DNA from: Trichoplax sp. H2
Taxonomy: Eukaryota
Assembly (NCBI GenBank): GCA_003344405.1
Contig: NOWV01000178.1
Location: 62,001-126,000 of the forward strand
Direction of reading: 5' to 3'
Length of the DNA stretch: 64,000 bases
The notes beneath the pieces were generated by a model, which worked only from the letters and a program-made list of their open reading frames with translations, made no database searches and was not told where the DNA came from. Both the position numbers and the translations under genes were made by a program. Of the stretch, positions 1-64,000 are shown piece by piece (the first letter of the stretch is position 1; every line of letters starts with the position of its first letter).

Positions 1-1030
1 ATACAATTTAAAGTCCAATTCGGTTGCATTTGAAGCTTATCAGGTTTGACTATTCAATTCAACTGGATTATCTAATTGGATATCTGTCCTATTTTAACTC
101 TATTCTAGTCAATAAGAAATCCGTTGTGGTTAATAATTCTGGATGATGATCAAAATCAGATGGATACTGCTATGGTCATTCTTTGTCCAATTGTGTTGGA
201 CTATCATGCTACACTATGACTATTCATGGTAGCACGCTGATCCTCTTGTTGGTGAATGTATACCAATCAGACCTTGCTATACTTCGCATCTGTGATCATT
301 GTACCGTATTCCAGATCCAATTTAAAGTAAAATTCGGTCGTATTGGAAACTAATCAAGTCTGCCAATTGCACTAGCTATGACACATGAAATGAGTTAGCA
401 ATTTACTATAATCGATTGCACACTAAAAAAAAAAGAAGACGTTCGATTTCATCACCTTTTGAAAGCTAGATGTTGTCAGTACGCTTCAATGGCTTATCTC
501 ATTCAGTATGTGGGCTCTTATGATGCATTTTACTCTATTCCAGTTCGTAATCGATTGGTGATGGTTATTTTCCTACTTGTAAGCTAGCCATGGTGAATTA
601 TCGACAATACAACCCAGTGGATACTGCTGTTCCTTTCTCATCGTGTGTGTGTGTGTGGTATCATTTATATCATTATCCAGCTAGGATGGGAATGTATTGA
701 TGGACTGTAAGCAATGATTCTATCGTATTTTAGCTGTCATTGAAAGTGGAATTGGGTTGTATTTTAAGCTTATCTAGTCTCTCTCTATTCCATTCAACTG
801 TATGTCGATGACATTGGTTAGCAAGATGCTTGTATCTCATTTGTATTTTATACACAAGTTAAGGATACCTCTACGCAAATTTCATCACCTTTTGAAAGAT
901 TGTTCTTGTCAATAGGGTAGGAATCAGTGATCGTGTTGGATATCTTGGAGACTTTTATTCTGTTGCAGTCCGTAAGAAGTTGGTGGTAGTTACTTTCCTA
1001 CTTGTAAAGCTAACAATCGTGGGCAATCAT
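1..1030. repeat. Degenerate local duplications (roughly 300-430 bp spacing)
   Basis: Shared words recur: ATTTCATCACCTTTTGAAAG at ~447 and ~879; TTTCCTACTTGTAA at ~569 and ~994; AATTTAAAGT..AATTCGGT at ~5 and ~319, with a weaker copy near ~740. Confidence 0.6.
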
Positions 1031-1428
1031 GCAGTCTACTGCGATGCTGCTATGGTATTTCTTGCTCCAGTTGTATTTAGATTGGCTATCCTGCAATGCA
1101 AATGATGTCAGACTGCCCACGATGACTACCGTATGGTGTGCTATCGTATTACTGGTCGTGGACTGTATGTCCACGACAAGATAGTCATCCTTACAAGCCA
1201 TGATGAGCACTTGGATCATGGTAGAAGCATGATCCAATTTCCAATCTGTCAATGCTATTAAACAAAATAGCATGGAAGAAGGAGAGAATGAAGATGGCTT
1301 TCTATTCCATCTCCAGTCATTAGCATGCCAACCTGGCCTCGACCATGTTTGTAAACGCAATTCTCATCCCCTACACTACCTCCCTACGACATCCAACAAG
1401 ATAAACAAGCCATCTACCACCTACTTAC

Positions 1429-1455
1429 CGTAGTTAAGGCACTCTCATCAGTCAT
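1429..1455 (-). CDS. Candidate first coding exon (MTDESALTT) of an unidentified minus-strand gene running toward the window start
   Basis: AAAATG start context at 1455, followed after 9 codons by a consensus donor ACG|GTAAGT. Possible small downstream exons near 1200-1370 can be joined but give no recognisable protein. Confidence 0.25.
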
Positions 1456-1760
1456 TTTGTCCTTCGATTGGTAATAGCAGCAAAGAACGAATAGTTAGGT
1501 AGTCTGCAAACTTTTGATTGATTGATTTATTTTGCTAGCAAACAAGAGCTGACGACGATGGCTGCCCAACCAGCGAGTGGCGCGTGACCCAGGTTGGCCG
1601 ATGGTGTGATGGAATGACCCCTACGACGTGATACTGACTTGAAGCGTATGCAAATGACGCCTGGGCGTCATGCGTATATGTGACGTCGCATCATGAACGG
1701 AGCGTGGTGCTCACGTACTCCCCGTCGATCCTTTCTCTGCCTTGTCCAAGGCCATTTTCC

Positions 1761-3160
1761 TACTACAGTATGCTGACCAGGGTAGTGTTTGCGTACTCTA
1801 GCAGGGTACAGTCGGCCAACTTCGCAGTAGGGGGGCGTTGACAATTGAGGCAATTTGGTCGTTGGCAGTTGTACGGAAGGAAGTACGGATGGATGAGCGT
1901 TGCTACTGTAAAAAAAACTCGCTACTACAGTATACTGCCCAGGGTAGTGTTAGCGTACTCTAGCAGAGTTACACTCGGCCAACTTCGCAGTAGGGGGGCG
2001 TTGACAATTGAGGCAATTTGCTCGTTGGCAGTTGTACGGAAGGAAGTCCGGATGGATGAGCGTCGCTGCTGCAAANNNNNNNNNNNNNNNNNNNNNNNNN
2101 NNNNNNNNNNNNNNNNNNNNNNNNNATTCCAATATTAACGAGTGAGAATTCATGCTTTGCAAGTTACATTAATTAGTATAATACCATTACTAAATATACA
2201 TGTCGATATCCTCAGACTTAGATAGCTACAAGCTATCAAGTGTTAAGACGCTTAACCTTCGTCCATATACAGCTCAATTTTTAGAGATTAACACAACTTA
2301 TAAACCTACAGTAAATTAACTGCCAACAACTTCTATTTTTATCTCATTTCTACCATCCTATTATCAGCTACAAGCGCATTAAAACATAGCACATAACCTT
2401 ATCTTATCTATTCATAAGCATTCATTANNNNNNNNNNNNNNNNNNNNGTTGGCAGTTGTACGGAAGGAAGTCCGGATGGATGAGCGTCGCTGCTGCAAAA
2501 GAAATCGTTACTACAGTATACTCTTCAATGTAGTGTTAGCGTACTCTAGCAGAGTTACACTCGGCCAACTTAGCAATAGGGGCGTTGACAATTGAGGGTA
2601 TTTGGTCGTTGGTAGTTGTACGGAAGGAAGTCCGGATGGATGAGCGTTGCTGCTGCAAAAGAAATCGTTAATACAGTATATTACTCAGGGTAGCGTTTGC
2701 GTACCATAGTAGAGTTACACTCGGCCAACTTAGCAATAGGGGGCGTTGACAATTGAGGGTATTTGGTCGTTGGTAGTTGTACGGAAGGAAGTCCGGATGG
2801 ATGAGCGTTGCTGCTGCAAAAGAAATCGTTAATACAGTATATTACTCAGGGTAGCATTTGCGTACCATAGTAGGGTTACACTCGGCCAACTTCGCAGTAG
2901 GGGGGCGTTGACAATTGAGGTTATTTGCTCGTGGGCAGTTGTACGGAAGGAAGTCCGGATGGATGAGCGTCGCTGCTGCAAAAGAAATCGTTACTACAGT
3001 ATACTCTTCAATGGAGTGTTAGCGTACTCTAGCAGAGTTACACTCGGCCAACTTAGCAATAGGGGGGGGCGTTGACAATTGAGGCAATTTGCTCGTTGGC
3101 AGTTGTACGGAAGGAAGTCCGGATGGATGAGCGTTGCTGCTGCAAAAAAACTCGCTATTG
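1761..3160. repeat. ~160-bp tandem satellite (about 6 visible copies, interrupted by two assembly gaps)
   Basis: Unit TACTACAGTA...GTACTCTAGCAG...CGGCCAACTT...GGGGCGTTGACAATTGAGG...GTACGGAAGGAAGTCCGGATGGATGAGCG starts at ~1761, 1923, 2509, 2669, 2830 and 2992; copies are near-identical. Confidence 0.95.
2076..2447. other. Two assembly gaps (2076-2125, 2428-2447) enclosing an unrelated ~300-bp AT-rich island
   Basis: N runs seen directly; 2126-2427 does not match the flanking satellite. Confidence 0.9.
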
Positions 3161-5687
3161 CATTTACTCTAAAAGTTTAGCTGGAATGGATTTCAATTTG
3201 AAAGGATATTTCTATTGATTTTCGTGGATCTATCCACTTTGTTTGTAGGATGCATAGTGCATCGATAGAGTGATGGGATAAAGAGACTGCCATGGTGCAA
3301 TGGAGCTGCATGAATGTTTTGGACGTAGTAGGGTAGGGTATTGAGACGAATGAAGGAAGATACCGCCATACAGGAATGCGAGTATGGAAGGTAGACGGGA
3401 CTTGCAGTGATAAACTGCAAGGGATTGGAATAAATTGCACTTGGTTTACTGTATCGTCTTTGCATTAATTGCATAGTGTATCCTTTATTCGCTATAGGTC
3501 TAGCAGAGTGAAAAGTGGGCTAAAGTGAACAAGCTGACATAGGACAGTGGAGCTTAATGGATGTTTTTAACGTAGTCTGTAATGTGTTGGGCAATAATAA
3601 GTTAGCTGAAGATTGAAGAGGATGATTGAAGGTGACAATCAAGTATTCGAGAAATAGACTCAGCTTATTTGAAGAAGTACTAGCAAGCATGAGAATAGTG
3701 CAAGCTAGTTGGTTACAGGCTAGAAGGATTAGCTTTACCAGGTGCATGGATATACGGGAAATACGAGCATAGTATAGATTTGCTGCATCTGCAGAAGTAG
3801 GAAAGTCGTTATGCGACGAGAAGAATATGCAAATAAAAGTAGTTGGCGGTATTATAGGGTACAATATCGTGGGTTAGAGTATTGAGAATTATAATTAATT
3901 CTTCAATGACTGTTTACACTAGCCAAATAAAGCCACCTTCTGAGTGGTCATTTTGGCTAGTTCTCCATTGGACCGCGATGGTATTACACCCTCTCCCAAC
4001 CAAATTAGCTTTTACTTGATGCACATATTTATTAACATATATATCTACATTATACGACGACGATGGAAGATGCAGAAAGTAGTATGGAAGGCAAGACCAG
4101 ACGACTAGCATTGAACTGCGATGAATTCCAATCAATTGTATTGGTTATACTGTATCCACTGTGGCATCGATTTCATCGGTAGTGGACAGCTCAATGGATG
4201 TTGTTGACGTAGGCAGGACATGATGAAAGATGTTACTGCAGATTCAAATCCTTCTACTAGTCGCATTTATTTCCTGTAAACTGTCAAGCAGCAAAAACTT
4301 GAAACTTGGACTCAGTTGGTCGAACTTGATTGTAGGCTAGAGAAGTAGAATAGGAAAAGGGAGGAGTATTGACTCTCATTCAATAAATAGACATCTGGAA
4401 TAGCATTTTCTGATTGTAAATAGACAAACATTGGCTTTAGCGGCAATAAAATAAAAGCCATTTGGGCTATGGATTATAGAGAGGACAAAGTTGTCGATAT
4501 AAGGAGGTAAAACCATCATCACTTTGATTTTTATGCAGCGACAGTGTACTTTCAACTGATGATGCATAAAATGAAATGGTAGCAATTGAATCGAGTGCAA
4601 TAACGAGATCTTGTATGAATGCAAGCTATCCATCTTTCCCACTCGATGCCCTACTTCATTGTGCAATTCATAGTCCTGCTAAGACTAATAGCTAAGGCGA
4701 ATCTGTTGGATACTACATAACGGCAAAGCTGGAGTAAAGTGTCATTTTGCTTGCTTACAGTTAGCTAACCAAACAGATTTTTCAGTCTCAACCGGAGTGA
4801 TATAGTGCAGAAATACATCATCGTTGTCATTCATTCCAGTTAGTCCTGCTACCTACCAAAATCATTTTCGTTGGCTAAATTCCACTGGATATGTATCAAG
4901 TATAAATGCTACCATCCTTTCTTTTAATAGTCCCTGATGCAAAGTGCATTAGTGGGGTAAGAGGTTCAATGATGCATCGATCCCAGAGATGATCATGATA
5001 GCATTGAGTGTTTAACAAATCTTGATTGCGATCGACGGTGCACCATAGGCTTTCACATCGTAAAATCTTATTTTAAAAATGGGTGAAAGACGCTCTTAAA
5101 CTCATTAAAGTCATTTTAAAATACATATTCTCCCATGATTCTAAGGATCGTCTACACAATAAATGGCGATCGTTGCCCCACTGTGCAGCAGCGTTTACAG
5201 TCGAGATGAAGATGGAAGTGGTTGCAGGATAGCTGTTGAGAATATAATTATATATATATATAATCAAGGAATGAATGACAGCCTTTGAATAGTTGCAACA
5301 AAGTCTATAGAACGGGTTGTATTGGCAAAATGACGGCAGCTAAGCCCAAGGATTTTTTTAAGAAGAGAATTTCCTTTTATTACAAGTCTCTGCCATTGAT
5401 TTATAACCAAAAAAATGCTAATGTCCAGTCATGGACTACCAGAAACATGGACGACAGGGGTGGACAGAAGAATTGTCGTCAATTCTCTCCAACTGCAACA
5501 CCATCTATATAGACATGAAGGATAGTTTCTACGTTCTTGAGCGACTAAATTTTGCCCAGCAATACAGCCAAGAAAGAGTTTTTGCATAAAAGAAAGCCCC
5601 ATTATGGCCGATGAACTCTAGTATTGGCACTACAATATTTTACGTCCAGACTGCTGGCTTTCCGGCTAGACGACAGTGTAGCCTAGA

Positions 5688-8600
5688 ATGCTCGCTCCTT
5701 CCCTCAAGTCTTGCTTGCGCTTTCGTCAATCCGTCTTGATTGCTACTCCGTTGCATAATATTCTTGTCAGAACGATGGTAACTACACGTTGTTATCCTAA
5801 CACGATAGCCTATTCTATAACTTGTAGAAATAATTGATGTAGTTTTTGTTGTCTTATTTCAATATGATCACGACTGTCTAATGTGTCTATAGAGCTATCG
5901 TAGTGAAAGAGATACATTTGGTACCATCGATGTGCCTGCCGATAAATATTATGGTGCTCAAACAGCTCGATCTCTTCAAAATTTCCCTATTGGTGGTGAA
6001 ACAGAACGCATGCCGGTAAGATGATGTCTCACTACTATTACTTTCAAGAGGAGTTGCTTAAGATGGAAATCGATCACAGATCATGGTAGAATAATGTCGT
6101 CAACAAACGCGTAGAGGGATGTCTAAACATCCAACGGACAAACTAATACAGCAGAGTAGTAATAGGTCGTAAGAATCATCATTATTAGGGACACTCTTTC
6201 TCTTTAACAAGCATTGCTCAAGATCTTCAAAATCCTCGATAGATTGTGATAGAATAATGTTGTCTACCTAATCGACATGGCTAGTACTAGATGGACTGAC
6301 TGTACTTGTAGTCATTTGGACTCTGTCCACGAAGAATAGTATTAGCTTAAAATCTTTCAAAACCGTCGTTGACTGGATCAACACCAAGACGACGCCATAG
6401 TCAGTGCTATAGATACAATCCTAGCAAGGAATCATCATCAATTGAACTCTCTACCTCGAGCATCACTGGCTGTAAATCTTAAAATCAATCATCGATCTTG
6501 TTATTATGAAATCAACATGCAGTACTGTCTGTAATTATACCCTCGTCTCTTCTACAGTAAGATATAACATACATTCGTACCGACATTTGCTTGCGTTGTC
6601 GTGGATTTCTCGAGCTTAGTCATGACTGTAGCTACATCAGCAATCAATCCTTTAGACACTGCAGTAGGGTACATTCAATCAGCATTGACTTAAAATTATC
6701 CAAAGACATCGCTGACGTTGTTAATGTAAAGACAAGGCCATATACATTTATGCAGATAGGTGATATCTTTGCACACAGGACACGTATAGATGTGTTCGAT
6801 CAACTGTGCAGTGTTCTAGCAAGGAATAATCATCATTTGGACTCTCCACTTGTACTATAACTTGCTTAAAATCAATCATCTACCTTGTTACCATGAAGTC
6901 AACATACTGTAACTATACGCTTTGATAAAGTGCAGTATCATCAATTACTCAATTCGAGGAATCTAGGACAACGTAAGGAAATGTCGGAACTTACATCAGC
7001 AATCAATCGTTTAGACACTGCAATATTATCGATTCAATCAACGTTGGTTTAAAAGTTGTCGAAAGCCATCATTGATTTTGTTAGCGTAAAGCCAAGGCAA
7101 TATACAGTAATACAAATATGTGCTCAAATAACTTTACAGTGTACTAGTAAGGAATGATTATCATTTGATTTCTTTCTACCTGGATGATCACTTGCTTAAA
7201 ATCTTAAAATCAATCTGTTGCCTTATTACCATGGAATCAACGTACTATAATTACGATACACATTTGCATAGTATAGTATCATCAATTAAAAATTATTAGA
7301 TACAAGTAATAAACTCCAGGAACCCGTGAAAACGTAAAGCCAACGTCAGTACTTACACCAGCAATCAATCATTTCAAATCTATTATATTGTAGATTCAAA
7401 TCATTCGAGCATTTGGATACTTGAAAACCGCTGCTGCTGAAGCCAATCGTGAATATGGCTTAGATGGTAAACTAGCTGATGCTATTATTCAGGCTGCTCA
7501 AGAAGTAAACTATCCGTAAAATATCATTCTCTCAATAATACGGGAAATATCTAGAGGTGAAAGCCTTGTCTTCCATATTATTGTAGGTATCACAGGGAAA
7601 ACTGGATAATCACTTTCCTTTAGTCACTTGGCAAACAGGATCTGGCACTCAAACCAATATGAATGTCAACGAAGTCATCAGCAATAGAGCGATCGAATTA
7701 CTAGGTGGAAAATTGGGCAGCAAAACTCCAATTCATCCAAATGATCATGTTAACAAAAGTCAGGTAATAAGAATCATTTAATCCGCTATATACCAGTAAT
7801 ATCATTCAAGAATAACAATTTGAAACAGTACCTCATGATTTTATGATAGTATACCACTGTAAGACGTGTGCGTGTATATCAACCAATGATGCCGTAGTGA
7901 TTATTGAATATCTATCTAGCAATCGTTCAAAATATTCTTGGAGAATTATTTATGACTAGCAATGATGCTGTTGTAACTCTATAAAAGTTTTCAATTGTTA
8001 TGCATGCGTGCATTCTTAATAATGTAAAGTTACTCTCCGCTACTTGTAGAGTTCCAATGATACTTTCCCCACTGCAATGCATATCGCTGTAGCTAAAGAA
8101 GTACATGATTCGCTATTGCCTGGAGTAGAGAAATTACTGGCGAGTATTACTAGTAAACGTGAAGAATTTAAGTCAATCATCAAAGTGGGAAGAACTCATG
8201 CACAGGTAATAAAATCGATCGTAATACTATAATAGTCAATACACAGATATTAAGCAATAGTTTTAAAACCCAACCACCTTTAGTAAAATAACACCTTGCG
8301 CTATGTAGCTGTATTGACTTATCTATCCATGACATCTAATGGCAATAGTTCATAAATAGTCTTGTAACTGCTGATACAACGGAATTAAAATTAACTGATA
8401 CTTGCTAACATAAAATTACTATTATAATAGGATGCAACACCTTTAACTTTAGGTCAGGTCTTTAGTGGTTATGAAACTCAACTCAAGAATGGCATCGCAA
8501 GGATAAAATCTACTCTACCACGCCTATATGAGCTAGCCATTGGAGGAACTGCAGTTGGAACCGGTCTCAATACTTATGAAGGATTTGCTGAAAAAGTTAC

Positions 8601-9261
8601 CAGCAAGGTTGCTCAACTGACTAGCATTCCATTCAAAACTGCTACCAATAAATTTGAAGCTATGGCTGCTCATGATGCTCTCGTTGAAGTTCATGGATCT
8701 ATGAATGTTGTCGCTTGCAGTGTCATGAAAATAGCCAACGATATTCGTTTCTTGGCTTCTGGACCACGATGTGGTATCGGAGAGTTAATTATTCCAGCGA
8801 ACGAACCTGGCAGCAGTATCATGCCTGGCAAAGTCAATCCAACTCAATGCGAAGCGATAACTATGGTGGCCGCACAAGTAATGGGAAATCATACAGCCGT
8901 AACTATTGGTGGTAGCAACGGACATTTTGAATTGAATGTTTTTAAACCCATGATGGTGCGTAATGTACTGCATTCAGCTCGAATACTTGGCGATGCTTGT
9001 GCATGTTTCTCTACCAATTGTGTTGAGGGCATTCAAGCTAATCACGAAAGAATTAAAGACCTCCTTGATAAGTCACTCATGCTTGTCACTGCATTAAATA
9101 CGCATATTGGATACGACAAAGCATCTGAAATTGCCAAGAAAGCTTTTGCAGATGGTACAACATTAAAAGAGGCTGCGATAAGCCTAGGTCATTTGACGGA
9201 TGAACAGTTTGACGCATGGGTTAATCCAGAAAAGATGATTGGTCCAACCAAATATGCTTAA
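5688..9261 (+). CDS. FH: Fumarate hydratase (class II fumarase), ~495 aa; exons 5688-5777, 5893-6015, 7394-7504, 7587-7763, 8050-8205, 8431-9261
   Basis: Spliced translation: [14 protein letters not shown]...[13 protein letters not shown]...KYYGAQT...|...[21 protein letters not shown]...[21 protein letters not shown]...[15 protein letters not shown]...[15 protein letters not shown] (fumarate lyase signature). All introns GT-AG and in phase; AATAAA at ~9360. Confidence 0.97.
6160..7393. repeat. Degenerate tandem repeat (~250-390 bp spacing, 3-4 copies) filling fumarase intron 2
   Basis: TACA(T/C)CAGCAATCAATC at ~6633, ~6992 and ~7354; CTAG(C/T)AAGGAAT..TCA..TG...AAAATCAATC at ~6421, ~6816 and ~7144. 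Confidence 0.75.
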
Positions 9262-12200
9262 TATTATAAGTAACAATTTCCTTCAACACAATTTGCAATA
9301 TCGTATTTTGTCGTAAGTGTGATACAAGCCAAATAGTACAGTAGTTTTAATGGAAGGTCAATAAATAGCCTACTCCCCTTACATCATTATACCTGTAAAT
9401 AGGATAATACACGTAAATGAACTATGATATTTTATTCAAATTATTTTTGGTTATTCATATCGATGCTCAATTTGTTGAAGCAGATTATTTGTCAATGCAA
9501 TTTTGAATGAGAAGCTAATATTTTGGAATAACACTTGCTTGTAAATTTATCTATGTTTGAAAGTGAAATCGCAGCAGTTACATCAGTACATAGAAGATGT
9601 TGTATAATGTAGAGCTGATCATTTACTATTATGAGCTTTTATTGCTGTAATTGGTTACACCTTCGTTGAGGCATGGTATGCTATAGTCTATTCCTATGTA
9701 TTCTTTCCATTTGCTACAATTATAATAATAAAGGTATGCTTGGATGGCACAACATTATCCCATATCACTACAATTTTGTACCAAGAAATTTCTGCCATCC
9801 ATTCAAAAATCTGCGACTCTAATAGCACTCTAATTTAACTCCACATGCCTTAAGAATATCCTCCCTAGTCTCGTTTTGACAATACACAATTATTCGTTAT
9901 CTACGCGTTTCTAGCTAAATTATGATTAAATTTAATATCGGTATTGTTATTTACTCAAAACAAGTATGATAGACGTACAACAATGAGATTGTTATCGAAA
10001 AATATTGAGGGACATTAATGATATTAGAAAGCGACGGTGCTAGATTAGGGAATGAAATAGTTAGAATGAACAAATCTCTTCGATGCTATGATATAATCTG
10101 AAGTTATTTTCTAGGTCATCCATTGGATACAATATATCTAAATTCACATAAGTAGGTACATAAGATACCTAGCAAAGCTTATTGCACACTTGCAATGGCA
10201 TTGAACTTGATATTAATTATTTTGCACTTCCTAAAACTTATGTGAGCAATTTATTGACATTAAACATATGGAAAGGGCATTCAGTTATTTCTGGCAACGA
10301 TAATATCCATTCTTTAGCGCGATTTCAATTTCCTGCTCTTTAAAACCTATGGAAATTTTAATAAATATATTTTTGGTCTCTCCACATTTTTAAAAAATGC
10401 CATTTCCTAGCGGGATCATTCCTACGTCTAATTATCACTGCATTGATTTGTAACCAATGCAGGCGGCCTGCCAAACTGCATTTTTAAATTTTATATTATT
10501 CCTCAATATTATTAGCTTAGCTTTTCAATAGATTTCTTTTTCATCCAATTATCGCTGGTGAGTTGGATTGTGTTGACATATTTATACGGTGTTTGAAAAT
10601 ATAAATAAATTAAATATGCAAATGTATTCTTAACAAGAGCAAGCGTACGCTAGATCAGACACGAATGCACTCTAGGCATATTTGCTCCGTCCATCTCTAA
10701 CAAAAGTCGACTCTGATGACAGATATTAAGTTGATTCTAAGAGCTTTGTCCAGTGTCTTACTTGCTGAAGCTAAAACTAGGCAAAACACATAAACCATAT
10801 TTACAATATTCTCAAATCGCCATATTTTCCTGACCATCCCCACTTCAACACCATTGATCACACAGGTTGGATTAAAAATTTTGAATCATGCTGATCGGTC
10901 AATCTGCATAGAAGGAAGGACGCTAATATATACGTAGAAGCAATTCCTACTTTGAAATTCTTTTTCGTCAGCGATATCGAGTCTAGATTATTATCTGATA
11001 GCATTCACAATATCGGGAGAGAGGTAAAGTATATTCATTCGGTAACAATCTATAAATCACCACGCAGCTTATGTTGAAATAGTTTAGATCTATCGAACAT
11101 ATTTACCTTGATCTAAATTGCTAAAAATTCCGATGGAATACATATTTCATCCCCATTAACTTTATTAGCATTTATCCATCGTTTCGGAAGGCAGCATCAA
11201 TCTTTGTGGTAATAAATTTAAATGTGTTTAGTTGTATTAGTTAGCCCATCAGCATTCTTTGCATATTTAAAGCTTGATGGCCATGTTTTATGGCAACACA
11301 TATATCACGTTATTTCTAGTGAAGTTGGTGATAGGATTAATGCGGATGTAATATTAATAGTGTGCAGATACATCTACAGCAGATAGTTCATGTGCATTGA
11401 TATTACAGATTACTATATATCAGTCAAGAAAATGACGAGTAATGTTTACACTGATATATTGGAATAATTTCGGTTGTTTTAGTACATATATCGATATTTT
11501 ATATCGCTCTCCAAGCTTGATATCTACTACTTTGCATGGCTAGAAGACTGCATATACAAGAGGTTTTTAGCCATCATTTATAGTCATTGATAATCCCTGT
11601 AGTAAGAAATAACAGTTGCTTAATCGCTGTCATTTTTATAACGATAAATCTAGACGAATACCCTACTTCAGAATATAAATTATCATATATACCCGTATAT
11701 TATGGCTAAGATGAACAAATAGTTAGCCCTTAATTAATTGCCTTACTGATGACAACGTGTAAGATTCTTTATTTCATAAAATAAAATCGATCATTATCCA
11801 AAGTTCTCCATTACGATTTTAAAGTAATATGAATTCACATTTGATTATTTACAAGCAAGAGAGATTGTAAAAGATTCCCATTTTACGTTCGATATTGGCC
11901 TGTAATTTTTCTATTCGTTTTTGCACATATCCATATCTTCTCTCCGTGTATGCAAGAAGTCATATGCCGGTATTTAAATTCTCTCTTCTATTCACACTAG
12001 AATTCAATTATCGTCCAAGAGAGTCTAGAATATTGACTGGAAGATAGTTGACTATTTTCTTTCTATATGGTTATGCTCATGTCATTTGATACTGTTGCAT
12101 GCCTAAGTGAATGCATTCAATGTGTGCAATGGTGAAGACTAAATGCTCAATGATTGTAATTTGATCAATTCATATACTGTATCAAGAATCTTTTACTCGT

Positions 12201-12603
12201 ATGCTTTCTTTCTTTCTAATATCTATTTCTAAGTCTCACTAGAATAAATCTAGTTGCTATTAGTATTCGCAAAGTTATTGATGGGAAGTAAGCTTTGCTG
12301 TGTTATTCAGTACTCCAGAGTGAAGAATATATATAGCTAATGGTATTTCTTCGCTCATGCTAACGTTATATCCATAATTATCTAGCCTTGCTAACTAGCT
12401 CACTATGCAACTTTTAGAACTATTCGTATCCTGTCCCTACTTTATATCAAATTACTGATCTATTTAAAGGAATGATAAACTAAAGTATTTACCTGATTTC
12501 CATTGGTATGCATAGTGTATTCTCATCATTACATCGATCAATCTCTACTGGAATTTGTATCAGCCGTATTTAATATCAAAATTTAATTTTATTCATTTAG
12601 ATC

Positions 12604-14655
12604 ATGCAAAAAATCACTAGTCATTTCGATGAAAGGTCATTACTGATTGATGAAAGCCAGTTTAGGTTACAGCTAGGGGTTAGGAAGAAATCTTTCTTTC
12701 GCGATCACAGAAAAGCAGCTTTAGTGATAGTTATTATATTGACTATCGGTGTTATTGCTGCAGCTCTTGTTCTTGGCCTTACTCTTGGTAACCATAGTGT
12801 CATTGCTGTTACACATGAATCAACAACCACTTCTCCAATAACATCCCATCCACCGGCTATAACGAATAGCTCGACGAGTGCTACTTCCATAAGCAAAATT
12901 CCAGCAACAACATCAGCTACGCAATCCAGTATAACGCCTAGCTCTACTATTGAAACAGTCAAGCCTACGAAAGAAAAGCCAACGCTATCCTTGACATCGG
13001 AAATACCTACAAAAATAACCAGTACAACTCATGAAATAGCGAGTAAAACTCATTCTAGTACCTATTCGACTACGATCCACGTTACTTTAGCAACAACAGC
13101 TCGTCCACCGACGACGAAAACAGAGCCAGCCACTTCTGTAGCGAGTACGAGTACTACGGCGAAATCGACAGTCTCCACTACAGTAAAAACGGAACCAACA
13201 ACCCATGCGGAAACTGCAACACCTGGTCATACAACTCAAGAAACAACGTGGATTACTACAGAGCCAATAACTCAAGTAGAAACGAAAGAACCTACAAGTA
13301 CATCTGAAAAGCCAACAGCAATAACTACTGTACAAACACAGCCAATAACTCATGTGGAAACGACAACATCCATTTCTACAACTGCAGCACCAACACAAGT
13401 ATCTACAGAACCGACGGTAGAAACTACGGCAAAAACAGAGCCAGCAACTACCACTAGTACAACTGAGAAGCCAACGCAAATAACTACAGAACTGACGGTA
13501 GAAACTACAGCCAAAACGGAGCCAACAACTCCAACCAAAGCAACTACCACTAACATAACTGAAAAGCCAACGCAAATAACTACAGAACCGACGGTGGTAA
13601 CTATGGCAAAAACGGAGCCAACAACTCTTATCGTAACCAAAGCAACTACTCCTAGTACAACTAAAAAGCCAACGCAAATAACTACAGAACCGACGGTAGA
13701 AACTATGGCAAAAACGGAGCCAACAACTCTTATCGTAACCAAAGCAACTACTCCTAGTACAACTGAAAAGCCAACACCAATGACGACGGCAAAAACAGAG
13801 CCAACAACGCATACAACAACTAAAGCAACTATTACTAGTTCCACTGAGAAACCAACACAAATAACGACAGTAAAGACAGAGCCAACAACTCATATAACAA
13901 CTAAAGCAACTACTATTAGTACCACTGAGAAACCAACGCAAATAACTACCGTAGTAACGGAGCCAACAATCACAGCAACTACTAGTTCCACTGAGAAACC
14001 AACACAAATAACGACAGTAAAGACAGAGCCAACAACTCGTATAACAACTAAAGCAACTACTATTAGTACCACTGAGAAACCAACGCAAATAACTACCGTA
14101 GTAACGGAGCCAACAATCACAGCAACTACTAGTAGCACAACTGAGAAACCAACGCAAATAATCACTGTACAAACGGAGCCAATAACCACAGCAACTACTA
14201 GTAGTACAACTGTAAAACCAACGCAAATAACCACCGTAAAAACAAGGCCAACCACTCATGTCGAAACGAAAGCAACTACACTTACTAGTACAACTCAACA
14301 ACCAACGCCGATAACTACAGTAAAAGCAGAGCTAACCACTCATGCAGAACCGAAAGCAACTACTAGCACAACTCGCGCTACAATCGAAATGGAATCCACT
14401 ACTCCTGTCAAAACTGAAGCAATAACTAGTACACAATCAATTAGCACCCATGCAATAACAACTATTCCATCAACGACAGTAAAGACAGAGCTAACGCATG
14501 CAGAAATTCAAACTTCAGCATCATCGTCTTCCGTTTCATCCAGTCTAAAAGCAACGGAATCAACCACCAAAAGCGAAATAAATCACACTAATACAGCTAA
14601 TCAAACTCCAACAAGCTTACAGGTAACAAAAACCACATCTGCAAAGCCTAGTTAA
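12604..14655 (+). CDS. Type II membrane mucin-like protein, 683 aa: short cytoplasmic tail, one transmembrane helix, long Thr/Ser/Pro-rich ectodomain, no globular domain
   Basis: Single 683-codon ORF; hydrophobic AALVIVIILTIGVIAAALVLGLTL after a basic stretch; repeats like EKPTQITTVKTEPTT. The ATG is 3 nt after an acceptor-like TTTTTATTCATTTAG (12600), implying an upstream non-coding exon. Confidence 0.88.
   Translation: MQKITSHFDERSLLIDESQFRLQLGVRKKSFFRDHRKAALVIVIILTIGVIAAALVLGLTLGNHSVIAVTHESTTTSPITSHPPAITNSSTSATSISKIPATTSATQSSITPSSTIETVKPTKEKPTLSLTSEIPTKITSTTHEIASKTHSSTYSTTIHVTLATTARPPTTKTEPATSVASTSTTAKSTVSTTVKTEPTTHAETATPGHTTQETTWITTEPITQVETKEPTSTSEKPTAITTVQTQPITHVETTTSISTTAAPTQVSTEPTVETTAKTEPATTTSTTEKPTQITTELTVETTAKTEPTTPTKATTTNITEKPTQITTEPTVVTMAKTEPTTLIVTKATTPSTTKKPTQITTEPTVETMAKTEPTTLIVTKATTPSTTEKPTPMTTAKTEPTTHTTTKATITSSTEKPTQITTVKTEPTTHITTKATTISTTEKPTQITTVVTEPTITATTSSTEKPTQITTVKTEPTTRITTKATTISTTEKPTQITTVVTEPTITATTSSTTEKPTQIITVQTEPITTATTSSTTVKPTQITTVKTRPTTHVETKATTLTSTTQQPTPITTVKAELTTHAEPKATTSTTRATIEMESTTPVKTEAITSTQSISTHAITTIPSTTVKTELTHAEIQTSASSSSVSSSLKATESTTKSEINHTNTANQTPTSLQVTKTTSAKPS
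13180..14370 (+). repeat. Coding tandem repeats of the mucin (imperfect ~25-35 aa units, EKPTQITT/KTEPTT)
   Basis: Recurrent ACTGA(G/A)AA(A/G)CCAAC(G/A)CAAATAAC and AC(A/G)GAGCCAACAAC words, including near-exact ~120-bp duplications (13560-13770, 13830-14160). Confidence 0.9.
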
Positions 14656-15792
14656 GCATCAACAACCGCTACATCCTCAGAGCCAAAAGCTATCATTGTA
14701 GATTAAGAATCGACTACTCCTCTGAGTAATGAAACATTTTATCCCATCTCAACGCTGTCTGTCATTGAAAACTATCATTGCGATTGCTAAATAAATCGAC
14801 TGATTTTCTTCTAAGCGCGATAACGACGTACAGAACGCCAGCGATGTTAGAGATAGAGCAACATCTCATATCAAGTCGTAACCTTTTCCGATTCTATTAA
14901 TTAATTAAAGGTGTTTTCTATGTACTGCTTTAGTAGTATGCATAATGATAAATAATAGCTTGCAAATACATAAAAAATTAGGGGCAATATCTTGAATGTA
15001 AACCATCTAACTGACACTTATTGACCACGTTGGATTACTAGCTATATACCATCACTAACTGTGATCATGAATATAATCACACAGTCTAAAAATGAGTATG
15101 TATAATATAGATGCTATCCATTTAAACTGTATCAATTAAATTAAGACATAATGTCATACCTATATCTGAGAAATGAAAATTCCTTTTACCATCGTAACAT
15201 ACGATCACATTGGGTGTTGTATTTACGAAAAGTGAACTCTTATCCAATATACGAGTACAAATTTATCAAAGTAAATCTTTTAGGCAAACACTACATCATG
15301 TAGGTTGTTTTAATGTGATCATTATCAGCTAATAATAATTATTACAATTAGCATATATTACAAGTAGCAACGCTTACTTCTCAGTAATTTACTAACAGCG
15401 AGAACAGATAACTTCATAAAACAATTATATAATATAACAAGAAGGATCTCTTGGCGACAAATAGTAATGCTAATTACTACTCGTATGATTAAATCATCGT
15501 ACACTAGTTTAAAATGAACTTAGATACAAAAAAATATTTTACGAACAGAGAAATTCTTCGCTTGAAACCTTTCAACAACTACAAATAAAGGATATTCTAA
15601 ATACTTTCCTTTAGTTTATAGTAGGAATATTATAATAAAGTAAATTATAAATAAGATAAGTGATAAATTGGTGCTAATACCCACTATTAATAACCCTTTA
15701 GAAAATGATCTAACAGATCCAATGAATAAATGCATAATTGTTAGTAATATTTCTGGTTATTATTCGTTCACCAACTGCAATCCTTGTAGTAA

Positions 15793-18700
15793 TCATGGGT
15801 TGGCGGCGAAAAAATTTTTTACGGTCTCTCGATATAAGGATACCCAGTTTATTCTACTTGAAATGGTAGCAATAATATCATCCTTAACACTGGGAGGGAT
15901 AATTTTTGCCACATCTCTATGAAAGAAATTCTGTACCTTTAAAAAGAAGAGCGGCAACACGTCAAATTTTAATTTGATTCAGTCTAAAGAAAACCGATGG
16001 TAGTATAGCTACTATAAATGTACGCGTAAGCTACTGAGAATATACGCAATTTCTTGAAATTGTAATGATTGCCTACTCTTTGCAGGTTATCTTTATCTAC
16101 ATATCTGGCAGCTGTCACGTTAAGTAGTTGCTCCATAAATGTTACTTTGAAGTTAAATCTGATAAAGAGTGAATAAAAATGGTAATAACAGTATGAAATT
16201 AGAGTGATTAAATCGAAAATCGATCGCTAAAGAAACTATAAGCATTTATTGAAAAATACCTTTGGTATAGGGCCTCTAAATTATTAGTTACAAAAGGCCA
16301 AGCCAACTGGAGATTTAACAAGCCACGACTAGCCATAAAGTCAAATGCTTTAAGGGCTTCGAGCGAGCTCATTAACGTTCTATTAAGAGTCATGTCTAGA
16401 TACCTAATCATGAGTATGATGAATGGAGAATATTAATATCAGATATGTCAACAACCTTGGAGTGGTTGAGTCATTGGAAAGTCCTGATAGGACAGCATCA
16501 GTAAAATGATGGTATAACAGATTATTCATAAATCTATTAATACCTTCTCCAAAGTGTAACGTTTTTGCTATAGGTCAGAGCTTCAAGATAAAGTAATCGA
16601 TCAGATGGAACTGTACTAGATTTAAACATATCGAGGACCTTTTCCCATGCAGCTTCATCAGTATCAGCAATTCCATACTTGAAAATGATTGATTTTAAAT
16701 TAGCAGGTATTCTATAATGAAAAAAGGCGACATTGGCAAGTTAATAAAGTACACCAATAAAGTAAAGGTAGAAAACTACAGTAAATTACATGGGCTGTAC
16801 AAGAGTACGCTCACTAAATCATTATGATGAAGCTATATAATATAAAGACATTCATTATACTAACGTTGTATTGCTATCAGAATATAAACTGGATAGGAAT
16901 TGCTCTTTAGTATAATTTCGGCACTGCTTATCCTCAAGGCAATAGTAATCCATGGCAACAACTCGTGTTAATCTAATAAGAAATTAGTAATAATTACAAT
17001 TACAATATGATAATAGGGTGCCGTACCTTGTAAGGTCATATAAAGAATATGAAAAATAGAAAAAACTTGCAACAATCTTAGATCTACACAGTTACCTTTT
17101 ATTATAGTCTCCAACATTCTTAAAAGTTAGCTCATTCATGATATTTTTTACTAATCTCGAGTGGTAATCCTGAAACATTATAACGGAGTAGATAAAATAT
17201 GCGTACGTCAATTGTAACTATAAATTATTTCGTGTAAATTGATGAATAAACGAATCTTTGAGCAACAAAGGTAGTTTACCTGATACAATGCTTGATCAAT
17301 AATGAAATATTTCACTATGTTAGCAATGAAGTTCATGTTTTGTTTATAGGTAGCCCACGGCAAAAATAAAGCGTGTTGTTGTGTTATAGATTTCGACATA
17401 GTTAATGTTTGTACATAAGATAAACGACCAAGCCTACAATTTCAGTCGAAGCGCAAAAGAATCGGTTAAGTATTTCCACTTAAAAGTAAAGAAATTTTAT
17501 ATAATCATTATTACGCTGTCATCAAGTAATATACTGCTAAGCGATAATCGTTCGTGTCTAAAAGTAGGCATTTAAGTGCGCCTTACTTAGCAAAAGCGAA
17601 GGCATCATCCATCAACTTTGATAATCCAGTAGATAACATGGCCTAAGATACCGCATATATTTACGACATTTTAATGCTGGTAATACGTTAATAAAATTAT
17701 TTTATGGTAAATTTACTAACAATAGTATTGGATGGCAATTTAGGGATCAATGCTGTATAGTTATTCCACGTTGCAGCCGGATACAGAACCCGATAAAATC
17801 CAAATAATTTCACGTTGGCGTTTAACAGGATTGAATTCCCAATATCAATTGGTGTTGAATCTAACCCAATAATGTAATTAGAAGATGGTTTGCTCGTCAT
17901 TATTATTCGTTCATGATTCTTCATGATTCATTGTAGAATTTGAGAAGACATTGACAATATTATATTTTACTTCTATACGATTACACAGTATACATTCTAG
18001 GTTAAGATATCTTACGTACTCATATTGCCTAAATCTGGATTAAGGACGATCAAATTATTTTTAGAAGAAAAATTCATTGCAAGAAAGCTATTCCATGTAA
18101 AAGGTACGTACCATGAATATCTAGATAGATAACAATTATTTAGAAATGTAAATTATTTACCAGTCATTAGTTGAAAATAAAGTACTAATGTAGCATAAAT
18201 TTTTTAAACTGTTAACACTAGAAGTTAATGACGATCAGGTACAATATGCATTATAAATACTCCTATCTTGAGTATATAATTATAGAATAAAAATATTCAC
18301 CCGGACATTGGCACGCTGTCGCCAATAATATTTGATCGATAAATATCAATATACTGCGACTGACTTAGCAAAAGTTCACTTTGATTACTTTGAGTCGAAG
18401 ATACGTTAACATATGGGTACCCAGGCTGAGTGAGCCACGGTTGTATCAGCTGATTAAAATCAAATTTGGTGGTGACCTACAACAACAAAGTATGTGAAAT
18501 TTAACTTAGGCGTTGCGTCTATAATAGCTAAGTTGTATGTCACTGGTTGTAAATATAATTGATATACGAAGTACAACGATTTTTATATCAATGTACCATT
18601 TCTGAATAAAACTTCAAAATATATAATCTATGAGATGATAACAAACTAGACTAGGAGTTTAGAAGAAATATTGTACCTCTGGTGGTAGTAACTTCCAAAA

Positions 18701-21700
18701 TTCAGATACAGAGGTTACAAGATTTCTTGAATTTTTTGCAAATTTCTGCGGGAAGAAAATTAAGACAAGGTTTAAATTGGGGTTATTATTGGATGCTAAT
18801 GAATAGGTACACTCGAGATAAACTACTGCATTAGCGTGATTTATTACATATAATTTGGTTACTCCTACTCAAACGTATCCGTGCCAGATATACACGTATA
18901 CTGTAATACTGGAAATTGCCATGATCTCAAAAGAACAACCTGAATCAATTCATCAATATTGATGGAATTATCGTAGGCTTGCAAGGTTCTAAGTAAAGCA
19001 TATCCCTATGGCAATGTAAAGATAAAATTATGTCCAGTATCCCTAAAAATTACTTTTAATGAAAACATATCAAATGATTTACATTCATTAATTTCATCAA
19101 GCTTAAAATAATTATAGTTCACCTTTTCCCTGATGAGGTAGAAATTGTTAGCTGACCAGCTATCAGCAGTAGTGTCTTGTCCTTGAAGGGGTGCGGTGTA
19201 CGCAGAACTATCCATTGCTAAGGCCGATTGCATTTCTAAGATTTTTAAATCATCAATCTAGATTGATAGAAAAAATTACGCTTACATGGTCGCTTATTAT
19301 TTTTTGAATTCGTAACATATGGATCAACTATCGTTCATAAATTAATTTGTAAGAAATTCATTATAAAGTTCTTTTAAATAATGTTATATATTGCAGCAAT
19401 GATATCAGTAAAATTAGTTAAACTTACCAAATCGTTAATGCCCATCGCAGGTTGCCAACCTGACGTAAGTCCGTAATATCTTGCATGCGACTTCATCGCT
19501 TCTTGTAACCAATACTGATCCCACCAGGCCATAGAAAATGAACCTCCAAGCCACTAAATAATATTTTAATAGAACGATAAAATTAATTGCTAGCTACGTA
19601 GATAACAAGGTAACTTCCTATTTTACCACCTATTTCAATTAATTAATTTAAGATTGATTACTATCAATTATACTGTATTTAAACAATTTTATTTGCAGTA
19701 AGCTTGTAAAGTGATTCGTCTAGTTTTGGCAACTTGAAAGTTAATCTAAAATCAATTTAGTTGTACTTTCTATTGTGGTATATACGTATATTTTTTGTAC
19801 TGTATTCATACGGAACATAATAAGGCTTACTTGGTAAGATATACCACTCCCTAAAAGCATGCGTTTCCAAGCTAGCTCAGCATCTGGCGTCGATAAAGGA
19901 TCATACAGCAAAGCATCAGCTTTGTAAAATAAGATATTAGTATGAGCTTGAAGATGCCTATAAAAGTTCGGAATAGCGACCATGTCTAAATGGCGATTTA
20001 GTAAATAAATAAAATTTAAAGTTAGTAAACATTTTAATTCATTCTGAACGTTGATATCGTTGATACATTATTGATTTTTGGTATCAAGTTATCAAGTCAT
20101 GAATCGATATCCTATTCTATCGATCCTAATATTAATTCAATGCAAACAGTAGATCCAATCATCAATGCATCTAAGGTCATTCTAATCAAATGCAATCGGG
20201 TTTAAATCAGATGTACGCAGCCTAAAGACTTTGCACTAGAGGGAGTACTTAATATGATTTGTACGCGATTGTATATCAAATTGTTTTTAAGTTATTCTGC
20301 CAGAGACTTCTCTTATTCTATCAAGAAGTCTATGATTATGCTGAGGTAATTTACATATTACAGTTAAAGTACTCGAAAATCTAATTAAAAATAGAACTAA
20401 ATTAGTTCTTAAAATTATGTGTTGATAAGTTAAATTACGCAATCCTTGCGTCTAGTAGTTAGGAATAAGGTGAGTTTTATACAACGCCGCACAACCTACC
20501 CAGGGTCATAAATGGATAGTCTAACTTGAAATATTCCTGTTGATATAATGAAGCCATAAGTGCGGCAGTATCCAATGTTGATTTGCCATCCATAGATTGA
20601 TCAGGTGGAGTCCAGAGTCTAATCTGATTAGCATAATATTATTTGCGTTATTACTTTCACGTTTATCAAATCAACCATCAATATAAATTGAAGGATTTAA
20701 AGTTTCGACGTTAGGATAAAGAGCGCTGCAAGTCTAATACTGGCAATATTAAAACTGTAGAACGAAATGGACTGAAAAATATTACTACTTAGACTAAGAT
20801 GAATGCACTATTTTATTCGAAATCATAAGAATAATAACATACTTTGAAAATTTATCGATACATGCTTTTTCAATTTTTATTACTATACCTTGCAGTGCAC
20901 AAGATTCTATTCAATTGTAGTACATCGTTAAAATTGACAAGTGATCGCAGTACTTACATATATATTTGACATGTTGGTTTGTACCGGAACTAGTGTAGGT
21001 TCGAAATCCAAGACAGCAATAGCAAGATTGTGTGGACTGATAAGAGTGCTCTCTACATTATTTCATGATATTAAAAATGCCAAGAGAAAAAAACGAAAAT
21101 TCTATTAGTGTCTACAAATCTGTTGAGTTCTAGGATCAACGTTATCATACAATCTTAAACTTGTTACCATTAAATCGATCTTGAACCAGGCCATCTTTCA
21201 ATACCTTGCTATCGAATAAACGGCCATTAAATAAGGTAGCAGAAGTTGTTGTTGCATTTCGAAACATAGTTAACTGAAATTTAGCCAAAAATGAAGGCTC
21301 ATCAAAACAGGGAAAGATTAGCCGTGCGTTGTTTGGGTAGGAATTGGATAGGAAAATTTTTCTTAAATTTGATGATGGGCTGTTACTAAAATGTGATTAT
21401 ACAAAGAGGTCATAAAAAAGAAGACATCTTGAGATTAGAATTGTATAACAAAGTAACTCCTGATTAGATAAAATTCGATTCTTCTATACAAAACAACTTT
21501 TATTTGCATAGTTAATTAATCTATCGCAAGGTGATATAAATGCAGTACTAATGAAGTATTGATTACAACTCTTGTGTTCAATTGTTATACTCGTAGAAGT
21601 CAAGTACAGTATCTTGGTGATATTCATACCGTCGTAATTGAATTCGATTAAAGTAGTGATTAGAACTACTAGAAGTATTCAAGTATAAGCTAAAAATAGT

Positions 21701-23348
21701 ATCTCGACAATATTCATACCGTAGTCATGAAGTCTATAACTTTGAAGTAGTGACTAGAACAAGTGTTGAAGTGGAAGCTAAGAACAGTATCTCGATGAAA
21801 TTCATGCCGTAGTCATGAAGTCTACAATATTGATATAGGGGCTTGATTAAATTACAAGCGTTGAGTGGAAGCTAAGGACAATATCCCCATGATATTCGTA
21901 CCGTAGTCATAAAGTCTATAATACTGATGTAGTGACTAAAGAACTACAAGTATATCAGCGTCAGCTAAGGACAGTATCTCGATGATATTTATACCGTAGC
22001 CATGAAGTCTATTGAAAAAGTCTGTCTAGAAAAGTTTAAATGGAAGCTAACTACAATATCTCGATAATCACCTTTCCTGGTCACTGGAGAAATAAGATTG
22101 AGTATAAATGCCTTGCGGTGCATTCTGAATCGACGAAGCGAAATTATAGAAAAGAAAATATTTGCCAATAGCTTGCATCCGTTGCAATTTGATATAATAA
22201 TAATCGTTAGCAGCATAATATCCAACTTTCTCAATGACAGGGACCGGCCCTGAATGATAATGGCCAATTTTGGGAGTGTCCGTTATCGTGATATTCTTGG
22301 CGTGGACGATAATAATATCAGTGGGTTGTGTAATCATAACAGTAATTTGAACTTCACCCACAATTAAATTGCGTTCTGGATGTAATTGTAGCATCAGTTT
22401 ATAATTTTCTGGTTTAATAGACGTCCGTAGACGAGAACTTGCTAATTCAGGAAAAGGTATAGAAATCGGTGTGGAGGATGGCGTTGACGTGTTCGCCGCT
22501 GGACTGGATGGCGTGCTTGGTTTAGCCGTTGGCAATTTTGTTGCTGGGGTTGTCGCTTGGGTCTTTGGTGTTGTAGCTTGGGTCATTGGTGTTGTAGCTT
22601 GGGTCTTTGGTGTTGTAGCTTGGGTCATTGGTGTTGTAGCTTGGGTCATTGGTGTTGTAGCTTTGGTCATTGGTGTTGTAGCTTGGGTCTTTGGTGTTGT
22701 AGCTTGGGTCATTGGTGTTGTTGCTTGGGTCTTTGGTGTTGTAGCTTGGGTCTTTGGTGTTGTTGCTTGGGTCATTGGTGTCGTTGCTTGGGTCTTTGGT
22801 GTCGTTGCTTGGGTCTTTGGTGTTGTTGCTTGGGTCTTTGGTGTTGTCGCTTGCGCTGTTGGCAATTGGACTGATGGCGTTGCTGTTTTTGTAGGCGTGC
22901 TTGCGGTGGTAGGAGGCAATCTTGTCGATGTTGTTACTCTACTACTAGTAGGCAATTTTGCAGAAGTCGGTGTACTACCAGTCGCTGAAGTAGGTTTAGT
23001 CGCCGTGGTTACATGGGCCGATGATGATGCTGTCGTCTGATTTGGACTACTTGTCGCCTTGGATGTTGCATGTGTAGCAAGAGACATGGTTGTACCTTGC
23101 TGAGTGCTATTGGCTAAACTTGGCGTGGTGGGACGAGTTGGTAATGTTGTTGAATTGGAATGAGACATATTTTGTAGTGCTCGAGGTATAAAAACACCCA
23201 TTAATATGCCACCAATACCAAGAATAACAATCGCCACAAGGGCAATAAGTAAACCTTTCGTATGCTTCTTATACCATGGTTTATTGCGATTGATATTAAA
23301 GATAATATCACTTTCATCAATCAGAAAGGATTTTTCAGCGCTAAACAT
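15793..23348 (-). CDS. M1 (aminopeptidase N-like) fold type II membrane protein with mucin stalk, ~1195 aa, 20 exons, predicted catalytically inactive
   Basis: Exons 5'->3': 23348-22072, 21361-21168, 21052-20958, 20623-20500, 19985-19831, 19553-19428, 19257-19123, 19005-18940, 18745-18677, 18476-18301, 18120-18020, 17860-17721, 17642-17587, 17433-17280, 17169-17096, 16972-16865, 16711-16544, 16403-16260, 16158-16077, 15936-15793. Total 3588 nt, all GT-AG, no internal stop. M1 hallmarks: RLRTSIKPENYKL, ARLIFPCFDEP, WWDQYWLQE, WLTQPGYPYV, GFYRVLY, LMDDAFAFA, ERAP1-C-like C-terminal helices. Confidence 0.92.
21590..22071. repeat. ~90-bp degenerate tandem repeat (5-6 copies) in intron 1 of the M1-like gene
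   Basis: ACAGTATCTCGATGATATTCATACCGTAGTCATGAAGTCTA-like unit at ~21607, 21697, 21785, 21877 and 21971, with a partial copy at ~22053 abutting the splice donor. Confidence 0.85.
22548..22853 (-). repeat. 21-bp coding minisatellite encoding (TQATTP[K/M])n mucin stalk, ~14 copies
   Basis: + strand GCTTGGGTC(T/A)TTGGTGTTGTA repeats; translation TPKTQATTPKTQATTPMTQAT... Confidence 0.95.
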
Positions 23349-24152
23349 GTTGATTTTCTGCCTTCAAAACTTCTTTCAAGGTGGCTAATAGAGCTCAGTA
23401 TTGCAGAAATAGCTGTATGGAACTATTCTAAATTGATTGGACTAGGAATTGAGATGAAAAATGGATTCAATGGAGGATTATTGCCATTTACGAACGACTT
23501 GATTTAATTTCTAAACTAACTTGAAGGAGAAACACCGCCCAGACAAGTGTTCTGACGGCAAAGAGCATGCAAGAGTAGGACAATTCAATCAAGTTGCTGC
23601 TATTGCGCACGCGTATCAGACTACGTCATTTTACTTCTCCAATCCGGAACAGATTATTCGACACTCGACGGTCAACATCAGCGGCGATGACCGCAGGTGA
23701 CTGACATCCGTTAGCACTCCATGAGTCACGTGAGCGGATCTATGTGAGTTAACATAGGTTATTACCACTGCTCCATCAGCTGTCTTCGATTGGCTCTTCA
23801 GGTGTAGAGACTCATAGCTCATACTACGAACAATATTCAACATACTATGAGCTAGATAGTATATTGTGCTAACAGAACATAACGTAATATGATAAATAAA
23901 ATTAATTAATTAATTAAATTCATTTACGTACATATAGAATATAATGTCATATATAATAAATTAATTTGATTTGATTAATTCATTTATTCATGAATAATAC
24001 GGAGCAGTGTACGAATATATTAAATTAAATTAAGCCCAATTTCGCAGACTGTTCCGTATTATTACGCAAAATCATATTGAATAATGAATGGTATGAGCTG
24101 TGAGCTATGGACTACTAGGAGAAGCCCTTCGGTTTTCTTCTGGGGGGGGGGG

Positions 24153-24172
24153 NNNNNNNNNNNNNNNNNNNN
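24153..24172. other. Assembly gap flanked by poly-G runs
   Basis: 20 N with G homopolymers on both sides. Confidence 0.95.
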
Positions 24173-25488
24173 GGGGGGGGGGGGTCCGTAGCTACTCATA
24201 AATATGCAATAATATAGTTCCTGATATTAATAATTCATAACTTATAGCATGGGCTGCACGTAAATAGGCAGTACGTATACTGTAGTCCCTGGTAATAGCC
24301 ATCTTATTAGCTATTAATTATTACTTAATTACATCGAACATGTACGGTATCACATGCAAATGATCTAATATAATATAATATTATAATAGCAAGTTAATTA
24401 AATTAATTAGCTGTCAAAATGCTTTATTTACTGTTAGTGTGTTTGGCTACGTCACTTGAGAAACAGCATGCAATGCAGTTCAACTGGCCTAACTGTTCGA
24501 GTGATTTATTAATCAATCATTCGTATGAAGCTTTAGTCCGTTTATACTGTAGAAGTACGCCTACGTGCAGTAGGTGTATATATCGGTGCGAGCATACAGT
24601 CATACAGTATACAAATTGACCTAAAATGAGTCGGGCTTTTTTCTATTATGTACATATATCAATTTCAGCAACTTCCTAAAATGAAGTTTTGCGATAGACG
24701 TATACAGAATGTCCACTGTGGACTGAACTTTTACGCAGGGCTGCGAAACACTCTCTCTCATTTAAAATGAATTCACTCCTCTCTTTTCGATTAGGAGAGA
24801 AATACTATATTTACTACAGTACTCTAGTGGATATCAAGGGTTATTACTACTATAGTCATTGCTATTGGAATATCAGAATATGAATACTACTTCGTTATCC
24901 GCCCCTTGTTGGCGATTTACAAGTTCGTACGTGCCCTATTTAGGAATTCTACTATATCACAATAGATGCAATATACATCCAGACGGACATTATAGCAAAT
25001 TGTCACCGTAGATGCGCTACTATAATTTCTCGCTCGTGATAATTAACATCAATGTACCGCTAATGTTCGTCCTTGAATATTATGTATGTGTAATGCTACA
25101 CCTGCTGCTCGCACTTTGCAGTACTTGATACCTTAATTTGCATTGAGAGTGCATTTATAGTCTTATACTGTAGCACAGACCTCTGCATATAACATAATCA
25201 TAGGCGACAATGTTATTATACTGTCAATTTTGAAAGTTTACTTAGCACTACTAGACACACGTATTCAATTAGCATGATTCCAACAATGTTAAATTAACTT
25301 TGTTTCTAGGTTTAGCCATTACTGTACATTCCGTCACTAGAGGTTAATGCTTCAGCATCATACCGTATTACTTAATATAGAATCACAAATAACTGCAATG
25401 CATTACGGATGATAGTAAACCTTAAAAAATACATTGCACTGTACCACATAGATTATACTGGTTATATCACAGTTCAGTAAAAGAACGA

Positions 25489-25860
25489 TTTTCAAAATTG
25501 TCAAGTAATAGCGTTGTTAACATCGATCATAGCTATAAATGCAGTACGAACATCTTTGGCAGGAAGCAGTGTTCCTGATTATGTCTTGGATTTGTAGCTC
25601 AGCGATAGTTGAATAGTTGCTTACTGTACTTTATAGTATACGAATATAGACAAAAGTAATTGTAATATGAGAGCAGACTTTACACGTACAATGTACGTTA
25701 TATTGGATAGTGTTGCACGTATTACTCTTGCATAAAGTGAAAATTTTTAAAATTGGCAAGCATCAGTCTTGTTAACATCAATAATGGCTAAACATGATGC
25801 ATGAACATCTCTAGTAGGAAGCGATGTTCCTGATCATGTCTTGGGTCTTTAGTACAGTAG
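25489..25860. repeat. Degenerate direct duplication (~255-bp spacing)
   Basis: AAAATTG.CAAG...TTGTTAACATC...GAACATCT...AGGAAGC..TGTTCCTGAT.ATGTCTTGG at ~25490-25590 and ~25745-25845. Confidence 0.75.
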
Positions 25861-27440
25861 TACAGTAATTTTAGATATTGACCCAGGAAAGAACTTTGAT
25901 TATATTCAGCGCTGTAGTTTAATGGTGGACTTAGCACCCTGAATGAAGTCCAAGTATTATTTAAATACGCTTGCATTGAATTTATTACAAACTACTAAAT
26001 TATTACGATTTAATCACTCGTTTGTCAGTATATTGTTCCGACTGGAAATACAGCAACTGTATGTAGCCGATTACAAACTTACCAATATGCACATAATATG
26101 GAATAATAAAGCAGAAAAAGAAATTTTCGACTGCTCGATTAAACTTTACAATTGACATCAACACAACAAAGATCACATCTATCTCACATCATCACAAAAA
26201 CACTTACAAAAGAAAAAACAGATACAGCATAGCTACGCAAACTTTATTGGTACAAGGGCATCAAAATCTCACAAATAGTTCATTTCGCTATTCAACGATA
26301 TGCTGACACATATCGTTGCCAACAGTTGACCATATACATTGGTTACTTTAAAGTCATATATATCTGTTTTTGAATTAATTTAAAATAGATATTGATAGGT
26401 AATAACTCTAACGCTGGACCAATCAAATGTTGCACTTCAAAACCGATTGAAAGAAAAATACAATTAAGCTGCTTGATATGGCATAATAGTTCCAATCACA
26501 TTTCTTATCCCGTACTTACAGTAATGCAAATGCAATATTCATTTCTAAAGAATACATTATTGTACTAATATTGTAATTATAAATAAATACAAATAATATT
26601 ACCATTGACACACTACGAACATCAATCCAACAATTAATATACTACTGTATGATAGCACTATTAGAATCATCGATGCCCTATTTAGATGTAACAAAAGTCC
26701 AGTATATATTATAGATGATGCAAAACTAAATTACAGCATACTATACTTCGCATGTTGTAAATATTTTTTTTTTTTGCAAGAAATGATAAATATAAGCAAG
26801 AGTTTAATTCTAAATATGTCATGAACACCTAATACAGTGCTTTACGTACTCTAATCAGTACATTAAATCAGCTAATCTCAACGTCTTCCAAGTTGTTAAT
26901 TATTGCTTTTAATAGTTACCCTTATAGAGTAATTTAAACCGAAGCAATTGCGCTCTATTTGACAATTGCCCTGCTCAATATTGCTAAAACCAATTCAGTT
27001 CATGTCGACTATATATTTCGACAGTATCGTTTAAAATGGGTAAAAATAATTTGATCGATCAATCCTAACTGTTAGCGATAAGTACGGTATTGTAACTACT
27101 ACTACATATTCTACAAATACTAATAATAACAGCAAATACACAACGTCGTATACGTATAAATACGGATTGAGCGGTGTAAATCCTAATTATTGGTATCGTT
27201 ATCTTTTTAGCACTTGAAAGTAGTGTTGGGCGATAATTAGGAATCCGCAATAACGTACGTGGAAAAACGATCGTAGAAACTCACTTGATACAAATAGATA
27301 TCATCAGCAATCGATGACCTATAAAATAATATCGTTTTGTCACGTAAACATAACACAGTGGAATTAATTTACAAAAAAATCGGAAAATTCGATAAATAGT
27401 TATTGAACAACGTCAACTAATGGACTTCGACGCTTTTTTT

Positions 27441-30400
27441 TTAAAATCCTGGTATATGACAATACGATTCAAGAGAAGATAAAATTATGTACAAAAGCCA
27501 TAAGAATATAAAAAAGACTGCTGTTGCATACTTTGGTCCTCTTGGTCCTCCTAATTCACCACCGACAGATTTCGTCCTCCTTAACATTAAAACTGCGATA
27601 CAAACAATGGCTACAGCGCAAAATATGGTCACTGAGAAAGCCAATGAACCAGAAGGGACGTAAAATTTTTCACCTTTTATTGCATTAGCAACAGCAGCGA
27701 CGCACCAAGCGAGACCTAAGCCCAAGAATACATTAACAGAATTACTACCGGTCACATTACCGATGGAAGAATCGGCGTATTTGTCATTAACTGCTGCAGT
27801 TTTGCTGGCAAATGTATCTAGAATAACGGGTATACAACGTTTATTAGGTTAGTATGATAACACAATCACCTTCCTATCATGCTAGAGACATGCGAGAATT
27901 TTACCTGGTAGACTTGTACCAAGAGCAACAAAAGTTATGGCAGTTACACTATCTTTCAGGCCAACAGTACAACCGAAATGCGAAGCTAAATCGCCAATAA
28001 ATGTTGTTAAGATACCAATCATAATAATAGATACACAAAAGCAGGCCCATCCTCCCCAGATTTCCGTTGGTGGTACAAGAGCGAAAATTAATTTCCAAAA
28101 GATAGTTAAGTAATGCATGATGTAGTCAGTGCAAGTCGGTTTAGTCTCTTCATCATCATCATCATCGTCATTATCACCACCATTAACTGTCAAAGCAGCA
28201 CTAAAATCAATTATTCATCAATGGATAAAAAAATGATGTTAGTATTAGCAGTTACACGAGAATTCAATCATGCTAACATAGGTACGAGAGCGTTTCGAAT
28301 GGAAAATAATTCCGATAATTTAGAAGTAATTTATACCGAAATTGTTCGCGCCAAGTTGACGTCCCGATAGCCATAGCTAAATTAGCTTTTTTTAACAATT
28401 TATCAACCGTATTTTTAAACTCGTGACTTTCAATAATTGTAACTTCTGCTTCTTTATAGGGGCCCAATGATGGATTAACATCAATAGGTTGATTTCCGGT
28501 CGTTTTAGCGACGTGATTTCTTTCCTTTTCAATACGTTTCTTATCCTTAAAGTATGGTTCACCCAAAAGGACGTAGAAGATTTCATTCTTTTCATATTCT
28601 TCGTCATCAACGATATGCACCTCAATGGTTTTGCTAAAGATACATGTTAAAAATGTAATAGAGTCTAATTAATAAGCAAGTTGTACAATAACATCTAAAT
28701 CTTCCTGCCTTAGCTAATAGTTATAATTGTTGTCCAATACAGTAGTTATACAAATCAATTATAAACAAGTGATAGATTGATAGTTACTAGTAGTACTTAC
28801 GAAGTTTCATCGTTTTTAAATTCAAGTTCACCAACTGCATCTTCATAATCGTCGCCGCCTCCCTTAGCTGTTCCTTCCTTAGTATGATAAGGCACTCGAA
28901 TGGTACCACGTGCACCAGATTTACGCTCGACTGTAAGTGATAATGTTCCAGCGGTTTCAATAACTGAATATTTACTTTCAGAGAAAGAAAATACACCAGG
29001 ATGATCATCGTCTAAGATAACAACCGTTGCTGTTGATGGTGACTCTATTACACATTTTTGCTCATTATCTGTAGTGGAAACAAATTTGGCATTGCTCAAC
29101 AAAACATAAAAGTACTCATCTTCCTCGTAGATATCATCATCTATAATTGTAATTTTGATATCTTTACGACTCTCTCCAGCTTTAAAACGCAATGTGCCAT
29201 TAGTAGTTACATAATCTTCGCCGGAATTGGCTGTTCCATCTTGTGTTTTGTAATCAACAGTTAGAACGTTATTTAAGTTACCAGTTCGTTCAACAGTTAC
29301 ACCTACTGTACCACAGTTTTCTAAAACTGTGTACTTCTCTGGTGAGAAGTAGATCTGAGTAAGACTGCATTTCTCAATGTCTTCCGGATCTACATTTCCA
29401 TCAGGGTTAGCTGGAAGGCTCATTTTTCGCTGCTTGATTACATTTCCACTTCCAGTGAGTTTACGCGTGGCTTGAATGCGATAATAAGCACGTGATTTCG
29501 GTTGATATTTTAAAGCTTCATAACTAGCTAATTCTTCAATTTCTTTTGCAGTGGCATTGGGATGATTTTGCTTAATCTCTTTAACAATTTGCATAGCCTT
29601 TTTTCGACGCATTTCATCATTCTTTTCTGAATCTACATCATCGATGCTATCGACATCGTACATTGGGTTATTCTTACAGACAGAATTTAAACCTTCACTA
29701 TCGCGCTCTTCTTTAGGAGATCTCATAATAATAGAATCAGGTTCGACTATGACAGCGCGATTTTTTCCATCAGCACGATATTTTTTGCTTAATTTCTTAA
29801 ATGATAGGAGCTGACGATCAGCAACCCAAGCAATGGTAACTAATATCGGAAAGAAAAGTAAAGTAACGACAGCTTCCCAAATATCGATGACATCACGTGA
29901 TATCCCTTTCAATATCAACAGCAACCATAAATAAGCAAAGACTGAACATGATGCTGTAATAAAGAATACTGATAAGTGTTTAATTCGTCGAATTTCATCA
30001 TCTGGAATAGCTAATACACAAAGTGCAGTGATGATCAATAAATTAAAAGCCGCAGAACCAACGATGGTTGAGGGACCAAGGTCTCCAGGTTTAAAATTGT
30101 TACCACAAATTTCAATTATTGATAATAAAATTTCAGGAGCAGACGAACCCAATGCCATTAAAGTAAGATTGGAAACAGTTTCATTCCAGACACGAACGCT
30201 GATCCTTTTATACTCGCCGTTGCTCATTTTAACCTTGATAAAACGCTCTTTCGACGTTATAATTTCAATTGCAGACATAAAACGGTCAGATATTATAGAT
30301 ACTCCGATGAAGAAAAAAAATAAACTAAAAAAGTAGACGATAGTGCGACCAACTCTTTCGCCAGTACTTAATGGTAAAATATTTCCTTTAGAGTCCTTTG

Positions 30401-30617
30401 GATATGGCCAGTGAGGTAAAAATAAGCCATTTTTACATCGAGTTGTGGTATTGCATGCGATGAGCCTTTTTTCAGCATCAGATAGAGTAGGAGTAGAAGT
30501 TGAATTTATTGTGGAGACATCGCGTTCACTAATGATACTACTACCAAGTGTAGGATCGACTTTAAAGTTAAGCACGACGACGGCAATCACCCATAAAAGG
30601 GCACTAAATAATTGCAT
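27441..30617 (-). CDS. SLC8A: Sodium/calcium exchanger (SLC8/NCX), ~928 aa; exons 30617-28801, 28633-28337, 28200-27905, 27817-27441
   Basis: Signal peptide; alpha-1 repeat (NLTLMALGSSAPEILLS...GSAAFN); XIP-like RQLLSFKKLSKKYRA; two Calx-beta domains (IIDDDIYEEDEYF, ILDDDHPG, IVDDEEYEKNE); alpha-2 repeat (FVALGTSLPDTFASK...GNVTGSNSVNVFLG). Acceptor CTCTTACAG lies just upstream of the ATG. Confidence 0.97.
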
Positions 30618-33600
30618 CTTTAGAGGCTGTAAGAGTACGTTGAAATGGTATTAGTTTAATGGATAGTACAAAAGAGAAAGAAAATACAATCATCAATAAT
30701 TTTAAACTTGAAAAAATGATACAAGTAAGCACATCAAGTTATCCTCGTCATTTTCGATACAATCAGTGACAAATACCTAAGATGATGCAATAATTGCTAA
30801 GCTGTCCTGGTTCTTGCGTATTTAACCTTAATCAAAGGAAAGAGATTAATAAATTACCGAGGTTATTATGATAAATCTATCCATACGAGCATCAAAAAGC
30901 TTGTGTGTTTTTATTCCTTCAAATAAATGATATCGCATCATAATTAGTTGATGTGTCGCATATAGCGTTTACTGTTTTATATTTATTTGATATGAAGTCT
31001 TGTTACAATCAATTCGATAAAGGAAATCGCAATTTTTTGGGGGAGTTGGTGCTAGTCTAGTTCATGCACGCTTTCATGATTAGATTAATAATTAATTGCA
31101 TAGCTGTAGTATTTTTAAATAAAAAGCATACATTATTATAAATGGCATCACAGATGATATTATAGTTAGCATTGTCATTAAGCCAGATGAGTACTATCAT
31201 GAGAAATGGAATGATGTTGATGCAGTGATGGGTAATGTACTAGTTGATAATTTTGGTCGGCCAATGCTCCTAAACCAGTCGGCAATGAAACTACTGCTAT
31301 TACAGCTGTACACCGTACAGTTTGTTAAGAAGAGGTTAGGATTCTCGGCAGTAAGTTAATTTGATAGCATGATTGAATTTTAAATTCCTATACAATACTG
31401 GCAGATTTCTAATCGTAATCAGGCCAAACGATTTTCGATTAAGAACAGGCTTACACTACTGGTACAATATTTCAGATGCGACTATCGTTGGTGATAATTT
31501 CGGCTACTTTAAAACTTTGCAACATTGACACTGCGGATTTTGCAAGAGATTCGGGTGCTATCGTAAAAGACAATCATTGTTTTGTTGAAAATGAATGCTA
31601 TAGCACCGTTCACGGGAGAAAAAGTACTGCAGTATTGTTGCTAGCGTCGTCGTTTATTGATTTTACAATACCAACGCTCTCTTTTACAGTAGTAAAGTAC
31701 ACGAAGGTTTACAATAACAGGCATTGCATAATGGATTGAAATCTCTTCTAAAACCCTGCTTTGTATCGTTTATTATGGTAGATAGAACAAGGCAATAAAT
31801 AATTTAGTGTCTATTTGTGGAGAATCTGGATTTGGCCTATATTAAATTGTCTTTTTTAGTCTAACTAAGGGTAGTATTCTTTATTCTATGGCCAATACTT
31901 TACGATAAAATGATATCGTGTATTTTCGGGGGTGAATTCGAACGTCAATATTAGATCAGTTGGTATAGAAGTACAGTACAGTATTGATTGCAACCATGAG
32001 AGAGAGAAACGTTATCTTCTTATTCATGATATTTATAATTAATGAATGCTTCTCAACGTTGCGGACACATTGGGATAAGAATTGAATCAAGCGAAAGGGA
32101 TAGCAGTTTGGATGTACAGTACTGTACAGTCGTATATCATTGACTGCAGCTGTCCATACAGTATTGTACACCTGATTACGGTCTGGTCTGAAATGGTTTC
32201 CAATTTTAACAGTGCAGTGTAAGCAAGCTAACATGGTAGAAGTTGCTGTGAGTTCAAGAAGTTCTATGCATACAGTAGTAATAATAATTCAACTAACATT
32301 GGTGAAAAGGTTTGAAAGGTTATCGAAAATAGCGAGGAGGACATACATCACTCCTGAGAGCGAACCTTGCATGATCTTGATTGAGAAAATCATAGCCTGA
32401 GGATGAATAGTAGTACTGGCGTTGTCGTGGAATAATGGATACAATGGCGTTCTGTTTTACCACAGGCTGTCCATTGCAGACGCTCCTTGCGATTGAATTC
32501 ATAATAAAAAAGCAAATTGAAAGCACCAAAGTCTCCTTGCATTGCTCATCTTATTGCCTACATAAATGTTATTTTACCACCCTCGTACATTATTCCATCG
32601 CTATCCAATATTGAAATCAGTCGAGTACGATCTCGTACCATTTGAAAGGATTGCTTGTCATGGGAACCATGGAGACAGAAAGGAAAAAGCTGGTGAGTTG
32701 TTTCTTCTATCTCTATGACGGGGGTACTATAGTACAGTACAGTACATCATCTTTCATTTCCTTTCACATACGTTGACAGGGACAAAATGGAAGGAAAACT
32801 AACGTGCAAATACAGTCGTTGAAACCCCTATTTTACGAAAATAACATGACTCCATGGTGAATTTGCCAATCTTCCAGCCTGGGCTTGTCTATGACGGACT
32901 ACCAAAGATATCTTGAATTAAACTCGGGAAGATAACCACTGTGGACACTGGCAGACTACAGTCGAGTCGAACATGAGATCCGACCATTGTACTGTAGCAT
33001 GAGTGACTCTGTACTGTACGTTACAGTACAAATATTAGCACAGTGCGATTGCGTAAACTGTTGTTGATGCACTGCGTCATCAGCAAGCTTTGACGGCATA
33101 CTGTACGACTGAAGCAGTACAGTGATAGCCGTTCATCCAGGACAGCACGAATAGTACGGTACTGTAGAGTAGAGTGTAGAGTACATGTTACTCTACACTC
33201 TAAGACTCTCCAGGTTTCCACTGGGCTTTTGCCAATAGTCTAACTTGTCCATAGTGTACGACTTGTTCATTTATCCCGTACCAGTAACACCCCTACTGTC
33301 ATGCCCTACAGTAACATTGGAATACTGTACACTGTAAAGTAGGTGGTTGCATCGAAGATGAAAACTGGGCCAGGACTGAAATTGAAAGGGACAAAGGCTC
33401 CCTAAAATGGTTCATTGGATACTCTACTGTTTAAAAATGATGCCGTGATACAATTCTGTATGATAATATGATGATGATATTCGACGATAGAATAGTATGG
33501 ATTTTATTCAATTGAAAAGTCCATCGGTAGAAAGAAATGGGGATTTTGGATGAGTAGGTGTCATGACGAAGATGGCATGCATGCCATTTCCAATTCATGA

Positions 33601-36600
33601 ATATCTGGGTAGGAAAAAATCCTACGTTGATTGCAGCCTAGCCAACTTCTACAATACTAGACGTTTGGTAGGTTGTGGAGTATGTGGCATAAGTCTGGCA
33701 TTAGACTAGGATTACAAATATAACATTGTATTTTATCCAACAGTATAGGCGTCTACTGTACAAAGCAGTCGTACACTAAACAACGCTGTCTATGAAAATA
33801 AATGCATCGAGAGATCCTTTACTAGGTGCGCGTTTTTTTCTTGAATGGGCTGTCAGCTGTTGGTATCTGAACATGGTGAACTTCCGTCGATTCCAATCTA
33901 TGTACACTGTAATGGATCGATAGTCATTGCTGTATAGACGAAGTTGTCGTCATAATTTCAATTATTCTACTAGCCAATTCATTGGAGACTGTTGTCGCGG
34001 TATAAAAAAAAAAAACATACGGTTGGCTATCGTACTTCATTAAGTGGTCATCGTTCAATGTCGTACTTAAATAAACTATAGCTTGATCTTATTATAATAA
34101 CATATATTATACATAATAGGAATTGACTCAGACGCTGTAGCATCGCTCTTCCATACAAACGCGTAGACAACCTTGGACGGCAAAAAAGTAACCCAATATA
34201 GGTGTACTTTCGTCATAGGTAGGTTGATCCAACCTCTTTCCATCATTCTATCATATTGCTGAACTGATGAATCGACGACGTATACTACGTATTGTACAGG
34301 CCTTCATTTACAGCTACCAAAAAATGTAGGCTGCACAAGAAAAAGCAACACTGTCCAATTTTGGGTAGGCATCCATTTCATCATTCCCTCATACTCATCC
34401 ATATTTGTAGGCACATTGTCAATCAGATTATCACATAAACGGTATCCAAATTAAAGCTTTGAATACGTCCTACATGGTATTTTAATCACTACAAGGCCAT
34501 ACCTTCCTTTGTCGTCTTTGATGTATCCGACTGGTTGAGTCCAAGCTTGGAAAGGCGGCTTACAAATGATAGCCGTATCTCCTATGGAGTGTAGAGTATA
34601 GTATACAGACGACGATCCAGTCGATAGGCTGTAGTTTGTAGACTATCTTCTATAAAAGATTCCAACAAAATTCAAGTGGAAAGACAATAATTTCAAGCTG
34701 GAATTCAATCTTTCTCTATCCAATAGACACGATGCGCCTAAGCTTCCAGTAATAATCAATCGATCTCCACCGGCAGCTTGGAAAAAATAAAATTCGACTT
34801 TGTTTTCCACTGCTACACTACAAGCTGTAATGTATACTTTAAGCACTGACACGATTGGCGTCGGCAATGGATACCGTACCGTTCCAGTAGTGGAATAAGA
34901 GTGGTGCGATCGTTGTACGACGTCAGATCGTAGCATACAATACTGTACTGTACAGTAAACAAGAGTTTGTATAGTCCATGCTACAGTACTGTGCACTGTA
35001 CGACCGTGGATTCAAAGTACTGTATACAGCGCGTCAGTTCTTGTACCACGTACTGTACTGTCAGCACACGGCGATAGAGAGAAAGAGTGTAGGAGAGAAT
35101 GTTCCCTGTGGTAGAGGATGAAACGCTTGCACTCGCCATACTAACGCCGTAGTTTAGCAGGCCTCCATCATACCTAATCCTAGTGGTAAAGTGGACATTG
35201 ATCGACTAGAAGCAATTGCTCATCAATTCAAAATAGAGTCATTAATTAATTTATTGTAGATTCAATTTGGCAGTTTGCAAAGGTAAAAAGGGACAAATAG
35301 ACACTACAGTAATCCACTCAAGTGCCAACCTTGAAATTGATTCTCTTCATAGTGAGCCATAATCCACTGGCAGAGGGTTAGTGAGTCACTGAGTGAGTGG
35401 GAGGCTCTATCACCATTACCACTACGGTCCTCCCCCCACCCCCCAGTCTTCAAAATAGTCGATTCGATTAACTTACAAAGATGCAATTATAATTTTGCAA
35501 TGACAGTCATCAACTATTTTTCCATCGTCAATTTACAATCTTTCATCCTATTTAGCAGTAATGGCTGACTGGTTTGATCCATCATGTTGCCTTGTATCCA
35601 AGACAGCCAACCAGTAAGCCACAGTCAACACAAAGTATAGCTAGGCAATTTTTTTTCTCTCTCCTTCGTTGTAGTTTTTACCGTCTGCTGGATAGACTAC
35701 ATGCGAGTACAAAGGCTTTATTCATGTCTATAGTCAAAAGGAGCCTGTTCTTTTGGTGCTCAATATGGCCACTAAAGTGCACTGCAATACTATATACTGT
35801 CCATTCAATTGAATGTACAGTGGACAGTAGAGCACTAATATCAGCCAGCAAAGTAATCGTACAACGCCGTCGAATTCATCTTACTTCTCAAAACAAATAT
35901 TATTCTATAGCAATAATCACTATGTACACAAAAATAACTCTTCATTCACAGACTTTAGGCTCTCCTTATAGCTGTAAACGACATTGTCAATGGTATATCG
36001 TTCAGTGTACAGTATCACGGTAACTCAATGTCTAGAACAGTTTGTTAGATCATTCTTTAGGGGGGGGGGCAACAATGGCTTGCTACCGAGTCAAAAATAA
36101 GCGAGTTAAGCGTAAGGACTCGTGTACTAAATAGTAGAGCAATGAAAGAGTATAGTATACCATGCTGTCCTTCAAAAATCGAGCATAGTATCCTATCCTA
36201 ATCATGAAAGAGTACTTTTTCATCCCTATACACAATGGGATAAAGTAGAAAAGTTTCATTTTCCCCCTAATTGATGCGTTAAAGTCCGATATCAACACAA
36301 TTTTCCTCATCCTATTTGCTAAGTAGCGGCAATGGATGGATAACTAACATATTGATCACGCTTTGGATGGTTACTATCTAGTTCATAACAGTAATAACGT
36401 AGTCAATTTAAAAAGCAAGAGTTGATACGGTAGTAATATTGGGGTTTCCATATTCGCATCCTGAGCTTGCAACAATACACACAAAAATGTTATCGATAAA
36501 AATAAAGCCCTAAAACAGATGCGGATATTGTAAAAATGGATTACGGTATCAGCGAATCAAATAAGTGAGAGAAACAATTCAATTATGTAATATCTTGCCA

Positions 36601-38289
36601 ATAGATGTTTAAATTATTTATCCACTAATTGTGTATTTAGCTACCGTACAGTGAGATTTAGCTACTGTTTGATTATTATTCTACGCCATAATGCTGTACA
36701 TGATGAGCGTTTTTTCCTTTTTTTTTTGAACCATGTTATGGTATAGCATCACGGATGAGAAAGCCATAGACAGCTTTGAAATTCCATAGAAGAAAAATAG
36801 ATTATAGTAGACACAAACAATAGTATAGACGGAAGGATAGGTTAAAGCCGACTTTATATACAGTATAGAACTGCATATAATAGTCTAGTAGCAATTGAAA
36901 AGTTAGCTATGGGTATATCGATAGGTGTATCTTCTATCATCGATTGTATAGTTATACATGCATACAGTATTGTAAACGGGACAATCTCAACGATCAAGAA
37001 AGCCAATAATAACAGACTATCCAGTTTTCTATCGTTTATTATTACCGTTAAAATGAATTATTTTTAGCATTATAATTGCTGGAATACACCTGGAATTTTA
37101 GGCTTGTGATTTGTAATAGATAATTTCAAATTTGGTTAATACCATTAATACTAAAATTATCCTTAACTTGATTGGGTAATAATGATAAAGATAACAGTAG
37201 CGCTTATTAGTAGTGGACCCAGGTTATAAAATGTCAATAAAGGATAGAAAAATGGAAACTTTTCATCGCTGACTTATCTCCTAAGAGTGTCCGATACCTA
37301 CAAAAGCAATCCCGTAATTCTAAATGTTTATTAGGATTCGTCATAATCAATTTTTCCTTAATCCTATTATCATGTCAATTAAAATCAAGAAAATAATAGC
37401 CAATGACTTAACTAGAAGAACAATTCGTATCAATGTTTAGATCCAATAGAATGTTTTAGAAATTATAAGAAAATTAAAATATAATATTTTACCCATATTA
37501 CACCTTACACCGTCTTAGAAGACATTGATCTACAGTACAACTGTAATGACCAAGAAATTAGAAATCGAAAGATTTTTTTCAATGAAATGAATTATTCCAA
37601 CAATATGTTTTGTAGATAATATAATCAGGAGTCTCGTTAAAAAAGAGAATCAAAATATTAATTGCCACTGCTTAGGCACTATGGAGTAACTTTGTCTAAA
37701 TACAAAATAAAAAAATGAGCTGATTTACATTATTTGCTTTACAGACTAATACCGTCTGTACTTAAAAAGTCGTCGAAATAGAAGGAGAAAATTTGAAAAA
37801 ATGATGGATAAATTGAACTTTTTTATCGCTATTAATATAAAAATAAAAATAGGCTATTTGACCAATAGGAGATAGATCGAGTATATACTTTTAATCCAAT
37901 ATAAACTATTGATGCAATTTATAAAATGATGCTTCCTTTCCTTCATTATTTGCCCTATTACTCCTAGACTGCTGAAAAAATTTTCACTTTGGGGAAGAGG
38001 GATGCACCAAATTTTTAGAAATTTTATTCATTTATGCAATTGTACATCTTATAACAAAGAGATTAAAGAAACCGAAATATCCTGTTATTAATGATTGACA
38101 TCTGCAGCATCAGCTAGCAATAAATGATAGACTGTTAGAGAAAGATATTTTCTTGGTCTATAAATCATTTCAATTGTTCTACGAAATATCCTACTGTTAT
38201 ACATTACGTCTAAATACAGTATACGCGTATATCTGCATAAGTTTAAATGGAAAAGCGATAATTGGTCAACAAAATACGATACCAAAACT

Positions 38290-38830
38290 TCCTACTATAA
38301 TTTCATTATGGAAATAAATGACGTAACTTAATACTACAGATACCAACTGTTCCTTGCCTAATAGAATCCATACCAGTGATAATTGAATCAAGTTTAGAGC
38401 ATGGACACTATATTCTACATTATTTTCCTCTTTTCCATTCACTTATAGTAGGCCCAATTGGTTGCATAATAGAATTAAATAACTATGGTAATATTCATCT
38501 TCTGAATAAGAATTTTGACTCAATTGTGGAAGTACATGGTAAAGTATATATCTGCATATTTTTAAATACAAAAGCGATAATCAGTCCACAAAATATGACA
38601 GTAGAATTTCCTTCTACAAATCTATTATGAAAAATAAGTAACGTGACTCTGTGCTATCGATACTAGTTTTTCTTGCCTGATAGAATCCATATCAGTGATA
38701 ATTAAATCAAGTAGAGCATTGACACTCCATTCTATATTATTTTCCATCACTTTCCATCCCTTTCCAATGGATTTCATAATACGCATTATTAAGCATCTAT
38801 GGTAATATGCATAATCATCTACTTAAGACG
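38290..38830. repeat. Degenerate direct duplication (~320-bp spacing)
   Basis: TTGCCT(A/G)ATAGAATCCATA(C/T)CAGTGATAATT(G/A)AATCAAGT...TAGAGCAT.GACACT at ~38355 and ~38673. Confidence 0.8.
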
Positions 38831-40938
38831 TTCCTGCTCATTTGCTGAAGTTTACGTGATGCATACCCGTAGTTTTTCCAAGCGACTATTTTGATGAAGC
38901 AAAGATAATCCTTTGTACATACTACTCTAGACTGGTATGCGAATTGCATACAACAAGATTGATCATGAATAGATTAATAAATTTGTAACGAAAAAAAATG
39001 AGTAATAGAATTCGATATACTTCAACCAATTGAAGATCTTAATTGCATCCATATCGAATTATACAGCAACTGCTAGTTGCAATTAGTCTTTAACAGTGAA
39101 TGAAGTACGATAAATACCCTACTATGGCTCATCTTACTCAAAACAGTGTGTTAGACGTTAAAATAATTAAACGTCAGAAGTGACTAGTTGCTAATTACAA
39201 CACATGTTTACATCAATAGCTTCGAAATTTTTGTTACGCTCTCCTATCTCACTATATATACATACTGATATAATCAATAGTTCTTACCAAGCCCAAATGA
39301 TGTAAATGAGCAAAAATATTGCAAGCATTTTTACTGTATTGTACAAGATGCACCATTTTGGCAAGAAAGAGGTAATAATATAGTTATAATTGACGAAATT
39401 GAAACGATAACCGCCATAGCCTAATAAAGTATCATGAAATAATTGTTATAAAATAATTATTATCATTTTTGACGTCATTTCCTAATAAATGATTTGATAA
39501 TTTTCTCTTTAGTATTGTCTGTCAATGCCATCTTTTCATACTTATCGTCCAGTTACGTCAAATAGCGATTATGTAATATATAAAATTTATCACTAATCGG
39601 TTTATTCGTTTTAATAGACTCATCATAAAATTTATGCATTCGATATACGAAGATGCATAAAAAAGTACGTCATATACTTGTCAATTAAAGAGTTTTCATT
39701 TATTATATGAAATTCTACAACTAGCCTATGTATTCACATTAATACAAATTAATCACGAAATTTACAGATCTGATGAGCGAATACAAGCACAAATTACGAC
39801 ATAAATTTATCCATTATCAGAATGATAATTATAACATTGTGAGAGTCTCCATTCGTTCTATAAAAATTTTCATTACTAAGTTGTTTTTTCCATTTTAACA
39901 CAAGTTGAAGGTGAAATTTATAGATCTGATGAGTCAATGTAGAGAAAAAGTACAGCATAAGGTAGATATGTTATTATTTTGATGATGATGCTAGGTAAGA
40001 CCCTTCATTTATCTTTTTAGATACTAGACGCATCTGTACTATCGATAAATAATGACCTTATATTCGATAAAAAAAAAAACGCCGTAATCATAACAAAAAG
40101 ACGATAAACTTTTGTAAGATCGTAAGGAAATTGAAGATACTTACGCGTCTATTGCACACCCTAAGATCGTCGATTTATTGAAAATCTAGTACAAAGCAGT
40201 CGCTATTAACTGTAAATAAAATCTTAAGAAATATCAGCTGATATTGCAATAGCCACATTTAGTAACTTAATTGGTTTTTAAACTATTTAAATAGTCAAAT
40301 TCTGTTACAAAATTATTATAACTCTCTTTTATGATGTAGTAGTGATTTTATTTATTTACTGTTATACCTGTCGTGCAGTATGTCTATGTACAGCATTTAC
40401 GCTAAATGCTTCAATCTTTTCGAAGCATTTTGCAATACCTTATATAAACATAAGAATAACACTTGTGGTATAGGCATGCATCATGATACTTTAGTCAGGC
40501 ATTTAAAGACGAGAACAGAGCAATAGACAAAGTAGATAGAATGCATTATACTGTTGACAGGAAAATAATTATACGTATATAATTAATTACTGTTAATAAG
40601 CCTCAATACAAGAAATACATTCAAAAACCCTTTATTGATTATACGTATCGATCTGTAATAAGTTTACATAATACGACAAAAACAAATGATCCAAGAGAAC
40701 GATAGCGATATCGATATTTGATTATAGAGTCTATTTAATCCTTTAACATATCTGAGATAAAAGTATCAGGAAAGATTTGTTACATGACTGTGTTAGCGTA
40801 ACTGTATTCTCTACATTAAAAATTGTAATTATTATCATCGCCTTCTAAAATCATCCTCACTAACAAGTTATTGCAAACCAAGAATCGGATATATATTTTT
40901 GGTTGCTAAAATTTAAAGATTAATATGGATTAATTAAA

Positions 40939-43900
40939 TTAATTTAACTCAGGTTCTTCGCCTAATCGCTTTTTGATCCGTAATAGTAATGTCGTGGTCC
41001 ATTGGTCAAGGCGTGATATTTTATCATAATCTTTGATCTGTAAAGAGCGGTATTACATTTGACAGTTAGCAGCTTAGCAAAAAGCAATTTATTGATATAA
41101 AGTTATCAAGTGTTAAGGATTGTAAGTAGCTGATACGACAAAAAAACCCTTTTGCATACCATGTTGCGTTAGGCAGTAATAATTACTTACGTGATCAGTA
41201 AATTCATCAACATTTTCTTCTTCACCAGCACAAATAAGTTTCTTTGATAAATTAGATAACAAAATTAACTATTAGCATAAATCAAGTGGATTAATCCGGG
41301 ACATTAAAAGACAGAAATTGGTAGCTTTTCTTCATTCCATCATTTTTTGCCGAGCATACCAACCTCAATTAATTTGCATTCTCTAGAGTCTTGAAACGCT
41401 GGATACATTCCACAATATTTTTCAGCCGCATGCTATGTAAAATGTAATTTTGAATTTTAACCAGTACGTACAGACGGTAGTTATAACGAATTGCTTCCTA
41501 CCTTAGCATCCAGAAAATCTTGGCACATATGACATAAGGAGGCTTTGAAGAAGTACTCCTTGCAGCTATATTTTAATAAAGTATTTTCCAGGCTAGCAGC
41601 CGCTACCTATGATTGAAACTTGAAATTATTACGATGATATCTAACACAATACATGATATGCCATTTCGATATTCAGAACTAATGATGTCTTGTACAGTAG
41701 TTTATGATAATAAATCAACCGTAAATATGCTCAACATTTCTTAAGGTAAGATGAGTAATTTAAAAATAAGCCATACAAATCGTAATAATCTTCAAAATTT
41801 TATACACTACTACACCAAATAATAACGGATTAATAAACCATGGTTACAATATTTATAAATTATCGTTGATAACGATTAAATTAATTAGCCTTTTATCAAA
41901 TATCATACTAATTCAATTAGATTTATATCTCAATACAACCACACATCCATTAAAAGTATGTGCGATAACAGGAACTACAGCTTTTTATTATATCAAAATT
42001 ACTGACCTCTTCGTATATCTCAATAGCCTTTCGATAATCTTCTAATTGAGCTGCATACATAGCTACGCGAAGTAGGCACTTGTTTGCTGAACTAGTCGTT
42101 ATGATATTTCAACATGGGTATTAATTTATTATAGAATTTACACCGAGTCTTTACTGTACTCAGGCAGTTGTATTAAAAATGCTGTTTGTCTAGTTTTAAA
42201 CGGTTTTCGATAGGTACATGGTTAGAAACATACATCGCTTGACAACGAGAGATACACACCTGGTTGAATCTTCTCCTCTGTAATAATCTGCTGCTTTTTC
42301 ATAATTTGCCATTGCCTACGAAAGCATGGTTATTTACTAACAAATCGTATATATTGCGCTATGACATAGATGGTTGATGACTTCGAATTAGCATAAGTTC
42401 ATATCTATTTTGAAAATTACGTAGCGAAAATAAGTTATGGCAACGCGAAATCAAACCTTGTCTACTTCCGTTAGTTCATTTTCGTAAATCTCAGCAATTG
42501 ATATGTGATGCTTTGCAGCGATACTGAATCTTCCCTGGATGCCATATAGTGAACAAATATTTATTATACTGCGGGTATACGATGATATGTTGTACATACT
42601 ACTGATATTATTTATAATTACTATGATTTGAATGATAATTTTCTTATTGCTTTCGCCTTCTGTTGCAATTATTATAAATAATATTATTTACCATGTCCGT
42701 AAAGATTTCGACGGCTTTATTAAGAGATTCGATAGCCTCTGTTGGAAGACAATCAACATAAGATCGTACGTATGTTATGAGAAAGGTATTTGCAATATAG
42801 CTGTAGATAACAAATTAGCCAAGCGTACATACTTTCAGGTTCAGATTTCTTAAAACATGTTGCAGCATCTACGAAGAAGGATGCAGCCTCATGCCGACTT
42901 TGAAGATGGATTTTGAGCCGTGCAGCTTCGCAAAATGCTCCAGCGGCCTCTGTAAAGGTAATATTACCAAGCACATAGAAGTTATATATCTCTAGTAACT
43001 TTAGTGCCATATAGATTCAATCAGGTTGCATAGCAAAATATTGTATTACTGATGTAATTTGATCTAGCAGAAACAATTTAATATAGATGAGCATATTTTG
43101 CCAGGCTTACCGCTCCATTTCTTGGCCATTTTGAATGAATTGCCAGCGCGTTGATATAAGTCACAGGCATCTTCCAATTTTGAAGTAGCTCCTCCTCTGT
43201 ATTTGAAATGAAGTTGAAGACATTAATGATAGAGCCCAGTGAAAAGCAGTAAGCACATATATTGTATTTTAAAACTAAGATTTATAAGTGGATTTGAAGG
43301 ATTTAACGGTAAAAATGCTTTTAAAACTGAGAGAATGACAGTTTAACTTTAAGAATAGAGGCTGAGATGGAAAAGCTGATGTAGATGTCTAATTTTCAGC
43401 AAATTACATTTCTATAAATAAGTTTGTAATAATAAATACTGTACCAGTAGTTATTTTAACGCAAAGAATAATATCTATGCTGTGTTGAAGTTAGCAAAAC
43501 TGTCCTTCTGCCATTGTAGCGAATACGCATAATTTAAATAAGGTATGAGTATAGTAAGTACGCAAATAACGCTCTCAAAGTTTTACCAGCCTATATTTAC
43601 TTCGTTATACTCGTATAATGCCAATGAAAATGTTATAGCATCATTAATCATTTCACCTTTCATTTATATTTGATGAATAGAGTATCAACCTTTAACAAGC
43701 AAGTATACGTGACAATGAATTAAGAAATACTTGTACTGTCAATTGTGCTGCATATATTAACTTGTTAGCAACGGTAAGTACATATGGGCGGCGAAAACCC
43801 AGCGTCGAATCAAGAACTAGACCTATTTGGTCAAATCCTTTCCAAAACTCGACGCTGGTCTCCCAAAATATAAAATTTAAGCAAAACCTTGTGTGTAAAT

Positions 43901-46900
43901 ATATTAGATCATTTCGTATTATTCTTTTAATAAAATAAGATTAAAGAGTCTAATGTCATTAAGGAAAATCATCCATTCACAAAATCTACTTGCAATTTTA
44001 ATTGACAGTGTGGTTGTCCTGTTCAATATCTGAAATTTTCCTCTTGAGCTAATGTTATGTTATGCTTACAAATGCGAAATATTTGAACAATAATAGTCAC
44101 GCACAGCATTCGAAAGGGAGTTTTCTAATCTTACATAATAATATATAAGTCCTCAATATCATTAGTAATTAGTAGGATACCTGCTACAAAACACGCAGTT
44201 ATTCGTCGTTTACACCGTTGCAGTACACTTGTACAGAATCATTTTAATCACGTTAGCCAAAAGCTTACCTATGGCATTAAAATTTAGGAACAATAGCATG
44301 ATAATTGCACGCATCCAATTAAGAATCAAGAAGAAGGTGGCATTAAAATAAAGCGACAAGCCGGTTACCCCCTGGAGTAAAAGACTATGGCTAATAAACT
44401 CTAGTACAAAATTGAGTATCTATCATAATTAATTGGTAAGTTAATGGCAGTCATTAGTCAATCCTAATTACCCTATGTCGTAAGGACATAAAATATCAAT
44501 ATTCAGATTTTATTGAAAAAGTAGCTTAGCGACTCAATCCGGAGCAGAATTGTTGGCACCCCAAGTTAGAAATGTGATTGATCGCTAAGCTTCTTGAACT
44601 GTGCCGTCCGTAAACGTAATCATAACTCAAAATATACTATACAACTTGAATATTGTCTTTACTAAAGGAAGATAAACTAGATTGGAGTCTAAGAGGGTGC
44701 AATTATTCCATCACTGCGAGGGTATACACTTTAAAAGATCGATTGATGATGATATAGCTAGTTCTATTTCACGGTCAACAAACAGGGTGTACAGTTGCAA
44801 GCTACTTATTATTCGTTGGAGGCAAGACAGTAGAATGAATACAGTAATCAAAAGATTAGGTCGCAAAAAGAAGGACATAAATGGGTTTAAGTTACCTGGT
44901 AAACAAGCAATATAATTCAAAATTATTTATCAACATTGAATCCGCAGTGACTTTTTTCAATGCAGTGTGACTACCGTATACGGGACTAAATTACGGTCAA
45001 TTATAAAACTCTTGATGAAGGGTAACAAGGAATTAAGGTACGTTGACCATCATCTATTCATTGTTAAAGTTGGAAAACTTTTCTACGAATTACCTGGACT
45101 ACAAAATAGCTTGAAAAGCCCACCAACAATCGCTATTTTAATGATTGCCCGTGAATGCACGTAGTCAATTGTAAATTGGATAATGTACGCTACCCTATGC
45201 AATGATAAACGCCTACCAGAAACTAGCGTTATTTGGGTTTTCAAATTGTACGGTAGCTATATGAAATGATCATCTCTAATTCTCAATACAAGGATAAGCT
45301 TGATTCCAACATCATAGGCTATATACTACAGCTTCATGAAATTTTATGCCATGATGTCTAGCGAATCTTGTTGTGTTCACAAGCTGAGGATAGTTTTACG
45401 ATCTATTGTCCTATGTATCGAATGCTTACTTCAATAACGAGAATGAAATTGTCGTCAGTGTTTGTTTTAAAGAGTCTCGATGGAATCGGTAGAAAGACTG
45501 TAAGGTGGAATAACGTTTTACGATCTATCGTCGTATTTATGGAATACTGATTTTCATAGTAAGAATGAAATGATCGATAGCGTTTATGTTTTCAAGAGTC
45601 TAAATGGAATTGGTCGAAAGCCTGCGTCGAGCCAAATGATGATTTACGATCTGTTGTCCTTCTTTTTATCCAATGCTTCTTTCCATAACGAGAATGATGA
45701 TCGATAGCGCTTATGTTTTAAAGAGTCTCGATGGAATCGGTAGATAGCTTGTGTAGAAGAGTAGAGCCGAATGATGTTTTACAATCGATCGTCCTATTTA
45801 TCCAATGCTTATTTCCATCATGAGAATGAAATGATGGATGGTGTTTATGTTTTACAAGAGTCTATATAGAGTCGGCAGAGAGCCTGTGTCGAACAGTAGA
45901 GCCGATGTTTACAATCGATCGTCCTATTTAGCTAATGGTTATTTCCATAACAAGAATGAAATCAGCATCGATGGTGTGTACTCGTATGTTGGAAAGGAAT
46001 GGAAATGGAATCGGTCGAAAGTTTGTGTTGTGCAGTCGAGTCAAATGATGGAAAGTAGCACCCAGTTTAGAAGATTGTTCCATCAGCAATAAGAATCTTA
46101 GCGAACGGATGATGATCGTTTTGTAGAGTACAACTCTATTCGAGTCAAGCCGTCAAGTATCCAAGAAAATGGTCATAACTCTAATGCATGGAAAGACCAT
46201 TTCTAAACGACTACAACGACTAGACATTTATGCAATCGTTTCCCGTGTTGTTTTGTTCGATCGCTCGACTAGCTCATCTGCCATCTTATTGGAAAGCAAG
46301 TTAGTGACATTGAAAAGACTAGAATCATTCATTACACAATTATGATGGCCGTTGTAGTTACATGAATAATTCAAAATTCAAAATGGATACATGATGAAGA
46401 AGATGCTCTCCCGTTGTACATGACTGTAGTTTTGTTTAATTTGTAGTACAGTGAAGAAAGTGCTACGATACCGCTTGTATTTACATAAGAAAAACTAGGA
46501 AGAAATGTTGTAAAATGGAATAAATTATGATCATGTTGACGATGTATGACGGTCAGACAAGATATAAGTAGAAATAGACGATTGGAATGCGTTCGATACT
46601 ATTATCCCTGTTACTTGCATGACTTTTATGTAGAGAGCAATTTATCCTTTCTTTACAAAAGCATCCAATCTACTCATAATCCATCCAAGTTCGACATGAT
46701 ATGAGTAGAAATGGACGTGGAGAAGGAGTTTTTGAATGATGATGATACCTATCTCCCATTCGTCTTTGCGTACAACTAGCCAAATAACACGTTCAACACG
46801 TACAAATCTCTATCCAATGAACAGTAAGACGCTATCATTACCCGAAAATGCTGCCAAAAAATCCTTGCGAAGACTTCTCTCTCTTTTGAGCTTGAGCAAC

Positions 46901-46936
46901 AAACTCGAAACCCTTTTGCTCATTGACATCAGCCAT
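40939..46936 (-). CDS. NAPA: Alpha-soluble NSF attachment protein (alpha-SNAP), 295 aa, 11 exons
   Basis: Exons 46936-46842, 43196-43111, 42949-42833, 42738-42692, 42534-42457, 42315-42260, 42091-42007, 41606-41502, 41432-41364, 41241-41191, 41037-40939. Translation: MADVNEQKG...[38 protein letters not shown]...[22 protein letters not shown]...SANKCLL...[13 protein letters not shown]...[12 protein letters not shown]...[20 protein letters not shown]. Confidence 0.97.
45393..46050. repeat. ~120-135-bp degenerate tandem repeat (5 copies) in the 3.6-kb first intron of alpha-SNAP
   Basis: TTTAC(G/A)ATC..T.GTCC...ATGCTT..TTCCATAAC.AGAATGAAAT...AAGAGTCT...TGGAATCGGT.GAAAG units at ~45393, 45514, 45641, 45776 and 45907. 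Confidence 0.85.
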
Positions 46937-47454
46937 TTTGGAAAAGATTGCAGTCAAAACCTGTCCACTCTTGTGGTAGTGTTGGAGGTTAATTGGAGTC
47001 AGATCCTGGTTTGCTGGTGCTTGATTGCCACCGCTGGAAACGTTATACTGAATCTTGTTTGTATCGCGGTGTATGGGAAGGTGGATAGAGAGAGTATATC
47101 ACGCGTACTGTAGCACTGGTTAGCTACTGTAGGCTTTGTCGTAACATGATCGCATTCAGTACTTTATAGCCTATAATAATCCATTTCATTTCTACACCAT
47201 GTTGATTTAGTACCAACTGCATACAGTGCATGGACCGAGGACGACCGATTGATATTGTAGACAATGTACTGTAGAACAAGAAGGATTGGACGATCCATTG
47301 GTCACGACTACACCGCAGTCAGTAGCGAATGCTCTATACTGTCTCTATAAAATTCAACGACGACGTGGGTCAAGACGAAACAGCAACATGATTTTGGGGT
47401 TAATTTCGTGGAAATCTTGTCCATTTCCTCCTTTAGCCAGGCAAAAAGATGAAA

Positions 47455-47905
47455 AAGATCAAGCAATATCCCTACTATACGCTGTTTAGGTTATTCTATT
47501 GTAGGTTGGGCATGTTTTAATGTACCTTAGATACTGTAGAAAGGGTAAAAACAAGACTAAAATGAAGGTTGCTAGCTCTGTTATTAGCCATCGTTGCTAA
47601 CCAGGTTGCCATGATGTCATATTCTACATCATACCGAAAGACTGATGCTGTCATATTCTATTTTTATAATCTCGTCAAGATCAAGCAATATCCCTACTAT
47701 ACGCTATTTAGGTTATTCTATTGTAGGTTGGGCATGTTTCAATGTACCTTAGATACTGTAGAAAGGGTAAAAACAAGACTAAAATGAAGGTTGCTAGCTC
47801 TGTTATTAGTCATCGTTGCTAGCCAGGTTGCCATGATATCCTATTCTACATCATACGGAATTAACTGATGCTGTCATATTCTACAGTATTTTTAGAATCT
47901 CGTCT
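47455..47905. repeat. Near-identical 222-bp tandem duplication between the divergent alpha-SNAP and orphan-gene starts
   Basis: AAGATCAAGCAATATCCCTACTATACGCT...GAAAGGGTAAAAACAAGACTAAAATGAAGGTTGCTAGCTCTG...ACTGATGCTGTCATATTCTA begins at 47455 and again at 47677. Confidence 0.92.
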
Positions 47906-48363
47906 ACAGTAGTGGGCAAATGGATGCCAAGCCATCTAGTCCCGATTAATACACCATCGCTAGCGCATGAATGACAGCACTGATCGAAAGGGAATCGATA
48001 CGATTGATTGATTCTAGTACAAATTATGATGAAATTGGATTGATGAGACTACAATAACTGTTACGGAATGCTCAATGCGATGACATAGAAGTGGATAGAA
48101 CTTGATATTCAAGCCAAGCTGGTTTGCATAAATTAAATCCAGACTTTAAGGAAGTGTCTACAATACTGTATAACAGCATAATATGCTCTCCATAGGGTCC
48201 TTGGAATGGCCGATGGACAGTAAAATGAATATAAACCAGTACACTATAGTACTACTATACTGTAGTACTATAGTGTACTGGACTGTAATCATGATGACTG
48301 GGCTGGTGCAAAAGTTCTCATACTCACTGCAATTAATTTTGATGCACGACGAGAGCTCGAGGT

Positions 48364-50531
48364 ATGGAGCTCGATTTTAACCAATTGTCTATCCGGGAAG
48401 CCAAGGATATCATTGAAAAGCTCAAAAAGGAATGCAATAAACTGGATCAACATTTACAATTGGTAATACATTTACTAGGCGATGCAGTATATCGTGCCAT
48501 TGCTCTACTCTACTCATCATGACCGTCATATTGCTGTACTCCACAGCCAGTCAGCTACAGCTTACTACCCAGATTTTAGAAATTGCAACAGTGTAACCTT
48601 AGTCACTGGTCGATGATCGTATGTTATCCTGCAGAGTAGTCCACAACTGTGCCTTGATACATCCTTATCAAGGAATAAACTCTAGCTTCGTTGCTATAAC
48701 TTAATACAACATAGTACCATCACTGATGAAAATAATTGTAAACAAGTCGTCGTAATACGAGTGATTGATTAGCGATGAAATTGCGTTTTGAATAATATGT
48801 TGCTGTAATAACGCTTCTAATTTATACCATAATTACAGCTAACTTGGGTAGAAGATTGCTATCAAGAGAAGAAACGAATCATCAGCAAAGAGAACCAATC
48901 TCTACATACACAACTTCTATCAAACACTGCAATAAACGATGATGATAATGAAAGGTGCATTATCCCTTGCTTGACGTCAAAAGATATTCAGCCTTTCAAT
49001 AAACACTAGATAGTTTCGTCAATGTTAATAGTAACTCCTCTATGATAGCAGCTTAAATGAATTCTGTCGTAATATAATATATATACAGTCCATGATACAG
49101 TACTGTACATCAAAAATAAGATCAAATTTTGTTTCCCTTGCAAAATGCATTAACACCTGAAATGGGACATAGCCTACCACTACTGAGTAGTTAGCTGTAG
49201 AATGCAACCTTGATACGCGTAGTACTGTTGCAGTCCTTCAACGAAGGTTTGTAATCTCTGCTAGAGTCAAACACTCAATATTAGATGGATACTTGCAAGC
49301 GCTAGAAATTTTAATTACAGTTAGGTTATAGTCATCATGTTGGATGCAAATAGATATATCTACACTAGACAATATATCTATGCGGATATCAATTTTAAGA
49401 TAGGCTATCTATGCGTATATAGGTTGCGTGAAATATATGATGTTATGGTTCGAAATTATCGTCTGGAACAAACGGTATCGGAGATGAAAAAGGTCTTAAT
49501 TCATTCTCAATTGAGTAAGGAAATTTCATTGTTAGGTCAAGCGATGAAGGAAAGTAAGTAAATAAATAATACTTTTAATACGACCTCACGTAGAATTTAT
49601 TGGTCCAATAGTAAATGATTTTCAATCAATAGACACGCTTTGCTGTATATCATTAACATTCCATTCTACATAATCGATATACGTATACTCAATACGGTAA
49701 TAGTATACTCGTATTTCATATTATGAACGCTGTTTTTAATAATACACGAGATCAAAGCTGCTAGTTTACAAATGACTTCTTGCTATCATGAATAAATGAT
49801 GTCATAACTTAGCTTTAGCTTACATGCGGTACATCCTATCAATCCTTAGCTACAGAGACTTTTTCTATGGGGGAAATGAACGCTATGACCTTGTTGCAAT
49901 CGTGGTATTGGATGATAATAGCATATGATCGTAGCCAACATGACATTGGTCAGTTCGTAGTATAAACTTAGTGAATAGTCTATGGATACTCTGTTCTTAT
50001 TCCGAGTGTTTTTATGATGTGCGAGATGACTTATGCAAGTGCTATTCGGTTGATTTAGTATCAGATTCACCAAGTGGCAATTCCACTATACAAGACAAAT
50101 TGTTTTATTACGTCAGCCACCATGTGCAAAGTAAACCTTTACAAAGCGATAAAACGATGCGAAGCGAAACTTCACCCTTTCTTAGCGAGCTGTCTTTCAC
50201 TACTAGGCGAAATGGAATTTGCATAGGTATAACATTGCGATGCCCAAATTTACCAAGGTAACAAATTAGTATTTATGTATATTATACAGCACTTGATAAA
50301 TTTACTCGAAAACAAGAGGTGATACAAGACAACTAATACTAAATCATCTTTTCGTATTATAGACAGGCAATAACTGCTGATCATGAAGGATTTATATCTG
50401 TATCTTCTGACCTTCCTGTACCAAATATTGGCGAACAAGGAAAGGCATATTTATTAGCAGGAAAAAATCCGGCAACCTTTATACAAGACATTATCTGGGA
50501 TTGGATTGATAAAGTGAAAACGACTACTTAA
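48364..50531 (+). CDS. Unidentified protein (~266 aa): N-terminal coiled coil plus C-terminal globular region; exons 48364-48462, 48839-48954, 49423-49553, 49972-50257, 50363-50531
   Basis: Five GT-AG exons join in phase with no stop: MELDFNQLSIREAKDIIEKLKKECNKLDQHLQL|LTWVEDCYQEKKRIISKENQSL...|LREIYDVMVRNYRLEQTVSEMKK...|...IQDKLFYYV...|QAITADHEGF...TFIQDIIWDWIDKVKTTT*. Some boundaries have in-phase alternatives. Confidence 0.62.
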
Positions 50532-51001
50532 ATAATTAATTGAACAAATAGCCTTCTGTTGATCTCCAACCTATACTTTACTTATCATGACGAAGGAATG
50601 TAGTCTACTCGTTGGATTGAAACATAACAAGTTGATTATCTTCCAGTGCAACATAAAACGGAATGCAGTTTTATTCTCTTCGATATACAGATTCTTGCAT
50701 GCCTTCTAACGGAAGACAAAGGTATAAAGCATGTATGTAACAATACCAGATAGGCCACGAGTTATTTTTGTGCTCATGGCTGATACATGTATCATGATGC
50801 AGAGTTAAAACAGAGAATAAGAAAAAATATCATAACAAGTACAATTGTACATCAGGTTTACATTGCTAATGTGATAACGTCAAGGTAAAGGAAATATACC
50901 ATTATTACGGTATTGCTATTAGAGATTTGCTAAATCGTCATGCATTGAGAGGAATTGATGTCAATATATGGAGTATATTCGTATGTATAACATAATTAGA
51001 G

Positions 51002-51038
51002 TTGTACCATGGACTACTAGTTATAGTCCATGGTTGTA
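51002..51038. mobile_element. 27-bp palindromic mini-element (51007-51033) flanked by a TTGTA direct repeat
   Basis: TTGTA-CCATGGACTA-CTAGTTA-TAGTCCATGG-TTGTA: perfect 10-bp inverted repeats plus a 5-bp flanking duplication. Confidence 0.5.
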
Positions 51039-51487
51039 CATAGGTGTGCATAGATACACAACTCTTTTAATAATTTCGACAATAAAATGACTTCATTTCC
51101 TTTGCTTTATAGAAACACTACACAATATTATATAAAATAAAAAATTAAACTCAAAATTCAGTTGGTCAATTGATAACTGCATTTCATTACGTGAGATTTC
51201 AATACGTATAGTCACTCCATTACAGTATATGAGTATTAATACGTACACCTCTCCTTATCTAATTACAATATAGTCATAAATTGAACAACATTGGAAAATA
51301 TTAAATGCTGAAGGAATGTTTGATTCATAAACTTATTGCACAGGATTCCATCAATTAAACATATTTAAAGTAGCATTTGCATAAATATCACTATAAACAT
51401 TATATCATTCAGGGTCATCATACTTTACATAAGGTACCTCTGTACCTCATGACGGGATACTCAAACTAAAGATACGCAATACAACGT

Positions 51488-54348
51488 TCAGCAGTCGTAA
51501 TCGTCGTCTTCATCATAACCGGTGTTGCTAGTAAGCCCAGGAAGCACCATATGTAGCGGCTCTTCTCTAGAAACATTATTACATAATTTGAGAGTGTTTA
51601 CTAACTAGTGTACAAGCATGCCAACCATATAAAGTCTAAAGTCTAATTGAAAAGACGGAACATGCTATAATACGTATTTGCTAATTACTCACTCAGCATC
51701 GTAATCATCATCATCTTCAACCTTTCTTTCATTTAATGCCACTGGAAATTCATCGGTTTTCTCCTTTCTACTAATATGTATTTTAGGTTTCGCTGTGGGT
51801 TTTGCAAAAGTTTCAGCTTGTTTACTATCGGCTACTGGCCAGTCATCAACCTCACTTCCATCCTATAATAATTTATGAAGATACGAAAGTCACTAAAGAA
51901 TTCATATCAATCATCATTAGGTGCACTACAGTAGCCAACTCATGAAACTTAAAACCTCAATTCAAAAAACGCTTTCTATTTACAGTGTAGTTTGGAAAAT
52001 TTTTTTCTTTACGAGGTCTACCACGCTTTTTCGGTTGTTGATATTCGCCCTGAGAACTCTGCTGAGAAGGAAGTTTACGTTTCTTTGTATTTTCTTGCGA
52101 ATTTGCAGAAATTTTCTTGGCAGTTGTTGTGGGTGCTTTCCTAGTAGTATTACATTCAAAAACGTAAAATACTTCAAACCTCAGTTTGTATAATAACTTA
52201 TTAATGGCTTTAAGTGTATAGTAGCCATTAATCGGTCCATTCAAGCATTAGAAAAATTGCGCTATTTTGAGATCCTTCAACAGTATCTCCAAACCTTATC
52301 GTAAAAGATTTCCTAGATTTATTAGCATCTACGTTTCCGTTATCGCTTGCTAACGACGGAACATTTGCTACGAATTTTTGTCCAAAATGGAATTTAGTGT
52401 AAGATTCTACACATTGTTTCCTGCGTGATAAATTGAGAAACAAAGATTTCATTTTCGATATATCCTCTAAATACCTCGGAGAAAAGGGGAAAATGTGTAT
52501 CCACACATGTATACTGCTTATAACAACGACAAATTATTACTATAATAAGACATACACATGCGAGGCGGTTAACATCCTGACCGAAAATCCTTCAGTACAG
52601 GACTCCAGCAGATCTCGTGCCATCATATCAAGTGCTTTAGCTAATAATATAATCAAGTTTCAAGATACAAGATAAATACAATTATTTGATCAATCATTTA
52701 AATGTATTGATAAGAGAGAAATGGTTATGATCCAATTGGTATATCTACGTAAGCAGTAGTACACAAGACATTCTTCCAAAATATCAAATATTTGACTTTA
52801 ATAACTGGGTAGTATACTGTATGAAATACTATAGTTTAGCGAAGGCAAAGGTCTCGCTTTAGCATACCTATTAGTACAGGTACCGAATTGGCAATTTTTG
52901 GTATATCCTCATTGCTCTGCATCATTCTTTTGATTTTAGCCTGTAAAGACATGAATATAATATTCATCATTGGTCCATTATATTTCGTCTTCCAATCTAG
53001 ATAGTAATGTAGATGGATATTTACTGAAGTTAACTTGATATACTATCGATTAGCGCATATCATCTATCGTCGTCGCGCTTCTTACTACGCTGTCCACTTT
53101 CGATAAAAGTATCAAGTTGCAGCCATGCAATTGAGATAATCTGATGTAGCGATTCTTTTTTTCATCTAGCAAGTATTGTAATTAATACTGTTTATCATCA
53201 ATTTATGGATTACATGGTATTAACGAGAAGAGTGTCATGACGTTAAAATTTTAATTGAATTAAGACTGGTGATTACGTCTGTTCGACATTTAGAGGGTAA
53301 ATGTTTGCAAGGCAAGAACAACATCTTGCATACGAGCATACCCCTGTAGCATTGACTAATAGGAGCTTTGCATACCAAAGTGACCCTTCACTTGATGATA
53401 TTGCAATAGGGTGATGATATGTGAAGATTAGAACATTCCCTTTGGATATTGCGTTGAAGCAACTGTATTTGTACATTGCTGTACTGGATAGCATTACATT
53501 TATGCCATCTTGACTGTAGTAGCCGTCTTGTTGGTCAACTCCTTACTGTATGACTTTATTGTTGCTGGCGTATTCAAATTTCAATATCATTTCTCCGGGT
53601 AGCATTCAGCAGTAGTAAAGTATTGTAATCGTACTTGATCCTATCAGTTTAGCAACTCGATACTCGACATTTCCATTTTCAATTCGAAATTTCTCCGGTA
53701 TCGGGATACCCCAAAATTACAAATAAAGAAAGATCTCTGATAACCTACTACATAATCTATTTATAAAGCTCCAACTCGAGCCATAGAAAAGCATGTATTC
53801 CGTTGATGTTGCAATAGTATCGGCGAGCATACAACGTCTATTATTCAATTGATTGAATTAATTGTAATCTAAGCTATTCTATCCCATGGTATTATTGACT
53901 ACTTCAAGGCTAGTTACTCGCTAACATTAGCAGTTGCTAAATAGGGCAAGCCTGTACAAGTAATAGCTGACGAAGGCCATTTCCTGCTGTCACTGATGAT
54001 TGTGGGCCAGACGAATGAATTAATCAATATGACACAGTAGAGTATCGTATACGTTTCCTGCGACGTCGACAGCTGCAAATAGTATGCTACACCTGTCATT
54101 GCTTGACTGCATCATACAATTTTAAAGGGTAAAATTGCCTTTTGCCAGCTTTTTTCCATGGTAAACCTATCCAGTATCCTCTATACTTCATTGTAGACAC
54201 TGTATGTAGACTAGGAGAGTGGCAAACTCATTGATATCCTAAGCGACTATCCACGTCTTTCATCCTCATCCTACTTCAGTCCACAGTCGTACAAGTCGTC
54301 ATTGCTTACCGAGGAGAAATGAGAGCCAGACTTTTTCTTGGGCGGCAT
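51488..54348 (-). CDS. DRAP1: DRAP1/NC2-alpha-like histone-fold transcription corepressor, ~242 aa; exons 54348-54310, 52940-52868, 52640-52556, 52420-52295, 52140-51984, 51862-51693, 51566-51488
   Basis: MPPKKKSGSHFSS|AKIKRMMQSNEDIPKIANSVPVLI|AKALDMMARDLL...MLTASHV|KQCVESYTKFHFGQKFVANVPSL matches the NC2-alpha pattern MPSKKKKY..FPP ARIKKIMQ.DEEIGKVAAAVPVII SRALE...HLKQCI...FDFLKDLVASVP. Acidic DDDYD C-terminus; phases consistent (729 nt). Confidence 0.85.
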
Positions 54349-54764
54349 TTTCAAAGATTAGACGTACAAGACAAGGATCAATTTTCTTCAACACTTTCCT
54401 TCAGCAATAGAATAGAGTAGGATTAAATAATAATTCATCGATTACCGTGGCGTGGCAACTTTCCAAATCAATTTTGAAAGAGTAAAAGTTGGCCAAGGAA
54501 CAACATGGAGATTGGGGCGAGCAAAACTCACTACAGTACTGAGTGCAATACGGTAGGCTGCAATTATGGGATGACTATAGATATCCACCGATGGGACACC
54601 GACTTGTATGCCACTGGCCCTTCTCGCCTATCGATGACGAATCTTACCAAATTGTTGGTGTATTCTAATGCTTTCTATCCATGTTTGGGGTATCGAGCTG
54701 TAGGCAAGTACGGTAAAAATACAAGTGGGATGATGACGAAACAGCATCGCTGAGCCGTCATGGT

Positions 54765-54956
54765 ACTGTACACTGTACACTGTGCACTGTACACTGTACA
54801 CTGTACACTGTACAGTATGGTGGATGATACATGATTGGAAGCAATTTCGCACTTTGCATCTGCTTGTATGGGCTATTTGCAGCATTTGGTACACAGTACA
54901 GCGGTAGTGGACCAGCGACTACTGTAGTGTACAGGGTACAGTGTACAGTGTACAGT
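54765..54956. repeat. Opposed heptamer microsatellites: (ACTGTAC)7 at 54765-54813 and (GTACAGT)4 at 54929-54956
   Basis: Read directly (one mismatch in each array); the second array is the reverse complement of the first. Confidence 0.9.
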
Positions 54957-56291
54957 ACATTGTACCGAACCTCTGATAGGCCTAGTACAGTATACTGTAC
55001 TGTAGACTATTGACTATGACGGCTTGACTTGTACTGTACAGTACTGTATATGGGTTGCCCGTACCGGTACGCACTGCGTCCATGAACCACTGTGTGTACT
55101 ATAGAGGTACAGTAGGTGACTGCGTACTGTGAATAGAGAAAGAGAGAGAGAGTGACACGCCCCCGAAACTGTAGTTAAAAACACGTCTTTGGGGCTTGCA
55201 CGTTGATGGAGCGGACAGACGGACTCAACTGGCAAAGAACATCGATAGATCAATGTGGAAGGGAAAATGAACAAAATGGAAGATTCATTAGCCAAATTGA
55301 ATAAAATACGTAGAAGAAAAGCTCACGTTTAATTAAAAGACCAGTGTTGCAATGGGACTGTACAATTCCAGTCAGAATGCATTGAACTCGTTGTAGACTT
55401 TGCTTACTGCCGTTTCAGTAAAGTACTTACGCGTATTCGACGAGTTCGATGCATTGTGAATGGCAAGTTGCAGCATTGGTCAAGACACATCATCTAGACA
55501 ACTCCTCTGTCATTCGCTGCACTGTAGGTGAAATTTTCAGCGCATAATGAACGATCATCATCGGATTTGTACAGACTAGAATTCAACCGAAATTTTGTTT
55601 CGATTTATCGATAAACATACGAAAACACAGTGGATGTCTAATCCTGTGAAAGCAGTATTTAAGCCATCTCATGGTTCAAGTAGTTTTAGACTAAAATTTC
55701 AACTAGGTCACGCATCAATATCATAACACAATAATTCATTCACTTACCAGGAAAGATATCCAAAATGCTTTTTACGAGTATATCTCTACCAATAACAATA
55801 TCAATATGCAATAACTGACTACATCATAATCTAGATCGCCCATTTTGAGCTTGATTACAGCACTGAAGGTTTTGCCAGTCAATGTTCTCACGTCAGCATC
55901 GAAATCGATCGACGGATTAAACTGAAATAAATGATATCATGCGGCAGAAGAAGCTTTGTCAATAGAATCTTCTTAGTTTGATAGCTTACTACAGTTTTAT
56001 TCGTATGTCCAAGAAGATGCAGCGTTTTAGATATCAGGCTTAAAAAAAAATCAATGCTAATGATTACAAACAAAGCAATTTAATTAAAGTACTGTATACG
56101 CTGACAGAAGTCAGCCAATGCAGTCTTGCAAGACAACCAGCCACACCAAATCAGGTCTTATACGATATAGCTTAGGAATATCCTTCGACTTGTGAAGCGT
56201 AATGTGTCATATATCTGAATCTTAGACTTCACGAAAATACACAACATAATGCATGCATACAGACTACAGTAATAAAACTACTTTAAGGAAT

Positions 56292-59200
56292 TTAACGGTA
56301 AATAACGCACTGAATTAAAGCAGACATAACGAATAATAGTATTAGCATAGGTTTAATACCGCTAGCATTATTTGTACACGGAGATGTATTGCTGGCTTTT
56401 AAAAACGATATTCTACCGTCAAGGCGAGTGATTAGAGGACTTCTAGCTTGTATATAAGCAATGGAGGCATCTCGTGTCAAAAGAGTTCCTTCTCTGTGAA
56501 TCACCTGTTTGTCTCGAAATACACTAAAACCTCCAAATCCTCTGCCGATATAAGACGGAGCTAGTACTTTATACATTTTATTCCTAATGAATTGATAGAA
56601 GATTGATATTAGTACAAACTAGCTGTTATGATGATACATGCAAAAGATGTCCATAGCGGTATGAAAGAAAGTAGAGTCTACCAATTTAAATAAGAATAAT
56701 TCTTTCCTGAACGGTTTTCACCAGTAGATAAACAGTAAACAAACTACACTAACAGACTCACTTGTCCATTGGAACAAATCTTGGCACTTTACACTGAGTA
56801 CAAATCACTTCTACTGAATGGACTCTTTCATTGGAAGGCTTAGCTAGATTGTATACTACCCTAAGTCCTAGACAATGAATAAGAAAAGTTTTAAAATCTT
56901 TCCTGTCACTGTTTATGTCGTACGGTGCTATAGAAGATTACGTTAAACCTTCAGATTATTAAATGAATTCAATATTGCAATTTTTATTTACCTGAAACTT
57001 GAAGGAATAGGCTTGATGGCTTCGATTTGTTATAATTGGCTACACCAAGTTCTAATGCCTTTATCAATATCGAGCCTGGCATGGTTAACTCATCGATAAC
57101 GTTATCATATTTAGTAATAGCGTGCATATTGGAAATAGTAATAATGCCTAGAATAAGAGCAAAAGTGTAAGGATTAGCATATTCTTAGCATAAATATCAT
57201 TGCGTAATTTAGGAGTAGTATTTCTTAAATCATCATTTGCATAGCTACTTTTACCTGGAGGCTTGTTATCGATAGATGCTAGAATATCACCGGCCTGTAG
57301 GATTGCAATCGATGCGTTGGCCCATTGGGAGCTATCGGGAAATCTTTGAATCTCTTGCACCATAGCATCAGTGAGTAAATTACCTATAGGGAGAGAGCGA
57401 AATACACTGTTCAATCATATTATTTTTAACTAGACCAGATTGACGGATTACTCAGCTACAACTATAGTTTTATAAAAATCTTTCTTAATATCGATTTGAT
57501 GAATACTATTGATTTTCCGTCCATTTGGAAATAATTAAAGTCAAAGATTGGGTAATATTTAATAATAATTAATGCAAAATGTCCTATAGTAATATATATT
57601 AATCGAAACCTAAAAGAGTTAGCAAAGATAGTTTAAATACATGAAATTGCTAATGCATCCTAAAGATTGAAACTATTAGTAAAGTAAATATTGACTATAC
57701 ATTTTCATTGGCGGTAAAAGTAATTAACTAACCCATATTGCATTCGTATAAACCACACGTAGCTCTGCTACCATCAATATAGACATGAGATCTTCCCAAT
57801 TCCTGCGCCGCAAATGCGCTGACTCCAGGCTGCCATCGTTTTACCTCTTGTTCCAAGGCTGTATCTTGTACAACGCTCTTGTCTAACAATATTGGTTTAC
57901 CATTAAAGCTTGTCAGGACACCTGTAATTAATTCAGTTTTAAAAGACGATACCAATCACCTTAAAAGGATTCTTTGTTTATAGAAAGTAAACTATAAGCT
58001 ATACTTTCTCACGATTTCTTTCTAGTTTATTGGATAACTAACATATGTAGTTCATAGGATGAATTAATGAACATGTTCTATAGAGGAAATGCTTACCACC
58101 ATCATCAAATGTCAATTCTAACCGGCCAAGATATCGACCGAATTCATAAGCTTGTACTACTGGAACTATTTTATTACTTTCTGTAGCACATTCTGACTTA
58201 ACAACGGTTGGATAGGGACCAGCAGGCTTATGATTAGTTGGTGGCTTGCCAGTATACAAAAAGGTGTGAGTATGAGCTCCAACAACGGCATCGATGCCGC
58301 ATACTTTAGCAGCTATTTGCTGGTCAATATCGTAACCAGAATGGCCAACGGCAACAATTTTATTGATTCCTTGATTTTGTAACTCAGAAACGGCATCAGT
58401 AATAGCTTTTATTTCATCGGTAAATATCAAGGTAGGTCCAGGTCTGGAAAAATTGGGAGTATTTCTTGTTGTATAACCTACAAATCCAATCTTTTCACCT
58501 CCCATCGTCAATATAGTATACTTGGTAAATAATTTACCGAAATCAGGATTTTTAGTGGCATCAATATTTGCGCTTATAACTGGAAAATTAACGCCTTTCA
58601 AAAACTCGCTAAGTTTTCCCAAGCCAGCATCAAATTCATGATTGCCTAATGCCTACAAAGAAAACTAGATTATTAATAACATGCTGCGGGTCCTAGTAAT
58701 GTTCATACTTATCATATACGCATATAATTAAAGTGGCGCATTATGATAAATTGATCGACAAATGCCAATACACAAATATCTAATGACATAGATATCATTA
58801 AAAATTTTCTGTAGGAAGTTCTCCGTACAACTACTGTACGTGGCCTACACAATGAGAAGATGTACCGTATATGATTAACAACTTAGCAGGCATTATTAGT
58901 TAATCTGTAGTTTATATCTACTAATAATTAATTTGTTAAAATCTTAAAGCAACATTTTCATTGGCAATATTAATTTCCCTAATGTGAACAAAAGCAATTA
59001 CAGTTATCCTAGATTGTTTGTACTGTAGGTCAGTTGTACGTTCCGGTCTTCTTTATAGGGTGGAGAAATTTTTACGGAAAGTGGGTGGGGTGTGGTGAAA
59101 TTTTTTCTTCAGTAGTCCCTGGTTATCCTCGAGTTCAAGCGTGGCATAAAATAAGGGACGAATCGTTTAATATTAATAAAAAATTGAATTTATACTTAAG

Positions 59201-60533
59201 GATATCAAATACTTTACATAGCCATCTAACGAAAAGTGATAAAACTGATTATAAGTAGTAATTATAGCTATTTATTTCAATAGCAAATTAAAGGGAAACT
59301 GTTGTATAACTCAATCTAAAAAAGAAAATTTGATTCAGATCGATAGCATTTGTAATGCGTGAGATTATTAAATGCCGAATTTATGCAGTATAAACTTAAT
59401 TTCGAAAAACACATTTTGACTATATTCGGAAGTTACTAAGGTACTAAGAATAGACTTAGTAGATGAACTCATTTGAACATTTGTGCCCATATTGAATTTC
59501 CTCCAAAACTCCTTTCCTTAGCGAATACTTCTCGCTAGTTGGCCCAGCGATACAAAAGTAGATTAATTTTTGTTCAGAAATAACAATTTTTATCCAATTG
59601 CTATAGCTGGATCAGGGCGAATACCGATAGAACGAAGATATACAATTTTTATCTCTTTTATAACTTCAATACTGCAAAATAGGGAGATTTCCTTCGAAAT
59701 CTAGCCTGATAGATCATCACGATTTTATCAGCATAGTTTAACAATGTTCCATCATGGTGCCATCCACTAGCAGTAAAAACAAATATTTCAATACTAATGT
59801 AGTGTATGACATAGTCATACTCCACTAGTGTAATTGAGGAAAAATTTAGAATTACTTTTAAATTCAAGAAAGAATCAAGAATGACTTTCTTTAGGTACGT
59901 CCATATATATTTTTGGACAATGATTTAGCTGAAATCGTCAGTTTATTATCTAATTTCTATTAATATTTATTTGACGAAGTAAAGCGTGATCATGACTACT
60001 TAATGGATATAGTTGCAAAGTTTGCAATATTAATGTTGAAAATCAAATTTGTAGTGACTTATGAAGAAAATTAATTGGCTCTAATTTAAGCTAAGCTTAG
60101 TGATGCCAATTTAATTACCAATTAATGAGCTTGAAATATCCAAAGAAAATCGAGAAATTTACTGTAGATTGAAAACTTAGAAAATATAAAGTAAACTCAT
60201 TTTGCTTCTTACCATCACGTCATACTTTAATAAATTCATAAAATTGCGACTGGCATTGCCTTTGTATACGTGGTACCACATTGTACCATGAAACATATCG
60301 CCAGCATCAACAAATACGGTGTTAGCAACCTGACTTCTGATCTCCGTTACTTTTGTCATCATTCGTGCAGATCCGCCATAGCAATTACCAGCTGATGAAT
60401 CTTGCGCTGAACAAGCACCATTTGGTCCAAATTGTTCAAATCGAGTGTGGATATCATTTGTATGCAATATTGTAACATCATAAGCGCTACTGAACGAGAT
60501 TATCGTGCAAATGAGTATCACAATCATCGCCAT
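56292..60533 (-). CDS. 5'-nucleotidase/apyrase family (CD73/NT5E-like) secreted, probably GPI-anchored protein, ~582 aa; exons 60533-60213, 58652-58097, 57921-57733, 57383-57255, 57147-56992, 56867-56762, 56583-56292
   Basis: Signal peptide; ILHTNDIH, DAGD, ALGNHEFD, VGHSG, VVGAHTHTFLY, GPYP, VPVVQAYEFGRYLG, ECNMGNLLTDAM, FLQVSG, CTQCKVP, DGRI; hydrophobic C-terminal tail. Total 1749 nt, in phase. Confidence 0.93.
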
Positions 60534-61389
60534 GTTCTCGCTTTTAAAAGTTGATGGCACTTTCAATACGACTAAGAAAAACTATAATAAAGGTTAATTC
60601 GTAGCAACTATATCTTAAATAAAATCTTTTAACAGGTATTTACTTTAATAATGTAAATTAGCCTTGACAATCTTGAGGAATCATTGTTTGCATTCTATAG
60701 AACTATCACCCAATCCGTAAGTAGCATGTTGTTTATTATTGGTAAGAGGAGGTTAGTTTATGAATCTAAATGAATCTGGTAGCCAGCTGTTACAGTATAT
60801 TATTATTATAATTCGTTACGGTCAGTAGACTGTTTTATAACTGAAACATTATCCTGAGCTGAATTTATTAACTTAATAGTGGACAGTCTGAAATATTTAA
60901 ACAGCAGCTAGTATGATATAGCACAATAACATCCGTTGTAGCAACTGTCCTGCAATATTATCATAATTATAATCGATGGAATTTATTTATAAGTAGAATA
61001 ATCTTGTACGTCTATAGCAATGCTAACTTTCAGGTCAGTAATATTGTTTGGGTATATACATTTTATTTCAAGTTCATCTTACAGTTATTCGTCATATTAC
61101 ATTGTTATTGTACAGGGTAATTTAGGATCTCATGTTGAAAGATAGTTCAGGTGTTAATAAATTGTATAAAAACCGAATGAATTCATTACAATGTCGGTCA
61201 TGGATACTCCAGTAATTATATATCATCTATGTTATATAATATTAGTATTTAGTGAAGTTGAAACAGATTTATACAAAAATGATCATTTTTAAAAAATCAT
61301 TAAAATATACAAACTGGCGATCGCTAGTGAGCAGTAAAGTTTAAAGCTATTTTGGTATGAGGGCGAAGAAGAAATTTAAAATTATCTAT

Positions 61390-63943
61390 CTAACTGTGAA
61401 ATACATTTCTGCCTCTGGCGCCTTGACTGCTGTGACTACCACGCTGTCCCCAACTTTTATTCTGATTTCTGTTTTGCTGACCAGTATGACCGTGCTGCCA
61501 ACCCCCTATGAAAATATTAAATGCAAATACATACATAACCATTTTCTTAAACTCCATTTTATGTCGACTTATATCTTCGATAAAGGTAATGATTAGATTG
61601 TGTAAAATAACTATATCGATTTCATATCCAAAGCAATTGCTATTTTAAAATTATCAGCTTACTTCCTTGAACTCTGCCTCTTCCACCACCACTAGCACCT
61701 CCGCCTCCTAGCACAAATATCATAATTTGTTAGTAAAAACAGTAGATAAAATTGATTCATCATTAAAATAATATTTTCTGAATATTAGTGTGAGAGATCT
61801 TATTCAAGGAATGATATACAGGGTTTTATGTGGAGATTCTGTTTCCAGTATAATTATATTATTGTAATGCCATTATACCCCTGCGATTAGACGGTTCGGT
61901 TCTCTCTCTAAATTGAGGCATATCGGCTGCTGCATCGTAATCTACTCGGCCACCTCGGTCTGGAACCTGTAAAATTAATTATAGGTAAAGCATTTAAACT
62001 TTTTCGATGTCGTTTAAGAGACTAGTAATATTTAAATATAACATATTAATTTTCAAGTATTAACGGGACTAGCAATTTTACCTTTCCAATAACCACTTTG
62101 TTTACTTCAGTTTCGGTGATTGCTCGAGCAATACCGCTGCAGGTTTTACTAACTCTTAATAAATCTACAAAACGATGGAGCCATCAATTTATAATAATAT
62201 AAACTGTTCATTTTGTTATTCTATTCTTTGCTAATCTCAGTTTGATTAAAACTTGTTTACAATGTATGTAAGCTATTTGCATACCTGTTCTTGCAGAAAA
62301 AAGATTAGCAATGCCAATATTACTTTCGGGTGTTAGATTTTGTCGCTGTGACGCATAAACTTCGGTAATTTCAGCTTCTTTTTCCTGATTGTAGGTAATT
62401 GGCATAAACTTCAAGTGTTATTGCCGTTCGTATAACAGTTTTATTGCGTATTATGACTTGTAAACATTCACTACCTTAATACGATCTGCCCAATAAAAAG
62501 ATTGAATAGTTACGTCTAATCTAGTTAGCAGCATTTGCTTTCTCATGGTATACTGCTTTATTAGTTCTTCGCTGATTTCATTTAATTCAGTCTAAAATTA
62601 AAAAACAGAGAATTTATTAAAAATTAAAGCACACATAGACTAGAGATAATTTCAAGTTTGTGAATAGAATCATTGGAAATTGCAAGGAGAAAACGTCCGA
62701 TGTATCATTATTAAATACTGGAATAATTATGTCGACAGTTGCGTTACCAGTTGCTGCTTTGTAAGACCCTTCGTTAACAAAGGTTTGCCTAATGTATTGG
62801 CAGGTAGTTCATTTAACAATAATTTGACCTAGTTACAGAGTAATCAATTAAGGCATCACTTTAATGAGCGTCTTTAAAAGGCGAACATGATACAAATACC
62901 GATCGTAGTATGTATACATGCGATTTAAAAATTACCTTCCTAACACTTATGATACCGTACGTATAATTTTCGATAGCTTACTGTACTGACTATATGATAT
63001 AGCAGAGATGAAATTATCAGATGTTATCCTACTACCCATCGCATACTAGCAAGATCCTAAATTTCTACCTTCGTGCTATCTGGTGATTGATCTTACCTTC
63101 CCTAGTATTGCATTAAATATATCATTCACGGTGTCACCGGCTGGTGAAATGCCTAGGACCCTACAAATACGTTGCAATTCCCGCTGCGCTATACCCGTTA
63201 CCTCTCTCCCCTAAGTAGCGAAAAGTTAATGCCTAATTACAACAGTATCATGTTATAAGCTACTGGGACTTCTCTAAAAAGTACGCGAACATATCGATTA
63301 AGCATACAGGAGATTCAGGATTGGTAGTTTCTGTGCTTTGCTGTTGTTGAAGAGGTGATTGATGCTGAATTATGATGGCAGCGTGCAATTCGGTACATAG
63401 ATATTCTGTGATAGTAAATATAATCAAAGGTAGTTACCACGATTCAACTATAATTGGCACTAAACGACCAACAATTATACCACTATTAATTACATCATTA
63501 TAATTGGCACCTAGCGGCTAACAATTATTGGTGGAACAAAAATTAGCCAGTTCTTTGTTTTACCTAATAGAAACATTCGTTGCTTTAATGTGGCAAAAAT
63601 ATCTTCTTCTTCTTGCATTAGAACATCATAGTTACATTCTATTAAAAGGGATAGATTTTTCTGATTATCTTTCTAGGCAAACCATTATAATCAAAACCAT
63701 GTCCATTTTACATTTAGCGGTCCAATGACATACATATTTCTGACAGAAAAACTAGTAGGTAATTACATAGCACTGCCGATATATCGGAAAATCCGTGAGA
63801 AATTTTAGGATGTTATGAGCTGATTGTAGTGACTATCTGATGGATACCTTTACTTAGCAAATAGGCGTTATCAATACTTAAATAAATACCTAATAGGGTT
63901 AAAAGTTGATGATAGGATCGTGATGTTGCTGTATAGTCATCAT
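61390..63943 (-). CDS. FAM98: FAM98 family protein (tRNA ligase complex subunit family), 3' part; 5' exons lie beyond the window end
   Basis: Exons 63943-63890, 63638-63564, 63405-63308, 63210-63097, 62828-62748, 62591-62475, 62384-62285, 62164-62082, 61966-61879, 61707-61663, 61505-61390. Motifs YLCTEL, LGKPLL, RKQMLLTRLDVTIQSFYWADR, VIGKVPDRGGR, DMPQF and a Gly/Arg-rich tail. Confidence 0.9.
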
Positions 63944-64000
63944 CTATTCAATTACAAGAAATTGATTTTGGATTCAGATAACTGTTAGCATTTGGTCAAT

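Follow-up and report, generated by a model that had tools for sequence, protein, structure and literature searches.

A headless membrane mucin of Trichoplax sp. H2 that is probably an old partial duplicate of its neighbour, an M1 pseudo-aminopeptidase gene

We analysed a window of 64,000 nucleotides of Trichoplax sp. H2 DNA, the whole stretch to which all positions refer, in which a plus-strand ORF lies next to a convergent minus-strand gene of peptidase family M1, RDD38414.1. The ORF is a real orphan type II mucin gene and probably an old partial duplicate of the M1 gene. Our reading as a whole, to which we give a probability of roughly 0.6, is that the ORF is a real transcribed gene for a ‘headless’ membrane-tethered mucin-like protein, that is, one without a globular domain; that its first ~18 codons would be homologous to the beginning of the M1 gene through an old partial inverted duplication; and that the two tails would carry a shared sorting signal. 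The features of the mucin gene are as follows.

12490..12505, plus strand: 3′ end of an upstream non-coding (5′ UTR) exon (X6 contig end)
12506..12600, plus strand: 5′ UTR intron, GT at 12506-12507 and AG at 12599-12600 (sequence and contig evidence)
12604..14655, plus strand: mucin CDS, 683 codons and stop, a single coding exon (ORF; RNA contigs of X12, X14 and X6)
12604..12717, plus strand: predicted cytoplasmic tail, aa 1-38, its C-terminal end being the basic cluster RKKSFFRDHRK
12631..12657, plus strand: motif ERSLLIDES, aa 10-18, of which ERSLLI fits [DE]xxxL[LI]
12718..12786, plus strand: single hydrophobic segment or signal anchor, ~aa 39-61 (Kyte-Doolittle)
12799..14652, plus strand: Thr/Ser/Pro-rich ectodomain, aa 66-683, 618 aa (composition, tandem repeats)
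14790..14795, plus strand: AATAAA, likely poly(A) signal (sequence; X12 contig end at 14778)

The ORF opens at ATG 12604 with MQKITSHFDERSLLIDESQF...RKKSFFRDHRKA-TM and closes at the stop codon 14653-14655. The best 19-residue Kyte-Doolittle windows of its hydrophobic segment start at aa 38-41 with means of 3.1-3.2, and the basic cluster N-terminal of this anchor predicts a single-pass type II (N-in) protein. The 618-aa ectodomain is 36.1% Thr, 10.2% Ser and 8.6% Pro with no Cys, contains tandem units of 69-147 nt (13377-14363, 75-93% matches) and is predicted to be O-glycosylated. The protein has two features of a membrane-tethered mucin, a tandem-repeat PTS domain and a membrane anchor; a Pfam search of all 683 aa returned no family at E ≤ 0.1.

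RNA contigs from runs X12, X14 and X6, which come from two studies and bear two organism labels, cover the ORF. Contigs cannot show RNA strand, start or end; we assign transcription to the plus strand because the 5′ UTR intron reads GT..AG there. Two contigs have sequence before 12600: 248 letters in X12 (record 9), and in X6 a 15-letter loose end that matches 12490-12504 at 14 of 15 letters. Together they indicate that this intron is spliced; its support comes from contig ends, the joint itself being absent among the 15 joints listed. In the spliced mRNA form an in-frame TGA stands 4 codons before the ATG. Contigs also cross the stop codon (X12, 14040-14778; X14, 14040-14675; X6, 14493-15370), and AATAAA follows it at a distance of 135 nt. 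A sequence-only reading of this DNA had taken the mucin to be free of any distant catalytic domain, and this is supported: the contigs pass the stop, and no joint leads from the stop region onto a catalytic domain among the joints listed for X12, X14 and X6. The mucin gene is expressed and is missing from the protein sets searched: an exact look-up of the 683-aa protein in protein collections gave no match, a word search gave none among proteins of 375-1196 aa, and a profile search with both tails found no mucin ORF protein among 1.84 billion representatives, so that these searches yielded no orthologue of the mucin that could bear witness to purifying selection.

The neighbouring M1 gene and its parts are these.

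15309..15314, minus strand: ATTAAA, likely poly(A) signal of the M1 mRNA (sequence; contig ends)
15793..23348, minus strand: M1 pseudo-aminopeptidase CDS, 20 exons, all introns GT-AG (exact translation)
19491..19511, minus strand: WLQEAMK in place of WLNEGFA, distal Glu kept (alignment to 4kx7)
19834..19848, minus strand: SGISY at the HEXXH site, the catalytic Glu and the two zinc-binding His being replaced (alignment to 4kx7)
19942..19956, minus strand: HLQAH at the position of GAMEN, the exopeptidase motif (alignment to 4kx7)
22072..23348, minus strand: coding exon 1, with tail (aa 1-32), TM (aa 33-55), stalk and start of the M1 N-terminal domain
22545..22853, minus strand: 21-nt repeat, 14.7 copies, within the Thr/Pro stalk (~aa 60-304, ~245 aa)
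23310..23336, minus strand: motif EKSFLIDES, aa 5-13, of which EKSFLI fits [DE]xxxL[LI]
23311..23361, minus strand: 51-nt ungapped match to 12606-12656, 72.5% identity, the first 13 nt being M1 5′ UTR

These 20 exons translate exactly to P0001, that is, RDD38414.1, ‘Glutamyl aminopeptidase [Trichoplax sp. H2]’ (1203 aa), which starts at ATG 23348 with MFSAEKSFLIDESDI...NKPWYKKHTKG-TM. The gene is expressed and correctly spliced, at least 14 of its 19 introns being seen as CT..AC joints in runs X12, X14 and X6; on its 3′ side the X12 and X14 contigs, from runs of one study, both end at 15303. A further run, X1, looks like DNA because it has none of these joints and even depth.

The M1 protein has the N-terminal domain, catalytic fold and ERAP1-like C-terminal domain of peptidase family M1. 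The precomputed families of P0001 are PF17900, PF01433 and PF11838; searched as exon pieces it matches PF17900 (3.1e-13 and 2.9e-09) and PF11838 (4.3e-10), while the PF01433 match, on a 59-aa piece, is weak (9e-4) and below the family cut-off. At full length it aligns to human glutamyl aminopeptidase (4kx7) at E 9e-67, with HELVH falling on SGISY, and neither GAMEN nor HEXXH-(18)-E is present at the aligned positions. Because GAMEN and HEXXH are lost, we regard the gene as a pseudopeptidase, and the earlier claim that the protein had lost its catalytic motifs was correct; judged by its sequence, it is an M1 family homologue and not an active peptidase.

The two genes are indeed convergent as previously described, with stop codons (14653-14655 on the plus strand, 15793-15795 on the minus strand) 1,137 nt apart where ~1.1 kb had been given, and both proteins follow the order tail, TM, Thr/Pro stalk. 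Their resemblance is concentrated in the tails. ERSLLIDES and EKSFLIDES agree at 7 of 9 residues, as claimed, and the 14-mer said to be identical in both genes, CTGATTGATGAAAG, has exactly two copies in the window, 12643-12656 (plus) and 23311-23324 (minus); two or more matches arose in 0 of 100 dinucleotide-preserving shuffles of the window. BLASTP between the N-terminal 69 aa of the two proteins gave 22/59 identities at E 3e-9 (a single comparison). For the tails alone, the Smith-Waterman score was 48 against 17.9 ± 3.7 in shuffles and was reached by 1 of 5,000, and the mucin tail scored 36 against that of P0002, a 411-aa orthologue of M1 exon 1 (4 of 5,000 shuffles). All p-values for this gene pair are post hoc, since it was the motif that led to its choice. 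At DNA level, the top match of one locus to the other pairs 12606-12656 with 23361-23311 (E 4.7e-5); in the 25 nt upstream of the motif, with the register fixed by the motif, 15 are identical, including 13 nt of M1 5′ UTR, a level reached by 0.03-0.06% of all 25-mers in the window.

Beyond the tails the picture changes. The TM segments score no higher than their composition predicts (the score is equalled or exceeded in 729 and 1,872 of 5,000 shuffles), the stalks are alike only in composition (BLASTP E 1.3 and 7.5), and the flanks of the two loci have no DNA similarity above chance outside the 51-nt match. A tblastn search with 15 M1 pieces found nothing better than E 0.011 outside the M1 gene. 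The interval 14.6-15.7 kb gave no hit at all, and the plus strand has no M1-like exon in the whole 64-kb window. Of the homologous tail, TM anchor and mucin stalk that had been proposed, the tail stands, and the other two become an architectural resemblance, as their similarity is no better than composition; these comparisons support homology, above chance, for the N-terminal ~18 codons only. Each stalk does lie in one large exon with its own repeat unit, as had been noted (69-147 nt in the mucin, 21 nt in the M1 protein), and the units of the mucin, M1 and P0002 stalks are all unrelated.

Acidic-dileucine sorting signals have the pattern [DE]xxxL[LI], which is short and common, and all three tails match it: ERSLLI in the mucin (aa 10-15), EKSFLI in the M1 protein (aa 5-10) and ERTFLI in P0002 (aa 5-10). 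The tail motif is not widespread, which favours the earlier reading: a profile of both tails matched one protein at E ≤ 0.001 among 1.84 billion representatives, P0002. This distant orthologue is 43% identical to M1 exon 1 overall yet matches it at 19 of the first 22 residues, a sign of constraint on the tail.

Most likely the mucin arose when the M1 gene, as the presumed parent, underwent inverted duplication long ago, either at its 5′ end alone or in full with later loss of the catalytic exons; the loss of catalysis that the earlier reading ascribed to this parent may have followed the duplication. The Thr/Pro stalk would then have been rebuilt separately in each copy through tandem-repeat turnover. 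The conserved E-[KR]-[ST]-x-L-I-D-E-S is a putative adaptor-binding sorting signal, and with this predicted function it would direct the two proteins into a common post-Golgi or endocytic pathway. The mucin and the M1 protein may on that basis, which is the shared sorting-type motif and nothing else, be co-trafficked or form a joint ‘module’.

Could the ORF instead be a transcribed, decaying truncated pseudogene of a full M1 paralogue, functionless and open only because Thr-codon repeats rarely make stops? The 18 strain differences listed for it comprise 13 non-synonymous and 5 synonymous changes over 1,518 and 531 sites, a near-neutral ratio of ~0.9, and the same frame still reads Thr/Ser-rich beyond the stop codon, across another two stops, much like a decaying end. 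The failure to find the ORF in the protein collections searched points the same way, and so does the openness of other frames of the repeat region for 121-414 codons, which makes the open repeat part weak evidence for coding. However, the 5′ part outside the repeats (tail, TM and first ~250 codons) is intact, none of the 18 listed differences makes a stop, and the spliced 5′ UTR intron, the contig coverage in three runs from two studies and the nearby AATAAA also speak against decay. The M1 stalk, moreover, also varies mostly at non-synonymous sites (7 of the 8 differences listed for exon 1); a ratio near 1 is to be expected of a mucin stalk, because the structurally functional M1 gene gives the same pattern. 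We consider such a pseudogene unlikely.

If the tails were unrelated by descent, the same short sorting motif would have arisen by convergence or chance, and the adjacency of the genes would be coincidental. Striking likeness is confined to nine residues, which fall on a common functional pattern, TM and stalk add no similarity above composition, and the 14-mer identity alone is no sign of descent because synonymous sites should be saturated at such divergence. Yet the upstream match, with its frequency of 3-6 in 10,000, reaches into M1 non-coding sequence, and the best DNA match of the two loci is exactly the tail stretch. The two genes, which are direct neighbours, also have the motif at an equivalent position of a common tail-TM-stalk layout, the one protein found by the tail profile is an M1 orthologue, and across all six reading frames of the window LIDE is confined to the two tails; unrelated tails therefore seem to us quite improbable. 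Least credible is a longer gene, not headless, of which the mucin exon would form just the first coding part and whose remainder lies elsewhere or is alternatively spliced (for example from GT 14624). A consensus-like donor, cag/gtaaca, is present at 14623/14624, 30 nt upstream of the stop codon, and nine joints lie beyond those listed, but three RNA contigs (X12, X14 and X6) run unbroken through 14623 and the stop, the plus strand of the window is devoid of M1-like exons, and the next 0.5-1.1 kb is occupied by the convergent M1 gene, at its 3′ end.

An orphan type II mucin probably derived from an M1 gene has partial counterparts elsewhere. Like membrane mucins of the MUC1/MUC4 type and the published placozoan mucins, the protein presents a PTS-repeat ectodomain at the membrane and is a candidate glycocalyx component; those mucins, in contrast, have VWD, SRCR, EGF or SEA-type domains and are type I, and the ectodomain of the Trichoplax protein has no Cys. 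We rejected membership of the MUC1/3/4/12/13/16/17-type families, which combine SEA or NIDO-AMOP-VWD/EGF domains with a type I anchor, the protein being without a Pfam domain and anchored N-terminally. Aminopeptidase N (APN) and glutamyl aminopeptidase (APA) are type II, with a Ser/Thr-rich stalk between TM and M1 domains, and are the nearest solved relatives of the M1 ectodomain (4kx7 at E 9e-67, APN chains at ~1e-45 to 1e-47); they carry active GAMEN and HEXXH-E where Trichoplax has HLQAH and SGISY, and the Trichoplax stalk consists of ~245 aa of Thr/Pro repeats.

Insulin-regulated aminopeptidase (IRAP/LNPEP), an M1 type II enzyme, has a cytosolic N-terminal tail whose acid-preceded dileucine motifs control vesicular sorting, and the review describing it singles out this tail as one that no other M1 enzyme has (PMC7550531). 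The Trichoplax M1 protein resembles it as a type II M1 tail with one [DE]xxxL[LI] match, a likeness of pattern and not of tail alignment; IRAP differs in being catalytically active, in its ~110-aa tail with two motifs and in having no mucin stalk. We know of no headless paralogue of IRAP. C. elegans MNP-1 (matrix non-peptidase homologue) is, in the available text of PMC10368266, a presumed inactive M1 homologue that is missing the zinc-binding HEXXH+E residues and has non-enzymatic roles in cell migration and signalling. It resembles the Trichoplax M1 protein as an inactive M1 homologue, by description and not by orthology, and differs in that the same text describes neither a mucin stalk nor a paired headless paralogue. 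‘Mucinisation’, as set out in the available part of Pajic et al. 2022 (PMC9417175), is the repeated emergence of mucin function as PTS-coding exonic repeats are gained and change in copy number. The unrelated repeat units of the mucin, M1 and P0002 stalks recall this process; the route proposed for Trichoplax would differ from it, so far as that part of the paper describes it, in that a stalked enzyme homologue was truncated to its stalk, rather than repeats being added to a non-mucin.

The window is animal DNA, with a G+C content of 30-42% and short GT-AG introns, and it holds a real, expressed orphan gene for a type II mucin-like protein adjoining an expressed gene for an M1-family pseudopeptidase. 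The two genes are convergent, as the sequence-only reading had proposed from stop codons ~1.1 kb apart; the stop-to-stop distance is 1,137 nt. They and their neighbours are placed as follows.

8431-9261, + strand: C-terminal part of a class II fumarase (Lyase_1 5.9e-56, FumaraseC_C 8.4e-26)
12604-14655, + strand: mucin open reading frame of 683 codons, from ATG at 12604 to TAA at 14653-14655, by reading of the sequence
23348-15793, - strand: M1 coding sequence in 20 exons, its translation identical, with zero changes, to P0001 (RDD38414.1, 'Glutamyl aminopeptidase [Trichoplax sp. H2]', 1203 aa)
27441-30650, - strand: Na+/Ca2+ exchanger (Na_Ca_ex, Na_Ca_ex_C, two Calx-beta)
58038-60581, - strand: calcineurin-like phosphoesterase in at least two exons (Metallophos)

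At least 14 of the 19 M1 introns appear as CT..AC joints in RNA contigs from three runs (X12, X14 and X6); a fourth run, X1, contains none of those joints and has even depth, and therefore looks like DNA. Since contigs of X12 and X14 both terminate at 15303, the 3' end of the M1 mRNA apparently lies nearby; a minus-strand ATTAAA is found at 15309-15314. Where human glutamyl aminopeptidase (4kx7, alignment E 9e-67) has GAMEN and HELVH, the M1 protein has HLQAH and SGISY, respectively, and the distal Glu is retained (WLNEGFA to WLQEAMK); with both motifs replaced, the protein is, judged by its residues, catalytically dead, in agreement with the loss of catalysis proposed from the sequence. The assembly has three runs of N in this stretch (2076-2125, 2428-2447 and 24153-24172), the third of which is bridged by an X1 contig linking 24141 to 24174.

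The mucin reading frame is covered by contigs of X12, X14 and X6, which represent two studies and two organism labels. Letters 249-1277 of X12 record 9 are placed on 12600-13628, X12 having no partly placed record, and the 15-letter overhang of an X6 contig ahead of 12600 agrees with 12490-12504 at 14 of 15 positions. Together with a GT at 12506 and an AG at 12599-12600 on the + strand, these contig ends indicate a spliced + strand 5' UTR intron, whose joint lies outside the 15 of 24 joints listed. The spliced 5' UTR has an in-frame TGA four codons ahead of the ATG, and an AATAAA follows the mucin stop at 14790. An X6 contig (14493-15370) spans the whole interval between the 3' ends of both genes, which may reflect, for the organism label of that run, either an extended 3' UTR or convergent transcripts that overlap; X12 and X14 contigs stop at 14778 and 14675, respectively, and at 15303. 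The strand, ends, level and rank of transcripts lie beyond what contigs can prove, and neither the gap in X12 and X14 cover at 14778-15303 nor the differences in depth from gene to gene are used here as evidence.

The encoded protein has a single hydrophobic segment (residues 39-61), with RKKSFFRDHRK just before it, and a 618-residue ectodomain that is 36.1% Thr, 10.2% Ser and 8.6% Pro and has no Cys. It is a low-complexity protein with no Pfam domain at E <= 0.1 over its 683 residues, and we read it as a probable type II membrane-tethered mucin-like protein.

As first noticed from the sequence, each of the two proteins has one hydrophobic segment and then a Thr/Pro-rich region, all encoded in one large exon, and their repeat units differ (69-147 nt at 13377-14363 in the mucin; 21 nt in 14.7 copies at 22545-22853 in M1). 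The mucin motif ERSLLIDES and the M1 motif EKSFLIDES are identical at 7 of 9 residues, as reported, and the 14-mer CTGATTGATGAAAG indeed occurs in both genes and in exactly two copies in the window, at 12643-12656 (+) and 23311-23324 (-); two or more matches to it arose in none of 100 shuffles. The first 69 residues of the two proteins align with 22 identities in 59 positions (BLASTP, E 3e-9 in one comparison). The cytosolic tails alone (38 vs 32 residues) reach a Smith-Waterman score of 48, against 17.9 +/- 3.7 in composition-preserving shuffles, 1 of 5,000 of which reached it; the mucin tail scores 36 against that of P0002, a 411-residue orthologue of M1 exon 1, a value reached by 4 of 5,000 shuffles. 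Taken alone, the transmembrane segments are not significantly similar (scores reached by 729 and 1,872 of 5,000 shuffles), and composition-adjusted BLASTP gives the stalks E values of 1.3 (mucin vs M1) and 7.5 (mucin vs P0002). A stalk resemblance seen by eye, TTHITTK with TQHITTK, is explained by composition. The sequence-only reading was thus correct in what it observed and correct in part in how it interpreted it: of the homology claimed for tail, anchor and stalk, that of the tail is supported over ~18 codons, whereas the shuffles and E values do not uphold the other two, for which the proteins appear to have architecture alone in common.

The exact 683-residue mucin is absent from ~15 billion collected proteins. 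A word search with its residues 1-70 among proteins of 375-1196 residues yielded 300 candidates, none at E <= 10, and one with the M1 tail among proteins of 661-2106 residues yielded 64, P0001 itself being the only match. When 1.84 billion cluster representatives, which conceal the other members of their clusters, were searched with a profile built from the two tails, one protein came up at E <= 0.001, P0002; within the collections searched, the tail motif is not widespread. P0002, an unnamed ENA entry from a more distant source, is 43% identical to the M1 protein overall and identical at 19 of 22 N-terminal positions, which argues for tighter constraint on the tail than on the ectodomain. Its tail is nearly unchanged, but its stalk has a different repeat of ~14 residues, PTTQSPTTQHVTTK-like; stalk repeats thus turn over even among orthologues. 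The accessible part of PMC11452194 describes two placozoan mucins, one gel-forming and the other a MUC4-like membrane protein, and 'aminopeptidase' does not appear in that part of the text; supplements of placozoan single-cell papers may list the mucin gene under a newer annotation.

When the mucin locus (11000-15700) is compared at DNA level with the M1 5' region (22000-24500), the top match pairs 12606-12656 with 23361-23311 over 51 gap-free nucleotides (72.5% identity, E 4.7e-5); matches of repeat composition apart, there is no further collinear similarity between these intervals. With the register set by the motif, 15 of the 25 nucleotides upstream of it are identical, a level reached by 0.03-0.06% of the 25-mers in the window. 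This upstream stretch codes for MQKITSHF in the mucin and includes 13 nt of the M1 5' UTR, which in frame before the Met reads RQKIN, with AGG opposite the mucin ATG. Since the similarity extends into sequence that is untranslated in M1, it argues for common descent over convergence on a peptide motif, making convergence or chance a very unlikely source of the tail match; both genes probably inherited their N-terminal tail, with its sorting-type motif, from a common ancestor. This is most simply accounted for by an inverted duplication long ago, either of the M1 5' end or of the whole gene with subsequent loss of the 19 downstream exons. Mucin and M1 tails are 37% identical, compared with 21 of 32 tail residues shared by the M1 orthologues, and similarity in the flanks is gone, so the duplication is old or its products are fast-evolving. 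Independent turnover of the stalks fits repeat-driven mucin evolution, as described in the accessible part of PMC9417175. A tblastn search with 15 pieces of the M1 protein found no M1-domain relic beside the mucin at 14.6-15.7 kb, the best match outside the M1 gene having E 0.011 at 45.3 kb; a by-eye likeness between SVIENYH, past the mucin stop, and SIKPENYK, in the opening part of the M1 domain, proved unsupported and was dropped.

That the mucin has a hidden domain further downstream is barely credible, given that RNA contigs continue without a break past both the stop and a candidate donor at 14623 (X12 to 14778, X14 to 14675, X6 over 14493-15370) and that the same tblastn search detected no second M1-like exon in the 64-kb window; the mucin very probably stands alone, as had been claimed, with no splice to a catalytic domain among the joints listed. 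A more serious rival, which we nevertheless consider unlikely, is that the reading frame is a transcribed, decaying remnant, because 13 of the 18 strain differences listed in it are non-synonymous and 5 synonymous (ratio ~0.9; 98 further rows for the 13.5 kb lie beyond those tallied) and because past the stop, at 14656-14790 (+), the same frame stays Thr/Ser-rich through two more in-frame stops until the AATAAA, in the manner of a truncated end. However, the M1 stalk likewise varies mostly at non-synonymous sites (7 of the 8 differences listed). None of the 18 mucin differences makes a stop and none falls in the tail. The region 14656-14790 resembles a 3' end of the Pro/Thr/Ser region that was shortened recently; in X1, 3 nt are missing at 14660.

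In the mucin, the M1 protein and P0002, the core E-[KR]-[ST]-x-L-I matches [DE]xxxL[LI], the acidic-dileucine pattern that is read by AP adaptor complexes. IRAP is a known M1-family case of a dileucine sorting tail, with acidic-cluster dileucine motifs in its cytosolic tail controlling vesicular sorting (PMC7550531, accessible part), and the mucin and M1 tails likewise fit the pattern; from this precedent and the fit of the core, we propose that the common tail is a sorting signal, through which the mucin and the M1 protein would share one route. As to localisation, glycosylation and interaction, we infer that the mucin would form an extended glycosylated surface layer and that the dead M1 ectodomain may be a binding protein, by analogy with C. 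elegans MNP-1, an inactive M1 homologue for which such a role has been proposed (PMC10368266, accessible part). A bolder proposal, which we regard as quite improbable, is that the E-[KR]-[ST]-x-LIDES tail would be a placozoan-specific adaptor-binding module sending a dead M1 'receptor' and a headless type II mucin to one membrane domain, the convergent pair then forming a two-gene glycocalyx/uptake module derived from a single gene.

If the reading of an expressed orphan mucin is correct, a gene missing from the protein collections searched joins the small gene set of a key early-branching animal and provides a concrete case of a membrane mucin apparently made from a stalked type II ectoenzyme homologue cut to tail, anchor and stalk; its short cytosolic motif, conserved above the ectodomain, would be directly testable as a sorting signal. 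Partial duplicates are already known, as are inactive homologues of M1 enzymes and mucin evolution driven by repeats, and no principle is overturned; truncation of a stalked ectoenzyme as a route to membrane mucins had no description in the literature searched.

The M1 gene has two further repeat features. Intron 1 contains a tandem repeat at 21602-22012 (unit of 88-94 nt, 3.5-4.5 copies, 72-76% matches). In the stalk, all four runs, three of RNA and one DNA-like, have six additional bases (GATGAT, + strand) just after 23019, in a stretch of Ser codons and of a length that keeps the frame; the window's copy of the stalk is thus shorter than that in each of the runs.

What the first reader, a model, noticed from the sequence alone, without database searches (positions are those of the whole stretch)
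19123..19985. Intact M1 aminopeptidase homologue with a dismantled active site (pseudopeptidase)
Seen: the 20-exon frame is open with canonical splice sites, so this is not a decaying pseudogene. Aligned by eye to the M1 consensus (PDF..GAMENWGL..Y.E..LL.D...VIAHELAHQ|WFGNLVT..WW..LWLNEG), exons 5-6 read PNFYRHLQAHTNILFYKADALLYDP...LLGSGISYQ|WLGGSFSMAWWDQYWLQEA. So GAMEN becomes HLQAH (19956-19942) and HExxH becomes SGISY (19848-19834), losing both Zn-binding His and the catalytic Glu. The catalytic Tyr of 'ISYxKG' reads 'IREKG' (exon 7/8 junction). Only the distal Glu ligand remains. Established: GAMEN, HExxH(x18)E and this Tyr are required for M1 catalysis. Inference: a Zn-free, non-catalytic peptide-binding or adhesion receptor held out on a long O-glycosylated stalk.
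Basis: partly seen in the sequence, partly recalled or inferred. Interest (0 to 1): 0.85.

Follow-up and report, generated by a model that had tools for sequence, protein, structure and literature searches.

The report
Catalytically dead M1 aminopeptidase homologue, Trichoplax
A placozoan (Trichoplax) gene annotated as glutamyl aminopeptidase keeps the whole enzyme fold and is expressed, but has lost nearly every residue needed for zinc binding and catalysis, so it is most likely a non-enzymatic surface protein of a kind already known in other animals.

Summary
The window is Trichoplax sp. H2. The minus-strand gene 23348..15793 has 20 exons, all with GT..AG introns, and encodes the annotated 1203-aa 'Glutamyl aminopeptidase' RDD38414.1.

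Against human aminopeptidase A (4kx7, E 9e-67):
- GAMEN reads HLQAH.
- HExxH reads SGISY.
- The catalytic Tyr is Arg708.
- The N-domain Glu is Tyr442.
- Only the distal Glu641 survives.

Spliced RNA contigs from two studies show 14 of the 19 introns removed exactly as modelled, including all those around exons 5-7. No alternative exon carries HExxH or GxMEN.

The fold is intact: AF2 pLDDT 88, TM 0.86-0.90 to APA, ERAP and APN. Family-conserved positions are kept at 20/26 (N domain) and 14/16 (C-terminal domains), but only 15/46 in the catalytic domain. This points to a maintained pseudoenzyme, not a decaying pseudogene.

Dead M1 homologues are already known, for example C. elegans MNP-1. Among the nearest relatives, 14 of 187 units also lack HExxH+E, scattered across the tree. 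I rate it a new member of a known kind, of moderate-to-low interest. A binding, adhesion or receptor role and O-glycosylation of the stalk remain inference.

The parts
15793..23348 (-). Coding span of the gene: 20 exons, 3612 nt, 1203 aa plus TGA. Identical to RDD38414.1 'Glutamyl aminopeptidase [Trichoplax sp. H2]'.
   Evidence: All 19 introns are GT..AG. 14 of the 19 are seen as exact joints in spliced RNA contigs of runs X12 and X8.
23319..23336 (-). Cytoplasmic tail motif EKSFLI (aa 5-10), which resembles an acidic dileucine sorting signal. The homologous tail of the neighbouring gene reads ERSLLI.
   Evidence: Sequence, coordinates, homology of the two N-termini (37% over 59 aa, E 3e-9). 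The [DE]xxxL[LI] motif definition is recalled, not tested.
23187..23255 (-). Hydrophobic signal-anchor / transmembrane segment, aa 32-54 (GLLIALVAIVILGIGGILMGVFI), preceded by KKHTK. The predicted topology is type II.
   Evidence: Sequence, coordinates. Topology is inferred from the positive-inside rule and from the family's usual type II topology; no TM predictor was run.
22437..23183 (-). Mucin-like stalk, aa 56-304: Thr 33%, Pro 14%, Ala 13%, Ser 11%.
   Evidence: Composition. O-glycosylation is inferred only.
22545..22853 (-). Tandem array inside the stalk: 21-nt unit x 14.7 copies, 93% matches, encoding (T/K)QATTP(K/M) heptads.
   Evidence: (TRF).
21337..21339 (-). Tyr442, at the position of the N-domain Glu/Gln that anchors the substrate N-terminus in active M1 enzymes (APA 'HEPTDAR').
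   Evidence: Alignment. E or Q stands here in 105 of 128 homologous units. Coordinates. The role of this residue is recalled.
19831..19985 (-). Exon 5 (aa 572-623). It carries both degenerate motifs.
   Evidence: The flanking joints 19985/20500 and 19553/19831 appear in RNA contigs.
19942..19956 (-). HLQAH (aa 582-586) in place of GAMEN.
19834..19848 (-). SGISY (aa 618-622) in place of HExxH. Both His ligands and the catalytic Glu are lost.
19428..19553 (-). Exon 6 (aa 624-665): WLGGSFSMAWWDQYWLQEA. The WW..WL.E helix is kept.
   Evidence: Joints 19553/19831 and 19257/19428 appear.
19500..19502 (-). Glu641, the retained distal zinc-ligand Glu, 19 residues after position 622.
19123..19257 (-). 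Exon 7 (aa 666-710), ending ...NNFYLIREK.
   Evidence: The joint 19004/19122 (cut +1) appears.
19129..19131 (-). Arg708 in place of the catalytic, transition-state-stabilising Tyr.
   Evidence: Tyr stands here in 57 of 57 aligned homologues and in 95 of 105 units. Coordinates.
15793..18120 (-). Exons 11-20, encoding roughly the ERAP1_C domain (Pfam match aa 861-1164, 147 bits).
   Evidence: In aa 769-907 (end of the catalytic-domain Pfam match, domain III and start of ERAP1_C; exons 10-13), 14 of 16 family-conserved positions are kept.

Best explanation
The gene encodes a maintained, expressed pseudoenzyme. It is a type II membrane protein whose ectodomain keeps the complete four-domain M1 aminopeptidase fold but cannot bind the catalytic zinc or hydrolyse peptides.

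Shown:
- The fold is intact.
- Both His ligands, the catalytic Glu, the GAMEN Glu, the catalytic Tyr and the N-domain Glu are replaced.
- The transcript is spliced as modelled.
- The degenerate motifs are identical in T. adhaerens H1.
- Family-conserved positions are lost selectively around the active site, while those of the N- and C-terminal domains are kept.

Inferred:
- The protein works by binding rather than catalysis, as a surface scaffold, adhesion molecule or receptor module.
- It is held about 250 residues from the membrane on a Thr/Pro-rich, probably O-glycosylated stalk.
- It possibly cycles through endosomes via an acidic-dileucine-like motif in its short cytoplasmic tail.
- The residues that clamp a free peptide N-terminus are also gone. 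Whatever it binds is therefore probably not bound in the canonical aminopeptidase manner.
For: Identity and fold:
- 100% match to RDD38414.1 of Trichoplax sp. H2.
- Pfam Peptidase_M1_N 90 bits, Peptidase_M1 71 bits and ERAP1_C 147 bits, all above gathering.
- phmmer to human APA 4kx7 gives E 9e-67 over aa 305-1199.
- The AF2 model of aa 294-1203 has mean pLDDT 88 and pTM 0.89, with 10-residue blocks over the former active site at 90-94.
- Foldseek TM 0.86/0.90 to 4kx7, and similar values to ERAP1/2, IRAP and APN.

Dead site:
- Alignment, codons.
- These columns are 93-100% conserved in 57 homologues.

Real gene:
- 20 exons, all GT..AG, open for 1203 codons in a window that is 30-42% G+C per 2-kb step.
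- 14 of 19 introns appear as exact joints in spliced contigs of X12 (RNA-Seq on record, study P5) and X8 (4516-nt contig, study P3). X1 runs straight through the introns.
- No HExxH or GxMEN is encoded in any frame of either strand within 15793-23348.

Constraint:
- The T. adhaerens H1 orthologue P0007 has identical motifs and only 2 substitutions within the blocks that align gap-free, outside its model defects.
- Conserved-column retention is N domain 20/26, catalytic 15/46, C-terminal 14/16. Fisher p = 5e-6 for catalytic against the rest.
- Identity to homologues, relative to their identity to each other, is 0.47 in the catalytic domain and 0.71-0.75 in the others.
- Among the listed between-strain differences, the M1 body has 6 nonsynonymous and 6 synonymous changes where about 9.3 nonsynonymous are expected (binomial P = 0.034). 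The stalk has 7 nonsynonymous and 2 synonymous.
- All four 1-nt indels and the 3-nt indel lie in introns. The only exonic indel is 6 nt (table 4).

Precedent:
- C. elegans MNP-1 is an M1 homologue presumed inactive for lack of zinc ligands, yet it has biological roles (passages in PMC10368266).
Against: - No biochemical evidence of any kind was obtained: zinc content, activity, ligand, glycosylation and localisation are all untested.
- The selection evidence is thin. Only 40 of the 82 differences were displayed and classified, counts are small, several strains are pooled, and P is only 0.034.
- No orthologue of intermediate divergence was found, so a proper dN/dS could not be computed.
- The H1/H2 pair is too close to be informative.
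- The RNA evidence consists of assembled contigs. These show presence and splicing, not level, protein or cell type.
- The terminal branch is the longest in both trees (2.13 against a median of 0.76; 4.26 against 0.98). That is also what relaxed constraint would give.
- HLQAH puts two His residues next to the retained Glu641, so a rearranged metal site is not formally excluded.
Confidence: 0.8

Rival explanations
1. It is a recently disabled enzyme gene that is still transcribed and spliced but no longer under selection: a young unitary pseudogene whose frame has simply not yet been hit.
For: It has the longest terminal branch of all rows in both trees. No orthologue beyond the nearly identical H1 copy was found. 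The polymorphism test is weak (P = 0.034 on an incomplete list).
Against: - 31 of 46 family-conserved catalytic-domain positions are replaced, against only 8 of 42 in the other domains (Fisher p 5e-6). Decay without selection would not spare the N- and C-terminal domains.
- A 1203-codon frame and 38 splice-site dinucleotides are intact despite that amount of change.
- All five indels that are 1 or 3 nt long are intronic, and the one exonic indel is 6 nt.
- Synonymous changes are over-represented in the M1 body.
Confidence: 0.07
2. It is still a hydrolase, or another kind of enzyme, with a rebuilt active site. For example, a metal could be held by His582 or His586 of HLQAH together with Glu641 and Tyr622, or the chemistry could be metal-independent.
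For: Two His residues sit on the former GAMEN strand beside the retained Glu641. The pocket region is modelled with high confidence. His at the first or last GAMEN position also occurs in relatives with intact HExxH, e.g. HAMEN and GAMEH rows.
Against: - No general base remains: the HExxH Glu is Gly619 and the GAMEN Glu is Ala585.
- The transition-state Tyr is Arg.
- No known M1 member works this way (recalled).
- Geometry could not be inspected, because the tools do not expose model coordinates.
Confidence: 0.05
3. It is an annotation or assembly artefact: the true transcript uses other exons, or the window sequence is erroneous at the motifs.
For: The older T. adhaerens model of the same gene (P0007, 654 aa) is visibly wrong. 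It is truncated at the N-terminus, has a 55-residue gap, and reads through intron 19.
Against: - Spliced RNA contigs from two studies reproduce the exon 4/5, 5/6, 6/7 and 7/8 joints exactly.
- The only difference listed in exon 5 is 19915 A>C (Asp595Glu), outside the motifs, with the caveat that only 40 of 82 differences were displayed.
- The independent H1 assembly encodes identical motifs.
- No alternative exon exists.
Confidence: 0.02

Closest known systems
Human glutamyl aminopeptidase (APA/ENPEP, PDB 4kx7) and the ERAP1/ERAP2/IRAP/APN group of metazoan M1 ectoenzymes
   Same: - Same four-domain fold over the whole ectodomain (E 9e-67; TM 0.86-0.90).
- Type II anchor followed by a stalk.
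- FPCFDEP, AIP.F, LLYDP, WW..WL.E, KG and W..Q.GYP motifs are kept.
   Different: - GAMEN, HExxH, the catalytic Tyr and the N-domain Glu are all replaced.
- Only 20-25% identity to any relative.
- The stalk is about 250 aa of Thr/Pro-rich repeats.
- The annotated name 'glutamyl aminopeptidase' is not supported. Subfamily placement changes between trees.
C. elegans MNP-1 (matrix non-peptidase homologue 1), an M1-family non-peptidase
   Same: [quoted passage not shown] This comes from passages of PMC10368266. The primary papers (Tucker & Han 2008; Craft & Forrester 2017) were seen only as references there.
   Different: - MNP-1 is 781 aa by that paper; this protein is 1203 aa with a long mucin-like stalk.
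- Orthology was not tested, because the MNP-1 sequence was not fetched.
- Degenerate M1 units arise many times independently in my trees, so common descent is unlikely.
Degenerate M1 units in arthropod and amphioxus proteins annotated as aminopeptidases (P0138 Menopon, P0144 Neodiprion, P0155 Frankliniella, P0123 Agrilus, P0069 Stegodyphus, P0029 Cordylochernes, P0134 Branchiostoma, units of P0011/P0112 Prorops)
   Same: - 14 of 187 units among the nearest relatives lack an intact HExxH+E.
- 4 of them (P0112, P0145, P0138, P0029) lost both His and the Glu, as here.
- 12 of the 14 still keep the distal Glu, as here.
- P0138 and P0144 also have Arg at the Tyr position.
   Different: They are not close relatives. 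They scatter over the tree, with at least 5-6 changes of state needed. The only join of this protein with one of them (P0134) is flagged as a long-branch meeting. None is characterised as far as I know.
Yeast Tma108, the only M1 entry in the pseudopeptidase review PMC11266112
   Same: It is an M1 homologue with a proposed non-enzymatic binding role (passages).
   Different: [quoted passage not shown] It is cytosolic and ribosome-associated. Here the site and the N-terminus anchors are gone and the protein is membrane-anchored.
TAF2, a TFIID subunit with an M1-like fold (recalled, from no call)
   Same: A long-established example of the M1 scaffold reused without catalysis.
   Different: It is a nuclear, soluble subunit of a transcription complex, with no anchor or stalk. 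Not compared here.

Membership tests
Peptidase family M1 (homology and fold) | Peptidase_M1_N, Peptidase_M1 and ERAP1_C domains in order, above Pfam gathering scores | tested here: met
   90.3, 71.2 and 147.3 bits against cut-offs of 25.8, 27.7 and 38.2.
Peptidase family M1 (homology and fold) | Four-domain M1 architecture superposable on solved structures | tested here: met
   AF2 pLDDT 88 and pTM 0.89. Foldseek 4kx7_A TM 0.86/0.90, E 3e-50, with ERAP1/2, IRAP and APN alike.
Catalytically competent M1 aminopeptidase | HExxH zinc-binding and catalytic motif | tested here: not met
   SGISY at aa 618-622. H, E and H are 57/57 in the aligned homologues.
Catalytically competent M1 aminopeptidase | Third zinc ligand: Glu 19 residues after the motif's second His (HExxH-x18-E; the WLNEG Glu) | tested here: met
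   Glu641 in WLQEA.
Catalytically competent M1 aminopeptidase | GxMEN exopeptidase motif (the Glu binds the substrate alpha-amine) | tested here: not met
   HLQAH at aa 582-586, with the Glu replaced by Ala585.
Catalytically competent M1 aminopeptidase | Catalytic Tyr stabilising the transition state | tested here: not met
   Arg708. Tyr is 57/57 and 95/105.
Catalytically competent M1 aminopeptidase | N-domain Glu/Gln contacting the substrate N-terminus | tested here: not met
   Tyr442. E or Q stands here in 105 of 128 units. The residue's role is recalled.
Catalytically competent M1 aminopeptidase | Zinc content and hydrolysis of aminoacyl substrates | not testable with these tools
   Requires recombinant protein.
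Glutamyl aminopeptidase (APA/ENPEP) orthologue, as annotated | Groups with APA to the exclusion of other M1 subfamilies | tested here: inconclusive
   FastTree puts it at the base of a 26-row clade of invertebrate ERAP1-like and APA-like proteins. The IQ-TREE mixture model puts it beside a long-branch amphioxus APN-like row, flagged as a long-branch join. Best PDB hit is APA, but at only 22% identity.
MNP-1-type M1 non-peptidase homologue | M1 fold with zinc ligands missing | tested here: met
.
MNP-1-type M1 non-peptidase homologue | Orthology to C. elegans MNP-1 | not tested
   The MNP-1 sequence was not among fetched proteins under any name seen. Degenerate states are polyphyletic.
Mucin-like (PTS) stalk | Long Pro/Thr/Ser-rich tandem-repeat region | tested here: met
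   aa 56-304 are T 33%, P 14%, S 11%. The 21-nt unit repeats 14.7 times.
Mucin-like (PTS) stalk | Dense O-glycosylation | not testable with these tools
   Inference from composition only.

The most novel reading that the evidence does not exclude
This is a placozoan-specific dead M1 ectodomain that has become a new kind of surface receptor. It would be held far above the membrane on a mucin stalk and cycle through endosomes via its dileucine-like tail, capturing food-derived or signalling ligands for the feeding epithelium. A variant of this reading is that its HLQAH/Glu641 pocket forms a rewired metal- or ligand-binding site. The homologous 'tail + anchor + stalk only' gene lying tail-to-tail 1.1 kb away would then belong to a small family of stalked surface proteins built on the same N-terminal module.
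Probability: 0.1. Interest if true: 0.55.

Novelty: new member of a known kind. Interest (0 to 1): 0.3.

Why it matters
- It corrects an annotation. RDD38414.1 and B3SAK7_TRIAD are named as aminopeptidases but almost certainly are not enzymes.
- It adds an early-branching animal to the list of lineages that have recycled the M1 scaffold for a non-catalytic surface role.
- The census shows this recycling is recurrent: 14 of 187 related units are degenerate, at least 5-6 independent events are needed, and the distal Glu is usually spared. This may interest people who catalogue pseudoenzymes. The 2024 pseudopeptidase review lists only Tma108 for family M1.
- It does not open a long-standing question, and the mechanism remains to be found experimentally.

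Tried and rejected
- Whole genome: none is held. I therefore could not count Trichoplax M1 paralogues or check whether active copies exist.
- Earlier scan notes: nothing by place, sequence or words.
- Divergent placozoan orthologue for dN/dS: none found.
  - The word-based searches returned only the protein itself, the near-identical H1 fragment, and relatives at 21-26% identity (6 of 7902 candidates at E <= 1e-20; 2 of 5465 at E <= 1e-10).
  - The exhaustive search found nothing above 29% identity apart from the query itself (best 150 of 4810 listed).
  - That library is clustered at 50% identity, so a closer orthologue could be hidden.
- Alternative exon restoring the motifs: a six-frame regular-expression scan of the whole window found no HExxH or GxMEN inside the gene span. 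The few matches elsewhere lie in stop-ridden frames.
- Subfamily assignment: two trees disagree, so I do not assign one.
- Common origin with other degenerate M1 units: rejected as unsupported. The labels need 6 changes in both trees, and the one join with P0134 is a flagged long-branch meeting.
- Literature:
  - 'TRIADDRAFT_61294' occurs in no held paper.
  - A search for Trichoplax plus aminopeptidase gave 22 papers, of which 15 were listed. None is on this gene, judging by title and abstract only.
  - PMC5399540 is not held.
  - Supplements such as single-cell atlas marker tables are closed and may hold this gene's expression pattern.
- Runs X5 and X1 gave no spliced joints and look like DNA. 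They were used only as the unspliced contrast.
- Complex prediction (homodimer) and the protein-atlas search were not used, because no claim here depends on them.
Full report
**What the window is.** A translated search with the large first exon returned one protein at 100% identity: P0001, 1203 aa, 'Glutamyl aminopeptidase [Trichoplax sp. H2]', accession RDD38414.1. The window is therefore placozoan nuclear DNA. It is 30-42% G+C per 2-kb step. No whole genome is held for it, and the scan's earlier notes hold nothing on it.

**Checking the observation.**
- tblastn of P0001 on the window maps the gene to the minus strand, 23348 to 15796.
- A splice-aware walk reproduces P0001 exactly with 20 exons, 3612 nt including the stop. 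Every intron is GT..AG.
- Exons 5, 6 and 7 are 19985-19831, 19553-19428 and 19257-19123, which is the finding's span.
- Read directly and by codon: HLQAH is aa 582-586 at 19956-19942, SGISY is aa 618-622 at 19848-19834, Glu641 is at 19502-19500, and Arg708 is at 19131-19129.
- phmmer against all PDB chains gives human aminopeptidase A (4kx7) as best hit, E 9e-67, aligned over aa 305-1199.
- In that alignment GAMEN lies over HLQAH, HELVH over SGISY, WLNEG over WLQEA, and the Tyr of ISYSKG over Arg in LIREKG.
- The Glu of APA's N-domain 'HEPTDAR' lies over Tyr442. I recall that this Glu contacts the substrate's free amine.

**Is it more than chance or an artefact?**
- In an alignment with 57 homologues (A1), the five GAMEN columns are 93-100% conserved. 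The two His, the Glu and the Tyr are 57/57, and the query differs at all of them.
- In a wider census of the 155 fetched relatives that matched the query segment (188 M1 units), HExxH+E is intact in 173 of 187 units that cover it. The GAMEN Glu is present in 167 of 186, and the Tyr in 95 of 105.
- The independently assembled T. adhaerens H1 orthologue (P0007, TRIADDRAFT_61294 / B3SAK7) carries identical motifs.
- A six-frame motif scan found no HExxH or GxMEN anywhere in the gene span on either strand, so no alternative exon could restore the site.

**Expression and gene model.**
- I laid four public runs on 15600-23500.
- Contigs of X12 (RNA-Seq on record, organism label B, study P5) and X8 (organism label A, study P3, one 4516-nt contig) skip introns with CT..AC ends on the plus strand, which is GT..AG on the gene's strand.
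- The table lists 14 joints that equal 14 of my 19 introns. They include 19985/20500, 19553/19831, 19257/19428 and 19004/19122 (cut +1) around exons 5-7. Five further joints were not displayed, so I do not count them.
- Contigs of X1 run straight through introns, so the joined form is not simply genomic.
- These are assembled contigs. They show that a spliced transcript exists in two studies, not its level.
- The older H1 gene model is defective. It starts at aa 466, has a 55-residue gap, and reads into intron 19. The 15933/16074 joint supports the H2 model.

**Fold.**
- Pfam finds Peptidase_M1_N, Peptidase_M1 and ERAP1_C in order, all above gathering. The catalytic domain is the weakest relative to its usual strength.
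- AlphaFold2 on aa 294-1203 with the 58-row alignment gives mean pLDDT 88 and pTM 0.89.
- The 10-residue blocks over the former GAMEN strand, the HExxH helix and the Tyr position score 90-94.
- Foldseek against the PDB gives 4kx7 at TM 0.86/0.90 and E 3e-50. ERAP2, APN, ERAP1 and IRAP follow at similar values.
- The scaffold is whole.

**Pseudoenzyme or pseudogene?** Four lines of evidence bear on this.
1. *Pattern of loss.*
   - 88 columns are at least 90% conserved among the 57 homologues and have a query residue. The query keeps 20/26 in the N domain, 15/46 in the catalytic domain and 14/16 in aa 769-907. Fisher's exact p is 5e-6 for catalytic against the rest.
   - Identity of the query to the homologues, divided by their identity to one another, is 0.47 in the catalytic domain and 0.71-0.75 in the other three.
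   - Unselected decay would not spare FPCFDEP, WW..WL.E, KG, W..Q.GYP and the domain IV positions while replacing nearly everything around the metal site.
2. *Amount of change with an intact frame.*
   - The terminal branch is the longest in both trees (2.13 against a median of 0.76; 4.26 against 0.98).
   - Even so, 1203 codons and all 38 splice dinucleotides are intact.
3. *Differences between strains.*
   - Of the 82 single-base differences, 40 were displayed, and I classified those.
   - In the M1 body (aa 305 onward) there are 6 nonsynonymous and 6 synonymous changes. With 77.5% of sites nonsynonymous, 9.3 nonsynonymous are expected, and binomial P = 0.034.
   - In the stalk there are 7 nonsynonymous (6 codons) and 2 synonymous changes.
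   - This is a small, incomplete and pooled sample, and I treat it as weak support.
4. *Indels.*
   - The four 1-nt indels and the one 3-nt indel all fall in introns.
   - The only exonic indel is a 6-nt insertion at 23019 in the stalk, present in all four runs.
   - Together these make a maintained gene much more likely than a decaying one.
   - A proper dN/dS needs a more distant placozoan orthologue, which none of the searches returned.

**Where it sits in the family.**
- The exhaustive search (query P0007) found 4810 relatives at E <= 1e-3. Nothing other than the query itself exceeded 29% identity among the 150 best hits listed.
- FastTree on 115 single-unit rows puts the protein at the base of a 26-row clade (98*). 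Ten rows of that clade were looked up. The eight that carry a descriptive name are ERAP1-like, ERAP2-like or glutamyl aminopeptidase proteins of molluscs, a brachiopod, amphioxus, a hemichordate, an echinoderm, a tunicate and a scorpion. One is an unnamed nematode protein and one is an unnamed assembly.
- An IQ-TREE mixture-model tree of 45 rows instead joins it to the other very long branch, an amphioxus APN-like degenerate protein. The program flags this as a possible long-branch artefact.
- I therefore leave the subfamily open. The annotated name 'glutamyl aminopeptidase' is unsupported.
- Degenerate units (14 of 187) occur in a louse, sawflies, a thrips, a beetle, a spider, a pseudoscorpion, parasitoid wasps and amphioxus (10 of the proteins concerned were looked up).
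- On both trees the degenerate label needs 6 changes, and at least 5 are forced by starred branches. Loss of the site is therefore recurrent, and the Trichoplax case is one more instance.
- 12 of the 14 degenerate units keep the distal Glu, as here, which suggests it has a structural role.

**Anatomy outside the M1 body.**
- The N-terminus has a 31-residue tail, then a 23-residue hydrophobic segment (aa 32-54) preceded by KKHTK. I read this as a type II signal anchor.
- Next come aa 56-304, with 33% Thr, 14% Pro, 13% Ala and 11% Ser. This region includes 14.7 copies of a 21-nt unit.
- There are 19 N-x-S/T sequons and only three Cys.
- The tail contains EKSFLI, which fits the acidic-dileucine pattern [DE]xxxL[LI] as I recall it. 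IRAP, an M1 relative, is also sorted by dileucine signals (recalled). This is a lead, not a test.

**How it most likely works.**
- Shown: an intact M1 scaffold without zinc ligands, general base, transition-state Tyr or N-terminus anchors, which is transcribed and spliced and conserved outside the active site.
- From established knowledge of the family, HExxH-E, GAMEN and the Tyr are required for catalysis, so it cannot be an aminopeptidase.
- Inferred: it acts by binding, presented on a long and probably O-glycosylated stalk at the cell surface, and possibly recycles through endosomes.
- The loss of both N-terminus-clamping acids suggests that its ligand, if it is a peptide, is not held in the canonical way.
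- The strong conservation of the N domain and the C-terminal region (aa 769-907) suggests those surfaces matter, for ligand binding or dimer contacts. Dimerisation of APN and APA through domain IV is recalled.

**Comparison with what is known.**
- C. elegans MNP-1 is an M1 homologue presumed inactive for lack of three of the four zinc-site residues. It has roles in cell migration and intestinal defence. I read passages of PMC10368266 and saw the primary papers only as references.
- The 2024 review of pseudometallopeptidases lists only yeast Tma108 for family M1, and Tma108 keeps nearly all its site residues (passages).
- TAF2 is a further M1-fold non-enzyme (recalled).
- The kind is therefore known, and this is a new, lineage-specific member with an unusually long mucin-like stalk.
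- No held paper mentions TRIADDRAFT_61294. Single-cell atlas supplements, which might give its cell type, could not be opened.

**Verdict.** The 'pseudopeptidase' reading is well supported (about 0.8). The receptor/adhesion role and O-glycosylation are inferred. I rate it a new member of a known kind, with interest 0.3.

Noticed in passing
window 12604-14655 (+): A single 683-codon ORF encodes a cytoplasmic tail, a hydrophobic anchor and a long Thr-rich tandem-repeat stalk (units of 69-147 nt), with no M1 domain. Its first ~65 residues are homologous to the N-terminus of the M1 gene (37% identity over 59 aa, E 3e-9, including ERSLLIDES against EKSFLIDES). It lies tail-to-tail with the M1 gene, its stop about 1.1 kb from that gene's stop. 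This exact protein is not in the 15-billion-protein collection. It could be a partial inverted duplicate of exon 1 or a member of a small family of stalked surface proteins.
   Followed up: partly
window 15600 leftwards (X8 contig): The 4516-nt spliced contig of run X8 continues 1475 nt beyond position 15600. If it is collinear, it overlaps the 3' end of the plus-strand stalk gene. Either the 3' UTR is long or the assembler merged convergent overlapping transcripts.
   Followed up: no
window 23019: All four runs laid carry a 6-nt insertion (GATGAT on the plus strand) relative to the window, inside the stalk-coding part of exon 1. It is in frame.
   Followed up: partly
window 21602-22012: Intron 1 (21386-22071) holds a tandem repeat of an 88-94-nt unit, 3.5-4.5 copies at 72-76% matches.
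   Followed up: no
P0007 (T. adhaerens TRIADDRAFT_61294 / B3SAK7): The H1 gene model of the orthologue is defective. It starts at aa 466 of the H2 protein, has a 55-residue gap (about aa 783-846 of the H2 protein), and reads through intron 19 into 'GNHYNFKKLRIF...'. UniProt names it 'Aminopeptidase'.
   Followed up: yes
window 8431-9261 (+); 27441-30650 (-); 58038-60581 (-): The neighbouring genes are unrelated housekeeping types: fumarase C-like (Lyase_1 + FumaraseC_C), a Na+/Ca2+ exchanger (Na_Ca_ex, Calx-beta) and a calcineurin-like metallophosphoesterase. There is no other M1 paralogue in the window.
   Followed up: partly
window 2076-2125, 2428-2447, 24153-24172: Three runs of N (assembly gaps). 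The last lies about 800 nt upstream of the M1 gene's start codon.
   Followed up: no
P0009, P0010, P0011, P0016, P0112, P0145 (relatives): Several of the best-scoring relatives are giant proteins of 2600-4087 aa with three or more tandem M1 units. The three I looked up (P0009, P0011, P0112) are from parasitoid wasps. Some units within one protein are intact and others degenerate, e.g. P0011 units 2 and 3.
   Followed up: partly
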